Shown here piece by piece: positions 1 through 64,000 of a stretch of 64,000 bases of DNA. Both the position numbers and the translations under genes were made by a program. The stretch is from assembly GCA_963848295.1 (NCBI GenBank), contig CAWKDB010000010.1, positions 4,128,001-4,192,000 on the forward strand, given 5' to 3'. The notes under the pieces are model-generated. The model saw only the letters and a list, made by a program, of their open reading frames with translations, searched no databases and was not told where the DNA came from. Source of the stretch: an uncultured delta proteobacterium (GTDB taxonomy: Bacteria > Myxococcota_A > Polyangia > Haliangiales > Haliangiaceae). Each line of letters starts with the position of its first letter. Position 1 is the first letter of the stretch.

Positions 1-1
1 T

Positions 2-244
2 CACGACGCGATGCTGCGGGCGATCGACAGCGCGATCGACCACGGCGACTACGTGCTCGGCGACATGTTCTCGATCGCCGACGTCATCTTCGGCGGCGCG
101 CTCCGCTTCATGGTGCGCTTCAAGATGATCGCAGCCAGCCCGGTCGTGGCCGCATACCTCGAGCGGATCTCGGCACGCCCCGCGTGTCAGCGCGCGGACG
201 CGCGTAACGCGGCGATCGCGAAGGACCACGGCCTCACGCCGTAG
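2..244 (+). CDS. Glutathione S-transferase family protein, C-terminal part (5' end outside window)
   Basis: GST C-terminal motif YVLGDMFSIADV...YLERISARPACQRA; frame open from the window edge. Confidence 0.8.
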   Translation, partial: HDAMLRAIDSAIDHGDYVLGDMFSIADVIFGGALRFMVRFKMIAASPVVAAYLERISARPACQRADARNAAIAKDHGLTP

Positions 245-253
245 CCGCCGGAT

Positions 254-697
254 CTAAACGACCTCGGCGGCGCTCTTGAACACGAAGTAGCGCTGCGCGG
301 GATACGTCCAAGCCGCGAACACGACCACCGAGCTCGGTAGCTTCGCGAGCACGTACGGCACGCTCAGCTCGACCGCGAACAGCTGCATCGCGAGCGCCAT
401 CAGCACCGCCGTGCCGAGCGAGACGCTCGCGAAGCGAAGCATCTGATCGAACGCGAGCGGCGAGCGATCGCGGAACGCGAGGTACTTGCCCAACGCGAAG
501 TGGGCGACCGCGCCGCAGGCCGCGGCGATGAATGCCGCGACGAGGACTCGCGAGCCGGTCTCGACGAGCGCGACCAGCACGATCATGTCGACGACGCCCG
601 CCGCGATGCTGGCGACTCCGGCGGAGAAGAAGACCTTCACGCCGGCCCATGACAGTCGCCGCGGCCCCGCGCGAGCTGCGGCGTCAGTCGCGGTCAC
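254..697 (-). CDS. GtrA-family membrane protein
   Basis: Four hydrophobic helices; GtrA pattern (HFALGKYLAFR...LRFASVS...AKL...YPAQRYFVF); GTG start at 697 uncertain. Confidence 0.8.
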   Translation of the reverse strand: MTATDAAARAGPRRLSWAGVKVFFSAGVASIAAGVVDMIVLVALVETGSRVLVAAFIAAACGAVAHFALGKYLAFRDRSPLAFDQMLRFASVSLGTAVLMALAMQLFAVELSVPYVLAKLPSSVVVFAAWTYPAQRYFVFKSAAEVV

Positions 698-1044
698 GCG
701 CGAACCACCTTGCTTTTTCGCGCCCGCGCGCACCGCACCGTCGAGGTCGACCGCATGTGACCTAACTTTCTGGACGGCGCACCTCGGTGGAGCGCTCGCT
801 CTGGTCTCCAGCAAGCTAGGTCGTACGCCGCCGCTCGAACACGCATAACTCTGTCACGGACCGGCCGCCGCTATTCCGGCCCGTTACCTCGCGTGGATGC
901 GAGCACAGCCGGCGTAGCTCACGCGCACGCGGTTCCGAGTGCGCGCCTGCACCGGCGGGCGGAGCTTCACCGGGCGTGATCGCTCGACGACGACGCGCAG
1001 TGGCCGCAGCGCGATCCCACCGTCGAAGAAGCGTTGCGCGAAGC

Positions 1045-1060
1045 CGGCACGCCCGATGCT
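1045..1060 (+). promoter_or_regulatory. Putative sigma54 -24/-12 promoter
   Basis: cGGcacgcccgatGCt (GG-N10-GC), upstream of RBS AAGGAG (1082-1087) and the start at 1094. Confidence 0.6.
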
Positions 1061-1093
1061 CGAGGTTGTCGGCAAACCTTTAAGGAGATAGTG

Positions 1094-1861
1094 ATGATGT
1101 CCAAGACTGTCACACTAGTCGTGTGTCTGGGCGCACTGGCGCTGACGCGTACCGCGGCCGCGGACCCGAGCCCTGCGACGACACCCGAGCCGACCCCGGT
1201 CGAGACCGGCGCCCCCGTGCCGACGGTCACGACGACGACCACGACGACCACCAACACGGTGCCGACCCTCGCCGAGGAGAACGACTGGTACAGCTATGCG
1301 TGGAACGAGCCCCGTCTCTCTTCCCAGATCGGCGTCGGGGTCGTCGTCGGCGGCGGGGTCACCGGCTTCACCGACAAGACGATGCGCGACAGCATGTCGT
1401 CGGATGTCGGCGGGCTGTGGGATGCGCGCTTGTCGATCGGAACGCACGTTCCGATCGGAATCGACGTCAGCTATCTCGGCACCGCGGCGGACGTCACGAC
1501 CCTCGCCGGCGTGCCCAACGGGACGCTGGTGGGGACAACCGTCGAGGCCGCGCTTCGTTGGAACATCTTCCCGCACTCGATCCTCGATCCGTACGTGTTC
1601 GCGGGCGCGGGCTGGCAGCGCTACGACGTGACGAGCATGGCGTTGCCGGTCGCGGACTCGGGCATGAGGGCGAGCGACAACGTCGCCGAGTTTCCGATGG
1701 GGACGGGCATCGCGTTCCGCGACCCGAGCGGCTTCACGCTGGACCTCCGCGGCACGTTCCGCGCGACGACGGACTCGACCCTCTTGCTCAATCAAGAGAC
1801 CGGCAACTACGCGAAGCTGCACACCTGGGAAGCTAGCGCCGCACTCGGCTACGAATTTTGA
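1094..1861 (+). CDS. Secreted outer-membrane beta-barrel-like protein with Pro/Thr-rich linker
   Basis: Signal peptide (LTRTAAA), poly-Thr linker, alternating beta strands, PYVFAGAG strand, C-terminal GYEF; strong RBS. Confidence 0.75.
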   Translation: MMSKTVTLVVCLGALALTRTAAADPSPATTPEPTPVETGAPVPTVTTTTTTTTNTVPTLAEENDWYSYAWNEPRLSSQIGVGVVVGGGVTGFTDKTMRDSMSSDVGGLWDARLSIGTHVPIGIDVSYLGTAADVTTLAGVPNGTLVGTTVEAALRWNIFPHSILDPYVFAGAGWQRYDVTSMALPVADSGMRASDNVAEFPMGTGIAFRDPSGFTLDLRGTFRATTDSTLLLNQETGNYAKLHTWEASAALGYEF

Positions 1862-1901
1862 GTCTTGAGGTCCGGCCCGCCACGCTGTTACCGTCGGCGG
1901 G

Positions 1902-2393
1902 TTGGACCGGCCGTATGTTCTCGGGGCCATGCTGGTCGCCGCCTGCTCGTCATCGAGCTCGGCGACGATCGCGCATCCGTTCGATGCCTGCAGCGCGCTG
2001 GAGCTCGACGCGCCCGGCGCGAGCGATGCCGAGCTCGCGAGCATCGACGAGGCGATCGCGTTGTGGCAAGCCGTCGACCTCACCGCACCGAGCCGGACCG
2101 CCGCGGCCGACGCACCCGCAGTGACGATCGTGTTCGAGCCAGGCAGCCCGGCTTGGTACGGCTACTTCGATGATGTCGCCGGCGCGATCTACATCAACAC
2201 CGAGCTGTCCGATGACCGCCGTGCGATCACGCTCGCTCACGAGCTCGGCCACGCGTTCGGCTTGGTGCACGTGCCGCCCGCACAACGCGCCTCGGTGATG
2301 AACGCCGGAAACTTGACGGTCGTACCGACCGATGACGACCACACAGCGATCGAAGCGATCTGGGGCAGCTGCGCCGACACGCCGGCCTCGTAG
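1902..2393 (+). CDS. Matrixin-like (metzincin) zinc metalloprotease lipoprotein
   Basis: Lipobox LVAAC; HELGHAFGLVH (HExxHxxGxxH) and Met-turn SVMNA. Confidence 0.8.
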   Translation: MDRPYVLGAMLVAACSSSSSATIAHPFDACSALELDAPGASDAELASIDEAIALWQAVDLTAPSRTAAADAPAVTIVFEPGSPAWYGYFDDVAGAIYINTELSDDRRAITLAHELGHAFGLVHVPPAQRASVMNAGNLTVVPTDDDHTAIEAIWGSCADTPAS

Positions 2394-2401
2394 GGCCACC
2401 G

Positions 2402-3400
2402 CTACTTGACGTACTTGACGTTGAGGTCGACGTACATCGAGTCGCCGACCGAGTCGTACATCCCGCCGGTCAACAGGCTCGCGGCGCCAGCTCCGGCGTG
2501 TGCCAGGATCGGACCGATCTTGACGCTGATCGATCCGCCTGCGGCGATCCGGCCGCCACCGCTGCCGGTCAGCGAGTAGCCTGCGCCGGTGAAGATGCCG
2601 AGGTCGGCGCTCAGCCGGACCAACGATCCGATCTTGATGATCACCGCCGTCGGGATCTGGATCGCCTGCTGCGAGCCGGTCGGCGAGGATTGATCGATGA
2701 TCGTCGGCATCAACGAGAAGTCGAGGAGCGAGCTGAGCTTGAGCCTCGCGATCACCCCGGTGGTGAAGCCCGGCTCGAAGTTGCCGATGAAGTTTGGATA
2801 GTCCTTGTCGCTCAGGAGCATCGCGCCCTCGTGCATGTATCCAGCGCTGAGCTCGACCCCTAGCTCGCTGGTGCTCGCGGTCTCACCCGGTTCAGGCGGC
2901 TTCTTCGGAATCCTGGCCTCGAGGCGCACATCGAAGCCGCCGAACGTCTTCGGATCGTCTCCGTTCATCAGCATGTCGGGCTTCTTGACCGCGACCGGCG
3001 CGGTAGCGTTCACGGTGAGCCAGCGCGCCACCAAGACCTTGCCTTTGAGATCGACCGCGATCCAGTTGTAGGTCGCGAAGTGGCCGGACTCGTCGGGCCC
3101 GTTCGGGAAACGGACCTGACCGCCGGCATCGAAGTCGCCGGCCTTGGGCATCTTCGGCGCACGGACCGGCGGAGGCAGCGCGACATGTTGCTCCGCCCCG
3201 AGTGGGTCGCCGGACGTCGTCGGATCGGGTGTTGTGGGCAGCTGCGGCGCGGTGGGCAGCGGCGCGGCGGGCGGCAGCGGCGCGGCGGGCGGCAGCGGCG
3301 CGGCCGGCGGCTGGTTTGGATCTGCAGGCTGTGCAGCTGCCGATGCGGTCAAAGCGACGGTCGCGAGCAGCGCGACCGAGACAGGGCGACGGTTGGTCAT
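2402..3400 (-). CDS. Secreted Pro-rich, probable outer-membrane barrel protein
   Basis: Signal peptide ASAAAQ, AAPLPP repeats, beta-rich C-terminus ending VDLNVKYVK. Confidence 0.7.
   Translation of the reverse strand: MTNRRPVSVALLATVALTASAAAQPADPNQPPAAPLPPAAPLPPAAPLPTAPQLPTTPDPTTSGDPLGAEQHVALPPPVRAPKMPKAGDFDAGGQVRFPNGPDESGHFATYNWIAVDLKGKVLVARWLTVNATAPVAVKKPDMLMNGDDPKTFGGFDVRLEARIPKKPPEPGETASTSELGVELSAGYMHEGAMLLSDKDYPNFIGNFEPGFTTGVIARLKLSSLLDFSLMPTIIDQSSPTGSQQAIQIPTAVIIKIGSLVRLSADLGIFTGAGYSLTGSGGGRIAAGGSISVKIGPILAHAGAGAASLLTGGMYDSVGDSMYVDLNVKYVK
3255..3310. repeat. 18-bp in-frame tandem repeat (about 3 copies, AAPLPP)
   Basis: ggcagcggcgcggcgggc repeated within CDS 2402-3400. Confidence 0.7.
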
Positions 3401-3497
3401 GCGTTCCCTCCATCATCGTGGGGATTCGCTTTGCCCTGCTAGCCGCCTCACCGTGAGTCACGCGTGAGTCCCCGCGAGCTCTCGACTATGATGAGGG

Positions 3498-4343
3498 ATG
3501 CGCGCCTTCCTGCTCGTGCCAGCGATCGCGGCACTCCTCGGCGTGACAGCAGCGCGCGCGGAGCCGACGCCTCAACAGCGGGCGAGGGCGCTGATCGATC
3601 TGCAGGCAAAGGCGATCGATGATCGGAACGAGGAGGTGCTCTACGCGACGTTCACCCAGGACGCGGTGATCCTGGTGCCGGACCCGCGGCCGATGACGCG
3701 CGGCGATCAGATCGACGCGATCCGGCGAACCAGCCCGCACGAGTCGCTGAACTCGGCGAAGGTCGGCAAGCTCGTCGCGGGCGGTGACGCGAACGCGGTG
3801 TGGCTCGACGCCGAGCTCGCGATCGATGTCGCGGGTGCGGAGCCGGGGTACGGGATGCACCGCGAGGTCAAGATGCTGCGCGTGACCGAGCTCGCGACCG
3901 CGGACACCGGCTGGAAGGTGGTCGCCGCGGCGTTCTCGGAGCCGGGCACCGTCACGGAGGCACGGCAGCCGCCGTCGCCGATCGAGGGCAAGAGCGAGCC
4001 GCCGACGGCGCTCAGTGACTTGCTCGCGTCACCAGTGAAGCTCGAGGCCGCGCTCGGCAAGGACGCGAGTGTCACCGTGTTCGGGACCAGCCAGGGCGAG
4101 GTCGCCTACGGCGGCCCGGCCGCGCATGCGCTGCTGAGATCCTGGAGCAAGCTCGCGCTCTCGCTCTCGGGGGCACCGCGCGAGATGCACGGCAAGGGCT
4201 GGGCGTTCGCACTCGGCTACGTCGACTGGAAGCAGAAGCCGGGCGACAAGTTCCCGGCCCGGATGAGCGGCCTCGTGATCGCGCAGCCCGCCGCGAACAA
4301 CCGGTGGACCGTGGTCGCCGTCCAGTACACCGCCGGCGACTGA
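3498..4343 (+). CDS. Secreted tandem NTF2/SnoaL-like domain protein
   Basis: Signal peptide (ARA); two NTF2-like units ending WKVVAAAFS and WTVVAVQYT. Confidence 0.65.
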   Translation: MRAFLLVPAIAALLGVTAARAEPTPQQRARALIDLQAKAIDDRNEEVLYATFTQDAVILVPDPRPMTRGDQIDAIRRTSPHESLNSAKVGKLVAGGDANAVWLDAELAIDVAGAEPGYGMHREVKMLRVTELATADTGWKVVAAAFSEPGTVTEARQPPSPIEGKSEPPTALSDLLASPVKLEAALGKDASVTVFGTSQGEVAYGGPAAHALLRSWSKLALSLSGAPREMHGKGWAFALGYVDWKQKPGDKFPARMSGLVIAQPAANNRWTVVAVQYTAGD

Positions 4344-4392
4344 AGAACCCGTTCGATCACCGCCCGCCGGAGTAGGACGCAGTTACTATGGA

Positions 4393-4953
4393 GTGGCGAT
4401 GGAGAGCTTCGTTCAGGGCTGGTCGCTCACCATCTTGCTGTGCGCATTCATCGTGCTGGTGTTCCTCGCCGGCTGGCTCCATGTCCATCGCGAGCTCGCG
4501 TGGGTCAAGGCGCTGACCGATCACCTCGGCTACGAGCTCGTCAGTGAAGAACCTGCGAAGCCGGGCTCGCTCGAGCAGCAGCAGATCCGCGACGAAGCCC
4601 ACGCGATCCTCGCCGCGAAAGACCCGGCGTGGGCGCAGAAGCAGGTGCGGAGCTGGCAGATGCGCGCGCAGCGACTCGAGCCCGCGCTCGCGTTCTGGGT
4701 CGACTTGTTGCGCCAGCTCGGGCTGCTCGGCACCGTGCTCGGCATCGGGCTCTCGCTCGCGTACACCGGCAGCGATCTGACGAAGCTGCTCGGGCCGCTC
4801 GCGCTCAAGGTGTGGACGACCGTCGCCGGCCTCGCGTGCAGCATCTTGTTGTCGGCGAGCTTCGCGATGACGGTCACCGCGTGGGTCGACGCGGCCGAGA
4901 AGAACCTCGAAGCCTGGGACGCGCGCCGGCGCACGCGCGGAGAATCGCGGTGA
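4393..4953 (+). CDS. MotA/TolQ/ExbB proton-channel family protein
   Basis: LGLLGTVLGI and TTVAGL motifs, three TM helices. Confidence 0.8.
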   Translation: MAMESFVQGWSLTILLCAFIVLVFLAGWLHVHRELAWVKALTDHLGYELVSEEPAKPGSLEQQQIRDEAHAILAAKDPAWAQKQVRSWQMRAQRLEPALAFWVDLLRQLGLLGTVLGIGLSLAYTGSDLTKLLGPLALKVWTTVAGLACSILLSASFAMTVTAWVDAAEKNLEAWDARRRTRGESR

Positions 4954-5516
4954 GCCGTTCGCGCCGCCACCTGCGGATGCCGCCGGATCTGACGTCGCTG
5001 TTCGACGTGTTGTTCATCGTGATCTTCGCGGCGCTGATCCGCGCGACCGCGGCGCAGCAAGTCGCGGCCGCCGCGACCGCACCGCCGCCGCCCGTGCCCC
5101 GCGCGGTGCCGCTCGATCCGGCGTCGCTCCACGCGCGCGCTCTCGCCACGCTCGATCACGAGCTCGCCGCGCGGCCCGCGATCGTCGTACGCGTCTCGGC
5201 GGCCGGCACCGTGACCGCGCTCGATGCCGAAGGTTCGACGACGCCGCTCGACGTGCCGTTACTCGAGCACAGCCCCGATCCCGACGTCGCGGTGTCCTAT
5301 CTCGGCGATCGCTCGGCCGAGCTGCGGATCTGCGGGATCGCCGCGCTCCATGTCGGTGCCGCGACGCTCGCGCGCGACCTCGTGATCGTGGCGCCGGATC
5401 GCGCGCTCGCCGACTTGCCACACGCGCTGTTCGACGGCTTGCACCGCGACGTCGAGCGCTGTCTCGCCGAGCAGCAGGCCCTCGCGGTCATCATCGATCC
5501 GGCGGCGGCGCCATGA
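4950..5516 (+). CDS. ExbD/TolR-like protein
   Basis: GTG overlaps the upstream TGA; PDLTSLFDVLFIVIF with the conserved TM Asp. Confidence 0.7.
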   Translation: MSRSRRHLRMPPDLTSLFDVLFIVIFAALIRATAAQQVAAAATAPPPPVPRAVPLDPASLHARALATLDHELAARPAIVVRVSAAGTVTALDAEGSTTPLDVPLLEHSPDPDVAVSYLGDRSAELRICGIAALHVGAATLARDLVIVAPDRALADLPHALFDGLHRDVERCLAEQQALAVIIDPAAAP

Positions 5517-5920
5517 GCGAGCTAGCCAAGGATGTCGCGAAGGAGCTCGACCGCAGGCGGCGCCGTCGTCGCCTGATCTTCGCCGCGGTCTGGATCGCGC
5601 TGATCGCGCTCGCGCTCGTCTACGTCCGCTGCGGCGGGAGCTGGGGGCTCGGCGGTCGCGGCTCCGGTGCTGGTTCTGGCTCCGGCGCTGGCACCGCGAG
5701 CGATGGCGGCCCGCACCGCTGCGCGCTCCGGATCGCGGCGAGCGGCGTCACCGTCGACGGACGAGCCGTCACGCGCGAAGCGGCGGTCGCGATCTGTCGC
5801 TCGGCGGGCGGCGCGGACGTCGTCGTGACCGGCGACGCACGCGAAGGCGACTGGGAGGCGGTGCGCGCCGCGCTCGAGGCCGCGAAGGTCCCGGTGTTCG
5901 TGCGCGAATCGGCCCGCTGA
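5513..5920 (+). CDS. Membrane-anchored protein with ExbD-like periplasmic domain
   Basis: ATGA overlap; Arg-rich N-terminus, TM helix, Gly/Ser linker, VTVDGRAV...VVVTGDA...VRAALEAA pattern. Confidence 0.6.
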   Translation: MSELAKDVAKELDRRRRRRRLIFAAVWIALIALALVYVRCGGSWGLGGRGSGAGSGSGAGTASDGGPHRCALRIAASGVTVDGRAVTREAAVAICRSAGGADVVVTGDAREGDWEAVRAALEAAKVPVFVRESAR

Positions 5921-5929
5921 CCACCGGTG

Positions 5930-8900
5930 CTACTGGCCGAGGCTGCCCGGGGTCTTGCGCCGCTCGCGCGCGGTCTCGATCACGGTGTAGAGGACCGGGA
6001 TCACGCCGAGGTTCAGCACGGTCGACAGGATCATGCCGCCGAACACGGTCGTGCCGAGCGAGCGGCGGCTCGCAGCGCCCGAGCCCGACGCGAGCACGAG
6101 CGGCAGCACGCCGAACACGAACGCGAGCGACGTCATGAGGATCGGTCGCAGACGAATCTTCGCCGCCTCGATCGCCGAATCCGCGATCGATCTGCCCTTC
6201 GCGCGCAATTGCTCCGCGAATTCGACGATCAGGATCGCGTTCTTGCTCGCGAGCCCGACGAGCATGACCATACCGATCTGCGCGAACACGTCGGTATCGA
6301 GGCCGCGCGCGGCGATCAGGATCAGCGCGCCGAGGATCGCGAGCGGCACGGCGAGCATCACGATCAGCGGCAGGACGAAGCTATCGTACTGTGCCGCCAG
6401 GACGAGGTACGCGACCACGATCGCGAGCGCGAACAGCAGCGCGATCTGATGACCGGCGCGCTGTTGCTCGAGCGACAGGCCGGCCCACTCGTGAGTCATC
6501 CCGGCAGGCAGGATGCGATCGGACAGCCGCTCCATGATCTTCATCGCATCGCCGGAGCTGGTCCCGGGCGCGGGCGAGCCGTTGATCTCGGCGGCGCGGA
6601 ACAGGTTGAAGTGCGTGATCACCTGCGGTGCGGTGGTCGGGGTGGCGTGGACGAGCTCGTCGAGCCTGATCAGCTCGCCCTTCGCCGAGCGCACGTAGAG
6701 CGAAGCGAGCGCGGCCGGATCGGCGCGATACGGTGCGTCGGCCTGGACGTAGACCCGGAACGAGCGGTCGCCGAGGTCGAAGTCGTTGACGTAGCTCGAA
6801 CCGAGATCGATCTGCAGCGCGCTCGCGATCTGCTGGAGCGAGACGCCGAGCGACTTCGCCTTCTCGCGATCGATCGTCACCTCGAGCTGCGGATCGTCGA
6901 CCGTGAACGTCGCGAGCACACCGCGCAGGTGCGGGTCCTTGCTCGCGGCAGCGACGATCTGAAATGTCGCCTGGGCGAGCAGCGCGGGCGGTCCGCCCTC
7001 GCGATCTTCGATCTCGAGCTGGAACCCGCCGAACACGCCGACGCCCTGGATCGACGGCGGCAGGAACGGCACGACGAACGCTCCGCCGATCCCGAACAGC
7101 GGTCCGCGCAACCGATCGATCAGCGCCTGCGCGGAATGCGACGAGCCCGGCCGCTGGTCGAACGGCTTCAGGCCCACGAAGATGATGCCGCGGTTCGAGC
7201 CGGGGCCGGCGAACGAGAAGCCGTTGACGTTGAACACGTGCTCGACCTCGGGCTGCTGCTGGAGCAGCTTCTCGACCTGCTCGGTCACGCCGAGCGTTCG
7301 CTGGAGCGACGCGCCGGACGGCCCCTGCACCGCGATGATGATGTAGCCCTGGTCCTCCTCGGGCACGAACGCCGAGGGCACGCGGGTGTAGACGATCGCG
7401 GTCGCGGCGAGGCCGAGCACGAACAGCCCGATCACGATCACGCGATGGCGCAGGCACCAGCCGAGCGCGCGGCCGTAGTGATCGTGAGTCCAGCCGAGGC
7501 CGCGGTCGATGCCGCCGAAGATCCGGCCTTTCGGCTTGGTCCGCACGCGCAGGAGCTTCGCCGCGGCCGCGGGTGACAGGGTCAGCGCGTTGAACGCCGA
7601 CAGCGTGATCGAGAACGCGATGGTCAGCGCGAACTGCTGGTAGATCCGCCCGGTGGTGCCGGGGAAGAACGACACCGGCACGAATACGGCGACCAGCACG
7701 AGCGACGTCGCGACGACCACGCCGGCGACCTCCTTCATCGCGTGCGACGCGGCCTCGGCCGGTGACTTGCGCTCCTCGTTGAGGTGGCGCTCGATGTTCT
7801 CGATCACGACGATCGCGTCATCGACGACGAGACCGGTCGCGAGCGTCAGGCCGAACAGCGTCAACAAGTTGATCGAGAACCCGAACAGCTTGACGAAGAT
7901 GAACGTACCTATCAGCGAGACCGGGATCGTGATCGCCGGGATGATCGTCGCGCGCCAGCCTTGCAGGAAGATGAAGATCACCGCGATGACGATCACGATC
8001 GCCGCCGCGAGCGTGACGAGCACATCGTCGACCGCGGTCTTGACCGCCGACGTCGGATCGAAGCCGATCTCGTACTCCAGCCCCGGCGGGAAGCGCTTCG
8101 CGAGCTGTTGCAGCCGCGCGTCGACCGCCTTCTCGACGTCGAGCGCGTTCGCGTTCGGCAGCTGGAAGATGCCCACGCCGATCGCGTCGTGGCCGTCGAT
8201 CCGCAGCGTCGCGCCGTAGTCCTCGGCGCCGAGCTCGACCCTGCCGACGTCCTTGAGCTGGACCAGCGTGCCGTCGCTGCCGGTCTTGACGACCATGCGC
8301 TCGAACGCGGCGACATCGGGCAGGCGCCCGGCCGCATGCACGCTGATCTGCACCGCCTGGCCCTTCGGCGCGGGCTCCTTGCCGAGCTGGCCGGCGGCGA
8401 TCTCGATGTTCTGTTCGCGGAGCGCCTCGACGACGTCGTCGGCGGTGAGCTGGCGCGCCGCGAGCTTCGGCGGATCGAGCCAGATCCGCATCGCGTAGGT
8501 GCGCGGGCTGAAGTTGCGCGCCTCGGCGACCCCGGGGATGCGCAGCAGCTCGTCGCGGACGTAGCGGTCGACGTAGTTCGACACGAACACCGACGAGTAC
8601 TCGCCATGTGCGCTGTAGAACGCCGCGGCGAGCACCATCGACGTCGAGCTCTTCGTCACGGTCACACCGGTCGCGCGGACCTCGGCCGGCAGGCGCGGCA
8701 GCGCGGTCTGCACCCGGTTCTGGACGTCGACCGCCGCGAGATCGAGATCGCGCCATGGCTCGAAGGTCACGGTGGTCTGCGACAGGCCGTCGCTCGTGCT
8801 CGACGACTGGATGTAGCGCATGCCCTCGGCGCCGTTGATCGCCTCTTCGATCGGCGTCGTCACCGCGGCCTCGACGGTCTGCGAGCTCGCGCCGATGTAC

Positions 8901-9046
8901 ACCGCGGTCACGACGACCTGCGGCGCCGCGAGCGTCGGATAGCGCGCGACCGGGAGCGTCGGCACCGCGATCGCACCGCCGAGCACGATCAGGATCGCGC
9001 ACACGGTCGCGAGGATCGGCCGCTTGATGAAGAAGTCGACGAACAC
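5930..9046 (-). CDS. RND efflux permease (HAE1/AcrB family)
   Basis: Start VFVDFFIKRPI; GLVVDDAIVVIENIER; KNAILIVEFA; RLRPILMTSLAF; 1038 aa. Confidence 0.95.
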   Translation of the reverse strand: MFVDFFIKRPILATVCAILIVLGGAIAVPTLPVARYPTLAAPQVVVTAVYIGASSQTVEAAVTTPIEEAINGAEGMRYIQSSSTSDGLSQTTVTFEPWRDLDLAAVDVQNRVQTALPRLPAEVRATGVTVTKSSTSMVLAAAFYSAHGEYSSVFVSNYVDRYVRDELLRIPGVAEARNFSPRTYAMRIWLDPPKLAARQLTADDVVEALREQNIEIAAGQLGKEPAPKGQAVQISVHAAGRLPDVAAFERMVVKTGSDGTLVQLKDVGRVELGAEDYGATLRIDGHDAIGVGIFQLPNANALDVEKAVDARLQQLAKRFPPGLEYEIGFDPTSAVKTAVDDVLVTLAAAIVIVIAVIFIFLQGWRATIIPAITIPVSLIGTFIFVKLFGFSINLLTLFGLTLATGLVVDDAIVVIENIERHLNEERKSPAEAASHAMKEVAGVVVATSLVLVAVFVPVSFFPGTTGRIYQQFALTIAFSITLSAFNALTLSPAAAAKLLRVRTKPKGRIFGGIDRGLGWTHDHYGRALGWCLRHRVIVIGLFVLGLAATAIVYTRVPSAFVPEEDQGYIIIAVQGPSGASLQRTLGVTEQVEKLLQQQPEVEHVFNVNGFSFAGPGSNRGIIFVGLKPFDQRPGSSHSAQALIDRLRGPLFGIGGAFVVPFLPPSIQGVGVFGGFQLEIEDREGGPPALLAQATFQIVAAASKDPHLRGVLATFTVDDPQLEVTIDREKAKSLGVSLQQIASALQIDLGSSYVNDFDLGDRSFRVYVQADAPYRADPAALASLYVRSAKGELIRLDELVHATPTTAPQVITHFNLFRAAEINGSPAPGTSSGDAMKIMERLSDRILPAGMTHEWAGLSLEQQRAGHQIALLFALAIVVAYLVLAAQYDSFVLPLIVMLAVPLAILGALILIAARGLDTDVFAQIGMVMLVGLASKNAILIVEFAEQLRAKGRSIADSAIEAAKIRLRPILMTSLAFVFGVLPLVLASGSGAASRRSLGTTVFGGMILSTVLNLGVIPVLYTVIETARERRKTPGSLGQ

Positions 9047-10101
9047 TAGCTCTTCACCTTGGGCTCGATCGGCGCGCCGTCGCGCAGCTTCTGGACGTTC
9101 GAGGTCACGACGCGATCGCCCGACTTCACGCCGCCGAGCGCCACGTACTCGTTGTCGACGAGATCGCCGAGCTTCACCGGCCGTTGCTTCGCGACCTGCT
9201 GCGTGCCGTGCTGCTCCGCGACGTAGACGAAGCTCTGACCGCCGAGCCGCGTCACCGCGAGTGCCGGTATGCGCAACCCGGGATGGGTGTTCCACACGAC
9301 GCGCGCGCGCACGAGCTGGTCGGAGCGCAGCGCGCCCTTGGCGTTGTCGATGTCGGCCTTGACCAGCACCGACTGGGTCTGCGGGTTGACGTCGGCCGAC
9401 ACGAACTTCACGGTGCCGGTCCCGATGATGTGGCTCGCGTCGTCGACCAGCTGGATCTGGGTCTGGTCCGTGATGTCGTGCGCGCGATCGACCGGCACCG
9501 AGACGTTGGCCTCGAGCACGGAGTTATCGGTGACGGTCGTCAGCGTCGTCTGCGGCGTGACGCGGTCGCCGACCCGCGCCGGGATGTCGCCGACCACGCC
9601 ATGGCTCGGCGCGGACACCTTGTAGTAGCGAAGCTGCACCTGGTTCTGCGCGATCGTCGCGCCCGACGCTTCGACCGCGGCGCGTGCGGTGTCGTACTGG
9701 GCCGTCGCGTTGTCGAGCTCCTGCCGAGCCAGCGCACCATCGGCGACCAGCTTCCGAACCTTGGCGAGGTTCTCCTTCGCGAGCCGGAGCTGCGCGACGT
9801 GGCCGGCCTCCTCGGCATGCGCGGCGGCGACCACCGCGGGCTGGCGACCCGGATCGATCTGCACGAGCGGCTGGCCGGCCTCGACGGTCTGGCCCGGCTT
9901 GACGAAGATCTGCGTGATCGTGCCGTCGACCTGCGGCTGGATCGAGGCCGCCGTGCGCGAGCGCAGCGTCGCGAGATACTCGGTCGCATCGACGACCTCG
10001 GTCGGCGCGAGCGTGACGACCTCGACGGACGGCGGCGGCGGTCGCCCGGGCGGTGCCTTGGAACCACACGCGACGAGGCACAGGATCGCGAGGCGGCGCA
10101 T
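9046..10101 (-). CDS. RND periplasmic adaptor (membrane fusion lipoprotein, AcrA family)
   Basis: Lipobox LVAC; IQPQVDGTITQIFVKPGQTV; VSAPSHGVVG; directly upstream of the permease. Confidence 0.93.
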   Translation of the reverse strand: MRRLAILCLVACGSKAPPGRPPPPSVEVVTLAPTEVVDATEYLATLRSRTAASIQPQVDGTITQIFVKPGQTVEAGQPLVQIDPGRQPAVVAAAHAEEAGHVAQLRLAKENLAKVRKLVADGALARQELDNATAQYDTARAAVEASGATIAQNQVQLRYYKVSAPSHGVVGDIPARVGDRVTPQTTLTTVTDNSVLEANVSVPVDRAHDITDQTQIQLVDDASHIIGTGTVKFVSADVNPQTQSVLVKADIDNAKGALRSDQLVRARVVWNTHPGLRIPALAVTRLGGQSFVYVAEQHGTQQVAKQRPVKLGDLVDNEYVALGGVKSGDRVVTSNVQKLRDGAPIEPKVKS

Positions 10102-10218
10102 GGTGCGGTTTACCGCCGCGCCCGCGCTTGAAAAGTGAGCGCGTTCGCCCGCGTGCGGCGGCAGGTGCTCACCGCCTACTGCGCGCGCCTGTCACGGCGC
10201 GGTGGCGAGGAGTACGCG

Positions 10219-11556
10219 CTACGGGCGGACGTGGTGTGGACCGCGCCCGCGCTCGGTCAGTCGCGGTCGCGGGCCGAACGCCTCGGGCGCCGCGCAGTGC
10301 GAGGTGGGTGCGAAGCCGATCTTCTTGTTGGCGACATCGATCACCGTGACGAAGGCGCGCATGAACGCGTCGCCCATCGTCGCGTTGCCTTGGTCGCCAC
10401 CGCCGTACACCACGAGGCAGTACTGGCCGCCACCGGTGTCGTAGAAGTACGACGCGAGCGCGGGGGCGCTGATCGTGATCGAGCCACCCCCGACGCCGGA
10501 GAACGTCAGCGAGAGCTTCGGCAACATCGCATCGACGGTCGCGGAAGTCGTCCCGGAAGACGCGGTGACGCAGCCAGCGGTGTCGGAATTCGAAGTCGTC
10601 GGGTCGGTGAGCGTCTGGCTCGGGAACAGCGACTTGAATGCGGTGTTCGCGTTGAGATCCTTGACCAGCGCGGTCTCGGCAGCGCTCGGGATATAGAACA
10701 GGCTCGTGCCCGTATCGACGATCGGGTTATCGAAGGTCGCGGCGGTCACGCCGAGGTTCGTGCCGCCGATCGCCATCGCCGTCATGTCGGCCGAATAGAA
10801 GTCGGCGTTGTCGCCGGTCGACAGCAGCGGCGTGTATTGCACGGGCGAAGCGACGTGAGTCTCGTCGTAGCCGCCGAGCCACATCGTGCCGTCGGTCGGA
10901 CACAGCTCGAAGCCCATGACCTTGGCCACACCCGCCGCGGTCACCGCGTCGAAGTAGGCGGTCGTGCCGGGATCGAGGAGCGCCGCTGGCCCCATGCCGA
11001 AGATGCCCTGATATTCGTTCCCCGCGAAGAACTGCGGGTTCGTGCTCTGCGACTTGATATCGACGAAGTCGAGCGACACGCTCGGCGTGCCGTGGTCGAG
11101 CGCGACGGTGTCGGAGTAGATCGATCCGGACCAGCCGCTGTTGTCGGCGTACGACGCTTGATCGCTCTTGCCGGTCGCGCTCGCCGAGGAGCCGGGCGCG
11201 TAGAGCGGCGACATTCCGCTGCACGTCGAGCAACCGGAACCGGCGAGGCCAGTCACCGTCGAACCGGTGTCGAGGTCGAGCTTGAACGTCTTGCCCGAGG
11301 CGGTGAGCGCGGGCAGGTAGAACTCGCCCTGATCGGCGCCGCTCGGCGTGGACAGCGGGATCGAATAGACGCCATTCATCGGCCCGGTGGCATCGGACGA
11401 CGACGAGCCGTCGACCGGGATCGCGCCGTCGCCGTCGGTGCCTCCGTCGTGAAGCGAATGCGAGGCGTCGGTGTTGCCGTTCGGGTTGGAGCCGGCGCTG
11501 CAACCGGTGACGAGCCCAAGAGTCATGACGAGCATCGAACGGAACTGCACTCGCAT
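10219..11556 (-). CDS. Pepsin-like (family A1) aspartic protease lipoprotein
   Basis: Two catalytic motifs LDTGS and VDTGT, flap Tyr (SYADNSGWSG), C-terminal MGDAFMR...IGFAP; lipobox VTGC. Confidence 0.88.
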   Translation of the reverse strand: MRVQFRSMLVMTLGLVTGCSAGSNPNGNTDASHSLHDGGTDGDGAIPVDGSSSSDATGPMNGVYSIPLSTPSGADQGEFYLPALTASGKTFKLDLDTGSTVTGLAGSGCSTCSGMSPLYAPGSSASATGKSDQASYADNSGWSGSIYSDTVALDHGTPSVSLDFVDIKSQSTNPQFFAGNEYQGIFGMGPAALLDPGTTAYFDAVTAAGVAKVMGFELCPTDGTMWLGGYDETHVASPVQYTPLLSTGDNADFYSADMTAMAIGGTNLGVTAATFDNPIVDTGTSLFYIPSAAETALVKDLNANTAFKSLFPSQTLTDPTTSNSDTAGCVTASSGTTSATVDAMLPKLSLTFSGVGGGSITISAPALASYFYDTGGGQYCLVVYGGGDQGNATMGDAFMRAFVTVIDVANKKIGFAPTSHCAAPEAFGPRPRLTERGRGPHHVRP

Positions 11557-11764
11557 GGCGGACACGCTAGCCGCGGCCGTCGTGCGTTGGCGCTTTCAGC
11601 CTCGAACAGCCGATGACACTCGAGTGCGCAGAGTGTGCAAATCGTAACTTCCCGGTCGCAGTGACCGGCGATCCGCATCGTGCGCCTCGGCGACAGCGCA
11701 CGACCCATCGTGCCCCACGCGAGGACACAGCGCGCTCGTGCGCGAGACCCTCTCGAGGTGCGCG

Positions 11765-12058
11765 TCAGTGTTTGTGCGCGGCCTTGTTACCGGGCTTCGC
11801 GCCGTGCCATTCGTTGACGTGCTTGTTTGCCTCGAGCCAGGTGTTGAGCTCGGCGGCGACGACAGCTGGGATGTGATCGAGATCGCCGGTTAACAGGCCA
11901 TTCACCTCGTTCAGCGCCAGCTCGATGTCGTTCGTTGCGCGATCGTCGGGCTCGAGCTTCGCAAGTGCTAGCTCGAGCTCCTGCTTGCGAACATGAACAC
12001 GCGCCTTGAGGTTCATGCCGCGGGTCGCGTCGGTCGTGTTTTCCTTGGTGTGGATCAT
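11765..12058 (-). CDS. Small helical hypothetical protein
   Basis: 97-aa ORF with RBS GAAGGAG and an upstream sigma54-like promoter. Confidence 0.75.
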   Translation of the reverse strand: MIHTKENTTDATRGMNLKARVHVRKQELELALAKLEPDDRATNDIELALNEVNGLLTGDLDHIPAVVAAELNTWLEANKHVNEWHGAKPGNKAAHKH

Positions 12059-12086
12059 CGGATCTCCTTCGATAGCGTCATGCTCG

Positions 12087-12102
12087 TGCAGAGATCGTGC
12101 CG
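12087..12102 (-). promoter_or_regulatory. Putative sigma54 promoter
   Basis: Minus strand cGGcacgatctctGCa (GG-N10-GC). Confidence 0.6.
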
Positions 12103-12261
12103 TGACGTGCGATCAGCGGCTCGCGCGGAGCCCCTTCGTGGTGGGTCGACGAGAGTTGTCGTGTCGCGAACCCGCCGCGTGTGGCGCCCGCGCCCGTCGG
12201 TGTCGCGATGATGAGGCGCTCCGAGCACCGGGTCGCGCGGATCGATTAGACTCGCGGGCAG

Positions 12262-14217
12262 ATGGATGCCGGGCCGGAATTCGAGCGTTGTCTCGCACTC
12301 GTCGTCGCCAGCGTCGAACGCACGGCGAAGCGCGTCCATGGTGCCGCCGACCTGCCGCACTTGCCACTGCCGATCAGCGCCGAGCCCGGCACGCCCGCGT
12401 ACGAGATGGCGACCGCGCTGGGTCTGCTGCCCGACGAGCTCGAGCTCGTGTGGTCGCTGATCGCGCGCGCAGTCGAGCCGTCGATCGCGGCGCATGCGCG
12501 TGACGTGTTCGGCGCCGACGCGTTGCTCGGCGTCAGCCTCGCCCATCACATCGCATGGCGCGAGCTGTCGCCCGAGCGCAGTCGCGCGCTCCTCGCCGTG
12601 CTCGATCGCGGCCACCGCCTGCGCACGAGCGGCATCCTCGTGCCGGTCGGCGACGGGCCGTACGACGTCCAATCGCCGTGGACCACGAGCCCGCGCGTGT
12701 GCAACTTCATCCGCGGCTCGCGCGACGTCGATCCCGAGCTCTCCGCGATCGGCGGCCTCGTCGAGCCCGGCCGCGTCTACCACTCGGCCGCGCAGGAAGC
12801 GACGCTCGGCCAGCTCCGGCACTGGCTCGGTGCCTCGGCCGCCGCGACGATCCAGCTCGACGGGCGGGCCGGCTCGGGTCGCCGCACCGCGGTGGCGATC
12901 GCGGCCGCACCGCGCCGGACGATCGCGGTCGACTTCGCGCGCGTCTCGGGCCGTCGCGCGCTGCCGACGCTGCTCGCGCTGTGGCGCGAGGTCCTGCTGC
13001 TCGACGCCGTACCGGTGATCGCGAACCTCGACGATCTGTGGGCGCGGCTGCCGCCCGACGACGAGCTCGAGCAAGCGTTGGTCGGCGCGCTCGATGCGAT
13101 CGACGGCCCGCTGATCGTGACGACGTCGTCGGGACCGCTCGAGCTCCGCGCGTCGCGCCGTCTCGTGCTCAATGCGCGGTGGCCGCTGCCGGATGCGGCG
13201 ACGCGCCGGCGCTTGTGGAGCGAGCTCCTGCCCGAGCGGCCCGCAGACAACGTGCTCGATCTCGTCGCCGATCGCTACGAGCTCGGAGCCGGCGGCATCG
13301 TCGCGGCGGCGCGGTCGGCGCAACATCGTGCCGGGCGGCGCGACGGCGTCCCGGTGCTTGGCGAGCTGGTCGCGAGCGTCCAAGACAACATCGCCGAGCG
13401 CCTCGGCGAGCTCGCGAAGCGCGTCGAGGTCACGCAAGAGTGGAGCGAGCTCGTCTTGCCGGCCGAGACGCGCGACGACGTCGCGATGTTGATCGGTCGC
13501 ATTCGCAACGCGCACGTCGTGCTCGACGGCTGGGGCTTTCGCAAGAAGCTCGCCCGCGGCGGCGGCGTCGCGGCGCTGTTCTCGGGACCGCCCGGCACCG
13601 GCAAGACGATGGTCGCCGGCCTCATCGCCCGAGAGCTCGAGCTCGAGCTCTATCAAGTCGACCTGTCGCGCATCGTGTCGAAGTGGATCGGCGAGACCGA
13701 GAAGCAGCTCGCGCGCGTGTTCGAGGCGGCCGAGGCCGGCCACGCGCTGCTGCTGTTCGACGAGGCCGACGCGCTGTTCGCCAAGCGCTCGGCCGAGGTC
13801 AAGTCGGCGGTCGATCGCTACGCGAACCTCGAGGTGAACTACTTGCTCCAGCGCGTCGAGAGCTTCGGCGGCGTCGTCGTGCTGACCACGAACCTCGACA
13901 GCAGCATCGATCCCGCGCTGCGCCGCCGGCTCGCGAGTCACATCGTGTTCGGACCACCCGAGGTCGGCGAACGCGAGCGGCTGTGGCACACGATGCTCGA
14001 CACGCGCGCGCCGCGCGACCCCAACCTCGATCTGCGCGCCCTCGCCGAGGAGTTCGCCGACATGAGCGGCGCGAACATCCGCAACGCGACACTCGCCGCG
14101 GCCTTCATCGCCGCCGACGAGGGCCGGCCGATCGGCGCGAGCCACCTGCGCCGCGCCGCGCACAGCGAGTATCGAGCGATGGGGCGCGTGCTGAGTCGCG
14201 GCCCGAACGGCCGGTGA
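12262..14217 (+). CDS. AAA+ ATPase, Afp15/Pvc15 (eCIS-associated) type
   Basis: Degenerate first P-loop [71 protein letters not shown]. Confidence 0.88.
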
Positions 14218-14221
14218 GCTC

Positions 14222-15265
14222 GTGGCCGCGATCTCGTATACGCGGTGCGCGCGCCCGCACCTGACCGCGCGGCGGATGAGCACGTACACGATCCTCGGCT
14301 TTCTCGGCTACGCGCTCGCGAACGTCGTCGGCTCGGTGCTCGCGAGCGCGTGGGACCTCACGCTCGGCGAGCGGCTGATCGCCCTGTTCGCGCCGGGCGT
14401 CGCGTTCATCGTCGTCGTCACGATCGCGAGCGCGATCTCCGGCATGGAGCGCATCGTGTTCTATCAGTGCACGCTCGCCGCGCTCGGCTCGGTGCTCGTG
14501 CTCGGCCTCGCCACGGGCGCGCGCGTCGAGCGGCTGCTCGACATCGTGACGATCGGCATCGGCGTCTTCCTCGTGTTCGGCCGACTCGGCTGCTTCTCGG
14601 TCGGCTGTTGCCACGGCACGCTCGGCCGCGGCATCACGTACGGCCCGGCGCACGTCGCGATCGGCTTCTGGCCGCGCTGGCAGGGGCGGGCGCTGTGGCC
14701 GGTGCAGGCGATCGAAGCGGCGGCGAGCGCCGCGCTCGTCGTGCTCGCGCTGCTGTCGTCGGCGACGCCGGGCACCGCGGCGCTCGTCTACCTCGACGGC
14801 TACGCGCTCGTCCGGTTCACGCTCGAGCTCGCGCGCGGCGATCTGATGCGCCCGTACGTGCGCGGCCTGAGCGAAGCGCAGTGGCTCGCGGTCGGCTGCG
14901 CGGTCGCGTGCGCGGCCTGGCGCCCGCATCCTGTGACGCTCGCGATCGCCGCGCTGCTCGTCACCGCGACCGTCGTGCTCGTCGCTCGCCGCCGCGCGCG
15001 CGAGCTGCTGTCACCACCGCACCTGCGCGACCTCGATCGCGCGCTGCTCGCCGCCGCCGACGGCGACAAGCACGTCACGACGCTCGGCATCTCGGTGTCG
15101 CGGCACACGCTGCCCGACGGCCGCACCGACTGGATCCTGTCCGGCACGCACCCGAGATGGTCGACCGCGCTCGCGCGTCGGCTCGCGCACGCGATGTGGC
15201 CCGACCCGTGGGAGATCGTCGAAGGCCGCACGCCGGGCATCGTGCACGTGCTCACGCCGCCGTGA
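14222..15265 (+). CDS. Prolipoprotein diacylglyceryl transferase (Lgt)-like membrane protein
   Basis: GRLGCFSVGCCHG, PVQAIEA and RFTLELARGD motifs; many TM helices; start may be 14276. Confidence 0.75.
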   Translation: MAAISYTRCARPHLTARRMSTYTILGFLGYALANVVGSVLASAWDLTLGERLIALFAPGVAFIVVVTIASAISGMERIVFYQCTLAALGSVLVLGLATGARVERLLDIVTIGIGVFLVFGRLGCFSVGCCHGTLGRGITYGPAHVAIGFWPRWQGRALWPVQAIEAAASAALVVLALLSSATPGTAALVYLDGYALVRFTLELARGDLMRPYVRGLSEAQWLAVGCAVACAAWRPHPVTLAIAALLVTATVVLVARRRARELLSPPHLRDLDRALLAAADGDKHVTTLGISVSRHTLPDGRTDWILSGTHPRWSTALARRLAHAMWPDPWEIVEGRTPGIVHVLTPP

Positions 15266-15302
15266 TTCGGTCGACGTGCGTCACGACGACCGCGAAGCCA
15301 GA

Positions 15303-15983
15303 TCACGACTCGCGATGGCCCGCCGGCGGCAGCAGCCCTTGCTCGGTGCAGTTGAGCATCACGATCGCGCTGTGAAAGAACGCGTAGTCGGCGGCGAGCA
15401 CGATCGCGCCGAGCGCCGCGAGCCACGCCGCCGCCGGGCTCGCGGCAACACCGGCGACGAGCGCTGCGGAGACGGTGACGAACCACGCGACGCGTCCCGG
15501 CCGCCAGCTGCGCTCGAAGCGCGCGATCACTTCGGCGATCGGTGCCGCGCCGCGGTCGACGAGGATCACTTTCGTATGCGGCGGCAACTGCCACGCGGCG
15601 CGCATCACGTCCTCGCCGGGAATGTAGCTCGAGATGTACGCCGTCAGCGCGAGGTCGCGCGGAACGACGAACTTCAGACCGACCCGACGAATCGCCTGCG
15701 TCGCGATCTCGATGTACGTGCCGGTCGGCACGGCGATATCCATGCCGTTGGTCACGCGCAGCACGAGCGCTTGGCTGAGACACGCGTCGCGCCCGATCTT
15801 CGCGCCGAGCGTCACGTCACCGGCGCCGACGAACACGACGTCGAGCGCGCGCCGCCGCCATTCGTCGTCGGTCTCCTGCAACGCGGGGAGGTTCTTGCTC
15901 ACGCGCCGCAGGTGACGCACGCCGCGGCCGAACGACAGGCCGAGCAGGCCCGCATAGAGCGCGGCGAACACGAGCACCATCAC
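15303..15983 (-). CDS. Hypothetical membrane protein
   Basis: N-terminal TM helix and two C-terminal TM helices; overlaps the upstream stop. Confidence 0.6.
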   Translation of the reverse strand: MMVLVFAALYAGLLGLSFGRGVRHLRRVSKNLPALQETDDEWRRRALDVVFVGAGDVTLGAKIGRDACLSQALVLRVTNGMDIAVPTGTYIEIATQAIRRVGLKFVVPRDLALTAYISSYIPGEDVMRAAWQLPPHTKVILVDRGAAPIAEVIARFERSWRPGRVAWFVTVSAALVAGVAASPAAAWLAALGAIVLAADYAFFHSAIVMLNCTEQGLLPPAGHRES

Positions 15984-16690
15984 CGAATAGCTTGCAGCAA
16001 CGCCGCGAGCTTTGCCTCGTCGATCACGCCGAACTTCGCTTCGATGCCGGTGCCGACCATGAACGCGTCGACGTAGGGCACGTAGGTCCGGGCGTTCTCG
16101 GCGGTGACGCCCGACGCGAGCGCGATCGCCGCGTCACCGGCGCCCTCATGAAGCGCACGCAGTCGTTCGGGATCGGCGGCCTGCCCGGTGCCCGGACCGC
16201 TCGTGCACAGCACGTCCATGTAGCGCGCCGCGATCGCCGCCGTGCGGCCGAGATCGCCGAGCGCGATGTCGCGCTGGTACTTGAACGCCGTGCCACCGAA
16301 GTAGAGGCCGGTCCAGTTGCGTGCGCGGCGCGCCGCGACCATCTCCTCGGCGCCGGGCTGCTCGGTCGCGCGCTCGTCGATGCTCGCGTTGTCAGACCAG
16401 ATGCCATCGATCCGCCCACCACAGCCGTCGAGTGCGGTCGCGAGCGCCGCCGCTGGGCGACGAGACAACAGGTTCACGCCGACCCACAGCGAAGGGTACT
16501 TCTCGCGGACCTCGACGATCAGCTCGAGCACTTCGGGCTCGCGCAGCCCTTGATCGATCAGGAACAAGCCTTTAGCGCCGGCGCGATGGACGACCGCGAT
16601 GCTGCGCAGGGCCTCTTCGCGACTCACCGGATGGACGACCGGGAGGACGACCGGGCTCGTACCGAAGATCTCGATGATTCGATTCATCAT
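15980..16690 (-). CDS. BtpA/SgcQ-like TIM-barrel protein
   Basis: VLPVVH...GVNLL...FGGTAFKYQ...TSGPGTG...ASGVTAEN...FMVGTGI. Confidence 0.75.
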   Translation of the reverse strand: MMNRIIEIFGTSPVVLPVVHPVSREEALRSIAVVHRAGAKGLFLIDQGLREPEVLELIVEVREKYPSLWVGVNLLSRRPAAALATALDGCGGRIDGIWSDNASIDERATEQPGAEEMVAARRARNWTGLYFGGTAFKYQRDIALGDLGRTAAIAARYMDVLCTSGPGTGQAADPERLRALHEGAGDAAIALASGVTAENARTYVPYVDAFMVGTGIEAKFGVIDEAKLAALLQAIR

Positions 16691-16697
16691 GCTTCAT

Positions 16698-17588
16698 CCT
16701 CGCATGACGTCAGGGCCGACGACCACGCATCGCAAGGCGCTCGCGACCTCTGAGGCCCGCATCGCGCTAACTCGTGCCGAGCGCGAAGGTCTTGCTCAAC
16801 ATCGCGACCAGCCGATCGAGCGTCGTGCGGCCGGGCAGCGGCAGCAGGCCGGCCTCGACGATCGCGCCGAGCTTCGCATCGCCGCGCCATGCGGTGCGCT
16901 GGCGGCTCATGATCGCGATCACGTTGGCGGTGTAGTCGCCGGTGAACGGGTGCTCGCCGGTGTGCCAGTAGGCGATCATCGCCGCCAGCGCGAACACGTC
17001 GGCCGCCGGTGTCGGCGGATCTTCGGGCCGTGCGAGCACCTCGGGCGCAAAGTACACGTGAGGGAAGCACAGCGGCACACCGTAGTCGGGCTTGGTCATC
17101 TTCGCGTGGAACACGTCGCAGCGCGGCGCGATGCCGGTCACGCGGTCACCGTCGATGTACACCAGCTCCGGGCGAAGGCCGCCGAGCACGATGCCGCGCG
17201 CATGTGCCGCCGCGACGACCTCGGCGACCGCGAGGCCGAGCCGAGCTGTCGTAGCCGCGTCCATCACCGTCGGGTGATCTGCGCTGGGGATGCCCGCAGG
17301 TTCGTCTTCGACCAGCCCGTCGTAGCGGGCCTCGCCGGTCGCGGTGACCGGGCCGATGTGCCGTAGCGCCGCAATCCCAGGCAGCTCGTAGCCGAGGCGC
17401 TGGCGGACCTGATCGAGTGGATCGCGTTGCGGCGTCCCGATCGAGATCAAGACGGAGGTCTGGCGCTCGCGATCGCGGCCGCGGTACAGCCCTCGGTCCG
17501 CGCCGCCGGCGAGCTCCTCGCGTAGCTCGTAGCGAGCGTGATCGAGTGTGGCACCTAGCGGGAGGTTGTCGCGCAGGAACGCTTCGCG
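16698..17588. repeat. ~890-bp direct repeat, copy 1 (pseudokinase-coding half plus ~70 bp past the stop)
   Basis: Near-identical to 21170-22059 (offset 4471-4472, one 1-nt indel in the 3' flank). Confidence 0.92.
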
Positions 17589-18245
17589 AAATGTCGCGGC
17601 GTCGCGCATGAGCTTGTCGATCGTGTCCGTCGAAACCGACAACTCGCCGCCGGTGTCTTCTCGCACGATCCGAAATCCAGTGCCAGCTCGCGACACGCGA
17701 ACCGTCGGATTGCCATGAACCTCCGCGATCCCGCCGGCTAGCGCCTCTCGGAGTGCGGATCCGGAGCGGGAGAGCAGCGCGTCGAGCAGGCACCGCGCAA
17801 CACCCTCCGGATCATTCGCAAGCGCAAATCCCCCGTCCTCGCTCACCTGGACAAACGGTGCTTCGATGGCCCCAAACAGGACCTCGAGAGCATCGTCGAC
17901 CTCGGGCACATCACCGCCGTAGTCGGCGTCTTCGTAGCGAAGCGTATAGTGCTTGCGAAGCCACGCGACGAAGTGGCGTGCTGGTTCGACCGGGGTGATT
18001 CGATACCAGATGCGAATCATCATCGGTGCTACCTCGACCCCGATGACCGTGCCGGGAAAGCGTGCAGGCTCGTCTGCCCTCGCGTGCAAGGCTGTCTCGA
18101 TCCCCGAGACACCGTAAGAGAGCATGAAGGTGTGAGGCGAAACTGGATCCCGGGCCGAGTAGCGCAGACTCACAATGTACTTCTCGACGGAAGTGACATC
18201 GAACTCGCGATGATCTGCGGTACGAAGAATGATGTCCTGAATCAC
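16767..18245 (-). CDS. Putative immunity protein fused to a pseudokinase domain, copy C
   Basis: 492 aa; GTG overlaps the TGA of a toxin-tip relic; kinase fold with HARGIVLGGLRPE (no HRD), YFAPE, ADVFALA. Confidence 0.8.
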   Translation of the reverse strand: MIQDIILRTADHREFDVTSVEKYIVSLRYSARDPVSPHTFMLSYGVSGIETALHARADEPARFPGTVIGVEVAPMMIRIWYRITPVEPARHFVAWLRKHYTLRYEDADYGGDVPEVDDALEVLFGAIEAPFVQVSEDGGFALANDPEGVARCLLDALLSRSGSALREALAGGIAEVHGNPTVRVSRAGTGFRIVREDTGGELSVSTDTIDKLMRDAATFREAFLRDNLPLGATLDHARYELREELAGGADRGLYRGRDRERQTSVLISIGTPQRDPLDQVRQRLGYELPGIAALRHIGPVTATGEARYDGLVEDEPAGIPSADHPTVMDAATTARLGLAVAEVVAAAHARGIVLGGLRPELVYIDGDRVTGIAPRCDVFHAKMTKPDYGVPLCFPHVYFAPEVLARPEDPPTPAADVFALAAMIAYWHTGEHPFTGDYTANVIAIMSRQRTAWRGDAKLGAIVEAGLLPLPGRTTLDRLVAMLSKTFALGTS

Positions 18246-18418
18246 GGAGCCTTCTTGTGACCGGCCGACATCACGGCGTCGTTGTAAGCATCAGCCTGCA
18301 CCTGAACTGCCACCGAGGCGAGCTTCTCGGAATCACCAAACGCAAGCTCCTCTCCGTTGCCAAGACGAAGCATGAACGTATGAGGCGCGATCGGGTCGGG
18401 TGCACCGAGACGCAGCTC
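18242..18418 (-). pseudogene. Chimeric relic: immunity-head fragment joined in frame to the last ~18 codons of a toxin tip
   Basis: Reads ELRLGAPDPIAPHTFMLRL...QADAYNDAVMSAGHKKAP*; 18372-18400 matches 22598-22626 at 28/29 nt; no start codon 5' of the homologous part. Confidence 0.75.
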
Positions 18419-18920
18419 ACGCGTTCGCTACCACCTGCGCGTACGTAGTCAGGTAGGACGCGAGTAACGTCGGGAGATCCCGAGCGGCGTCACTCGAGAT
18501 CAGGCCATAGCGCGCGCTCGTGTACGGACCGGTCGTGATCTCGGCGGGCATTCGAGCGACGACATCCTTCCTGCCGACGAGCCCGTAACCACGCTCCTGT
18601 TCGCGTCGCGTGCGCCATTGAAAGTAGCGTTGTTTCTCGACCGCAGCTGCCAGATTGTGAGACTCCACGCGCTTCATAATGCTCGATCGATCGGCGTCGA
18701 ACGCTACGATTCGCGGGCCCTGTTGCACGGGTGCGTCGGCGCGGAGCTCGAACACGATGACGTAGCCGGTCGCAGGAGCATCGGCGAGCATTCCCTCAAC
18801 GATCGGAACCTCGATCGCGAGCGCGTCTCCGACCGCCTTCGCGAGCTCGTCGACATGCCACGGCTGCTCGGCCACCGCCGCCGGGCGTGCGTTCACAGGA
18901 ACGAGAATGGTGACCTTCAT
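18417..18920 (-). CDS. Hypothetical protein, probable orphan immunity protein
   Basis: 167-aa ORF inside the toxin cassette array; no recognisable motif. Confidence 0.6.
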   Translation of the reverse strand: MKVTILVPVNARPAAVAEQPWHVDELAKAVGDALAIEVPIVEGMLADAPATGYVIVFELRADAPVQQGPRIVAFDADRSSIMKRVESHNLAAAVEKQRYFQWRTRREQERGYGLVGRKDVVARMPAEITTGPYTSARYGLISSDAARDLPTLLASYLTTYAQVVANA

Positions 18921-18926
18921 GAACGC

Positions 18927-19106
18927 CTACGGCTCCTTCGGGAAGCGCGCTACGTCGATGTCGTCCAGAAGACGTTCACACACGGTCAGCAATTCACGAT
19001 CGGGAAGCGGGTGCAATGCGATGGAAGCGAGGATTCGAGCGCGCGTCGTCGCATTGTTCGAGCGAAGCTTCTCGAGCCGATATAGCTGGTCATCTTCTTC
19101 GGTCAC
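18927..19106 (-). CDS. Short helical (HEAT-like) ORF, probable truncated immunity gene
   Basis: My translation (59 aa, not in the ORF track): MTEEDDQLYRLEKLRSNNATTRARILASIALHPLPDRELLTVCERLLDDIDVARFPKEP*. Confidence 0.45.
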   Translation of the reverse strand: MTEEDDQLYRLEKLRSNNATTRARILASIALHPLPDRELLTVCERLLDDIDVARFPKEP

Positions 19107-19201
19107 TGTGCAGTCTCGAGATCGTTACGGAAGTCGCGCCGTGTCGTCGCGGTTCACCAGATTAGAATTCGGCACGCCCGGCGGCACGACTATCGTCCAG
19201 T

Positions 19202-20689
19202 TCACGGTGCGTCGACGCGACCTACGAACCCGTCTTGCAGTGCGGTCAGCAGACCGTCGAGCGAAGCACGGCCAGGCATCGGCTTTAGCCCGGACTCGAC
19301 GATCGCGCCGAGCGCCGCATCGCCGCGCCATGGAGTGCGTTGGCGCGTGACGATCGCCATCACGTTCGCCGAGTACTCGCCGGTGAACGGATGGTTGCCG
19401 GTGTGCCAGAACGCGATCATCGCAGCGAGCGCGAACACGTCCGCGGCCGCGGTCGCGGGATCCTGCGGGCGTGCGAGCACCTCGGGCGCGAAGTAGATGT
19501 GCGGGAAGCACAGCGCGACGCCATGATCGGGCTTGGTCATCGAGGCGTGAAATAGGTCGCACCGCGGCGTGATGCCGACGACGCGATCGCCATCGAGGAA
19601 CACGAGCTCGGGACGCAGGCCTCCGAGCACCAAGCCGCGAGCGTGCGCCGCGGCGATAGTCTTGCCGACCGCGAGCCCGCGCTGCGCCGCCTCAGTGGCG
19701 CCGAGGTTCGGCCATCCCGTCGCGCGAACTCCTGGCGGCGGCTCCTCTTCGACGAGCCCGTCGTAGCGCGCCTCACCGGCGGAGGCGAGCGGCCCGATGT
19801 GAAGCAGCGCGGCAACGCCTGGCACCTCATAGGCAAGCCGCTGCTCGAGTTTGGCGACCGGCTCGCGCTGAGGCGTTCCGAGCGTGATCAGCACCGGCAC
19901 GTTGCGCTTCACGTCCCGCCCGCGATAGAGCCCGCGGTCCGGGCTACCGAACAGCTCGTCTTCGATCTCGAACCGCCCGCCGTCGAGCGTCAAACCCTTC
20001 GGAAAGTCCCTCAGCCGATAGTTGTTACGGACCTGCACCGCGGCGGCGAACAGCTGATCGATTTGCTCGACCGACATCGTCATCGCTTCGCCGATGTCAT
20101 CGCGCGCGATCCGCCACACGTCTCCGCTCCTCGTCGCGTGTAGCGAGCTATCGAACCGTACCTCGTCAGTCGAGCGCTTCGAGAGCTGGTCGTGCCACGC
20201 CGGGCCTTGGCTCTCGGAGAGCAACGCGTCGATCAGTGCCTTGGCGATCCCGACCGGGTCGTTGATGACCTCCAATCCATGCTCGTCGTACTGCGCCACC
20301 GAAGGCGGGTGGACCTCCCCGAACAGGCGTTCGAAGTTGGCATCGACGTCCGGGACCTCGCCGCCATAGTCGTCGTCAAAGAACCGAACTGGGTATCGTC
20401 CACGCAGCCAGGCAACGAAATGCCGCGCGGTCTCGACCTCCGAGCTCAGATAATGAATGCCGATTCGATGGCTGTGGACATCGAACAGGATCGATCCCGT
20501 CGGAAACTGATCTGAGTGAGCTACTCGTTCCGCAATCGCGTCGTCGAGCAGCTCCTGCGCATACATCGCGATAAACGTGTGCGCGTCATGCGGATCGCGC
20601 GCGACGAGTGGCAGCGCCGCCAGATAGGCCTCGACCTCGCCCACATCGAACTCCCCGGTGACCGGCTCGATCGCGATGTCCTGGATCAC
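19202..20689 (-). CDS. Putative immunity protein fused to a pseudokinase domain, copy B
   Basis: 495 aa; paralog of copies A and C over its full length; GTGA overlap with the orphan toxin tip; HARGLVLGGLRPE. Confidence 0.8.
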   Translation of the reverse strand: MIQDIAIEPVTGEFDVGEVEAYLAALPLVARDPHDAHTFIAMYAQELLDDAIAERVAHSDQFPTGSILFDVHSHRIGIHYLSSEVETARHFVAWLRGRYPVRFFDDDYGGEVPDVDANFERLFGEVHPPSVAQYDEHGLEVINDPVGIAKALIDALLSESQGPAWHDQLSKRSTDEVRFDSSLHATRSGDVWRIARDDIGEAMTMSVEQIDQLFAAAVQVRNNYRLRDFPKGLTLDGGRFEIEDELFGSPDRGLYRGRDVKRNVPVLITLGTPQREPVAKLEQRLAYEVPGVAALLHIGPLASAGEARYDGLVEEEPPPGVRATGWPNLGATEAAQRGLAVGKTIAAAHARGLVLGGLRPELVFLDGDRVVGITPRCDLFHASMTKPDHGVALCFPHIYFAPEVLARPQDPATAAADVFALAAMIAFWHTGNHPFTGEYSANVMAIVTRQRTPWRGDAALGAIVESGLKPMPGRASLDGLLTALQDGFVGRVDAP

Positions 20690-21093
20690 TGGCCCACCTT
20701 GTGCCCGGCGCTCATAACGTCGTCCTGGTATGCCCGGAATTGCGGCTTGTTCGTACCGGCATTGTAGGGGTTGTTCGTGTCGCCGGTTCCCTTCGGAACT
20801 GCGCGACCTTCCGCATCGACCTTGAACGCGACGCCATCCTGGCCGGGCGCGGGTGTCGCGGTCTTTACCTCGACGCTGTACATGACCTTACCGGCGTTCT
20901 CTCTGTCACCCTTCGGCTTGACGCGGATGAGTGTTCCATCCGTGAACGAGTAGACTGCCTGGTCCTGCTTTGCGGTTTTGGCCGGATCCGTCGGGTCACC
21001 GATGGGTTGGGTTGCTTGCAGCGCGTGCTGGTAGCTCAGGTCGGTAATTGACCAGCTCTTCGGCCGAGAAAATCCCAAGGTTGTTGGGGGCAT
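20686..21093 (-). CDS. Orphan toxin C-terminal tip (variant of the large DUF4157 protein's tip)
   Basis: DPTDPAK...FTDGTLIRVKPKGD...YSVEVKTATPA...FKVD..G..VPKG...NNPYN.GTNK...VMSAGH aligns with the large protein's tip; first ~25 aa unrelated. Confidence 0.8.
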   Translation of the reverse strand: MPPTTLGFSRPKSWSITDLSYQHALQATQPIGDPTDPAKTAKQDQAVYSFTDGTLIRVKPKGDRENAGKVMYSVEVKTATPAPGQDGVAFKVDAEGRAVPKGTGDTNNPYNAGTNKPQFRAYQDDVMSAGHKVGQ

Positions 21094-21169
21094 CGAGCAT
21101 TGCGTGGGAGATCAGGAGCCCCGAGCCATCATCGAGTTCGATGACAACACCCGCCTCGCGCGGTCTCCG

Positions 21170-22059
21170 CCTCGCATGACGTCAGGGCCGACGACCACGC
21201 ATCGCAAGGCGATCGCGACCTCGGAGCCCGCATCGCGCTAACTCGTGCCGAGCGCGAAGGTCTCGCTCAACATCGCGACCAGCCGATCGAGCGTCGTGCG
21301 GCCGGGCAACGGCAGCAGGCCGGACTCGACGATCGCACCGAGCTTCGCATCGCCGCGCCATGGCGTGCGCTGGCGGCTCATGATCGCGATCACATTGGCG
21401 GAGTAGTCGCCGGTGAACGGGTGCTCGCCGGTGTGCCAGTAGGCGATCATCGCCGCCAGCGCGAACACGTCGGCCGCGGGCGTCGGCGGATCTTCGGGCC
21501 GTGCGAGCACCTCGGGCGCGAAGTAGACGTGAGGGAAGCACAGCGGCACACCGTAGTCGGGCTTGGTCATCTTCGCGTGGAACACGTCGCAGCGCGGCGC
21601 GATGCCGGTCACGCGGTCACCGTCGATGTACACCAGCTCCGGGCGAAGGCCGCCGAGCACGATGCCGCGCGCATGTGCCGCGGCGACGACCTCGGCGACC
21701 GCGAGGCCGAGCCGAGCCGTCGTGGCCGCGCCCATCACCGTCGGGTGATCTGCGCTGGGGATGCCCGCAGGTTCGTCCTCGACCAGCCCGTCGTAGCGGG
21801 CCTCGCCGATCGCGGTGACCGGCCCGATGTGCCGTAGCGCCGCAATCCCAGGCAGCTCGTAGCCGAGGCGCTGGCGGACCTGATCGAGTGGATCGCGTTG
21901 CGGCGTCCCGATCGAGATCAAGACGGAGGTCTGGCGCTCGCGATCGCGGCCGCGGTACAGCCCTCGGTCCGCGCCGCCGGCGAGCTCCTCGCGCAACTCG
22001 TAGCGACCGTCATCGAGTGTGGCACCTAGCGGGAGGTGGTCGCGCAGGAACGCTTCGCG
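21170..22059. repeat. ~890-bp direct repeat, copy 2
   Basis: Near-identical to 16698-17588. Confidence 0.92.
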
Positions 22060-22716
22060 CAGCTGAGACGCGTCGCCGGCGAGTCGCTCGATCGTCTCCG
22101 GTGACAGCGTCAGCTCGCCGCGGTCATCGCTGCGAATCCGCCACCCCATACCGTCCCAGCTCGCAACAAGCCCACGCGCGATCTGGAGTGGCGCCTGGCC
22201 AGCGGCGACCGGTGGCTGTTGCAACTCGGCACCGCGCCCCGACAGCAGGGCTAGCACCAGCTCGTGCGCGATGTCGTCGGGATCGTTGATGAGCTCGAGC
22301 CCGTTCTCATCGAAGCTCGAGACCACCGGCGGATGAACCTTGCCGAACAGTAGCTCGAGCTTGTCGTCTACGTGTTCCGTGCGATCGCGACCGTAGTCGT
22401 TGTCGAGAACCTTCAGCGCGTAACGCTCGCGCAACCATTGAACGAAGCGCCTAGGCTCTTCGGTCCGGCTGGTCGAGTATCCGAGGGTGATCACCTGGGG
22501 GTGAACTGCGACGACGACGATCGGGCCTGGGAAGCCTGTAGCGCCACCCGTTCGCTCTGCGAGCGCCTCGTCGAGCACGTCTCGCGCATAGCCCAGAATG
22601 AACGTATGAGGTGCGATCGGGTCGGGCGCCGCCCACGCACGGCTCGTAAGGAATGTCTCGATCGCCGGGACATCGAACGTCCCGGTTAGCGGCTCTAGAG
22701 CGATATCAGTGATCAT
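21238..22716 (-). CDS. Putative cognate immunity protein fused to a pseudokinase domain, copy A
   Basis: 492 aa; ATG overlaps the TGA (22713-22715) of the toxin's displaced natural end. Confidence 0.82.
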   Translation of the reverse strand: MITDIALEPLTGTFDVPAIETFLTSRAWAAPDPIAPHTFILGYARDVLDEALAERTGGATGFPGPIVVVAVHPQVITLGYSTSRTEEPRRFVQWLRERYALKVLDNDYGRDRTEHVDDKLELLFGKVHPPVVSSFDENGLELINDPDDIAHELVLALLSGRGAELQQPPVAAGQAPLQIARGLVASWDGMGWRIRSDDRGELTLSPETIERLAGDASQLREAFLRDHLPLGATLDDGRYELREELAGGADRGLYRGRDRERQTSVLISIGTPQRDPLDQVRQRLGYELPGIAALRHIGPVTAIGEARYDGLVEDEPAGIPSADHPTVMGAATTARLGLAVAEVVAAAHARGIVLGGLRPELVYIDGDRVTGIAPRCDVFHAKMTKPDYGVPLCFPHVYFAPEVLARPEDPPTPAADVFALAAMIAYWHTGEHPFTGDYSANVIAIMSRQRTPWRGDAKLGAIVESGLLPLPGRTTLDRLVAMLSETFALGTS

Positions 22717-25700
22717 GGTCCAGCCCGGTGGCCGGCGCCCATGACGGCCGACTCGTATGCATCGTACTGCGTCTTGTTCGTTCCGTCGTTGTACGGGTTG
22801 TTCGCGCGTCGCGTACTCGAGCCCCGCGCAGGATCAGGGCGCGACCGTTGTCTGGCACCCACGCGTTCGCCGTCTTCCGAGTTCCCGTTGCGTCCTCGAC
22901 CTGAATCGCTCCTCGAAAGCGGATAACGAAATCCCAGCCGAGCGTCTGCAGGAACCGATACAGCTTCTGATCGCCGAAGCCGCGATCCGCCAGCACTGTG
23001 ATCTTCACGTCGGGCGCGACGCAGTCGTGCAGCCGTTCGAGCAACCGATACTCGTGGTCATTCCGCTTGTTCTTGAGCGTGGTCTTGCTCACCGTCATCC
23101 AGATCAACGGGGTCGCCCGCCCATGGCTGGTGATCAGGTAGCCCGCCAGCGTCGCGTGGTCGTCGCCATCGAACTCTGTCCAGTCGAGCGCGACGACGAT
23201 CTCCTTGCGCTCTGCGACGACAAACTGGGCCCACGGTCGGAACAACGTCCACACGTCGATGCCCGGGTTTCCGAGCAAACGATCGGTCTGCTCACCCCGG
23301 ACGTCATCCGGACCCTTCGGTACGGGATCACCCTGTATATCCACTTTGAACGAAACCCCCGCTTGATCGGATGCCGGCGTCGCAGTCTTGACCTCGACAC
23401 TGTATGTGAGCTTGCCCGGATTGTTATTCTTGTCACCCTTTGGCTTGATGCGGATCAGGGTCCCATCGGTGAAGTCATAGGCGACCTGGTCCTGCATCTT
23501 CGTGGGGTCCGTAGGATCCTTCGTGGGATCGATGGCCCGCGTCGCCGCACCTCCTGCAACCTCGAGGTCTAGCAAAGCTTCCATCTCTGCCTGGGTCTTG
23601 CCGTCGAGCTGAGACGCGAGGCGCTTCGCCGCCCCGCCCGCCGTTCCGCTGTCATAGTTCGTGAGCCGATTCTTCAGGTCCGTCGTCGGTCCTTTGAAGG
23701 CCTTTCGACTGGCCATCTCTGTAGTCGCACGATTCGTAGCAGCGGTCTGTGCCTCGTTCTTTGCAGCGGCCTTTGCAGCCTTGTCAGCGGCCTTGCCCGC
23801 GAGTTTGATCGCGGTGTCCGACTTGGCCCCGGGCTTCGCCATCTCGCTGTCGTAGGTGGCAACCCCTGCAGCGCGCGTTGCTTCTCGCACGCGCACGGCG
23901 GCGTCGGGAGGAATGTCCTGGTACTTGGCGAGCTCGCGCCCCGAGTGGCTATTGGCCGTGTCGAAGATCCGCGTCGCATCGCCTGGTGGAATGTTGCCGG
24001 CCTTGGTCTGCAGGTCGGTCGGACCCGCTAGTCCGGCTTCGTCACCGGTTACCAGGCCCGCGGGCGGCTCGTTGAATATCACGACGCTACCGAGAGCCTC
24101 GTGGTCGACCGTATAGACGTCGCCGCTCCATACGAAGTTGCCGTGCTCATCGGTCGCGATCATTCGCGACTTGAAGACACCGACGTTCTTGTTCCCGGCC
24201 CAGGATCCGATGCGCTCGGGCTGCAGGATCTTGATCTGGACGAGCGGCTCCTTGGCGCCGGGCGTCGGGTTGCCGATCCTATCACCACCCTTGGAGGCGT
24301 ACGGGGTCTGAACTGTGTGCTCGGCGAGCTTGTTGCGCGCGCAGAACGCGACGTCGGCTGCCGACGGGAACACGTTGACCTTGTTGAGCTCGCCGTTACG
24401 ACCGCCGCCCTGCACGAGCTCTCCGAAGCTCGTCGACCCACCCTTGATCATCTTGCCGGCAGTCAACGGATGCGAGTGAGCGACGGCGCGCACGCCCGGG
24501 AACCCGGCCCAATCGACCGCCCCGGGCTCGCCGCGGATGATGAAGAACTCGCCGTTCGCCTCGCCGATGCCCCATTCGACGCTGCGCGTATCGAAGTGGC
24601 GCGGCGCTTCCATCCCGATCGCTTGAAACGCGGCGGGATCTCCGGCGGCGAGCTTGGCGAGCACCGCTTGGGCAGTCGACTCGTTCGCTAGCTTCGTACC
24701 GATCGCGACGTTGGTCCGCGTCAGCACGGCGGACGGATCCATCGTCGGGGTGATCTCGACCGCCGGCGTCGCAGCCTGGTCCGGCGTGGCGGGGGCGGTA
24801 CCCTTCGTGTCGATCGCGTCGATGAAGGCTTGCTGGTCCTTGGCCGAGAGCTCGCCCAGATGCGAACGTGCGGCCGCGATGTCAGCCGCGTTGTTCTGTT
24901 CGACCGCATTCTTGAGCGCGAGCAGCGCAGTGCGTTGCTGTTCGGTGAGCGAGTAGATCTGCGCGTCGTCGAGCTTCGCTCGCCTCGCGACCTCGACGAT
25001 CTGCTTGCCCGTCGGTGTGATCGCCCAATCGGGCACGGCCTCGGCGACCAGGATCGGCGTCGCGTTGTCGCCCTTCGGCGTGATTCGCCAGGTCTGCGCG
25101 CCGGTTCCCGGATCGCGCTCGCCTTCCGGAACGACGGTCGCGCCTTCGGCGGTCTCGAGCGCGCGCATCCGCGCGACCTCGGCGGCCCCGGCCTCGAAGA
25201 AGTTCGGACCGCGCTGCTTCATCGTCATCGCCATCTCGGCGCCGAGCGAGTTCGCGCGCAGGTCGTTCAACGTCTTCATCTGCTTGTCGAGCACGTCACC
25301 GTTGATGCCCTGCGCCTTGGCACCTTTCTTGTCGTTATTCGCCGCGTCTTTGAGCGCCTCGAGCGCGTCCATCTCCTTGTCGATCTGCGCTTGGTCTCTG
25401 TGAGCCGCCTCGATCACATCCGCGGCCGATACCTTGCCGCCCCTCGTCACCCTGTCCTGCATCACGAGGTTGGCCTTGCGCTCGGTGGCCCAACCATCGA
25501 GTGCGAGCTGCCATTTCTTGCCCGCAAACGCGGCGCTGACCTCGAGCTTCTTGATCGGCGACTCCATCAGCCGGCCACCGATCGAGAAGATCACGGCCTG
25601 TGACACCGCCATGATGATCGCGTCATGCTGCTCCTGCTCGGTCATCGGCTTCGCGCCGAACATCTGTTTGACCTTCGCCTCGACCCAGCCGGTCATGATC

Positions 25701-28700
25701 CCGATGCCGCTGTTGATCATCGACTGACCGATCGCGTCGCCTGCGGTCGCGGCGAACTTCGCGAGCTTACCGGCCTCTTCGCCGGCCTTGAACAACCTCG
25801 ACAGCCCGAGCGCCTTGACGCCCATGCCGACGCCGCGCATCGCGCCGAACATCACCAGGTTCTTCGCGAAGTCGCTGAGCAGCGCACCGATGCTGTGATC
25901 CCTCGAGAACGCCACGTTCGACAGCACCGTGAATGTCGCGGTCTCGGCGAGGAAGCCGGCCACCGCGGCCGTGTTGCGCGCGACGCCGATGCCGCCGACC
26001 ACGACCTCCGTGCCATCGACGACCAGCGCTGTGCCGCCGAGCGTGGCCGACAGCGCCGAACCCGCGCCCATGCTGACGAGCGTGATCGCGACCATCGCGA
26101 TGATCATCACGATCATCTGGTCTTCGTGGATCGTCTTGAGCTCGTCCTGGACCTCCTTGAGGAAGCCCTGGAACTTCGTGTCCGCGGCGAGCGTCTCGAA
26201 GTCGGTGCGGGCCTTGTCCATCGCTTTCTTGTCGCCGGCCTCGCCCTTCTTGATCAGCGCGTAGATCGCCTTCCACTGCGCGTAGTAGTCCTTCGCTCGC
26301 ACCTTGAGCGCGGTGGCGTCTCGCCGGTCTCCGCCGAGCGTCGTCCACGAGTCCACCGCCTGATCGAGCGAGGTCCACTCGTGCTCGAGCTGGGCGGCCT
26401 GCGCGGCGACCTGCGATTCGAAGATCAAGTTGCGGGCGTCTTGCGTCGTGCCCGCCGCTTTCGGATCGGCCTTGGACGGGTCACCGAGCATCTGCGACAT
26501 CATCTGCGCGCGCAGCTGTCCGAGTTGCTTGCGCTCCTCGATCTCGCGCTTGCCCATACCGTCGGTGTCGAAGTCTTGCTTCGCGTCGGTCGTATCGCTC
26601 GCCTGATACGACGCCGACTGCGGCGTGCTGAGCCCGCGCTCGAGGATCTCGATCTCCAGCGTCAGCGTGTGACGCGACGCCGCGGCGATCATCTGCGCGG
26701 CACTGTCGACGAGGTCACACGACAGCAGCGCGTTCGCCCACATCTCGGCGTCCTGGCGCAGCGGATGATCCGGCGGCAGCCCGTCGGTCGTGCCCTTGTC
26801 GGCCGAATCCTTGTTGGCGGCTTTGTAGGCGTCGAGTCGCGCGCCATCCCCCGCGAGCCCGGCGCCGGCGCGCGAGATGATGTCGGACTGCTTCTTGGAC
26901 TGAGCGTCCCACTTCGCGACGTCGCCATCGTCTTGGGTCTCGAGCTGGGAGACCCGGTGCTCGATCATCGTCGCCGCCGTGATGACCTTCTCCTCGAGCT
27001 GGAACTGCTGCGCGATCGGCGCGATCGAGGAGCGCAGCACGTTGGCGTTCACGCGCATCTCCTCGAGGATGCGCTCGCGCGGTCGCGCGTCCTTGGGATC
27101 GATCGGGCCCGCTTGCGACAACGCAGCCTCGGCTGCCTCGGGGCCGTTGGAGCGCGCGAGCTGTGCGGCGCGGCCGATCGGATTCTCGACCTCGGCGAAC
27201 GTGCCACGCGTATCGTCCTCGAGGCCGTACAGCGGGTGCGCGACCTGGAGCCGGAAGCTCTCCGTCGATGGCAAGCCGAGCGCGAGCACGATCTCCTCGG
27301 GCGTCGCCGTCGCCGGGCTGATCAGCCGGTGCCAGCCGGGCAGGTCTTTGACATCCTCGAGCTGGATGTTCTGAGACGAGTTGAGCAGCTTCGGCGGGCC
27401 GGCGAGCTCGGGATGCCGCTCCTTGAACTTGACCTGATCGATCCCGACCATGTTGCCCTTCGCGAGGGCGGTGATGACGAGCGGATCGATCGGATGCGAC
27501 ACGAGGACGTCGTCGGGACCGGGCTCCTTGCCGTTCGCGATCTTCGCTTGCGCGTAGCGCGGGATCTCGCGCTGCAGCGATTCCGCGATCCGGCGCGCGA
27601 GCGCGTTGCCGACCTCGGTGCCGACGCTCGGGAAGTACGAGTCGGGCCCCTTCGACACCGGCGATCCGCCGTCGACGCTCGCTGGCTCTACCTCGGTCAC
27701 GACGCGCGACTCTGCGACCAGCTTGCCGATCAGCTCGGGGCGCACGAGCGAATCGAGGTCGGTCTTCGCGGTGATCTGTGCAGCCATCGCGGTGGGAAAC
27801 TGCGTGACACCGGCCGCCGTCCACGTCACCGTGTCGTCGTAGGTCGCGAACGGCAGGGCGCGCAGTTGATCGGCAGCGCCGGCGGCGATCTGCACCAGGT
27901 ACTGCTCGTAGTAGGCCTGCGTCGTCGGCCCGGGGTCCACCGTGCCCGCTTGGCAGCGCTGCAGTTGCAGCCCGGTGCGCATGACGTCGCCGACCGCGCC
28001 CGCGAAGTTGCCCAGGCGCTCGAGCCCGGCGTCGCGCTCGGCGCCCTGATCCTCCGCGCCGATCGGCTGGCGTCGAGCGTCCGGATCCTTGTGCGCGTCG
28101 GCTTGCTGCGCGGTGTGCGCGAGCTCGTGCGCGAGCAACGCGTCGCCCGCCACCCCGGACGTCGGTGCGCTCGAGCCCATGACGACGTTCTGCCCGACGG
28201 CGAACGCGGCGGCCCCGTGCTCGCTCGCCATCCCGGCCGCGGTCGGCCCGGTGTGGATCTTCGCGCCCGAGACGTCGGCGCCGACGACCGCCGACATCCG
28301 CTGCGCGGTCGCGTGATCGAGCGAACGGCCCGGGCCGAGCTCGGCCTCCATCCCGTCGAGCGACTTGCGATTGACGATCGGCTGCGCGTCGCTCGCGGAC
28401 CGCGGAGCTTGATTCGTCTCCGCGGCTTGCGCGGCCGCTGGATCGGCGGCGGCGAGCTCGGGTGGCAGCTTGTGGGTCTGCTTCCAGTACTGGACGCCGG
28501 CGCGGACGCGCGCGACGAGCAACGGGACCAGCGCCTCGGCACCGGTGGCGGTGCGCGCCTCGGGGACCCAGCGCTGGATCAAGGTCACCGTCGACTTCGC
28601 GGGCAGCGCCGCGTACTTCGCGAAGTATTGCGCGATGTACGGACACGCGACCGCCGAGCCGATCATGCCGAGCTCGGCATCCGCCGCCGCGGTGACGAAC

Positions 28701-29308
28701 GGCCTCAGCCGCTCGAGAAACGAGCTCTTCAGCATCTGCCCGGGGGCGAGCGTGCCGCCGTCGACGAGAAGCTGTTGCACCGCCGAGGCCCCGGCCGTGA
28801 CCTGCGCCGCGACCTGATCGGCGTGTTGTTCCGCCGCCGAGCCCTCGGCACCGACCGCGACCTTGCGCTGCGGCGCCGGTGTCGCGCCTCGCTGCTGCGC
28901 GACGTGCGTGAGCTCGTGCGCCATCAACGCTTGGTCGTGCTCGCTCTCGCCGGGCCCCAGGAAGATGTCGTTGCCGTACGCGAACGCGCGCGCGCGCATC
29001 GCGTGCACCGTTTTTTGCGACAGCGGATCTTTGTGGAACCGCGCACCGCTGACATCCACGCCGGTGTCCGCCCGCACCAGGGCCGCGAGGTCCGCGGGTA
29101 CGGGCTGTCCCTCGCCCCGCTTCTCCACCGCGAGCGTCGCGGCGTCTTCGAGATCGTTCGGGGCGCGGGCGGCGCCGAGGTCGCGCCACAACTGGGCCTC
29201 GCGGCGCGCGTGATCGGGCGCGACGCCATCGCTTCGCGGGCTCCGTCGGGCCTCGGCGACCGGGCGCTCGGCGAGCTCGGGACGATGAAGTCTCTCGCGC
29301 TCGCTCAT
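22706..29308 (-). CDS. Large DUF4157 (eCIS-core) polymorphic toxin, tip interrupted by a transposase fragment
   Basis: Two DUF4157 units (ARAFAYGNDIF...LMAHELTHVAQQ; AAAFAVGQNVV...LLAHELAHTAQQ), LQRC motif, hydrophobic helices, JAB-like E..HSHP..SAAD, C-terminal tip; reconstructed length ~2032 aa ending at 22713. Confidence 0.85.
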   Translation of the reverse strand: MSERERLHRPELAERPVAEARRSPRSDGVAPDHARREAQLWRDLGAARAPNDLEDAATLAVEKRGEGQPVPADLAALVRADTGVDVSGARFHKDPLSQKTVHAMRARAFAYGNDIFLGPGESEHDQALMAHELTHVAQQRGATPAPQRKVAVGAEGSAAEQHADQVAAQVTAGASAVQQLLVDGGTLAPGQMLKSSFLERLRPFVTAAADAELGMIGSAVACPYIAQYFAKYAALPAKSTVTLIQRWVPEARTATGAEALVPLLVARVRAGVQYWKQTHKLPPELAAADPAAAQAAETNQAPRSASDAQPIVNRKSLDGMEAELGPGRSLDHATAQRMSAVVGADVSGAKIHTGPTAAGMASEHGAAAFAVGQNVVMGSSAPTSGVAGDALLAHELAHTAQQADAHKDPDARRQPIGAEDQGAERDAGLERLGNFAGAVGDVMRTGLQLQRCQAGTVDPGPTTQAYYEQYLVQIAAGAADQLRALPFATYDDTVTWTAAGVTQFPTAMAAQITAKTDLDSLVRPELIGKLVAESRVVTEVEPASVDGGSPVSKGPDSYFPSVGTEVGNALARRIAESLQREIPRYAQAKIANGKEPGPDDVLVSHPIDPLVITALAKGNMVGIDQVKFKERHPELAGPPKLLNSSQNIQLEDVKDLPGWHRLISPATATPEEIVLALGLPSTESFRLQVAHPLYGLEDDTRGTFAEVENPIGRAAQLARSNGPEAAEAALSQAGPIDPKDARPRERILEEMRVNANVLRSSIAPIAQQFQLEEKVITAATMIEHRVSQLETQDDGDVAKWDAQSKKQSDIISRAGAGLAGDGARLDAYKAANKDSADKGTTDGLPPDHPLRQDAEMWANALLSCDLVDSAAQMIAAASRHTLTLEIEILERGLSTPQSASYQASDTTDAKQDFDTDGMGKREIEERKQLGQLRAQMMSQMLGDPSKADPKAAGTTQDARNLIFESQVAAQAAQLEHEWTSLDQAVDSWTTLGGDRRDATALKVRAKDYYAQWKAIYALIKKGEAGDKKAMDKARTDFETLAADTKFQGFLKEVQDELKTIHEDQMIVMIIAMVAITLVSMGAGSALSATLGGTALVVDGTEVVVGGIGVARNTAAVAGFLAETATFTVLSNVAFSRDHSIGALLSDFAKNLVMFGAMRGVGMGVKALGLSRLFKAGEEAGKLAKFAATAGDAIGQSMINSGIGIMTGWVEAKVKQMFGAKPMTEQEQHDAIIMAVSQAVIFSIGGRLMESPIKKLEVSAAFAGKKWQLALDGWATERKANLVMQDRVTRGGKVSAADVIEAAHRDQAQIDKEMDALEALKDAANNDKKGAKAQGINGDVLDKQMKTLNDLRANSLGAEMAMTMKQRGPNFFEAGAAEVARMRALETAEGATVVPEGERDPGTGAQTWRITPKGDNATPILVAEAVPDWAITPTGKQIVEVARRAKLDDAQIYSLTEQQRTALLALKNAVEQNNAADIAAARSHLGELSAKDQQAFIDAIDTKGTAPATPDQAATPAVEITPTMDPSAVLTRTNVAIGTKLANESTAQAVLAKLAAGDPAAFQAIGMEAPRHFDTRSVEWGIGEANGEFFIIRGEPGAVDWAGFPGVRAVAHSHPLTAGKMIKGGSTSFGELVQGGGRNGELNKVNVFPSAADVAFCARNKLAEHTVQTPYASKGGDRIGNPTPGAKEPLVQIKILQPERIGSWAGNKNVGVFKSRMIATDEHGNFVWSGDVYTVDHEALGSVVIFNEPPAGLVTGDEAGLAGPTDLQTKAGNIPPGDATRIFDTANSHSGRELAKYQDIPPDAAVRVREATRAAGVATYDSEMAKPGAKSDTAIKLAGKAADKAAKAAAKNEAQTAATNRATTEMASRKAFKGPTTDLKNRLTNYDSGTAGGAAKRLASQLDGKTQAEMEALLDLEVAGGAATRAIDPTKDPTDPTKMQDQVAYDFTDGTLIRIKPKGDKNNNPGKLTYSVEVKTATPASDQAGVSFKVDIQGDPVPKGPDDVRGEQTDRLLGNPGIDVWTLFRPWAQFVVAERKEIVVALDWTEFDGDDHATLAGYLITSHGRATPLIWMTVSKTTLKNKRNDHEYRLLERLHDCVAPDVKITVLADRGFGDQKLYRFLQTLGWDFVIRFRGAIQVEDATGTRKTANAWVPDNGRALILRGARVRDARTTRTTTERTRRSTMHTSRPSWAPATGLDHDH
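22713..22802 (-). other. Displaced natural C-terminus of the toxin (out of frame after the insertion)
   Basis: NNPYNDGTNKTQYDAYESAVMGAGHRAGP*, homologous to NNPYNAGTNKPQFRAYQDDVMSAGHKVGQ* of the orphan tip. Confidence 0.85.
22803..23299 (-). mobile_element. Internal fragment (497 bp) of an IS4-family transposase gene, no IS ends
   Basis: QTDRLLGNPGIDVW...VVALDWTEFD...HGRATPLIW...VLADRGFGD...FVIRFRG (first two Asp of the DDE triad); no terminal IRs or target duplication seen. Confidence 0.8.
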
Positions 29309-29498
29309 CGCCCCCCGGGCCAGTATACGATCGCCCGGTCAGAATATCCCCGCGATTCCAGACGATCCGGTGGATCCAGGTTGCCAAGCGGTGAGCCGTG
29401 GCCCGTGCGGTCACGCCCGACCGCACACCGAAGCGAGCCTATTCGCTGTGAGGCGACACCGCCTCGTGATCGCGCGGCCCCAGAGCGCCCGAGCCTGA

Positions 29499-29514
29499 TG
29501 GCGCGTCCGATGCA
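29499..29514 (+). promoter_or_regulatory. Putative sigma54 promoter
   Basis: tGGcgcgtccgatGCa (GG-N10-GC), then RBS GGAGG and ATG at 29536. Confidence 0.55.
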
Positions 29515-29535
29515 GCGTCACGTCTGGGAGGACGT

Positions 29536-29841
29536 ATGAAGATCAGGAAGAACCGAGTGTCCAAGCGCACCGGCGTCGCGGTCGACGCCGCCCTGGCAGC
29601 CGCGGCGCGGGGCGCGGCCCCGACCTCCGACGACGCAGCGGCCTTACCGAACGACGAGGATCGTCGCGAGACCGACGTCATCGGAAAGGCCGCCGGCGTC
29701 ATGATCGCAGACCGCAAGCCACTCGGCGGGCCCGACATGATCGAGCGACGGGATGCCCATCGTTGGGAGCTCGATCCCGCGTCGGCCGACGCGGCCGCCG
29801 CGGAGGATTCGTCACCACCGCCGTCCTCGGGGCAACGCTGA
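29536..29841 (+). CDS. Hypothetical protein
   Basis: 101-aa ORF with RBS; conserved-looking RRDAHRWELDPASAD motif; TGATG coupling to the next gene. Confidence 0.65.
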   Translation: MKIRKNRVSKRTGVAVDAALAAAARGAAPTSDDAAALPNDEDRRETDVIGKAAGVMIADRKPLGGPDMIERRDAHRWELDPASADAAAAEDSSPPPSSGQR

Positions 29842-30624
29842 TGCTGCGCCTCTTGGAGGACGAGCTGCGAGGGTTTCAGATCGACGCCAGGGACGGCATC
29901 ATCGGTCACGTCGTCGGCGTGTACTTCGACGACGATGCGTGGACGGTCCGCTACCTCGTGGTCAATACCGGCAGCTGGCTCGACGCGCGCGAGGTACTGA
30001 TCTCGCCGATCAGCCTGAGTGCGACCGACGGCCTGAGACGCACGCTCGTGGCGCGCTTGACCAAGAAGCAGGTCGAGGACAGTCCGTCGATCGATCTCGC
30101 GAAGCCCGTCTCCCGCCAGCAGGAGTCGGAGGTTAGCGCCCATTACGGCTGGCCTACGTACTGGAACACCGGTCTATGGGAGAGCCACGTTCCCGAGACG
30201 ATGGCGGTGATGGAAGCGACCGCCGAACGAACCGCCACCTCCCCGCACCGACGGCGATCCTCATCTGAGAAGCAGTCGCGAGGTGATCGGGTATCACCTC
30301 CATGCGATCGACGGCACGTTGGGGCACGTCGAGGATCTCGCCATCGACGACGAGACCTGGACGGTTCGCTACCTGTCGGTGGCCACCTCGAGCTGGTGGC
30401 CCGGCGGGCACGTCCTGATCTCGCCGCGCTGGATCCGTGCGGTGCGATGGACCGAGCGCAGGGTCGACGTCGCGGTGACCAGAGACGTGATCGAGCACAG
30501 CCCGACGTGGACTCATACCTATCCGATCACGCAGGACTACGAGGACAGGCTGCTCGATTACTACCGCAAGCGCGAAGCCTGGTCGATCGATCGTCGCTCG
30601 ATCGAGCCAAGCCCGCCTCGCTGA
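29841..30624 (+). pseudogene. Tandem PRC-barrel domain protein, frameshifted at ~30210-30245 (possibly a sequencing error)
   Basis: Two PRC units (ARDGIIGHV..YFDDDAWTVRYLVV; DPHLRSSREVIGYHLHAIDGTLGHVED...WTVRYL) in different frames. Confidence 0.8.
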
Positions 30625-30680
30625 TGGCCTCATCGACCATCTCCATACCGTCGCGTTACGCTATCGCCAATAGCGTGTAG

Positions 30681-30812
30681 TTACGGCATCCGGTTCCCTG
30701 AATTCTGGCCGGGCTCGATGCCACCAGCGACCGCCACCAGGCCCTTGACGGTGATCTGCTTGATCGCCTTCTTGTTGATCGTGACCTTTTTCGGCCGACT
30801 GGTCTTCTTCAT
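30681..30812 (-). CDS. 43-aa double-glycine-leader peptide (RiPP or signalling precursor candidate)
   Basis: MKKTSRPKKVTINKKAIKQITVKGLVAVAGG-IEPGQNSGNRMP*; not in the ORF track; sigma54 motif 14 nt upstream. Confidence 0.75.
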   Translation of the reverse strand: MKKTSRPKKVTINKKAIKQITVKGLVAVAGGIEPGQNSGNRMP

Positions 30813-30824
30813 GCGCCGGAATAG

Positions 30825-30840
30825 AGCACGCCGTGTGCCA
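30825..30840 (-). promoter_or_regulatory. Putative sigma54 promoter of the peptide gene
   Basis: Minus strand TGGCACacggcgTGCT, close to the consensus TGGCAC-N5-TTGC. Confidence 0.7.
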
Positions 30841-30857
30841 GCGACTCGGCAGGTGGA

Positions 30858-33800
30858 TTGGCCCGCGCCGCGCGATCCTCCGGTCGCACTTCACTTGAAG
30901 TGCGATCTTCAAGTAACGATCGCCTCGACCACCCCCCCGGTTCCAGCTGCGGCACAATCACCTCGTTGCCCGACAGCGGTCGTGTAGTTGGCGAGTTCGT
31001 CCTCGAAGAGCAGATCGGGGGCGGTGGCGGCGGAAGTGTGTTCCGCGCGTACCAACCCGTGTTGCAGCGCAACGCGGTCGTAAAACTCCTTCACGCGAAC
31101 GGAGAACAGGCGCTCGTCGATCAGTTCCTCCGCGAGGCGCGCCTCGCCTCGCGGCTGGACCATCCGTTCGCGGCGCACGTCTACGCGTTCGGCGCCGAAG
31201 CCGACGGCCTGCTGTGGATCGCGATGGAGATCGTCCGTGGAACGCCGCTGTCGGAGTTGTTAGCCGGCGGACCCTTGGACCGCGGTCTCGCGTTCGTCGA
31301 GCGGGTCTGTGAGGTCGTGCAGTCGACGCACGAGCTCGGCATCATCCACGGCGATCTGAAGCCATCGAACATCATGGTGATCTCGCGGGTGGGCAGCTTG
31401 TTCCCCAAGCTGATCGACTTCGGAATCGCCCGCGACTCGAGTGATCGCACGAGCGGCGGGCTCGGCACGCCGGCGTACATGGCGCCCGAACAATGGGTGT
31501 CCGGCCAGACGCTCACACCGGCGACCGACGTCTACGCGCTCGGCGCACTCACGTTCGAGATCCTCACCGGCAACCCGCCCTTCACGGGGCGCTCGAGGAT
31601 GGAGCTCGCGACCCACCATGCGCGCAGTGCGCCGCCGACGCTGCCGGCGGAATTTCCGAGCCGCATCAGCGCCGCGATCACGAAGGCGATGGCGAAGCAG
31701 CCGGCCGAGCGTTTTGCCAGTGCGGTCGAGTTCGCGCGGGCGTTGAACGCAGGCTCCGAGGAGGCGTTGGCCGCGATCCACGTGCCGCGAATCGACGAGC
31801 TGACACGCGACGATGCGCTGCTCGGCGCCCCGGAGCCGATCGCGGAGGCCGTCGCGCGCCTCGATGCGGCGAGCGATCCCGAGAGCGCTTATGCAGCGAT
31901 GCGGCGGCTAGTCGAGACCATCGCCCAGTACATCGGTGTCGTCGCCCTCGGTTGCCGCGCGCGCGTGCGCGCCGGAGCGATCGCGAGCGAACACACGACC
32001 GCACTGCTCCGCGAGCTCCGCACCAGCGGACTCGACGCGCGCGGTTGGTGGCGGTTGGCCCGCGAGCTCGTGCGTCCGTTCGCGGTGATTCGCGACGTTC
32101 ATCCCGTGCCGGAGCTCGTCGGGCTATTCTTCGACGGCCGCGCCGAGATCATGACTGCGCTCGACCTGGTGTTTGCCGAGGGTGGCTCGGCCATCGCACC
32201 CAATCGCGAGGTCGCCGAGGCCGCGCTCGCGCGGATCGTGCCGATGGTCGGCGTCGCGCTGCGCACGCTCCGCAGGTTCGACGACTATCGCCTCGTCGTC
32301 CCGATGCGCGCGCGTGCTCAGCTGTGGGTCGGCGTTCGCCGGCGAGACCGACTGGTCGTGGATCTCGGCCGCCAGCTCGAACGCCCTGCGCTCGTCGGAC
32401 GCGAGAACACGATCGTGGTGGACCTCGGCGACGTGGTGACGGTCGCCGAGCCTGCTCCTGGCGCGCCACGCGAGCTGTTCTTCCTCGACGGCCCTGGTCG
32501 CAGCGGCGCTCGGTTTCGCGCGATCCGTCGGAGCTCGAGCACGACGTGGCCGGGACATGGGAGCGGATGGGCATCGCGGCGGACGCGGGAAGCGACGACG
32601 GGCGGGCCGAGGTCGAGTCGCCGTACATGGGACTCTCGACGTTCACCGAGAAGCAGTCCGCGTTGTTCTTCGGGCGCGAACGCGAGCTCGAAGAGATGCT
32701 CAATCGGCTGCAAACGCAAGCGTTCCTCTGCGTCGTCGGTCCTTCGGGCGCGGGCAAGAGCTCGTTCGTGCAAGCGGGTCTGTTCCCGGCGCTCGGCGCC
32801 GAGTGGCGGACAATCGTGCTCCGGCCCGGCCCGTTGCCGGTGACGAACCTCGCGGCGCAGATCGCGGCGGCAACCGGCCGGCCGTTGTCGCCGGACCAGC
32901 TGCGAGAACACCCGAGCACGCTCGTCGCGCATCTCGAGCCGTTGCTCGCGCGCTCGCACGTGCTCCTGTTCGTCGACCAGTTCGAGGAGCTGTTCACCCT
33001 GTCGGCCGATCCAGCTGGGCAGGAGGCGTTCGCGTCGGCACTGATGGAGACCGCGTCGGCCAACGATCGACTCCGCGTGGTCGTGACGTTGCGCGACGAT
33101 TTTCTCGTTCGCGCGGCGCAACTGGCGGCGCTGCGCGCGATCGGCGCATCTCTCCAGATCCTGTCGACGCCAATGCCCGACAACCTGATGCGCATCCTGG
33201 TCGAACCCGCGCGACGCGGCGGCTACGCATTCGAGGACGACGAGTTCCCCACCGAGATCGTGTCCGAGGTCTCGGGGCAGCCCGGCGCGCTCGCGCTATT
33301 GTCGTTCACCGCGTCGAGGCTATGGGAGCTGCGCGATCGCCAGGCCAAACAACTCACGCGCCGCGCCTATCGCGGCCTCGGCGGTGTCGGAGGTGCGCTA
33401 GCGCAGCACGCCGAATCCGTGCTGGGCGGCATGCCGGACGCACAGCAACGCGTGGTGCGCGAGCTGTTCCGTCACCTCGTGACAGCGGAAGGCACCCGCG
33501 CGGTGCTCAGCCGCGACGAGTTGCTCCAAGTCGGCGGCGGGCCCGTGGCGAACCCGGTCGTGGAGGCGCTGATCAACGAGCGCCTGTTGACGGCGATGGA
33601 GAGCCCCGGCGGCGAGAGCATCGAGGTCGTCCACGAGACGCTTATCATCAGCTGGCCTCGGCTCGTCCAATGGCGATCGCAAGATGCCGAGAACGCGCGG
33701 CTTCGCGACCAGCTGCGGGCAGCCGCACGGCAATGGGACGACCGCGGACGGTCGCGCGGGATGTTGTGGCGCGCGGATGCTGTTACCGAGTATCGGCTGT

Positions 33801-36212
33801 GGCGCAATCGCTATCCAGGCTCGCTAACTGCCGTCGAGGAGGCCTTCGGGGCGGCGAGCATCGCCGACACGAATCGCGGGCGACGGGTGCGGCGCGGGCT
33901 GTTGATCGCCGGCGTGGCTGCGCTCATCGTGGCTCTGATCGTGTTCGCGGGGCTGCGCAGCGCGGCGCAAAGCAGCCGAGCGCGCGCGCAAGAGCAATTG
34001 ATCGAGTCGTACTTAGATCAAGCCGAGCGCGAGCTCGCGATCGGCGACTCGTTCGGCGGGTTGACGTTCCTCGACGGTGCAATGCATCTCGGCGCCGACT
34101 CGAGCGAGCTGCGCTTCATGCTCGCACGAGCCCTCGAGGCGGTCACGCCGGAGCTCGTCACCCTGCATGGTCACGACGGCGCGGTCGCGCACCTCGCGTT
34201 CGGCGCCGACGGCTCTCTCGTCACCGTCGGACGAGATGGGACGCTGCGCCGGTGGTCGGCGGCGGGCGCGCAACTCTGGAGCGTGCAAGCGCATCCGAAA
34301 CGGTCCTTCCCGCTCGTCGCGGTAGATCCAAAAGGCAAATGGATCGCCTCGGCTACCGAGGGGGCGATCTCGTTGTGGACCTACGACGGCCGGTTGGTGC
34401 GTCACCTTGAAGGCCATGTTGGCCCGCTCGTCCAGCTCGCGTTCACCGCAGACGGTCAGGATCTCGTGTCCGGGGGATTCGACGGAACCGTCCGAGTCTG
34501 GGATCTCTCGTCTTCGACCGTCCGCGTGCTCGACACGAAGACCGCAGGACGCACGTCGTTCGCGTGGGCGGGTGATCGGCTGGTCATCGCGGCGTCGACG
34601 CCGGACGGCCGCGACTCGATGTTCGGTACGTGGACGCGCGGCGACGCGGCTGGTTTGCAGTCGACGCTCATCGCGGGCCCTGGCGCCTCGGGGTCGGACA
34701 ACACGCCGATGACGGCCGCGGTCTCGGCAGATGGTCGAAAGGTCGCCGTCGGCATGCTCTCCGGCGGGATCGAGCTTTGGGACACGGTGTCGCGCACGAG
34801 GCTGTTCAGGCTTTCCGGCCACGAGGGCATGATCACGTTCGTGGTATTTCGCGCCGATGGCGCGCTCGTGTCGGGAAGCAGCGACGCCACCATCCGCGTC
34901 TGGGACACCGGGACGGGGGCGCTGCTCCGCACGCTGCGGGGCCATCACGATGTGATCGTGAGGGGCCTGCTCGATGTCTCGGGCCATCTCGTCACGAGCT
35001 CGGCTGATGGAACGGCGAAGATCTGGGACACCTACTCCGGCACGTTGCTCAAGACGTTCGCACACGGCGGCCTCGTCGACGTCGCGGTCTCGAGTGACGG
35101 CGAGCGGATCGCGACCGCGAGCCCGTTCGGAACGACCAAGATTTGGCGGACCACGGGTCCCGAGGGCGTGGAGATCCTCTCCGGCCCGAGGCGAGATTCC
35201 ACCTACACCGCACCGTGGTTATCGGACGACGGCAGTCGATTGCTGCGAACGGGAACCGGCGGCGGAGAGCTCTGGGACCTGCGGAAGCGAAGACTCCTCG
35301 TTCGGATTGGCGGACCGACCACGATCATCGCCGGCGGCGGCGACCGAGCCTACTTTGCCGACGGCAGCTCTATCACCGTGTCACGGCTGAGCGACGGAAC
35401 CGCGATTCGCACGATCACCGCGCCGTTCGAGATCGCCGCGATGTGCGTCGACCCGAGCTCGGGTTCGCTCGTGGTCGCGAGCGGGGCGCCCGCTCGTCTC
35501 GCGATCGTCGGCGCGGACCGATTGACGGTCGTGGATTCGAACGTCGATGGGAATATTGTCTTGGCATGCGAGCCGCGCGGTGTCGCGGCGTTCGGCACGA
35601 ACGTGGCGTTCTTCGCGCTGCCCGAGCTTCGACGGCTGCACGAGGAGCGACTACCGGAATAGACGGTGTCCGAGTTGGTGCCGAGGGCTCGGCATCGCGG
35701 GCCAGTCGGCAACCGCGGACCTCGCGCTGTGGACGTTGGGCACTCGCGTCGCGACTCTGCCAGGTTCGTGGGATGTGGAGTCGGTCGCTGCCAATCCCGA
35801 CACCGTGGTCGTCGGCCACGCCGATGGGACCATGGTCGAATGGGATCGTCACTCGTGGACCGCGACTGCCGAAGTCCACGCCGATCACTCGGGGATCTTC
35901 GGGCTGGCTGCCACCTCGAAGATGATCGCCTCGTTGTCCTTGAGCTCACTCAAGCTGTGGCGCGTCGGTGCGAAGCGCCCGATGTTCGAGACTGGCACGC
36001 TTCGGGATGCGTACTGGACGCGCTTTGCAGGCGACTCCGTGATCGTGACCGATGGCAACTACGTCGCGCTTCGGTCGATTCGCGAGAGCGCGCTGACACC
36101 GCACGAGCTCGCGGTCCTGGTCGCATGCAAGGTCCCGGATAGTATCCGTGAACAGCTAGGTGGTCCGCCGCCATCGGCGACGTGCCCCGAACCAGTCAGC
36201 AACCCGAAATAG
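30858..36212 (+). pseudogene. Ser/Thr kinase - nSTAND1 NTPase - TM - WD40 protein, split by three 1-nt frameshifts (probably intact, ~1,780 aa)
   Basis: HGDLKPSN, DFG and APE; SPYMGLSTF...FFGRE, GPSGAGKSS, VDQFEELF; TM helix; GH...WD repeats; breaks at ~32525, ~35656 and ~35691; start 30858 or 30900. Confidence 0.85.
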
Positions 36213-37718
36213 TCAGCGTCGCGTGCGCATCCCTTGCAGGGGGTGCAGACCGACCACCGGCACTCGTTCGGCCAGTGCCGCGAGTGATGCCATCCAGGCT
36301 CTGACCTCGTTGTCTTGCGGATGCGCGCGCTCGATGTCTTGTCGATACGCAGCAAATCGTCGGCCGTGGTCCGAGCTCGAGCTCAGGTCGACGGTAGGTC
36401 GCTTCACGCCGGCCCAGACAAACGCCGCGATCGGGATGAATGCTTTGGGTTTGAGCATGCTGATCCAGCGCGCCGCGTCTCGCGCGGTGGGGTGATATCG
36501 GATGAGCTCTGGGCGATGCAGCAGCTCGTTGGAAAACTTGCGGTACCAGCCCGCCATCGCCGGGGGGGACCAACACAGTCCCGATGAGCCACAGGCGAAG
36601 TAGTCGATGCCCCGCTTCGCGATCCGATCGTTGGTTTCGTCCATCCCTGTGGTCTCGTCGTTACAGGCGTCACCGGAGCTATAGAGCTTTCGCCCGCCGA
36701 ACTCCGCGATGACACCAAACGCATCGAAGCGCGAGTCGATACCGAACGGTTCGCCGTAAGACGGAGCAAACGTCAGCGCGACGTCGCCTACCTCGACGCG
36801 ATCCCACGGATCGACCTCACGAACGTTCGTGAAACCCCACAGCTTCAGATACGCGCGCAGGGGCGGGTTCGCGAACGTGCCGTGGCGGCAACGCGGGACA
36901 TAGATGCGCTTGTCTCGTGCTATCCGTAGCAGCGTCGATGGGTTCGTGTGGTCCCAATGGTGATGAGTGAGGAGCACCGCATCGGCGGATCCGACGAGCG
37001 CGAACGAGCGAGGGTCGAATCTGCCTCGCTCGGTCGCGCTTAGCGCCGGATCGATCACGATCGAGCTCGTCTTCCCACGCACGAACATCGCTGAGTGCCC
37101 CAAGAAGACGAAGTCGGGAGCTCGATCGATCGCGCGGACTTGTCGCTTCACCGGTCTGAGACAGCCATTGGCGAGAAACAGCTCGAACAATGTCTCTTGC
37201 GGCCCGCAGCCGACGATCGCGGCACGAATCTCGGCTTCGGTGTGGGTTCCGTTGAGCCACGGTAGCAGCTGCATCGCCGTCGATACCGAGGATCCCGGCA
37301 CACGCGCGACAAAACCATCCTCGACACACAGATACCAGTCGTCATCTTCGAGCGCGGAAGATCTGAATGTCGCGGGCGCTCGAGTCTCGATACTCCAGAT
37401 CCCCTTTGCACTGGAGAACGAGTACATCGAGCGAGCTTTGCAGGCGCGATAGAGGCGACGCGCTTGCGCGGTCGACGGGAACGGCGTGTCGAGCGTCTTG
37501 AGCTCGGCTATGATACGGCTCGCGACCGAGATCGTACCTCGAGGAAAAAAAATGCCGGAAGGCGCTGTCGCACGGTGAAACCACAGCCGGAGCTGTGCGA
37601 AGTCGGCGTTGCCGGCGCGATTCGCGTAGCGCTGGAATGCACGAAAATCGTTTCCTTTGACGAGCAGGATGTTGGCCGGCTCGACGATTCCCAATGCGAG
37701 GAACAGCGGGTCGGCCAT
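36213..37718 (-). CDS. Metallo-beta-lactamase-fold enzyme, CmlA-like diiron hydroxylase candidate with a wHTH/RRE-like segment
   Basis: FLGHSA...IDP...THHHWDH; IYVPR...ANPPLRAYLKLWGFTNVREVD; PSYGEP; N-terminal LLPWLNGTHTEAEI...LFLANGCL; TGATG coupling to the JmjC gene. Confidence 0.8.
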   Translation of the reverse strand: MADPLFLALGIVEPANILLVKGNDFRAFQRYANRAGNADFAQLRLWFHRATAPSGIFFPRGTISVASRIIAELKTLDTPFPSTAQARRLYRACKARSMYSFSSAKGIWSIETRAPATFRSSALEDDDWYLCVEDGFVARVPGSSVSTAMQLLPWLNGTHTEAEIRAAIVGCGPQETLFELFLANGCLRPVKRQVRAIDRAPDFVFLGHSAMFVRGKTSSIVIDPALSATERGRFDPRSFALVGSADAVLLTHHHWDHTNPSTLLRIARDKRIYVPRCRHGTFANPPLRAYLKLWGFTNVREVDPWDRVEVGDVALTFAPSYGEPFGIDSRFDAFGVIAEFGGRKLYSSGDACNDETTGMDETNDRIAKRGIDYFACGSSGLCWSPPAMAGWYRKFSNELLHRPELIRYHPTARDAARWISMLKPKAFIPIAAFVWAGVKRPTVDLSSSSDHGRRFAAYRQDIERAHPQDNEVRAWMASLAALAERVPVVGLHPLQGMRTRR

Positions 37719-38911
37719 CACGTATCCGACCGAGCGACGAGGTAACCCGTATCTAACAGGAGTCCGATCACGTGCTCGATCAGGCGAACACGAACGCGCG
37801 GAAATCGCGTCCTGACGTCCTGTGTGGTGAAGCCGCGCCGGCGCGCCGCGATCCATTCGAGCGGACGGACGAGCTCGGCGCTGACGTCGAACACGTTGTT
37901 GGTCTCGAGCGAGCGGCGATGGATGCGCGTCGTGACCACGGCTCGACTGCCGAGCTCCTTCACGATGAGCGTGGCCAGCGGGTTGCGACGCGCTTCTACG
38001 TCAAGTCGTGGCTTGTCGACTCGCAGCTCGGGTGCGATCTCGTCGATCGTCAGGCCACGCACCTGGTCGGCGAGCCCGTCCAAGAGCCCGGTGAGCTCGC
38101 GCCGCGCCGCGTGCCTGAACGCGCGATTTGACCACGAGGCGGTCACGTTCTTGCGCCACTCCGGTTCGCAGCCGAGCCGCGCAGCAAGCGCGCCACCCAC
38201 GAACTCCGCCCACGACATCAGCTGGAACCCCACGAACGCGGAGAGCGAATCCTGTCCTGTCTCCGTCGCGTGCCAGTAGCCGCGGGGAATGTAGAGCACG
38301 TCTCCGGGCCGGAGGTCGACGACGTACGCGGGCTCGCGGATGGACTTCGGAAGGGTGCGGTGCGCGTGCAGCTGAAGCTCGGGAGGCACGACGTCTCCGG
38401 CGAACCAGTTCTCCATCGGGTTGATCACGTGGCGGTTCGGCGCGAGATGCCAGCGCTTGTGGCCGCGAAGCTGAATCGTGAAGTTCTCGAGCGCATCGAA
38501 GTGGTAGCTCGTGCCGGCCGACCGCCGGCTCGCGAACAGACTGAACTTCGTCTTGGTTTCGGGATGACCGAGCTCCAGCGCGAGTCGCGTTTGCCACTGA
38601 TTCAAGCGCTCGGTGCCGGCGTCCTTGAGGTAGAGCGTCAGTCCGGCGTCGTATAGCGCCAAGCTCTCGTCGGGCGAAGGTGGAGTCGTGATCTCCGAGC
38701 GCCGCTCGATCGTCTCGAACCACGCCTGGGTCTTATCGCCGTTTCTAGCGACGAGTTGTCGGACATCGAAATCGAGCAGCTCGCGTTCGAACAGCCGCAT
38801 CGTGCCGCGCGCTACCTTGCCGCGCGCGTGCGTGTGCCCCCAGTGCTTGGACGCAAATGTCTTCGCCGCTGCTCGCCCGACGAGCGATTCGACGATCGAC
38901 CCCCGCGACAT
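37718..38911 (-). CDS. JmjC/cupin-4 family 2-oxoglutarate/Fe(II) oxygenase
   Basis: HFDALENFTIQLRGHKRW (HxD) and LRPGDVLYIPRGYWH; C-terminal winged helix; start ATG at 38911. Confidence 0.9.
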   Translation of the reverse strand: MSRGSIVESLVGRAAAKTFASKHWGHTHARGKVARGTMRLFERELLDFDVRQLVARNGDKTQAWFETIERRSEITTPPSPDESLALYDAGLTLYLKDAGTERLNQWQTRLALELGHPETKTKFSLFASRRSAGTSYHFDALENFTIQLRGHKRWHLAPNRHVINPMENWFAGDVVPPELQLHAHRTLPKSIREPAYVVDLRPGDVLYIPRGYWHATETGQDSLSAFVGFQLMSWAEFVGGALAARLGCEPEWRKNVTASWSNRAFRHAARRELTGLLDGLADQVRGLTIDEIAPELRVDKPRLDVEARRNPLATLIVKELGSRAVVTTRIHRRSLETNNVFDVSAELVRPLEWIAARRRGFTTQDVRTRFPRVRVRLIEHVIGLLLDTGYLVARSDT

Positions 38912-38997
38912 CACAGTAACGTACCCGATCTGATGTGCGGGGGATCCCCAGCGCCTCAGGTCGATCCGCATCTTGTGCGCCCGGACGCGATGCTGGC

Positions 38998-39915
38998 TCA
39001 CATGGCGCTCGAGATCGCGCCGTCCTTGGCCTTGCCGTTCGCGGCGAGCGCCGCGGTCATCGTGGTGACCTCTGCGAGCCCGCCGAGTTGCATGGTCTCG
39101 AGAGCGCTGCTCGGCACGAGCACGATCGTCGCGTTCTGCTTGAGGCCCTCGTACAACATGTTCATCGCGCGCAAGTGCAGCGCGACCGGATCGTGCGCGT
39201 ACGTCTTCGCCGCCTCGCCGAACTTCTCGGCGACCTGGCGCTCCGAGTCGCCGAGGATCACGCGGGCCTGGCGCTCGCGCTCGGCTTGGGCCTGCATCGA
39301 CATCGCGTTCTCGAGAGATGCCGGGATGAGGACGTCGCGAACTTCGACCGAGATCACGTTGACGCCCCATGGCTCGGTGCGCTGATCGATGACCTTCTGG
39401 AGCTGCGCGCTGATCTTGTCTCGGCCCTCGAGCATCTCGGCGAGCATGGTCTTGCCGATGATGTCGCGAAGCGCGGTCTGCGACGCCCAGCTGATCGCAC
39501 TGGAATAATCGGCGACGGCGAGCGCGGCCTTCTCCGGATCGATCACCTTCCAGAACAGCACGGCATCGACATCGACAGGCACCGTATCCTTGGTCAGCGT
39601 CTTCTCCGCTTTGAACCCGGTGGTGATCACGCGGGTATCGAGCCAGTAGGCGACGGCATCGACGATCGGGATGATGAAGAACACGCCCGGTCCGTACAAC
39701 GCTCGAAACCGACCGAGACGCAAGACCACCGCGCGATCCCACGCGGCCGCGACCTTGACCGAGAGCGCGATGATCCCGCCGATCACGAACGCCAGGCACG
39801 CGACGGCGACCGCGGCGGCTGGATGGACAGGGTCATAGACCGCGCCCGCCAGCGCCACACCTGCGGCGAGGATCAAGACGAACAACAGCGATGGAAACGC
39901 ACTGGTTCTGATCAT
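38998..39915 (-). CDS. SPFH/band-7 (stomatin/slipin) family protein
   Basis: RAVVLRLGRF...GPGVFFIIP, LTKDTVPVDVDAV, SQTALRDIIG, QAQAERERQAR. Confidence 0.92.
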   Translation of the reverse strand: MIRTSAFPSLLFVLILAAGVALAGAVYDPVHPAAAVAVACLAFVIGGIIALSVKVAAAWDRAVVLRLGRFRALYGPGVFFIIPIVDAVAYWLDTRVITTGFKAEKTLTKDTVPVDVDAVLFWKVIDPEKAALAVADYSSAISWASQTALRDIIGKTMLAEMLEGRDKISAQLQKVIDQRTEPWGVNVISVEVRDVLIPASLENAMSMQAQAERERQARVILGDSERQVAEKFGEAAKTYAHDPVALHLRAMNMLYEGLKQNATIVLVPSSALETMQLGGLAEVTTMTAALAANGKAKDGAISSAM

Positions 39916-40205
39916 TTGTCTGGTCGTGTATGCAAGGTCGAGACTCGGGACACATTCGCGCGGGTTGCGCCGATCGACGACCAAGCTCGGGCGCAACGCG
40001 CTGCACAGCACACCGAGCGCGAACGCAACAACATCGGCGGACTCACTTGCCGAGCTGATCGGTCTCGTTCGTTGCAGGCGGCGACCTGGTGTGGCGTCTC
40101 GAAGATCGGTACCGGTCGCGTAGACCATCGCGTCGGTTTCACCCCGCTTGTCGCCACGCGGTCACGATCGAGCGGGGCGCGCGGGGAGTTTCGTGCGCTT
40201 GGCGG

Positions 40206-40221
40206 TGGCATGTGCGCTGCA
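40206..40221 (+). promoter_or_regulatory. Putative sigma54 promoter
   Basis: tGGcatgtgcgctGCa, 15 nt before ATG 40235. Confidence 0.55.
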
Positions 40222-40234
40222 CGTCGCGGCGACG

Positions 40235-41104
40235 ATGCGAAACCTCGCCGCTCTAGTCATTGTTACAGCATGTAACTCGTCGACCAATCCCGGCGCGCCC
40301 GTCGACGCGCATCCCGACTCCCACGCGCATGCAGATGCCCGCGAGCCGGCTGACGGTCCGCGCACGATCGACGCGTCGATCATGATCGACGCGCCGTTCA
40401 GCTCCACCGAAGTCGGCTTTGCGGTCGTCACGATGAACGACGCGACCGACTTCAACGACCTCACGATCAATGCGGCTGTCGGGTTCGGCCAGGAACATGA
40501 GAACGCCTGCCAGGGCACGGCGATCAACGGCTGCTGCGTGATCTCGACGATCGGGTTCGCGATTGTCGGCGCGTCGATCGGCCCGATCGAGATCGACGAC
40601 GGAGCCGCGCTCGCGACGCTGCAACCGCTAGACAGCTATCCGACGTACTTCTCCGAATCGGGCCGGAGGTGGACCGCCGGCGACAGCGTCGCGGTGTGGG
40701 CGCCGGGCGGCAGCCTCTCGGCGTTCAGCGACACGATCCCCGCGCCCGGACCGGTGACCGGGCTCGTGCCGCCGATTCCGGTTGGCAACCCGACGTTCGA
40801 TCAGTCGGTGGCTCAGAACCTCACGATCCGATGGACTCCCGACGCTTATTCGGCCGACTTCACGATCCAGATCAGCTCGGGCGGCAGCAACATCGTCGAG
40901 TGTCACGAGCCGCAGGCGCAGGGCAGCGTCGTCGTCGATCACTCGCTCTATAGCGGTGCCGGCCTGCTCGCGGGCCGGATGGCATCGGTGACGGCGATAA
41001 ACAGTACGACGCACACACTCGCGCTCTCCGGCTCGAGCTCGCCGGTCACGATCTCCGCGCAGTCGCAGATCGGCGGCAACGAGACGATCAACTTCGTGCC
41101 GTGA
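40235..41104 (+). CDS. Hypothetical lipoprotein
   Basis: Lipobox VTAC; DA-rich linker; Ig-like beta-rich C-terminus. Confidence 0.7.
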   Translation: MRNLAALVIVTACNSSTNPGAPVDAHPDSHAHADAREPADGPRTIDASIMIDAPFSSTEVGFAVVTMNDATDFNDLTINAAVGFGQEHENACQGTAINGCCVISTIGFAIVGASIGPIEIDDGAALATLQPLDSYPTYFSESGRRWTAGDSVAVWAPGGSLSAFSDTIPAPGPVTGLVPPIPVGNPTFDQSVAQNLTIRWTPDAYSADFTIQISSGGSNIVECHEPQAQGSVVVDHSLYSGAGLLAGRMASVTAINSTTHTLALSGSSSPVTISAQSQIGGNETINFVP

Positions 41105-41186
41105 TGTGCAAGCGCGGCGCACCCATCGCTCGCGCGGCGGTTGACGAATCGCATCGCCGCGTATCCATCGTGATACCCTGGAGGTG

Positions 41187-42434
41187 ATGCGGGTATGGTG
41201 CGCCACGCTGGCGCTGACCGTCGGTTGCTACCACCCCGTCGTGGCGTTCGACGTGCCGTGTTCCTCGACCGGCCTATGCCCGGGTGATCAAGTCTGCGAC
41301 CAGAGCCAAGCGCCGCCGACCTGCGTCGCGGCGATCAGCGACGCCCGACGACTGAGTGATCGCAGCGGCGACGGCCCGGTCAAGCCACCGGCGTGCCCGG
41401 ACCTCCGGTTCTCGACCGTGCAGCTCCACGCGGCGGGCGCGGCGCCGCGCGCGGTCGCGATCGGCGACATCGACGGCGATGGGGTCAACGACGTGATCGT
41501 CACGAACGGCAACGCGACGACCGCGAGCGTGTTGTTCGGCAACGGCGACGGGACGTTCCAGAGCCAGATCACCGCGCCCACCGGCAACGCGCCGTACTCG
41601 GTCGCGGTCGGCGACCTCGATGGTGACGGCCGCGCCGACCTCGTCGTGGGCAACTACTCCGACAACACCGTGACCGTCGATCTCAGTGCGGGGCGGTCGT
41701 TCGTCCCGAAGGTCAACTACTCGACCGGAACGAACCCACAGTCGGTCGCGATCGGGGATGTCGACGGCGACGGCCGGCCCGACATCGTCGTCTCGAACTA
41801 CGGCGCCGGCACGATCACCGTGCTGCACAACACCGGCGGCGGCAAGTTCGTGGGAGCATCAGGCTTGCCGCCGGCGACCGGCGCGATGCCGTACCAGGTC
41901 GCGATCGGCGACGTCGACGGCGATGGAACGCCGGATCTCGTGTCCGCCGACACGGGAGGCTTGTCGGCGAGCGTGCTGCGCGGTCAAGGCACCGGCGCGT
42001 TCGCGGCCCCGGTCGAGTTCTCTGCGGGTATGCAGCCGTGGTCGGTCGGGCTGGGCGATGTCGATGGCGATGGCCGCGCCGACGTCGCGATCGCGGATAA
42101 CTTCGGCGACTCGACCGTGACCGTGTTGTTCGGGGCGTACCCGTCGTGGAAAACCACCGTCGTCCCGAGCGGCGCCGAGCCGTGGTGGGTCGACGTCGTC
42201 GATATGAACGGCGACGGCAACGGCGATCTCGTCGTCGCCGAGGCGATGGACGACGGGATCGATCTGGTCGTCGGCAACGGCGATGGCACGTTCGCCGCCC
42301 GCCAGACGTTCTCGACTTGCGCGGCACCACTCGAGCTCGCGGTCGGCGATCTCGACGGGGACGGCCGGCCCGACATCGCGGTGGCGTGCTCGACGAGCGA
42401 CGCTGTCGGCATCCTGTTCGCGGTGTGCCCGTAG
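41187..42434 (+). CDS. FG-GAP/VCBS-repeat lipoprotein
   Basis: Lipobox TVGC; seven AxGDxDGDGxxD-type repeats (beta-propeller). Confidence 0.9.
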   Translation: MRVWCATLALTVGCYHPVVAFDVPCSSTGLCPGDQVCDQSQAPPTCVAAISDARRLSDRSGDGPVKPPACPDLRFSTVQLHAAGAAPRAVAIGDIDGDGVNDVIVTNGNATTASVLFGNGDGTFQSQITAPTGNAPYSVAVGDLDGDGRADLVVGNYSDNTVTVDLSAGRSFVPKVNYSTGTNPQSVAIGDVDGDGRPDIVVSNYGAGTITVLHNTGGGKFVGASGLPPATGAMPYQVAIGDVDGDGTPDLVSADTGGLSASVLRGQGTGAFAAPVEFSAGMQPWSVGLGDVDGDGRADVAIADNFGDSTVTVLFGAYPSWKTTVVPSGAEPWWVDVVDMNGDGNGDLVVAEAMDDGIDLVVGNGDGTFAARQTFSTCAAPLELAVGDLDGDGRPDIAVACSTSDAVGILFAVCP

Positions 42435-42484
42435 AGTGCGGTGCGGTGATGGCCCTGCGTTGGCCGACCAGTTATGATCCGGCC

Positions 42485-43366
42485 ATGCATCGCCTCGCGA
42501 TCGTCTTCGTGATCGTGCTCGCCAGTCCCGCGCGCGCGGACGGCGTGTTCGACGTGTGCAAGGGCGAATCGAAGACCGTGGTCCCGGGCACCGGGCAGAT
42601 GTCGATCGCGGTCATCTACCCCGACGACTTTCCGGGGCGCACGACGCGCCAGGTGCTCTATCCGATCGGCGCGCGTCTCGCGGTCGCGGAGCATGCCAAG
42701 ATCCTGCTCGGCGCGGAGGTCGACGCCGCGCTCGAGCTGGTCGCCGAGCGCCATTGGAGCGCCGCCGGCAACGCGTGCAGCACGGCGCCGTCGCTCGAGG
42801 CGGTGCTGGGTCAGAAGCACTCCAACCTCTCGACCGCGCGGGCGTCGATCGCGTGCGACGCCGCGGGCGCGTGCGAGCTCCATCTCGATCTCGAGCGCCA
42901 CGGCCGGCCGTCCGCCGAGCGCTTCGTGCGCTACGCGGCGCCGCTCGTCGGTAGCAAGGACAGCCTCGCGGCGATCGCCGCGGCGGCTCCGAAGCTCGTC
43001 GCGAAGGGCCCGCCGCCGGACGCGCCGAAGGCCGGCCTCGCGGTCGCCGAGCTGGCGCCGGGGATCGTGACCGCGCGCAGCGACGCCGACGGCGCGCTCG
43101 AGCTCGATCGCGCGATGGACGCGAGCCCCGCGTTCGCCGCGTGTGCTCCGAAGGGCCGCAAGCCGCATGACGTTCGCGGTTACTGGGCGGAGTGGAAGCT
43201 GTCCGCACTCGGCACCGCGATGGAGGTGTTCGTCAAGCCGTTCGGCGGTGTCGACCCGGCCGACGCGCGAGCCGCGGACTGCTTGCGCAAGGCGCTGCAG
43301 CACATCCAGCTCACCTGTCCACGCGACGGCAAGGTAGCGGCCGTGCGCACCGCGATCTGCCTGTAG
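42485..43366 (+). CDS. Secreted hypothetical protein
   Basis: Signal peptide ending PARA; paired Cys; C-terminus resembles AgmX/PglI-type domains (weak). Confidence 0.7.
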   Translation: MHRLAIVFVIVLASPARADGVFDVCKGESKTVVPGTGQMSIAVIYPDDFPGRTTRQVLYPIGARLAVAEHAKILLGAEVDAALELVAERHWSAAGNACSTAPSLEAVLGQKHSNLSTARASIACDAAGACELHLDLERHGRPSAERFVRYAAPLVGSKDSLAAIAAAAPKLVAKGPPPDAPKAGLAVAELAPGIVTARSDADGALELDRAMDASPAFAACAPKGRKPHDVRGYWAEWKLSALGTAMEVFVKPFGGVDPADARAADCLRKALQHIQLTCPRDGKVAAVRTAICL

Positions 43367-43375
43367 CGCCGCGCG

Positions 43376-44059
43376 TCACGGCGTCGTCGCGATCACCGTC
43401 GTTCGTTGCTGGGCCGCCGTGATCGACCCGCCCTGGCCATAGGCCTGATCGAGCGAACCGGTGCGAGTGCGCGTCATCGTCAGCGACAGCTGGCAGGCCT
43501 CGGTCGTCGAGCTCAGCGCGTTGGCGTCGAGCGTCGCCGAGCCGGTGTCGGCGAGCGGGCCGAGCTTCGCGTCACCACAGCCGTCGAACTGCAGCGCGAT
43601 CGCGTCGGACGATCCCGACGGCGTCCAGGTGATCGTCAACGGCTGCGCCCGCGACGTCGTGGCCGGCGCGGTCAGGTCGAACGGATCCGGCAGGGTGACG
43701 GTCGAGCTCGCGCTGTCGCCCGACGCGCGGTCGAGCACCGTGGTGAAGCTCTGGCCCGGCGCCGCGGTCGCGAACGACGCGGCATAGCGATACTCCGCGA
43801 CGAGATAAGCCTCTTGCATCGCGACCGAGTCGCCGGCCGACGTCGCGGTGAGTTGGTCACCGTCGACGAGCTGGATCGAGTCCTCGTTGAGCGGCGGCGC
43901 CCCGTCCGGGTGGTTCCACAGCCACGCGTAGACGTCGGCGGTTCCCGAACCATCGGCGACCACGGTGATGTCTGCTTGAAGCTCGCTCATCGGCACGGTG
44001 TCGGAGTCGGCCAGGTTGCAGGCGGGGACGACGAGCAGCACGAGGAACAAACGCGTCAT
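43376..44059 (-). CDS. Hypothetical lipoprotein
   Basis: Lipobox VPAC; beta-rich; similar in layout to 40235-41104. Confidence 0.75.
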   Translation of the reverse strand: MTRLFLVLLVVPACNLADSDTVPMSELQADITVVADGSGTADVYAWLWNHPDGAPPLNEDSIQLVDGDQLTATSAGDSVAMQEAYLVAEYRYAASFATAAPGQSFTTVLDRASGDSASSTVTLPDPFDLTAPATTSRAQPLTITWTPSGSSDAIALQFDGCGDAKLGPLADTGSATLDANALSSTTEACQLSLTMTRTRTGSLDQAYGQGGSITAAQQRTTVIATTP

Positions 44060-44131
44060 GCGTGAGTGAGTGGCGCGAGCGCGCCGGGATTATCAAGAAT
44101 TCTTGCGACCCCCGCGATGGTAGATACGGGG

Positions 44132-45055
44132 ATGCTCGCACTGGTGCTCGCGACCGCGGCGCAGCTCGGCCATCACGCAGCGCTGCGCTGGTCCGTGCGC
44201 GACGATGCCGGGACGTGCATCGCCGCCGACGAGCTCGCGGCGGCCGTGAGCGCGCGCCTCGGAGGCTTCGAGCCGAGCACGGCGCAGCCGATCCGGCTCA
44301 CGATCGACGGCGAGATCGCGCCACGCGCCGGCGGCAACGGCTGGCGCGCGACGATCGACACCCGCGACGAGCGCGGCGCGCTGATCGGTCATCGCGAGCT
44401 CGACGACAAGGCCGCCGACTGTCGCGCGATCGACGACGAGCTCGTGCTCGTGCTCGCGCTGATCATCGATCCCGACTTGCTCGACCGGCCCTCACCCGCA
44501 CCGCCGCCGAAACCGCTCCCCGTGGTGTCACCCAGCACGCGTGCGCCGCACCAGCGGTGGCAGCTCGCCGCGCGCGCGGCCGGCTTCGTGACCTGGGGGC
44601 TGCTGCCCGGCATCGCCGCGGGCACGACGGTGGGCGCCTCGCTCGAGGCTGGCCCGTGGTCGATCGAGGTCTCCGGATCACTGTTGCCATACGATCGCGC
44701 GTTCGCCACGCCCGGCGGAGCGAAGCTCACGCAGTGGACCGCCGGCGCAGCGCTGTGTCCGCACCTCACGAGCTGGGCGTCGCTGTGCGGCGGCGTGCAG
44801 GCGGGCGAGATCATCGCGACCGGCTTCGGGTTTGACGTCGACGAGCACCGCCGCGATCCGATCGCGGATGCCACCGCCGAGCTCCGGCTCGAGTGGCGCG
44901 TGACCCGCGCGATCGGGATCGTGCTCGGTGCTGGTGCGTGGATCCCGCTGTTGCGCCCTCGCTTCGTGTTCGCGCAGGACGGCGTCGAGGTCCCGGTGTA
45001 TCAACCGGCTTCGGTCGCGGCCGTGACCCAGGTCGCTCTGCAGCTGCGCTTTTGA
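44132..45055 (+). CDS. Exported protein with C-terminal beta-barrel, upstream partner of the ECF sigma factor
   Basis: N-terminal Cys-containing domain, Pro linker, beta strands, C-terminal Phe (LQLRF). Confidence 0.7.
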   Translation: MLALVLATAAQLGHHAALRWSVRDDAGTCIAADELAAAVSARLGGFEPSTAQPIRLTIDGEIAPRAGGNGWRATIDTRDERGALIGHRELDDKAADCRAIDDELVLVLALIIDPDLLDRPSPAPPPKPLPVVSPSTRAPHQRWQLAARAAGFVTWGLLPGIAAGTTVGASLEAGPWSIEVSGSLLPYDRAFATPGGAKLTQWTAGAALCPHLTSWASLCGGVQAGEIIATGFGFDVDEHRRDPIADATAELRLEWRVTRAIGIVLGAGAWIPLLRPRFVFAQDGVEVPVYQPASVAAVTQVALQLRF

Positions 45056-45083
45056 TCATAAAACGTCGCGTCTCCCTACACTC

Positions 45084-45647
45084 ATGGAACGAGCCTTGGA
45101 ACCGAACTCGATCTCCACCGAGCACCCCGCCGCGACCGGGGCGGACGCGCTCGGGTTCGCGGCCGTCTACGATGCCCACGCGCGGTTCGTCTGGCGCGTG
45201 CTCGCGCGGCTCGGCGTGGCGCGCGAAGACGTCGAGGACGTCAGCCAGGAGGTGTTCATCGTGGTGCATCGCCGGCTTGCCGACTTCGAAGGCCGATCGT
45301 CCCTGCGCACGTGGATCTATGGCATCGCGCAGCGCTGCGCGTCGGAGTACCGGCGGCGCCGCGCGCGGCCGGCCGGCGAGCCAGCCGACGAGCTCGCGAT
45401 CGATCCCGCCCAGGTCGCGCAGCTCGCCATGCGCGATGCGCGTGCGCTGCTCGATCGCTTGCTCGACTTGCTCGACGCCGACAAGCGCGAAGTCTTCGTG
45501 CTATTCGAGCTCGAGGATCTGTCGATGGCGGAGGTCGTTGCGATCGTCGGTTGTCCACTGCAGACGGGCTATTCGCGCTTGCACGCCGCGCGCGCGGTGT
45601 TGGCGGCGGCGGCGACACGGATTCATGGCGAGGAGCGCCGATCATGA
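45084..45647 (+). CDS. ECF RNA polymerase sigma factor
   Basis: VEDVSQEVF...FEGRSSLRTWIYGIA (region 2); REVFVLFELEDLSMAEV...SRLHAAR (region 4). Confidence 0.92.
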   Translation: MERALEPNSISTEHPAATGADALGFAAVYDAHARFVWRVLARLGVAREDVEDVSQEVFIVVHRRLADFEGRSSLRTWIYGIAQRCASEYRRRRARPAGEPADELAIDPAQVAQLAMRDARALLDRLLDLLDADKREVFVLFELEDLSMAEVVAIVGCPLQTGYSRLHAARAVLAAAATRIHGEERRS

Positions 45648-46426
45648 GCGAGCACGATGAAGTGACGCCGTGGTCGGCGGACGCCGAGGCTCCGGCGTCG
45701 ATGCGCGCGCTGTTGCGCGCGGTCGCCGACGACGGCCCGACTCCGGAGGAGCTCGCGAGCCTGCGCCGCCGCGTCGCTCCGCTGCTCGCCTCGCCGCACG
45801 TGCCGGCGCCGGCCGGGCGCGTGCCCTTGGCCGTGGTCGGCGCGATCGTCGTCGGTCTTGCCGGCTACGCGCTGCACCGATGGTACGCCGCGTCGGACGA
45901 CACGCGCGCGCATGACGACGTCGCGTCCGTGCCGTCACCGCCGGCCGCGCCCATGCCGGCCGTACTGCCACCGGCCGCACCGACACCGCCGGCCGCACCG
46001 ACATCGCCGGCTGCGACGCTGCCTGCCGTATCGCCACCCGCGCGGTCGCCGACGCACGTGCCGTCACGTCCGCTGCCGCCGACGATCGCACCGGCCGCCG
46101 TGCCACACGCAGCGCCGCGTGCGATCACACCGCCTGCGATCACGCCGCCCTCGGCGCCGTCGGAAGTCGAGATGCTCGAGCAGGCGCGCGCGTTACTCCG
46201 CGACGGTGATGCCGAACGCGCGCTCGCCAGCACGGCGGAGCACGAACGTCTGTTCCCAGACGGCTCGCTCGTCGAGGAGCGCGAAGCGCTCGCGATCGAA
46301 GCGCTCGTCAAGCTCGGTCGCCTAGGCGACGCGCGCACCCGGTGGTCAAAGTTTGCCACCGCATATCCGCGTTCGAACTATCGCGCGCGCTTGCAGCACC
46401 TGATGGAGCCTCAAGCCTCGCCGTGA
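45644..46426 (+). CDS. Putative anti-sigma factor: TM helix, Pro-rich linker, TPR-like C-terminus
   Basis: ATGA overlap with the sigma gene; EVEMLEQARALL...FPDGSLVEEREALAIEAL...YPRS. Confidence 0.75.
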   Translation: MSEHDEVTPWSADAEAPASMRALLRAVADDGPTPEELASLRRRVAPLLASPHVPAPAGRVPLAVVGAIVVGLAGYALHRWYAASDDTRAHDDVASVPSPPAAPMPAVLPPAAPTPPAAPTSPAATLPAVSPPARSPTHVPSRPLPPTIAPAAVPHAAPRAITPPAITPPSAPSEVEMLEQARALLRDGDAERALASTAEHERLFPDGSLVEEREALAIEALVKLGRLGDARTRWSKFATAYPRSNYRARLQHLMEPQASP

Positions 46427-46472
46427 TGCGTTCGGATCATAATCGCGGTGCGGCACCGCCACTCACACCGAC

Positions 46473-46928
46473 ATGAAGCACGCATGGTTCCTGGTGATGA
46501 TCGGATGCTTCGGCTGCCAATCGGTGTCCGAGGTCGGAATGCAGCACGAATCGGTGAACGGACCCGACGCGGGCTCGGCGAGCAGTGCCGGGCTGGTCGC
46601 ATGCGGCGCAGCAGAGTGCGAGCTCGCGCAGGACCAGGCGTGCTGCCTGGGGGTCGCTAGTGGCGACGTCGAATGCAGCGCGATGGCGTGCGCGGCCGGG
46701 TCGTCGACGTTGAGCTGCGATGGCCCCGAAGACTGCAATGGCGGTGCGTGTTGCGGCAACCTCACGCAGGGCTACGCCTGCACCGCGGACTCGTCATGCA
46801 GCGCCGGGCTGCAGCTGTGCCATAGCGATGCGGACTGCCCGGGCGCGCAGCCCACGTGCTGCTCGTTCTCGTACGGCGACGAGGACCTACGCGGGTGCAC
46901 GACCGCGCCGCAGGGCAGCTGCTCGTGA
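46473..46928 (+). CDS. Cys-rich lipoprotein
   Basis: Lipobox CFGC; CDGPEDC..G.CC motif. Confidence 0.75.
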   Translation: MKHAWFLVMIGCFGCQSVSEVGMQHESVNGPDAGSASSAGLVACGAAECELAQDQACCLGVASGDVECSAMACAAGSSTLSCDGPEDCNGGACCGNLTQGYACTADSSCSAGLQLCHSDADCPGAQPTCCSFSYGDEDLRGCTTAPQGSCS

Positions 46929-46945
46929 GCGGAAGACGGCACCGC

Positions 46946-47272
46946 ATGCGCTCGTTCTGTCTGGCCATCTTCACCACCGCGCTCTTCGCATGTGCCGACA
47001 ACACGCACGACTCGCGCGACCTGTCACGCCAATGTAGCATCGCTGTGGATCCATCCGGGCCGTGTGGTTCCGACGGTACGTGTGGCTCGGGGGCGGCATG
47101 CATCTCCGGCTATTGCTTCGCTTGCGACGACGGCGATTGTTCGGGGTGCCCGATGACGTGCGAGCGTTCGCAAGATCCGATCGGCCAGTGCAACGCGAAC
47201 ATCGACTGCACCGGCGGCGGAACCTGCATCAACGGCAATTGCTTCGGGTGCGGCGCGGCATCCGAACCATGA
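46946..47272 (+). CDS. Cys-rich lipoprotein
   Basis: Lipobox LFAC; two C-x4/5-C-x5-CIxGxCF units. Confidence 0.7.
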   Translation: MRSFCLAIFTTALFACADNTHDSRDLSRQCSIAVDPSGPCGSDGTCGSGAACISGYCFACDDGDCSGCPMTCERSQDPIGQCNANIDCTGGGTCINGNCFGCGAASEP

Positions 47273-47563
47273 TCTACCGCGCGCGCGTGCAGCGACTGAT
47301 CGACTCCAGATCGCCGATGAGCAATTTCTTGATAATGGATGGGAACGACCGCCACTCACCGAGTCTGACTGCGGGGCCGGCGAGTGCTGCGTGCCGTCCA
47401 CGTACGAAGGTGTCTCCTTCGCGGCATGCGGCTCGGCACCTGGTTGTTAGCCGAGGATCGATTCGTTGATCGCGTCTGCACCGATCGTCAACCGCCGCGC
47501 CGTGCCGCGCGGTGCCATGTCCGCGGATCGATCGTGACCACGCGCGCGCTACTCTCGTGGCAG

Positions 47564-47950
47564 ATGCGAGCCACCTGGTTCTTGATCGCCGCGATCGGCG
47601 GCAGCGTTGCTGCGTGCGGCGATCAGTGCCATGACGGCGAGTGGCACTGCGACGGCAACGACCTGATCGAGTGCACCACGCGAAACGACAATACGTTCGC
47701 GTTCCGGGACGACGGATCCTGCTCGCCCGCCCTGTGCGTCGAGGCCGAGTCCGACGGCGAGCCTGTTGCCGCCTGCAGCACAACCGGAGCTCCGGATCCG
47801 CAGTGCAACCAACCTCACGACACGCTCGGGTATTACGCATGCGCCGATCCCTCGACCCTCGTCTACTGCGTCTACGGCTACTCGAGGTTCGCCGAGACTT
47901 GTGACAGCGGTGCCTGCGTCGAATCGACGACGGGTGGTACGTGCCCCTAG
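47564..47950 (+). CDS. Cys-rich lipoprotein
   Basis: Lipobox VAAC; two Cys-rich units; its TAG stop is part of the IS1380 target site. Confidence 0.7.
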   Translation: MRATWFLIAAIGGSVAACGDQCHDGEWHCDGNDLIECTTRNDNTFAFRDDGSCSPALCVEAESDGEPVAACSTTGAPDPQCNQPHDTLGYYACADPSTLVYCVYGYSRFAETCDSGACVESTTGGTCP

Positions 47951-49587
47951 CCCGGATCATTCGTGATGGCTCCAGCTGACCGGCGCTTGGCGGCGGAGCC
48001 GCCTCGCGCACGGTCAGGGTACGTCGCGAGCTCGCATCGTTGCCGCGGCGCCACGCCGCAACGGTCGGCGATCCGGGAGGCGGCGCACTGGTTGTCAAAG
48101 AATCGCCGACTACGTGACGCCGAGGTCGCGCGCCACGGCGAAGAAGATGTGGGCGAGCGGGAAGGCTCGCGGCAGGCGGACGAGGACGCGGCGGACGGAT
48201 GCCGTGACGTGAGCCGCGACCTTGAGTAGCCGCAAGCGAAGAGTGTCCATCTGGGCGGTTGCGAGCCGAACGCGATCGGTGGAGACATACTCGGTGGCAG
48301 GGGCGACGCGCGCGACGGTGGCACGCAACGCATGCATCAAGCGGTAGGCGATGGCGTGCAGCAAGAGACGGAAGGCGTTGGCGACGAAGCGGTGACACGA
48401 CAGACGATCGGCGTGGAGCGCGTTCTTGAGGTCCTTGATGAAGTTCTCCGACTGCCCGCGTGCGCAGTAGGCGACGTCATAGATGAGACCTGGGGAGAAC
48501 TCGTCGAGCGTGGTCACCACGAATCGCGGATTCTCGCCGCGCTCGCTGTGCTCGACCTTGCAGATCACGTGACGCTCGGCGGGCCAGGACTTCGAGGCGT
48601 ACGACAGCCAAGTGAAGCGGCGAACGAATCGCTTGCCGTCGAGGAATTCCTCCTCGACGGAGGACCGCAGCGGCTTGGCAAACTCCAGCAGCCGCGAATT
48701 CTTCGCGACACCGATCACGTACTCGACGTCGCCGAGCTCGGCGTCAAGCTGCTCGAGGCGATCGAGGAGCTTGGGCATCGCAAACGCGGAGTCACCGCGC
48801 ACCAGGATGCTTGCGTGGGGGCACCGTCGGCGAATGGCTCGAATCAGCCGCGTGAGGATCGTGATCGCACCCTTGGCGGCGTGCGCACGCCCGGGCCGGA
48901 GCAAGGCGGTGATCAGCTGCCCACTCAGGGCGTCGAACACGAGCAGCGGGTGAAGCATGTGCTGGTCGTAGAAGCCGTGGAAACACATGAGCTCCTGGTT
49001 GCCGTGGGTCTGGTCATCGGTGGAGTCGATGTCCAGAACGATCAGGTCGGTCGTCGATACGAGTTCGTCGACGTAGACCTGCTCGTAGGCGCGAGTCAGC
49101 CGATTGAGCTCGCGACCGGTGATCGCGTTTTCGAACCGCGACAGCGTCGGCTGCGATGACATCGCGTGATCTTCGGCGTCGCACGCCAGGCGAAGTGCCG
49201 GATCGTGGCGCAACCAGTCCGCATCGTTGCAGTCCTCGTAGCCGAGGCAGATCTGATAGACGCGCTGCCGGACTTGCTCGAGGCGCGAATGCCGAACTCG
49301 AGCTGAGTCGCGCCGATCGCCGAGTAACGCTGTCAGACGCGTCGTCAGCTCCAACCGCTCGTCGAGCTTGCGCAGCAGCACGACGCCGCCATCGGAGGAC
49401 ACCTGTTCGGCGTCAGCGCTCAGAATCGCGCGGCGGCGCTGGAACTGAAGCTCGATCGGTGGAATACACGGTGTCGTCGGTGCGTGGGCAAATTCGTTTG
49501 TCTTCACAAACAGCGAAACCTGCGTACCGGCACCGAAATTCCGGCGATGCGCTCCTCGCGGCGCGCTCCCTTCGCGAATGATCCGGG
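47951..49587 (-). mobile_element. Complete IS1380-family insertion sequence (1637 bp)
   Basis: Terminal IRs CCCGGATCATTCGTGATGG / CCCGGATCATTCGCGAAGG (17/19); CTAG direct repeat at 47947-47950 and 49588-49591. Confidence 0.93.
48110..49507 (-). CDS. IS1380-family DDE transposase
   Basis: SSDGG, GYEDCNDAD.LRHDP, SQPTLSRFEN, LDIDSTDD, VRGDSAF, RGQSENFIKDLK. Confidence 0.95.
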   Translation of the reverse strand: MKTNEFAHAPTTPCIPPIELQFQRRRAILSADAEQVSSDGGVVLLRKLDERLELTTRLTALLGDRRDSARVRHSRLEQVRQRVYQICLGYEDCNDADWLRHDPALRLACDAEDHAMSSQPTLSRFENAITGRELNRLTRAYEQVYVDELVSTTDLIVLDIDSTDDQTHGNQELMCFHGFYDQHMLHPLLVFDALSGQLITALLRPGRAHAAKGAITILTRLIRAIRRRCPHASILVRGDSAFAMPKLLDRLEQLDAELGDVEYVIGVAKNSRLLEFAKPLRSSVEEEFLDGKRFVRRFTWLSYASKSWPAERHVICKVEHSERGENPRFVVTTLDEFSPGLIYDVAYCARGQSENFIKDLKNALHADRLSCHRFVANAFRLLLHAIAYRLMHALRATVARVAPATEYVSTDRVRLATAQMDTLRLRLLKVAAHVTASVRRVLVRLPRAFPLAHIFFAVARDLGVT

Positions 49588-49645
49588 CTAGCTCGACGCG
49601 ATCGGCCGGACGTTATCAACCATCGGATGTGCGGCAGGCGCTCGC

Positions 49646-50908
49646 TCAGATCCACGCCAGCGGGACGAGGCCGAGTAAGGCGAGCGCGACGAGCAAGACG
49701 AAAGCTCGTCGCCCCGTCGCTCTGTCGGCAAAGCTGTACGCGTAGATGGCCTTGATGATGTTGTTGCTCGCTGCGGCGATCGCGATCGCTGCGGCTGCGA
49801 GCGGCAGCGGGGTCGCCGACGCACCCTGGGCGAGCCCGAGGATAAACGGGTCGACGTCGGTGACGCCCATGATCGCGGCCAACGAAAACAGGCCGGCGCG
49901 ACCCAGATACTCACGTGCGAGGTTCGTGAGCACCAAGATCACGATGAAGACGACTGCGAACAGGAACGCGGCTCTAAGCTCGAGAGGGTTCTTCGGGTCA
50001 CGGTGCTGCGAGGCGGCTGTGGGGGTGCCATCCTCTCTTCGAGATTCGAGCCATCCGGCGATGCCGCCGATCACGCCGAGCCCGACAAAGGCAGGGGCGA
50101 GCTTGGCAGCCAGGCCGAGATCGAACAGCGCGAGCAGGATCACCAACCGCACGTACATCACGCCGGACGCGATGAGGATGCTGCCGCTGAACAGCCGCGG
50201 TCGCTGCTCTTGCTTCGCCTGTCGCGCGAGGACGACGGTCGTCACCGTCGAGGAATACGCGCCTCCGAGGATCGCGGACAGCACGATACCGCCGCGCCCC
50301 TTGAGCAGGCGTTGCAGTACGTAGCTCGCGAACGACACGCCGCTCACCGCGACAACGACGAGCCAAGTCTTGAACGGATCGAGATGAAATCGAGTCAGCT
50401 CGCGATCGGGAACGATCGGCAAGATCACCACCGCGAGCATCAAGAACTTCGCGAACGTGATGATCTCGTTCGAGGCGATATACGTGGTCAGTTGCTCGAG
50501 GCCCTTCTTGAGCTGGAGCAACAGTACGCTGAGCACCGCGATCGTGGTCGCGATCCAGTAATAGTCGTGCTGGACCAGCCCGCCCATCACGTATGTCGCG
50601 AGCGCGGAGATCTCGGTCACGACGCCGGCCGGCGGTTCGCCGGAGAGCTTGTGATAGTAGGACAGCAGCATGAAGCCACCGACCACCGCGAAGCCGATCA
50701 TCCAAGGCACGAGGTCGGGGGTGGCGATCAGTGCGAGCCCGTAACTGACGAGTCCTATCAGCGGGAAGGTCGTGATTCCACCGAACGCATACCCCGCATC
50801 GCGCTGCTTGTGCTCCTCTCGCTCGAGTCCGACAAAAAGCGAGAGCGCGAGCAGGAGCGCGATGTTGAGCGCGTCGACCGGCACCATCGGGAGCAGGTCC
50901 CTGAGCAT
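49646..50908 (-). CDS. MgtC/SapB-family membrane protein with DUF4010
   Basis: VGLERE...FGGITTFPLI; LGGAYSSTVTT; GVTDVDPF. Confidence 0.88.
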   Translation of the reverse strand: MLRDLLPMVPVDALNIALLLALSLFVGLEREEHKQRDAGYAFGGITTFPLIGLVSYGLALIATPDLVPWMIGFAVVGGFMLLSYYHKLSGEPPAGVVTEISALATYVMGGLVQHDYYWIATTIAVLSVLLLQLKKGLEQLTTYIASNEIITFAKFLMLAVVILPIVPDRELTRFHLDPFKTWLVVVAVSGVSFASYVLQRLLKGRGGIVLSAILGGAYSSTVTTVVLARQAKQEQRPRLFSGSILIASGVMYVRLVILLALFDLGLAAKLAPAFVGLGVIGGIAGWLESRREDGTPTAASQHRDPKNPLELRAAFLFAVVFIVILVLTNLAREYLGRAGLFSLAAIMGVTDVDPFILGLAQGASATPLPLAAAAIAIAAASNNIIKAIYAYSFADRATGRRAFVLLVALALLGLVPLAWI

Positions 50909-51049
50909 CGTCCGAGATTACATGTCGGATCGCACAGACTCTCGCAAGATGGGCGCCGAACATCGGTCCGGCACGCTGTGCTCGTCGCAGCTCCCGAGCT
51001 CGCGCGGCGCGATCGAGGAAGGGACCACGACTTGCACGGCGATCGCGGC

Positions 51050-52192
51050 ATGGAGCCTCGTACGACTGGGGATGGACGGCGATCGCGGACGATGGTCGCG
51101 GCGTGCGTGATCGCCGCAATGGCCGCGGCGTGTTCGCGCGAGCGCGATCGCTCACCGCCGCCGCCGGTCGCCGATCGCGTCGGTTCGCTGCGCAAAGCCG
51201 CACCTACCACCGATGTCGACCTGCACCGGCTCGCCACGGCGCTCGTGTCTGCAAGAGCTTGCGAGCAGCTCCGAGGCCGATGGACAGGGATCCGCGACGC
51301 CGAGCGACCGACCGTCACCGGTACGTTGTGGATCCGCGGATGCGATGTCTTCATCGACGGAGACATCGTCAGCTTCGTCGTGCGCGGTGCGGGGTGGCAG
51401 TGGGGAGACTTCACGCGGCAGCGATCGCGTGTCGTCCGCGAAACGCAGCGGTTCGACTTGACCGCCACGGTGAAAGGCACGCTCGCGATCCGCTACGACG
51501 ATTCCAGGCGCATCATGGGCATCGCGTTCCACCCGACGAGCGTCCCACTGTGGGCGCTGATACCGCTCGATACGGACCTGGGCAGACCGGAACACGAGCA
51601 ACGGCTTCGTGCCGTCGTCTTGAGTGCGATCCTGGGCGCAGTCGTGCGTCGACGGACCCCGGAGGTTCTCGATCTCGAGGCCTGGGCGAATCCAACAAAC
51701 GTCACGGTCTCCATGACGGCGTGGCTGTGTACCGGCCTGTGGTGGCTCTCCGTCGGATCGAGCCTCACGCCCCGAGAGCCCGACGCGTGGCCGGCGCCGA
51801 TCGATCTCGGGCCCGGCGGTCTCGCGATCTACGGGCCGCTCCCGGCAACCCAAGCCGTCACTGTCGTGGCCGAGCCTCGCGACGGGACGCCTCGAGTGTC
51901 GTTGATGTGCGAATCCGACGCACGACGACTCGCAGTCGCGTTCCTCGCGGGGCGAAGCCTCCCGGCCGTTACCGCGCTGGCGACCAACGTGCTGACCCGC
52001 GAGGCGAGCCTCCGGGCTACGCAGCCACGCTGTCCGGTCGTGCTCGTGGCGTCGTCTCCGCCGGGTCGCCCGTCGCGACTCGCGTGGCGCAGCGGAGTGG
52101 ACGCTCAGCTGTTGACCGAGCCGGCTGTGAATTGCCCGCGTCCCGCCGATCAGCCCGCGCCCGAACGCTTGGCGCCCGGTCCGCCGAGCTGA
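51050..52192 (+). CDS. Hypothetical lipoprotein
   Basis: Lipobox AAAC after a hydrophobic stretch; start 51050 or 51092. Confidence 0.6.
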   Translation: MEPRTTGDGRRSRTMVAACVIAAMAAACSRERDRSPPPPVADRVGSLRKAAPTTDVDLHRLATALVSARACEQLRGRWTGIRDAERPTVTGTLWIRGCDVFIDGDIVSFVVRGAGWQWGDFTRQRSRVVRETQRFDLTATVKGTLAIRYDDSRRIMGIAFHPTSVPLWALIPLDTDLGRPEHEQRLRAVVLSAILGAVVRRRTPEVLDLEAWANPTNVTVSMTAWLCTGLWWLSVGSSLTPREPDAWPAPIDLGPGGLAIYGPLPATQAVTVVAEPRDGTPRVSLMCESDARRLAVAFLAGRSLPAVTALATNVLTREASLRATQPRCPVVLVASSPPGRPSRLAWRSGVDAQLLTEPAVNCPRPADQPAPERLAPGPPS

Positions 52193-52230
52193 CACGCTCG
52201 AGCCTCGCGCGACGCCCGCACGCTTCCCGG

Positions 52231-52593
52231 TCAGGGGATGTCACACTGGCCACGCGCCATGTAAGCCGCCCGCTTGTGGATGAGCGCGCGCAACGTCGCG
52301 AGGCGGTCGGGCGTCGCTGGTGTCAGCATGATCAGGGCACCATCGTCGACGTCCTCGGCGCCGGCGGCGATCCCGGTGCGAACGTACGTGGCGGCCAGCA
52401 TGCGCACATCCTTTCGCAGCCGCACGGCGTCGCCGGTCGTGACAAACGTCAGCGCAACACCGTCGGCGGTATCCTCGGCCGCAACACTCGTCCCGCGCAC
52501 CCGCATGGGGCACTCGGCGGGCGGATCCGCCGCGGTCTGCGCCGGGTCGCATCCCGATACCGCGAACGCAACGAGGGCAACGGCGCATCGCAT
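52231..52593 (-). CDS. Small hypothetical lipoprotein
   Basis: Lipobox VSGC; internal duplication AEDTADGVALTF / AEDVDDGALIML. Confidence 0.7.
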   Translation of the reverse strand: MRCAVALVAFAVSGCDPAQTAADPPAECPMRVRGTSVAAEDTADGVALTFVTTGDAVRLRKDVRMLAATYVRTGIAAGAEDVDDGALIMLTPATPDRLATLRALIHKRAAYMARGQCDIP

Positions 52594-52608
52594 ATCGCAG
52601 ACGAGATC

Positions 52609-52624
52609 AGCAATCGCCGTGCCC
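52609..52624 (-). promoter_or_regulatory. Putative sigma54 promoter
   Basis: Minus strand gGGCACggcgaTTGCT, near-perfect consensus, 17 nt before the ATG. Confidence 0.7.
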
Positions 52625-52708
52625 ACGCTCTCGAATCCACCGCGGTGCACGCGCTCGGCCCGCGAGCGCGCATGAAGTTGCCTGGTCGCGAACGACCGCG
52701 TCAGCGGG

Positions 52709-54274
52709 TCAGCCAGTCACCGAATGAATGCCGGTGGCGCCGTCGGGATGCGGCGGCTCCGACCGGATCGCTTGAAGCGCACCGGTGCCGTCGTAGGCGC
52801 GTACGCGAAACACGTGGCGACCCGGCCGAGACGGCCACGCGTAGCGCCACAGCACCCAACACAGCGGACCGAGCGGCGGCGCGACGAGCTCTGCCGGCGC
52901 CCACGGCGCGTCGTCGACTTGCACCTCGACCCGAGAGATCCCGCGCGCGCCGGCGTACGCGATGCCGCCGATCGCGGTCCCCGCTACCGTGTCGATCACC
53001 GACGTGGTGTGCGGGATCGCCGTGCGACTCCAGCCGCGATCGACCCAGTACCCCGGTCCGAGACGATCGCTCGCGCGCAGCCGGGTGAGCCATTTCGGCT
53101 GCTTCATGCCGTGGCGGTTCGGGATGTAGATGCGCAGCGGAAACCCGTGGCGCTCGGGCAGGGGCTCGCGGTTCATGTCGTAAACGAGCAGCGTGCGCGG
53201 ATCGTCCGCATCGGCGAGTGCGACGCTTTCGTAGAACCCGTCCGCGGCGGTGAGATCGATCGCCGCGGCGGAATCGCGCACCCCGGCGCGTGCGAGCACG
53301 TCGCGTAGCCGCACACCGGTCCACAGACTCGTGCCGATCAGATCACCGCCGAGCGGATTCGAGATGCACTCGAGCGTGATCACCTGCGACACGCTCGGCA
53401 GCCGGCGCAGCTCGGCGAGCGACAGCGCGAGCGGGTGATCGACCAATCCGTCGACGACGAGCCGCCACGCCACGGGATCGATGTGCGGCGGCTCGAGGTT
53501 GATGTCGACGCGATAGAAGTCGGCGTTCGAGGTCAGCTCGGGCCGCGTGCCCGGCACCGGCGCGATCCTGCGCGCGAGCACGTCCGAGGGCGGCGATGCG
53601 GCCGGGCCCTCGGTCGCGCCGAGCTCGAGCGGGGTCGGTCGGCGCACGAGGCTCGCGAGCCGGCGCCCGGTTCGCCGCAGCAAGCTCGATATCCCGAACA
53701 GGCCGGCCGCGAGTGCGAGCGTGCCGCCGACCGCGACGATGACGAACCGGCGGCGCGCCGAGATCTGATCGGGCTCGGCATCGAGCGCGGCGCGCCGGCC
53801 CACGAGCTCGCCTAGACCGGCGCCCCACCCGAGCATCACGATCGCGACCGCGCACGTGCCGACCGCGGTGAACCGGCCCAGCTCCACGCGCGCGACGACA
53901 TCGATCGCGAGCCACGTCGCGCCGGCAGTGAGGCCGATCGCGATCGCGCGGTGGCGAGATCGGCGCCCCAGCGCTGTCGCGATCGCGCCCGCGATCGCGC
54001 ACCCCGCGATGAACCCGCCGAGCGCCATCCCCTGTTCGGCGAGCTTTGCCGCCACACCGATCGGATGGATCCCGAGCGCGCTGATCGCCGAGATCATCGC
54101 GTCGATGCTGCGAGTGAGCACACCGCCCGGCAGCGCACGGGTCAGCCATTCGAACAGGTCGAACGGCACGAACGGCACGTTCGCTATCGCGTTGCCGAGC
54201 TCGAGCACGGCGAGCGCGAGCACGCTGGTGAGAGCGCCCAGGAACGAGCCCGACCAGGACGAAGCGCGGTGCAC
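52709..54274 (-). CDS. Membrane-anchored molybdopterin oxidoreductase (sulfite oxidase family)
   Basis: FYRVDI, WRLVVDGLV, TLECISN, WTGVRLRDVL, HGFPLR...GMKQPKW; N-terminal TM helices; start GTG 54274 or TTG 54292. Confidence 0.9.
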   Translation of the reverse strand: MHRASSWSGSFLGALTSVLALAVLELGNAIANVPFVPFDLFEWLTRALPGGVLTRSIDAMISAISALGIHPIGVAAKLAEQGMALGGFIAGCAIAGAIATALGRRSRHRAIAIGLTAGATWLAIDVVARVELGRFTAVGTCAVAIVMLGWGAGLGELVGRRAALDAEPDQISARRRFVIVAVGGTLALAAGLFGISSLLRRTGRRLASLVRRPTPLELGATEGPAASPPSDVLARRIAPVPGTRPELTSNADFYRVDINLEPPHIDPVAWRLVVDGLVDHPLALSLAELRRLPSVSQVITLECISNPLGGDLIGTSLWTGVRLRDVLARAGVRDSAAAIDLTAADGFYESVALADADDPRTLLVYDMNREPLPERHGFPLRIYIPNRHGMKQPKWLTRLRASDRLGPGYWVDRGWSRTAIPHTTSVIDTVAGTAIGGIAYAGARGISRVEVQVDDAPWAPAELVAPPLGPLCWVLWRYAWPSRPGRHVFRVRAYDGTGALQAIRSEPPHPDGATGIHSVTG

Positions 54275-54287
54275 GGCTCGGATCGAG

Positions 54288-54303
54288 TGCAAGGCGCTCG
54301 CCG
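54288..54303 (-). promoter_or_regulatory. Putative sigma54 promoter
   Basis: Minus strand cGGcgagcgccTTGCa, 15 nt before GTG 54274. Confidence 0.5.
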
Positions 54304-54337
54304 TCTCGTGCCGCGCGATGAATCTTCGCTTGCGGCG

Positions 54338-55309
54338 CTACGGCACAGCTCTCCGCACCGGCGGCTTGTCCGCTCGATCGCGGGCGCCGGTTAACACCGC
54401 GATGGGCTTCATCACCGGCCGCGGGATGCCCGATGGATGGCTGACGACCTCGAACACCGAGTCCCAGTCGGCGGTGGTGAACGGCTGGCTCTCGCCCGGC
54501 GCATCTCTGACCGCCTCGATCGCGGCCATTCGGTCCTCTCCGCTCGCACGCGTGCGCGGATGCGCCTCGAAGTAGAGCACGCCGTGATCCCATGCGGCCA
54601 GGTCGTGCTCGTCGATGATCCGCACCGGCGTCCCGAGCGTGACGCGCGCGAACAGCGCCTGGATGTCCGCCGGGTACAGTCGAATGCACCCGTGCGTCAG
54701 CTGCATGCCGATGCCGAAGTGCTTGTTCGTGCCGTGGATCAGGTAGCCCTCGAACCCGAGGCGCAGCGCGTAGTGTCCGAGGGGATTGGTCGGGCCCGGT
54801 TCGACGACCGCCGGAAGCGGATGTCCGTCGAGCGCGTGCTCGTCGAGAATCGACGGTGGTACCTGCCAGACCGGATCGCGTTCCTTCGCGATCACCGTGG
54901 TCGTCCCGACCGGAGTGGGCCAATGCTCGCGGCCGATCGCGATGGGATAGGTCATCACGATCGAGTCGCGTTCGGTCGAGGCAGGCGGAAAGTAGAACAA
55001 CCGCATCGCGGCGACGTTGACGACGATCCCGACGCGCGGAACGTTCGGGAGGATGTATCGCGTGGGCAGCTCGACCTGCGCGCCTTCGGTGGGCAACCAC
55101 GGATCGACTGACGGGTTCGCCGCGACGAGCTCCTCGTAGCCGAGGTCGAACCGGCGCGCGAGGTCCATCAGGGTCTCTCCGGCATGGACGGTGACCACGT
55201 GCATCTCACCGACGATCGTGGTCTTCGCGCCTACGCTGAACGTCTCGGCGGACGCCGTGGGTGCGGCGCAAGTGCACGCCGCGATCGCGCATGCGAGATG
55301 GCGCAGCAC
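54338..55309 (-). CDS. L,D-transpeptidase (ErfK/YbiS/YcfS/YnhG family) with LysM-like domain
   Basis: ETLMDLARRFDLG...ANP.VDPWLP; GPTNPLG; IHGTN...THGCIRL (catalytic His and Cys). Confidence 0.93.
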   Translation of the reverse strand: MLRHLACAIAACTCAAPTASAETFSVGAKTTIVGEMHVVTVHAGETLMDLARRFDLGYEELVAANPSVDPWLPTEGAQVELPTRYILPNVPRVGIVVNVAAMRLFYFPPASTERDSIVMTYPIAIGREHWPTPVGTTTVIAKERDPVWQVPPSILDEHALDGHPLPAVVEPGPTNPLGHYALRLGFEGYLIHGTNKHFGIGMQLTHGCIRLYPADIQALFARVTLGTPVRIIDEHDLAAWDHGVLYFEAHPRTRASGEDRMAAIEAVRDAPGESQPFTTADWDSVFEVVSHPSGIPRPVMKPIAVLTGARDRADKPPVRRAVP

Positions 55310-55327
55310 GGCGGCACCGGATCGGAT

Positions 55328-55642
55328 CTACTTCTCCATCGCCTTGGTCATCATGCGCTTGGCCTTTTCAGCGTCTGCTTTGGCAAGCGCCTTCGCGTCG
55401 TTCGCGGCTTGCAGCGCTTGATCGGCGACCGGGGCGATTCCGTTCGCGCTTGCCTCGGCCTGGTCGGCCCGCTTCAGCGCCTCGTTGGCAGTGCGTTGCG
55501 CCTGATCGGCCTTGGTCGACGCCGCGTCTGCGCTGTCTTGGACGTGCGCGAGTTGCGCCGGGGTCACCGTGTGCGCGCACCCTGCAGCGACGACAACCAA
55601 CATGCCCAGCATTGCCTTGATGACGCGTCTTGACTCTCGCAT
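55328..55642 (-). CDS. Lpp/OprI-like alanine-zipper lipoprotein with C-terminal Lys
   Basis: Lipobox AAGC, Ala-rich heptads, ends KAMEK; RBS AAGGAG; directly upstream of the LDT. Confidence 0.8.
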   Translation of the reverse strand: MRESRRVIKAMLGMLVVVAAGCAHTVTPAQLAHVQDSADAASTKADQAQRTANEALKRADQAEASANGIAPVADQALQAANDAKALAKADAEKAKRMMTKAMEK

Positions 55643-55781
55643 AGCAATCTCCTTTCGCGCGCATCTGGTGCATCACGCGGACCAAGCGGCGCTTGAACCG
55701 AAGTGCCTCACTGCACGGATACGGCGAGCGTGAGCGAGCGCTCCAGACCTCGAGGTCTCGTTCTTGCAATTTCACTGGGCG

Positions 55782-56888
55782 ATGACCGTCGTCGCCGCGA
55801 TCGTCGTGCGCGAGCGCACGGCGTATGTCCGTCTGCACGACGTACTGGTGATCCCGACGATCGGCCCGCTCGACGAGGCGCTGCTCGCGTTGGCGGCGAG
55901 GCGCGACCTCGAGGAGATCCGACTCGACTTCGCAGAGGTGTCTCGCGCGGATTCGTCGGCGGTCGCGGTCGTCGAGCTCGCGCGCCAGTCGACCGCCGCG
56001 CGGATCGCGCTCGACCGCATGCCTGCGCCGGTGCAGGCGGTGTTCGACTCGCTGGGCGAGCGCCCGCTCGTTCCGTTGACCGAGCTGCCGCGCGCGCCGG
56101 TGCTCGAGCGACTCGGTGGGCGGATCTATGGTATCGCGCGCGCGATTCGCGCGTTCGGCGGATTGATCGCGAGCGCCACCCGGCTGTCGGGCGCGGCGGC
56201 GCTGCACCGCGCTCGGTTGCCGTCGGCCTCGGTTGGCGGCCAAGTCGCGACGATGGGCGCAGCGGCGGTCGGGATCGTCTCTCTGCTCGGCTTCCTGCTC
56301 GGGGTCTCGGTCGCGTTTCAGGGCGCGCTCCAGCTCCGCCGGCTCGGCGCGGCCGAGTACGTCGCCGGCCTGGTCGGGCTGTCGATGGTGCGCGAGCTCG
56401 CGCCGCTGATGACCGCGATCGTGGTCACCGGAAGATCCGGCGCCGCGATCGCCGCCGAGCTGGGAACGATGCGGGCGCGCGCGGAGATCGACGCGCTCGC
56501 TACGATGGGGATCAATCCGGTGCGCTACCTCGTGGTGCCGCGGCTGATCGCGCTCACGATCGTGATGCCCGTGCTCACGCTGGCCGGTACGTTCGCCGGG
56601 CTCGCCGGCGGCACCGTCGTGTGCGACCTCGTGCTGCGGATGTCGCCGCAGGCTTACTGGTGGCACATCAGCTCGGCGCTCGACGTCGCCGACTTCGCAC
56701 GCGGCGTCGCCAAGAGCATCGCGTTCGCATGGATCATCGGCCTGTCGGGCGCCCACCTCGGCATGCGCGCGCGCCGGGACGCCGGAGGCGTCGGGTTCGC
56801 GACCACCCGCGCGGTGGTCACGGCGGTGTTCTGGATCATCGTGTTCGACGCGGCGTTCGAGTCGATCGCCACGCTGGTGTCGGCATGA
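55782..56888 (+). CDS. mlaE: MlaE-family ABC permease with N-terminal STAS domain
   Basis: DFAEVSRADSS (STAS); VRELAPLMTAIVVTGRSGAAIAAELGTM. Confidence 0.9.
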   Translation: MTVVAAIVVRERTAYVRLHDVLVIPTIGPLDEALLALAARRDLEEIRLDFAEVSRADSSAVAVVELARQSTAARIALDRMPAPVQAVFDSLGERPLVPLTELPRAPVLERLGGRIYGIARAIRAFGGLIASATRLSGAAALHRARLPSASVGGQVATMGAAAVGIVSLLGFLLGVSVAFQGALQLRRLGAAEYVAGLVGLSMVRELAPLMTAIVVTGRSGAAIAAELGTMRARAEIDALATMGINPVRYLVVPRLIALTIVMPVLTLAGTFAGLAGGTVVCDLVLRMSPQAYWWHISSALDVADFARGVAKSIAFAWIIGLSGAHLGMRARRDAGGVGFATTRAVVTAVFWIIVFDAAFESIATLVSA

Positions 56889-57622
56889 CCGACGTCGTGC
56901 TCGAGTGCGACGGCGTGACCTGCGGCTACGACGAGCCCGTGCTCGAGCGGGTCGAGCTCGCCGTCGAGCGAGGAGAGGTGGTCGTGATCCTCGGACGCTC
57001 GGGCAGCGGCAAGTCGACGCTGCTCCGCACGATGGTCGGACTGTTGCCGCCGCTCGCCGGAGAGGTCCGGCTATTCGGGCGATCGCTGTACGCCGAGACC
57101 GACGACGCGCGCCGCCAGCTGCTGCGGCGGGTCGGGGTCGTGTTCCAGCAGGACGCGCTGTTCGGCTCGCTCCCGGTCGAGGCCAACGTCGCGTTGCCGC
57201 TGCACGAGCTGACCTCGCTGCGCGGGCCCGTGATCGAGGAGATGACGCGGCTGCAGCTCGCGCTGGTCGGGCTAAGCGGGCTCGAGCGCCGAGCGCCGGC
57301 CGAGCTGTCTGGAGGCCAGCGCAAGCGCGTCGCGATCGCGCGCGCGTCGGTCCTCAGCCCCGAGCTGCTGTGCTGCGACGAGCCGACCGCGGGGCTCGAT
57401 CCGATCGCTGCGGCCGGGATCGACGAGCTGTTGATCCGCTATCGCCGCGTGCTCGGGACCACGGTGGTCGCGGTCAGCCACGAGCTCGCGAGCATCCGCG
57501 CGACCGCGACGCGCGCGGTCATGCTCGACCGCGGCGCGATCCGTGCGATCGGCACGTTCGACGAGCTCGCTCACAGCCACGACCAGCAGGTGTTCGAGTT
57601 CTTTCACGCGAGGCCGGAGTGA
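56885..57622 (+). CDS. mlaF: MlaF-family ABC ATPase
   Basis: GRSGSGKS, LSGGQRKRVAIARA, DEPTAGLDP. Confidence 0.9.
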   Translation: MTDVVLECDGVTCGYDEPVLERVELAVERGEVVVILGRSGSGKSTLLRTMVGLLPPLAGEVRLFGRSLYAETDDARRQLLRRVGVVFQQDALFGSLPVEANVALPLHELTSLRGPVIEEMTRLQLALVGLSGLERRAPAELSGGQRKRVAIARASVLSPELLCCDEPTAGLDPIAAAGIDELLIRYRRVLGTTVVAVSHELASIRATATRAVMLDRGAIRAIGTFDELAHSHDQQVFEFFHARPE

Positions 57623-58494
57623 CCGAGCCCAGGCGCCAGGCGCGGGTCGCGCTGTTCGCGCTGCTCGGGGTCGGGCTCGCGGTGCTGGTGCTGGTCGGGT
57701 TCGGCGCGCGCGCGTGGCTGCGCCGGACTCACTACGCGATCGCGTTCCCAGATACGGTCTACGGGCTCGAGCGCGGCGGCGACGTGTACTACGAGGGCGT
57801 GCACGTCGGCACGGTGACAGCGATGGAGCTCGCGCCGACCGACGTCGGCGGTGTGGAGGTCAGCATCGAGGTCGATCGCGACACCCCGATCCTCGCGACG
57901 ACCCGCGCCTACTTGCTGTACGCCGGCGTCACAGGCGTCAAGGAGATCGATCTGCGCACCGGCCCGGGGCCGTCACCGCGGCTGGCGGCCGGCGCGACGA
58001 TCCCGGTCGGCGAGAGCGAGCTCGACCGCCTCGAGCGCTCGGCCGATCACGTCGTGGCGCGGTCCGGAGATGTGCTGGATCGGCTCGACCAGACGGCGTC
58101 CAACCTCGCCGAGCTGACCGGCCGGCCCGAGCTCGGGGAGATCCTCGAGCGCGGGCGCGCGGCGGTCGACGATCTCGCGGGCGCGAGTCGCGGCCTTCGC
58201 GCGCTAGTCAGCGAGAGCCGGGCGCCATTGCATCGCACCCTCGCTGCGGTCGATCGCGCGGCGGGAGAGGCCGCGGACTTGTTAGGTGACAAGGCGAGCG
58301 CGGTGGTCGCGCGCGCCAACGATCTGACGATCAGGCTCGATCAGATGGTGCGCGAGAGCGCCGGTCCGTTCCACGCCGCGGTAACCGAGCTGCACGAGGC
58401 CTCGCGCTCGCTCGCCGCGTTGCTGCGCGAGTTGCGCGAGTCGCCGTCGCTGCTCCTGTTATCGCGGCCCCCCGCCGCGCGGAGGGAGCGGTGA
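57619..58494 (+). CDS. mlaD: MlaD/MCE-domain protein
   Basis: TM helix, VYGLERGGDVYYEGVHVGTV, long helical C-terminus ending PSLLL. Confidence 0.88.
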   Translation: MTEPRRQARVALFALLGVGLAVLVLVGFGARAWLRRTHYAIAFPDTVYGLERGGDVYYEGVHVGTVTAMELAPTDVGGVEVSIEVDRDTPILATTRAYLLYAGVTGVKEIDLRTGPGPSPRLAAGATIPVGESELDRLERSADHVVARSGDVLDRLDQTASNLAELTGRPELGEILERGRAAVDDLAGASRGLRALVSESRAPLHRTLAAVDRAAGEAADLLGDKASAVVARANDLTIRLDQMVRESAGPFHAAVTELHEASRSLAALLRELRESPSLLLLSRPPAARRER

Positions 58495-59117
58495 GGCGCG
58501 CCGCGCTCGGGTTCGCGTTCGCCGCCGCGGCCGGTTGTCGCGCGACCGTGCCGCCCACCGATTACTACTCGCTCGCGCCGCCGCCCGCTGCCGCGGCCGC
58601 GCGCGGCACCAACGCGGTCGTCGCGATCGACGCGCTCGACGCGGATCCACCGTACGACGATCCGCGGATCGCCTATCGGATCGGGCCGGTCCAGCTCGAC
58701 TACTACAACTATCAGCGGTGGGCGGCGCCACCGGGCGCGCTGATCGCCGACTACCTGGCCGACGCGTTCGCCGCGAGCGGCCGGTTCGGCGCGGTCGTGC
58801 GCGACGGGGGCAGCTCCGCCGCACTGACGCTCGGCGGGCGCGTGCTCGCCCTCGAGGAGGTCGACGTGACGCCGACGCGCTGGGTCGGACGGCTCGCGGT
58901 CGAGCTCGATGCGACGGACCCGGAGTCGGGACAGCTCCGGTGGAGCGAGCGGTTCGACGACACCGAACCCGTAGCGATCCGATCACCCGCCGGGCTCGCG
59001 CGCGCGATCACGATCGCGGCGCAGCGGATCGCGGCGCGTGCGATCGATCGCGTCGCACACCTGATCGCGGCAGCGCCGCACGCGAGCGCACCTGCCGCGA
59101 TCGTACCGCCTCGTTGA
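58491..59117 (+). CDS. PqiC-like ABC auxiliary lipoprotein
   Basis: Lipobox AAGC; YYSL; RIAYR...YYNYQRWAAPP. Confidence 0.85.
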   Translation: MRRAALGFAFAAAAGCRATVPPTDYYSLAPPPAAAAARGTNAVVAIDALDADPPYDDPRIAYRIGPVQLDYYNYQRWAAPPGALIADYLADAFAASGRFGAVVRDGGSSAALTLGGRVLALEEVDVTPTRWVGRLAVELDATDPESGQLRWSERFDDTEPVAIRSPAGLARAITIAAQRIAARAIDRVAHLIAAAPHASAPAAIVPPR

Positions 59118-59208
59118 GGTACGCGCGTTGCACCGAGCCCTACAAGCATGTGCACACGGTCTTCGCGGTCACGGCCGCGCTGCGGCGTTCGCGGCGGCAC
59201 CTCCCTGA

Positions 59209-60582
59209 GTGCGCGAGAGAGCGCTGGTCGGTGATGTGACAAGCGCGCTCGCCGTGCTCGTGATCGTCGCCGGTTCGGCCGCGGCCGATTCGGCGGTCGC
59301 GCCATTGCCCGGCCACGAGAGCGGACGCACCGACCGCGGCGATCACGGAGCGTCGCTCGGGCGAGAGCTCGCACGCGGCGCTCTGTTCTTGCCGAAGGTG
59401 TTGGTCGAGATCGTGCTCGCGCCGGTTCGGGCCGCGGTCTGGGCCGACGAGCGGTTCGCGCTGACCGACCGCTACTACCACCTGCTCTACAGCGCCGATC
59501 GCAAGATCGGGCTCGTCCCGACCGCGACGTACCAGACCGGGTTCGGGATCACCTTCGGCGCGCGGTTCTTCGATCGCGAGCTCGGCAGCGCGGGCGAGCA
59601 TGTGCTGGTCCAGGCGACGTACGGCGGGCACTACCTCGACAGCGCCTCGGTGTGGCTCGGCACCGGGCATCGGCTCGGTCGGCTCGAGCTCGGCGTCGGC
59701 GGTAACGTCGATCGCCGGCCGGACGATCCGTTCTACGGCATCGGCAACGGCGACCTCGTCTCCGCCGTCGCCGCGCCGGTCGACCCGCGCAGCTCCGACG
59801 TCGCGGCGCAGACCGCGCTGCGCTACGCGGAGAACCGAGCGGCCGCGTCGGCGGATCTCCGCATCGGCGGCGGCCTGCACGTGATCGGGCGCGGAGAGCT
59901 CACCGAGCTGAGCGTGTCGGGCAGCAGCTACGGCACGCCGATCGGCGCGGTCTACGACGTCGATGATGTCGTCGGGTTCGGCCACCCGGTGCGCCACTTC
60001 TACGGGGAGCTCGAGCTGCGCTGGGATACGCGCCGGCGCGCGTCGCCGTGGGAGGCGTCGTCTACCCACTCGACCGGCGGGCTCGCGAGCGTGTTCGCAG
60101 GCCCCGTGGCCGGGCTCGACGGCGCGGCGTCGTTCTGGCACTACGGCGGCGAGCTTCAGCGCTACGTTCACCTCGGCAGCGGACCGCGCGTGCTCGCGCT
60201 GCGGATGCGCGCGGAGGGTGTCACCGGCGGCCTCGACCAAGTCCCGGTAAGCGAGCTGCCCGCCCTCGGCGGCGACCTGCTGCGCGGCTACCCCTACGGG
60301 CGGTTTCGCGATCGGCTCGCGGTGTTCGGCAGCGTGCAGTACGAGTGGAACGTCTCGCACTACCTCGAGGCCTTCGCGTTCGTCGACGCGGGCCGGGTGT
60401 ACCGCTCGCCGGACGCGATCACGCTCGACGGCCTGCGCGTCGGCTACGGCGTCGGCGTCGCGGTCAACGACGACGCCGGCGGGTTCCTCGCGGAGGGCAG
60501 CATCGCGTCCTCGATCGACGGCGGTCTGATCCTGACGGCGGCGTTCAGCCCGGTGTTCGACGAGCGCCCGAGGTGGCGATGA
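59209..60582 (+). CDS. Omp85/BamA-TamA-like outer-membrane barrel without POTRA domains
   Basis: LGGDLLRGYPYGRFRD, FVDAGRV, GYGVGV; start may be 59236. Confidence 0.8.
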   Translation: MRERALVGDVTSALAVLVIVAGSAAADSAVAPLPGHESGRTDRGDHGASLGRELARGALFLPKVLVEIVLAPVRAAVWADERFALTDRYYHLLYSADRKIGLVPTATYQTGFGITFGARFFDRELGSAGEHVLVQATYGGHYLDSASVWLGTGHRLGRLELGVGGNVDRRPDDPFYGIGNGDLVSAVAAPVDPRSSDVAAQTALRYAENRAAASADLRIGGGLHVIGRGELTELSVSGSSYGTPIGAVYDVDDVVGFGHPVRHFYGELELRWDTRRRASPWEASSTHSTGGLASVFAGPVAGLDGAASFWHYGGELQRYVHLGSGPRVLALRMRAEGVTGGLDQVPVSELPALGGDLLRGYPYGRFRDRLAVFGSVQYEWNVSHYLEAFAFVDAGRVYRSPDAITLDGLRVGYGVGVAVNDDAGGFLAEGSIASSIDGGLILTAAFSPVFDERPRWR

Positions 60583-62261
60583 GCGCCCGCCGGTGGTTCG
60601 CGGCGACTGCGGCGGCGATCGCGGCGAGCTGCACCGCTCCGTCGCCGTTTCCGTCGGCGAGGTTCGCCAATGCGCCGATCGCGTGGGCCGTCGACGACCA
60701 CCGCGATGTCGCGGTGCGGCCGCCGGTGTGGCCCGATCTCCAGGACCTCGACAGCTTCGACGCCATGATCGAGCGCCCGATCACCCGCGCGCTCGAGCTG
60801 CCGCGCGCCCGCCGGGCGCTGGGGGTCAACGCCGTCGACGAAGTTCCGGACTCGACCTGGTTCACGAACCGCATCGGCGTGCACGACCTGAGTCCGCAAG
60901 AGATCACGCGGGGCCCGCTCGTCGGACCGGGCCCCGAAGCGTTTCGGCCGTGGCGGGTCACCGGCACGAAGCCCGGCGGCGTGGCGACTGGCCTGATCGT
61001 CACCGACACGCGGGGCGTCAAGTACGAGCTCAAGTTCGACGATCCGGGATTGCCCGAGCTCGAGAGCGCGACCCACACGATCGTCAACCGATTGTTGTGG
61101 GCATGCGGCTACGCCGTCCCGCAGGACGAGGTCGTGTTGTTCACGGGCGACGATCTCGTGGTCGCGCCGGGCGCGAAGATCCGGACCCGCGCCGGGCTCG
61201 TCACCGGGCCGCTGACCAGCGCGGCGCTCGCGGCGGGACTCGCGGCGGTTCCGCACGCGCTCGACGGCCGAGTCCGCGCGCTCGCGTCTCGCTGGGTCCC
61301 GGGCGAGCCGATCGGCGGACCGACCCACGAGGGCGTACGTCGCGAGGATCCGAACGATCGGATCCCGCACGAGCTGCGCCGTGATCAACGCGGCGAGTAT
61401 CCGATCTTCGCGTGGCTCGACCGCGTCGACGTGTCGCGCGGCAACTCCATCGACACCTGGGTCGCCAATCCCGGTGACCCGCGTCGCCATTACATCGAGC
61501 ACTACCAGATCGACTTCGGCCGCGCGCTCGGCGTGATGGGATTGGTGCGCGCCAGCCTGCGGTTCGGCTACACGTACGAGATCGACTACGGCGATATCGC
61601 GCGCTCGATCGCGACGCTCGGGTTCGGTGATCACGTTTGGGAGCACGACCGCGCGCCGGATCGGCGAGGCGTGTCGCCGCTGTTCGTCGCGAGTAGCTTC
61701 GATCCAGGCGCGTGGCAGCCCGACCTCCCGTACGCCGCGTTCCTCACCGCCGATCGGTTCGACAAGTTCTGGGGCGCGGCGCTGATGGCGCGGTTCTCAC
61801 CCGAGCAGATCCGCGCGGCGGTCGAGGCTGGACAGCTGTCGGATCCGCGCGCGGCCGCGTACCTCACCGCCACGCTCGTCGCGAGGCAACGGGCGACGCT
61901 CGCCTACTGGTTCGCGCGGGTGGCGCCGATCGTTCGGGTCACCGCGGACGCGAACGGCGCCGGTGCGATGGTGTGCTTCGACGATCTCGCGATCACCGCG
62001 GGCCTGGCTACGCCCGCTGCGACGCACTACACGATCACCGGCCACACGCCGGACGCGCGACCGTCAGGCACGTCGTTCCAGGTCGCGGCGTCGCCGAACG
62101 GCCGGACTTGCGCCGCGCTGTCCCTCGCGCCAACTCGCGATGGCTACACGATCTTCGAGCTGGTGACGCAGCGCGCCGGTGTCCACGGCGAGACCTTCCT
62201 CTACGTGGCCCGCGATCCCGCGACCGGCGCGCCGCGCGTGGTCGGTCTGTGGCGAACCTGA
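60579..62261 (+). CDS. Lipoprotein with atypical kinase-like (HipA/PI4K/CotH-type) motifs
   Basis: Lipobox AASC; KPGG, YELKFD, PELE, DVSRGN, IDFG; ATGA overlap with the Omp85 gene. Confidence 0.7.
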   Translation: MSARRWFAATAAAIAASCTAPSPFPSARFANAPIAWAVDDHRDVAVRPPVWPDLQDLDSFDAMIERPITRALELPRARRALGVNAVDEVPDSTWFTNRIGVHDLSPQEITRGPLVGPGPEAFRPWRVTGTKPGGVATGLIVTDTRGVKYELKFDDPGLPELESATHTIVNRLLWACGYAVPQDEVVLFTGDDLVVAPGAKIRTRAGLVTGPLTSAALAAGLAAVPHALDGRVRALASRWVPGEPIGGPTHEGVRREDPNDRIPHELRRDQRGEYPIFAWLDRVDVSRGNSIDTWVANPGDPRRHYIEHYQIDFGRALGVMGLVRASLRFGYTYEIDYGDIARSIATLGFGDHVWEHDRAPDRRGVSPLFVASSFDPGAWQPDLPYAAFLTADRFDKFWGAALMARFSPEQIRAAVEAGQLSDPRAAAYLTATLVARQRATLAYWFARVAPIVRVTADANGAGAMVCFDDLAITAGLATPAATHYTITGHTPDARPSGTSFQVAASPNGRTCAALSLAPTRDGYTIFELVTQRAGVHGETFLYVARDPATGAPRVVGLWRT

Positions 62262-62328
62262 GCCTGAGAAAATCACCGACGAAAAAACGGCTTGCCGACT
62301 CGCGCCGCGTCGACCAGCTTGCATCCCA

Positions 62329-63297
62329 ATGCAGTACAACTCGTCTCGCGCGATCGCGCTCTCGCTACTCGGCGCCGTCGCGGGATGCGTGAACAAGTCC
62401 GGCAATACCGACGTCACGTGCGCTCCGCTCTCCGCCGCCGCCGCGCAACGACCCGCGGGGTGGGGCGGCACGGTGTTCACGATCGTGATGGAGAACAAGA
62501 ACCGGACGGACATCGTCGGAAAATCGTCCGCGCCGTACATCAACAGCCTGATCGCCGGCAACTCGCTCGCCGCCGGTTATCACGATGCGTATGTTCACCC
62601 GAGCGAGCCGAACTATCTCTGGATGGTCGCCGGCCAGAACTTCGGCGTGCTCGATGACGACGATCCAGCCTCGCACCCGATCGACTCGACGTCGCACATC
62701 GCCGACCAGATCGAGCTCGCGGGGCTGACGTGGAAGACCTATCAAGAGGGCATGGGCGCGCCGTGCGGGCTGACCTCGCACGACCGCTACGCGGCCAAGC
62801 ACGATCCGTTCGTGTTCTTCGATGACATCAACGGCTGGGACGGCACCACGTTCCAGACCTCGCAACGCTGCATCGATCACGTCGTCGACTACTCGCAGTT
62901 CGATGTCGACCTCGCGGCCGGGGCGCTACCCGACTACGTGTTCATCACGCCAAACCTCGATCACGACATGCACGACGGCACGATCGCCCAGGGCGACGCG
63001 TGGCTCGCGAACGAGGTGCCGAAGATCCTCGGCAGCGCCGCATTCCAGAACGGCGGCGTCCTGTTCTTGCTGTGGGACGAGGGTAGCGGCACGCTCGGCC
63101 CGGGCGATGACCCGCCGTTCATCGCGATCTCGCCCAACGCCAAGCCGGGGTTTTCGTCGACCACCGACTACGACACCAGCTCTTACTTGCTGACCGTGCA
63201 GAAGATCCTCGGCATCGCTCCGCTCCCGTGCTCGGCGGATCCGGCGTCGGTGCCGAGCATGGACGATCTGTTCACGATGCCGCTACCCGCGAGTTGA
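62329..63297 (+). CDS. Phosphoesterase-family (acid phosphatase/PLC-like) lipoprotein
   Basis: VFTIVMENK, HPSEPNY, YAAKHDPF, PNLDHDMHDG, LWDEG. Confidence 0.88.
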   Translation: MQYNSSRAIALSLLGAVAGCVNKSGNTDVTCAPLSAAAAQRPAGWGGTVFTIVMENKNRTDIVGKSSAPYINSLIAGNSLAAGYHDAYVHPSEPNYLWMVAGQNFGVLDDDDPASHPIDSTSHIADQIELAGLTWKTYQEGMGAPCGLTSHDRYAAKHDPFVFFDDINGWDGTTFQTSQRCIDHVVDYSQFDVDLAAGALPDYVFITPNLDHDMHDGTIAQGDAWLANEVPKILGSAAFQNGGVLFLLWDEGSGTLGPGDDPPFIAISPNAKPGFSSTTDYDTSSYLLTVQKILGIAPLPCSADPASVPSMDDLFTMPLPAS

Positions 63298-63325
63298 GCC
63301 CGCGGATCGCGACGAGCCATCGGTG

Positions 63326-63757
63326 TCACGTCGCGCGCTGCGAGCGGCCACGCTGCCGCCTACGCGACCGCGGAGCGGGGCGGCTTGCGATTCTCGTCGG
63401 TGGCGGCACGGTGCGAAACGCGTCGAGGATCGCGGCGCGCACGTCCTTGGCACGCGCCTGCCGCAGCGCGATCAGGACTGCGGGGTACCCCTGAAAGTGG
63501 GCGATCGTGAAGAAGCCGGGCGGCGCGATCGCGAGCAGGGCGTCCTTGGCGTCGAGGCTCTCGACCCGCACCGCGAGGATCTCGCCCGCCGGTGGCGTGG
63601 CGTCGCCGAATCGCTTGAGATCGGCCTTGCTCAACGGCCGGTGCCAGGCAAAGCCCTTGCCTTCCACCATCCACGTGCGATTCCGCCACTTCACGCCGAC
63701 GGTCACGCCGGGCAAGCTCGTCGCGTACGCATCGACATCGTCGTAGGTCAGAGCCAT
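63326..63757 (-). CDS. MmcQ/YjbR-family protein
   Basis: ATSLPGV...W.V.GK.F...FFTIAHFQGYPAVLI. Confidence 0.8.
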   Translation of the reverse strand: MALTYDDVDAYATSLPGVTVGVKWRNRTWMVEGKGFAWHRPLSKADLKRFGDATPPAGEILAVRVESLDAKDALLAIAPPGFFTIAHFQGYPAVLIALRQARAKDVRAAILDAFRTVPPPTRIASRPAPRSRRRQRGRSQRAT

Positions 63758-64000
63758 GGATCGCACCCGAGCATAGACGAAACTCGCGGAGGCGTTAGCT
63801 AGGCGAGCTAGCGCTGGTTCGAACAGACTGTCTCGCGTTCGAGGGGAGCATCGAGCTTGATGCGTGCACCGAGCTCGTACCTGGTTTTCTTTGTCCTCGC
63901 GAAGCGCATACTCGCGCCCATGGAAGAGGCAAAGGCGAGCGCGCCGCTCCTTCGCCCGGTCTCCAGCGTCGCGGCGTTCAAGCGCAGCTCGACCGGCGTC

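Follow-up and report, generated by a model that had tools for sequence, protein, structure and literature searches.

A putative eCIS-loaded polymorphic toxin with two candidate warheads and a two-part partner protein in a member of the Haliangiaceae

Why should the gene whose start overlaps the stop of a polymorphic toxin encode two unlike domains, and against what would each of them act? The locus raising this question lies in a stretch of 64,000 nt (the window) from an uncultured delta proteobacterium (GTDB Polyangia; Haliangiales; Haliangiaceae), on contig CAWKDB010000010.1, 4,128,001 to 4,192,000, of assembly GCA_963848295.1; all coordinates given here are within the window. The host is described as a soil bacterium. 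Judging the roles from gene context, we on balance favour an antibacterial polymorphic toxin which is loaded by an eCIS, carries two warheads and is matched by a two-part immunity protein; such a toxin would be injected into competing bacteria.

Layout of the locus and delivery context

22713..29308 (-), toxin gene, ~2,030 aa once the transposase piece is left out, 2,200-aa ORF ending at 22706 as assembled
28883..29104 (-), eCIS_core (DUF4157) domain 1
28097..28321 (-), eCIS_core (DUF4157) domain 2
24029..24718 (-), JAB/JAMM-like domain, aa ~1531-1760, with E, HxH, S, D motif
23300..23587 (-), 5' portion of tip A, an unnamed toxin domain at the C-terminus
22803..23299 (-), 497-nt fragment from within a DDE transposase gene, lacking IS ends and target duplication
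22713..22802 (-), 3' portion of tip A, carrying the conserved His and ending in the stop that overlaps partner A
21238..22716 (-), partner A, 492 aa: head 22327-22716, middle segment, pseudokinase 21238-22041
20686..21093 (-), tip B, orphan cassette, 135-aa ORF, 5'-truncated, 64% identity to tip A
19202..20689 (-), partner B, 495 aa: head 20300-20689, middle segment, pseudokinase 19229-20014
18924..19202 (-), small stop-broken ORF coupled to the end of partner B, without a paralogue in the genome
18417..18920 (-), 167-aa ORF of no known family, without a paralogue in the genome
18369-18403, 35-nt scrap with 91% identity to head A sequence, preceding the tip C remnant
18242..18289 (-), tip C remnant, ~16 codons
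16767..18245 (-), partner C, 492 aa, effectively orphan: head 17856-18245, middle segment, pseudokinase
16758..17590 (no strand assigned), direct repeat of the partner A tail (21229-22061), 808/833 nt identical, 4,471 nt apart

The two DUF4157 domains and the three partner paralogues reported in a first-pass annotation of this DNA were found in the window, as were its 4-nt stop/start overlaps (ATGA at 22713-16, GTGA at 20686-89 and GTGA at 18242-45). The three versions of the tip which it described have the endings AVMGAGHRAGP, DVMSAGHKVGQ and AVMSAGHKKAP, each followed by the stop, but they are not equivalent, A being full, B 5'-truncated and C a remnant. Tip B matched positions 14-125 of the 127 in the tip model, without a counterpart of the helical part found upstream in the family; tip C resembled tip B over only 59 nt, the partner start included. 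The resemblance among the cassettes exceeds chance, with partner heads 42-46% identical to one another and the tip-then-head order repeated in relatives. The tails of partners A and C form direct repeats of 97% identity which enclose the orphan cassettes, namely tip B with partner B, and partner C. GC3 was 0.69-0.74 in heads and tips and 0.82-0.87 in tails. Partner B is separated from tip C by the small ORF and the 167-aa ORF, the latter possibly an unrelated orphan immunity gene. Arrays of orphan cassettes were also found in genomes G463 and G548. Tip and head may be exchanged as one unit while the toxin body on one side and the pseudokinase tail on the other stay constant, and partners B and C could be spare immunity alleles gained by recombination through the near-identical tails.

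With respect to delivery, DUF4157 is itself treated as a marker (PMC11297309, in excerpt), and an eCIS operon with gp19 tube genes and Pvc16_N was found elsewhere in the genome (contig C2, near 927-933 kb); the toxin gene lies on C10, outside this operon. VipB was not found in the genome, which is 85% complete. The toxin shares with the PVC-SS/eCIS polymorphic toxins, as described in the excerpted text of Zhang et al. 2012 (PMC3482391), a PVC-metallopeptidase (eCIS_core) N-terminus, an exchangeable C-terminal domain, a coupled downstream gene and orphan cassettes. It departs from the class as portrayed in that excerpt by having two candidate enzymes per chain and a fused two-part partner, and its domains and partner match no Pfam Ntox/Imm family; neither tip nor head had been recognised as a named family in the first pass.

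The tip and the head of the partner

The tip family comprised 144 representatives, was present in Myxococcus xanthus and occupied the C-terminus in 136 of 145 proteins. Of the long tip-bearing proteins scanned, 11/43 had eCIS_core and 1/43 annexin; PT-TG was found in 1/66 hosts. The tip domain is shared by N-termini unrelated to one another, and related bodies carry different tips (25 clusters on 38 bodies, below), as is characteristic of polymorphic toxins. In 21 loci of relatives the head, a domain of 125 aa, directly followed 23/23 tip copies, and these counts uphold the layout of polymorphic toxin, coupled immunity and orphan cassette that had been proposed for the locus. A pattern scan of genome contigs with tip B as the query gave no locus; a second query gave one true tip locus among the four matches listed, a duplicate of a known locus which was excluded from the counts.

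The tip, modelled without its upstream helices, was predicted with a pLDDT of 96. When the model was compared with PT7 (PDB 8owu), 64 of 76 residues were aligned with an rmsd of 2.2 and a Z of 5.8, the next listed match being at Z 4.0, although the best matches that arise by chance in the library searched typically score above 5.8. PT7(Bc), like the tip, is a small polymorphic toxin tip and is both a DNase and an rRNase (10.1101/2021.10.19.465003; PMC13675652; both in excerpt). It differs from the present tip in being LXG-linked and 76 aa long, in sharing 11% identity and in having catalytic residues (D37/H47) which could not be mapped onto it. PT7 was absent among the Foldseek matches listed for the tip, and comparison of the tip with the 8owu sequence, using one sequence and two profiles, gave no match at E up to 10. 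Foldseek returned nothing at E up to 0.001, and none of its best 1,000 matches, once re-aligned, reached a Z of at least 5. As in BECR and BECR-like RNase toxins (10.64898/2026.08.28.747851; 10.64898/2026.09.18.752725; both in excerpt), a helical region is followed by a beta-meander, and conserved R, K, E and H are common to both; BECR members were not among the 50 fold matches listed for the tip model, a weak test given that this model lacked the upstream helices.

Three candidate identities for the tip gained no support. By eye the tip had looked similar to colicin E3, but its scores against five E3-type sequences were no different from those of shuffled ones; matches to Tcp10_C in 17/66 members were below the cut-off and reflected a short hairpin, and Ntox37 gave a single match (1/66 members, E 0.016). 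ESM Atlas matches were all under 0.9. The tip is probably a nuclease of an unnamed domain, and it is likely that it would cut nucleic acid with R57, K59, S73, E75, K91 and H131, which would lie on one face of the sheet.

Head sequences were recovered in 26/26 cases with leave-out scores of 28-127 bits. Several loci carried the head as a stand-alone gene of 126-135 aa; a search for stand-alone heads gave one fragment only. Nothing was returned for the head by Foldseek at E up to 0.001, and its best fold matches, to SirA (Z 7.3), Med18 and ZipA, reflect a common alpha/beta arrangement and were rejected as identities. Complex prediction of head B with tip B, the latter without upstream helices, gave 0.26 and 0.30 against a mark of 0.32, values that speak neither for nor against pairing. 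From its place in the gene order the head very probably acts as the immunity domain, binding and blocking the tip.

The JAB-like domain and the pseudokinase tail

Upstream of the tip the toxin contains a region with E, H[ST]H, S and D in the order of Tox-JAB-2. E1578, G1593, H1611, H1613 and D1652 were invariant in 52/52 aligned sequences, and S1649 and H1664 were kept in 51/52. By motif alone, with ~35 residues between HxH and S, we class it as a candidate JAB-type domain. No Pfam, NCBIfam or PDB match was obtained for it, and 0/44 members matched DUF4329 or Prok-JAB in Pfam. Using hhalign, probabilities of 3% with DUF4329 (6 sequences) and 0.3% with Prok-JAB (29 sequences) were obtained, the known pair scoring only 36% with each other and global mode being uninformative. 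Compared with Tox-JAB-2 (DUF4329) and Tox-JAB-1 as given in the excerpt of PMC3482391, the domain has the same signature, a toxin position and a coupled downstream gene in common, and differs in its length of ~200 aa, the ~35-residue spacer before S, an extra conserved His and eCIS delivery, with no profile match to either DUF4329 or Prok-JAB. The next gene here encodes a pseudokinase, whereas the partners named for Tox-JAB in that excerpt are Imm-NTF2-2 or Imm65.

In 38/52 toxins the domain was internal and just upstream of an exchangeable tip; these tips fell into 25 different clusters, and 6 of the 34 scanned had Pfam matches, including CdiA_C twice and WHH. The remaining 14/52 toxins ended no more than 46 residues past the domain.

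The tail of the partner aligned with PknA over the whole kinase domain (E 2e-20), and 24/45 family members had a Pkinase match. While it aligns fully with Hanks-type Ser/Thr kinases (PknA, PknB), its catalytic motifs are replaced and its place is that of a toxin partner: in the family consensus the beta-3 Lys, HRD Asp and DFG Asp are T, G and P/R, whereas the hinge Glu and an APE-like motif are retained, together with invariant residues of its own. Outside the kinase part of the pseudokinase genes, Pfam named nothing but pentapeptide repeats, in 1/24.

The first-pass annotation had assigned the whole partner to immunity against a single toxin family. This did not hold for the tail, which instead tracks the internal JAB-like domain. 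With a pseudokinase model derived from the same loci, the pseudokinase was found downstream of 45/52 JAB-like domains (28 genomes) and in 0/19 tip-only loci. In the toxins ending at the domain it began 11-95 nt past the stop in 13/14, the 14th lying at a contig end. Three of the 52 had no nearby pseudokinase, two had it upstream, and 10/27 strong pseudokinase matches had no JAB-like domain in the surrounding DNA examined. Out-of-sample loci from three other families had the pseudokinase downstream of the domain in 3/3. Genome G004 contains the same toxin body with another tip, and there the head is absent and the pseudokinase kept; a paralogue on contig C2 has neither JAB-like domain nor pseudokinase. 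On whether partner homologues occur mostly without tips, a point raised in the first pass, the two halves parted, the head being always beside a tip in the 23 copies and the pseudokinase mostly without one. JAB-like and pseudokinase distances co-varied with a rho of 0.55, the null reaching at most 0.195, and with a rho of 0.70 when 27 pairs of paralogues within genomes were taken, although co-variation of linked genes arises without binding and kin sequences are not independent. These neighbourhoods lead us to lean towards the JAB-like domain as a second, zinc-dependent toxin which the pseudokinase would bind and block.

One alternative gives the toxin a single warhead: the JAB-like domain would be a protease for processing or delivery, releasing the tip, and the pseudokinase, instead of giving immunity, would serve as its chaperone, adaptor or safety catch during loading. 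Processing proteases usually sit just upstream of an exchangeable tip, which is where most of these domains lie, and for internal domains the co-occurrence data fit this account equally well. A pseudokinase is, in addition, reported to serve as a secretion component in T7SS (PMC9600267). However, in 14/52 toxins no more than 46 residues follow the domain, which leaves nothing to release, and yet the pseudokinase is their very next gene in all but one; most tip toxins, moreover, have neither the JAB-like domain nor the pseudokinase. We regard a releasing protease as rather doubtful. A further alternative, in which tip immunity is the task of the entire partner and the pseudokinase is a passenger or only a recombination anchor, would accord with the near-identical tails flanking the orphan cassettes, with the lower GC3 of heads and tips, and with two head-pseudokinase fusions for which neither tip nor JAB-like domain was found; it is very unlikely, as the pseudokinase is missing from all 19 tip-only loci, comes after the JAB-like domain regardless of which tip is present and has retained a set of invariant residues.

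The domain might otherwise be an effector against eukaryotes such as fungi or amoebae, for example of deubiquitinase type, with the pseudokinase as a co-delivered regulator. According to the excerpt of PMC3482391, JAB domains are ubiquitin-like-protein peptidases, and many PVC/eCIS toxins have no immunity genes and may target distant organisms. Against this, a tightly coupled downstream partner is a mark of self-protection, and the same excerpt makes the case for interbacterial action, possibly as nucleases, of those JAB toxins that have immunity genes; an anti-eukaryote role is highly improbable. As an elaboration of the two-warhead reading, the putative metalloenzyme might attack the kinase fold of the Hanks-type kinases of rival myxobacteria, with the dead kinase as a decoy substrate. 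This is unlikely, but if true it would represent an interbacterial toxin against Ser/Thr kinase signalling that is neutralised through mimicry of its substrate; a swappable nuclease tip would be carried in tandem with it, and one fused immunity protein of two parts would cover both.

Two unnamed toxin-partner pairs are defined in one locus. A pseudokinase family whose sole steady neighbour is a JAMM-type toxin domain points to a putative new job for bacterial pseudokinases, and no such pairing was found in the literature searched. What bacterial toxin JAB domains cut, for which a nuclease activity was proposed in 2012 (PMC3482391, in excerpt), is an old question that now becomes testable: natural toxins ending in the JAB-like domain provide a clean two-gene assay, and M. 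xanthus, as a carrier of the tip family, is a tractable host.

The transposase piece within tip A

As assembled, the toxin ORF (22706-29308) reads into the DDE transposase piece and is 2,200 aa long. The ~2,030 aa given in the first pass is probably the true length, since one short-read contig of run X1 (23/25 records at least 99% alike) connects 22802 to 23300 and skips the insert; this contig has a depth of 2.8 and 41 nt on its short side, and the junction evidence comes from X1, coverage of 22802-23300 by X2-X4 being too thin to judge. The piece has four further copies in the genome and is 3 nt shorter than three copies of 99.4% identity. Its interruption of tip A is probably an assembly artefact. 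Were tip A truly broken by it, the locus would be decaying and the array a relic retained solely for immunity, as might be argued from the presence of the insert in the assembled sequence, the truncation of tips B and C and the shallow support for the skip. Such decay is scarcely credible, given that the insert, besides lacking IS ends and a target duplication, shows single-base gaps close to each of its ends, and that the loose ends shown at its borders continue into IS sequence, not toxin.

Organization of the toxin array

The window corresponds to G000:C10:4128001-4192000. The toxin, a long eCIS_core (DUF4157) ORF whose close homologues are recorded as Kofleriaceae or Myxococcales bacterium, which suggests a myxobacterial host, lies on the same strand as its three partner genes, in a layout of an already known kind.

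Features of the toxin array
29308-22706, minus strand: toxin, long ORF
22716-21238, minus strand: partner A
21093-20686, minus strand: tip B
20689-19202, minus strand: partner B
Between partners B and C, minus strand: broken small ORF, then a 167-aa ORF, then a tip remnant
18245-16767, minus strand: partner C

Two eCIS_core domains were found in the toxin, as the first-pass annotation had proposed, and the three tip endings and three 4-nt overlaps between tip stops and partner starts which it listed were confirmed in the sequence. Its three versions of the tip (the C-terminal toxin domain) are not equivalent. Tip B spans model positions 14-125 of 127 and lacks the upstream helical stretch that the tip family conserves, while tip C amounts to ~16 codons, so that tip A alone could be a full toxin; the tip B and tip C cassettes would be spare immunity. 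The partners are variable over their first 225 residues and kinase-like thereafter, with overall identities of 72% (A versus C) and 53-55% (B versus A or C).

Tip A is split by a 497-nt piece of a DDE transposase gene (22803-23299). Four further copies occur in the source genome, each within a longer stretch of IS. The window copy lacks both IS ends and a target duplication, and is 3 nt short of the three copies that are 99.4% identical. In sequencing run X1, which may be the source sample (similarity of 99% or more in 23 of 25 records), 22802 is connected directly to 23300 in a single contig with a depth of 2.8, and among the loose ends listed at the borders of the piece the continuation was IS, never toxin. 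The split is probably an assembly artefact or a mixed population.

Elsewhere in the window, a kinase ORF overlaps an nSTAND1-WD40 ORF in a different frame (30858-35662, plus strand); together they resemble a single gene with a frameshift, which may be a further assembly error. A PRC-barrel gene (29763-30680, plus) is apparently divided between two frames, and 10219-11565 (minus) encodes an aspartyl protease of the pepsin-like, eukaryotic type whose N-terminus resembles that of a lipoprotein.

The internal JAB-like domain and the pseudokinase

The first-pass description of the toxin had left out a domain at residues ~1531-1760, which was found in 30 of the 137 other genomes of the family (a tally including one unpublished genome, G010, which enters no other result). 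E1578, H1611, H1613 and D1652 are invariant in 52 aligned sequences, and S1649 and H1664 are present in 51. The Tox-JAB-2 signature of E, H[ST]H, S and D, as it appears in PMC3482391, is shared by these residues, with a spacer of ~35 residues in the toxin's domain. No supporting match was obtained in Pfam, NCBIfam or PDB, and profile comparison with known JAB families, too insensitive a method here, gave no support; the designation JAB-like is taken from the motif alone. The domain is internal in 38 toxins, which carry 25 tip clusters. Pfam hits were obtained for 6 of 34 scanned tips behind it, including CdiA_C twice and WHH, and known toxins thus occupy that slot.

The partner tail aligns with PknA (E 2e-20), but its beta-3 Lys is replaced by T, the HRD Asp by G and the DFG motif by PR. 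When 52 of the 55 JAB-like hits were examined (excluding the source genome, G010 and one weak partial), 45 loci had a same-strand pseudokinase downstream; of the rest, two run to contig ends, two have the pseudokinase upstream and three have none. In 13 of 14 toxins terminating in the JAB-like domain, the pseudokinase begins 11-95 nt past the stop. Tip-only loci, with the tip and no JAB-like domain, had no pseudokinase (0/19, with differing flank lengths). An out-of-sample draw of 331 genomes gave three JAB-like hits in other families, all three followed by a pseudokinase. Using single queries, with 19 candidates scored per genome, 27 strong tail matches were obtained outside the source genome: 15 were downstream of a JAB-like hit and within ~6 kb of it, 2 were upstream, and 10 had none on the contig. 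JAB-like and pseudokinase distances co-vary (rho 0.55 for 42 pairs against a null maximum of 0.195, and 0.70 within genomes), which is weak support because linkage alone can produce it.

Ten pseudokinases, two of them head fusions, occur at nine loci in which no JAB-like domain was found; they speak against a strict link, and could be orphans resembling partner C. In the relative G004, a toxin body with a 61-63% identical JAB-like domain bears a different tip and is accompanied by a small separate gene; no head is encoded in the pseudokinase gene there. At locus L016:292-6737 (G004:C226) the same body carries a tip that, judged by eye, resembles a kinase and is followed by a 179-aa gene of its own; on the opposite strand there is a convergent tip-head fusion. 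A toxin paralogue on contig C2 of the source genome (G000:C2:478042-484446; eCIS_core, 43% identical over ~1,490 aa) has neither JAB-like domain nor pseudokinase; its C-terminal region is different and unnamed, with a coupled 192-aa gene. At L086:12143-12805, pentapeptide repeats are followed by a fused pseudokinase, and a JAB-like toxin lies downstream.

The tip and the head

A search with tip B recovered 144 cluster representatives, and in 136 of 145 proteins the domain lies within 15 residues of the C-terminus. The family has no name in Pfam or NCBIfam, and is present in 19 of the 137 other genomes of the taxonomic family. Among 43 long hosts scanned (51 in total), eCIS_core occurred in 11 and annexin in one, a Myxococcus xanthus protein; PT-TG occurred in 1 of 66 shorter hosts. 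Near-invariant residues are D52, G53, R57, K59, G62, D63, S73, E75, F90, K91, P100, K101, P109 and H131. In the predicted model (pLDDT 96; five strands and a C-terminal helix), R57/K59, S73/E75 and A89/K91 alternate along neighbouring strands, which suggests a single catalytic face capped by H131. The sole match at Z of at least 5 among 48,161 chains was PT7(Bc) (Z 5.8, rmsd 2.2, 64 aligned), where a Z below 8 may reflect a common arrangement only; no sequence match between the two was found. PT7(Bc) is described as a DNase (10.1101/2021.10.19.465003) also having rRNase activity (PMC13675652), and the tip is likely a nuclease.

A homologue of the head, the N-terminal ~125 aa of the partners, starts the gene after the tip for 23/23 tip copies (21 loci in relatives). 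As the head model was derived from these same genes, 26 heads were rescored with rows more than 40% identical removed, and gave 28-127 bits. In relatives the head is a separate 126-135-aa gene or is joined to other tails, and G463 and G548 have multi-pair tip-head arrays. Its predicted model (pLDDT 93) has a common alpha/beta fold. Tip and head distances also co-vary (rho 0.65 for 19 pairs, with a null maximum of 0.46), again weak support, since linkage alone can produce it.

A second unnamed ~125-aa domain (GFF.EL...DG.Y.WP.DL.YY), with no match in Pfam or NCBIfam, is often joined behind the head (L036:2280-2657, L029, L044, L052 and others) and in G016:C405 is placed between head and pseudokinase; it is possibly another immunity domain. 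A third tail type with an HSSG motif follows the head in L037, L040, L043 and L030, and L048 has two copies of the head.

Proposed action, delivery and recombination

DUF4157 is a marker of eCIS effectors according to PMC11297309. An eCIS operon is present on contig C2, and a T6SS sheath was not found in the source genome (7.8 Mb, 85% complete). We infer each of delivery, toxicity, binding and specificity: the toxin would probably be loaded into the eCIS and injected into competitors, where both enzymes would act, and the producer would be shielded by one translationally coupled protein with one domain per enzyme. In the main rival reading the JAB-like domain would be a processing enzyme, with the pseudokinase serving as its chaperone. 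Full-text literature searches, covering mainly non-subscription papers, returned neither a JAB-like toxin domain paired with a pseudokinase nor the two-by-two design of two enzymes and a two-part partner; the domains may already stand in the supplementary family tables of PMC3482391 or of the bioRxiv BECR and PT preprints.

GC3 is 0.69-0.74 in tip and head, 0.84-0.89 in the body and 0.82-0.87 in the tail. The tails of partners A and C are direct repeats (808/833 nt identical) flanking a 4.5-kb orphan block. Low-GC3 tip and head between constant parts, together with the repeated tails, point to the tail as a likely recombination arm, by which head alleles would accumulate.

The gene at 12262-14217 (plus) encodes a CDC48-like AAA ATPase whose N-terminal part is long, presumably of the Afp15-like kind associated with eCIS loci; it is separated from the array by 2.5 kb and is distant from the eCIS operon. 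Further gp19 tube-like genes beyond that operon were located at G000:C10:72025-72882 and C10:1532847-1533224.
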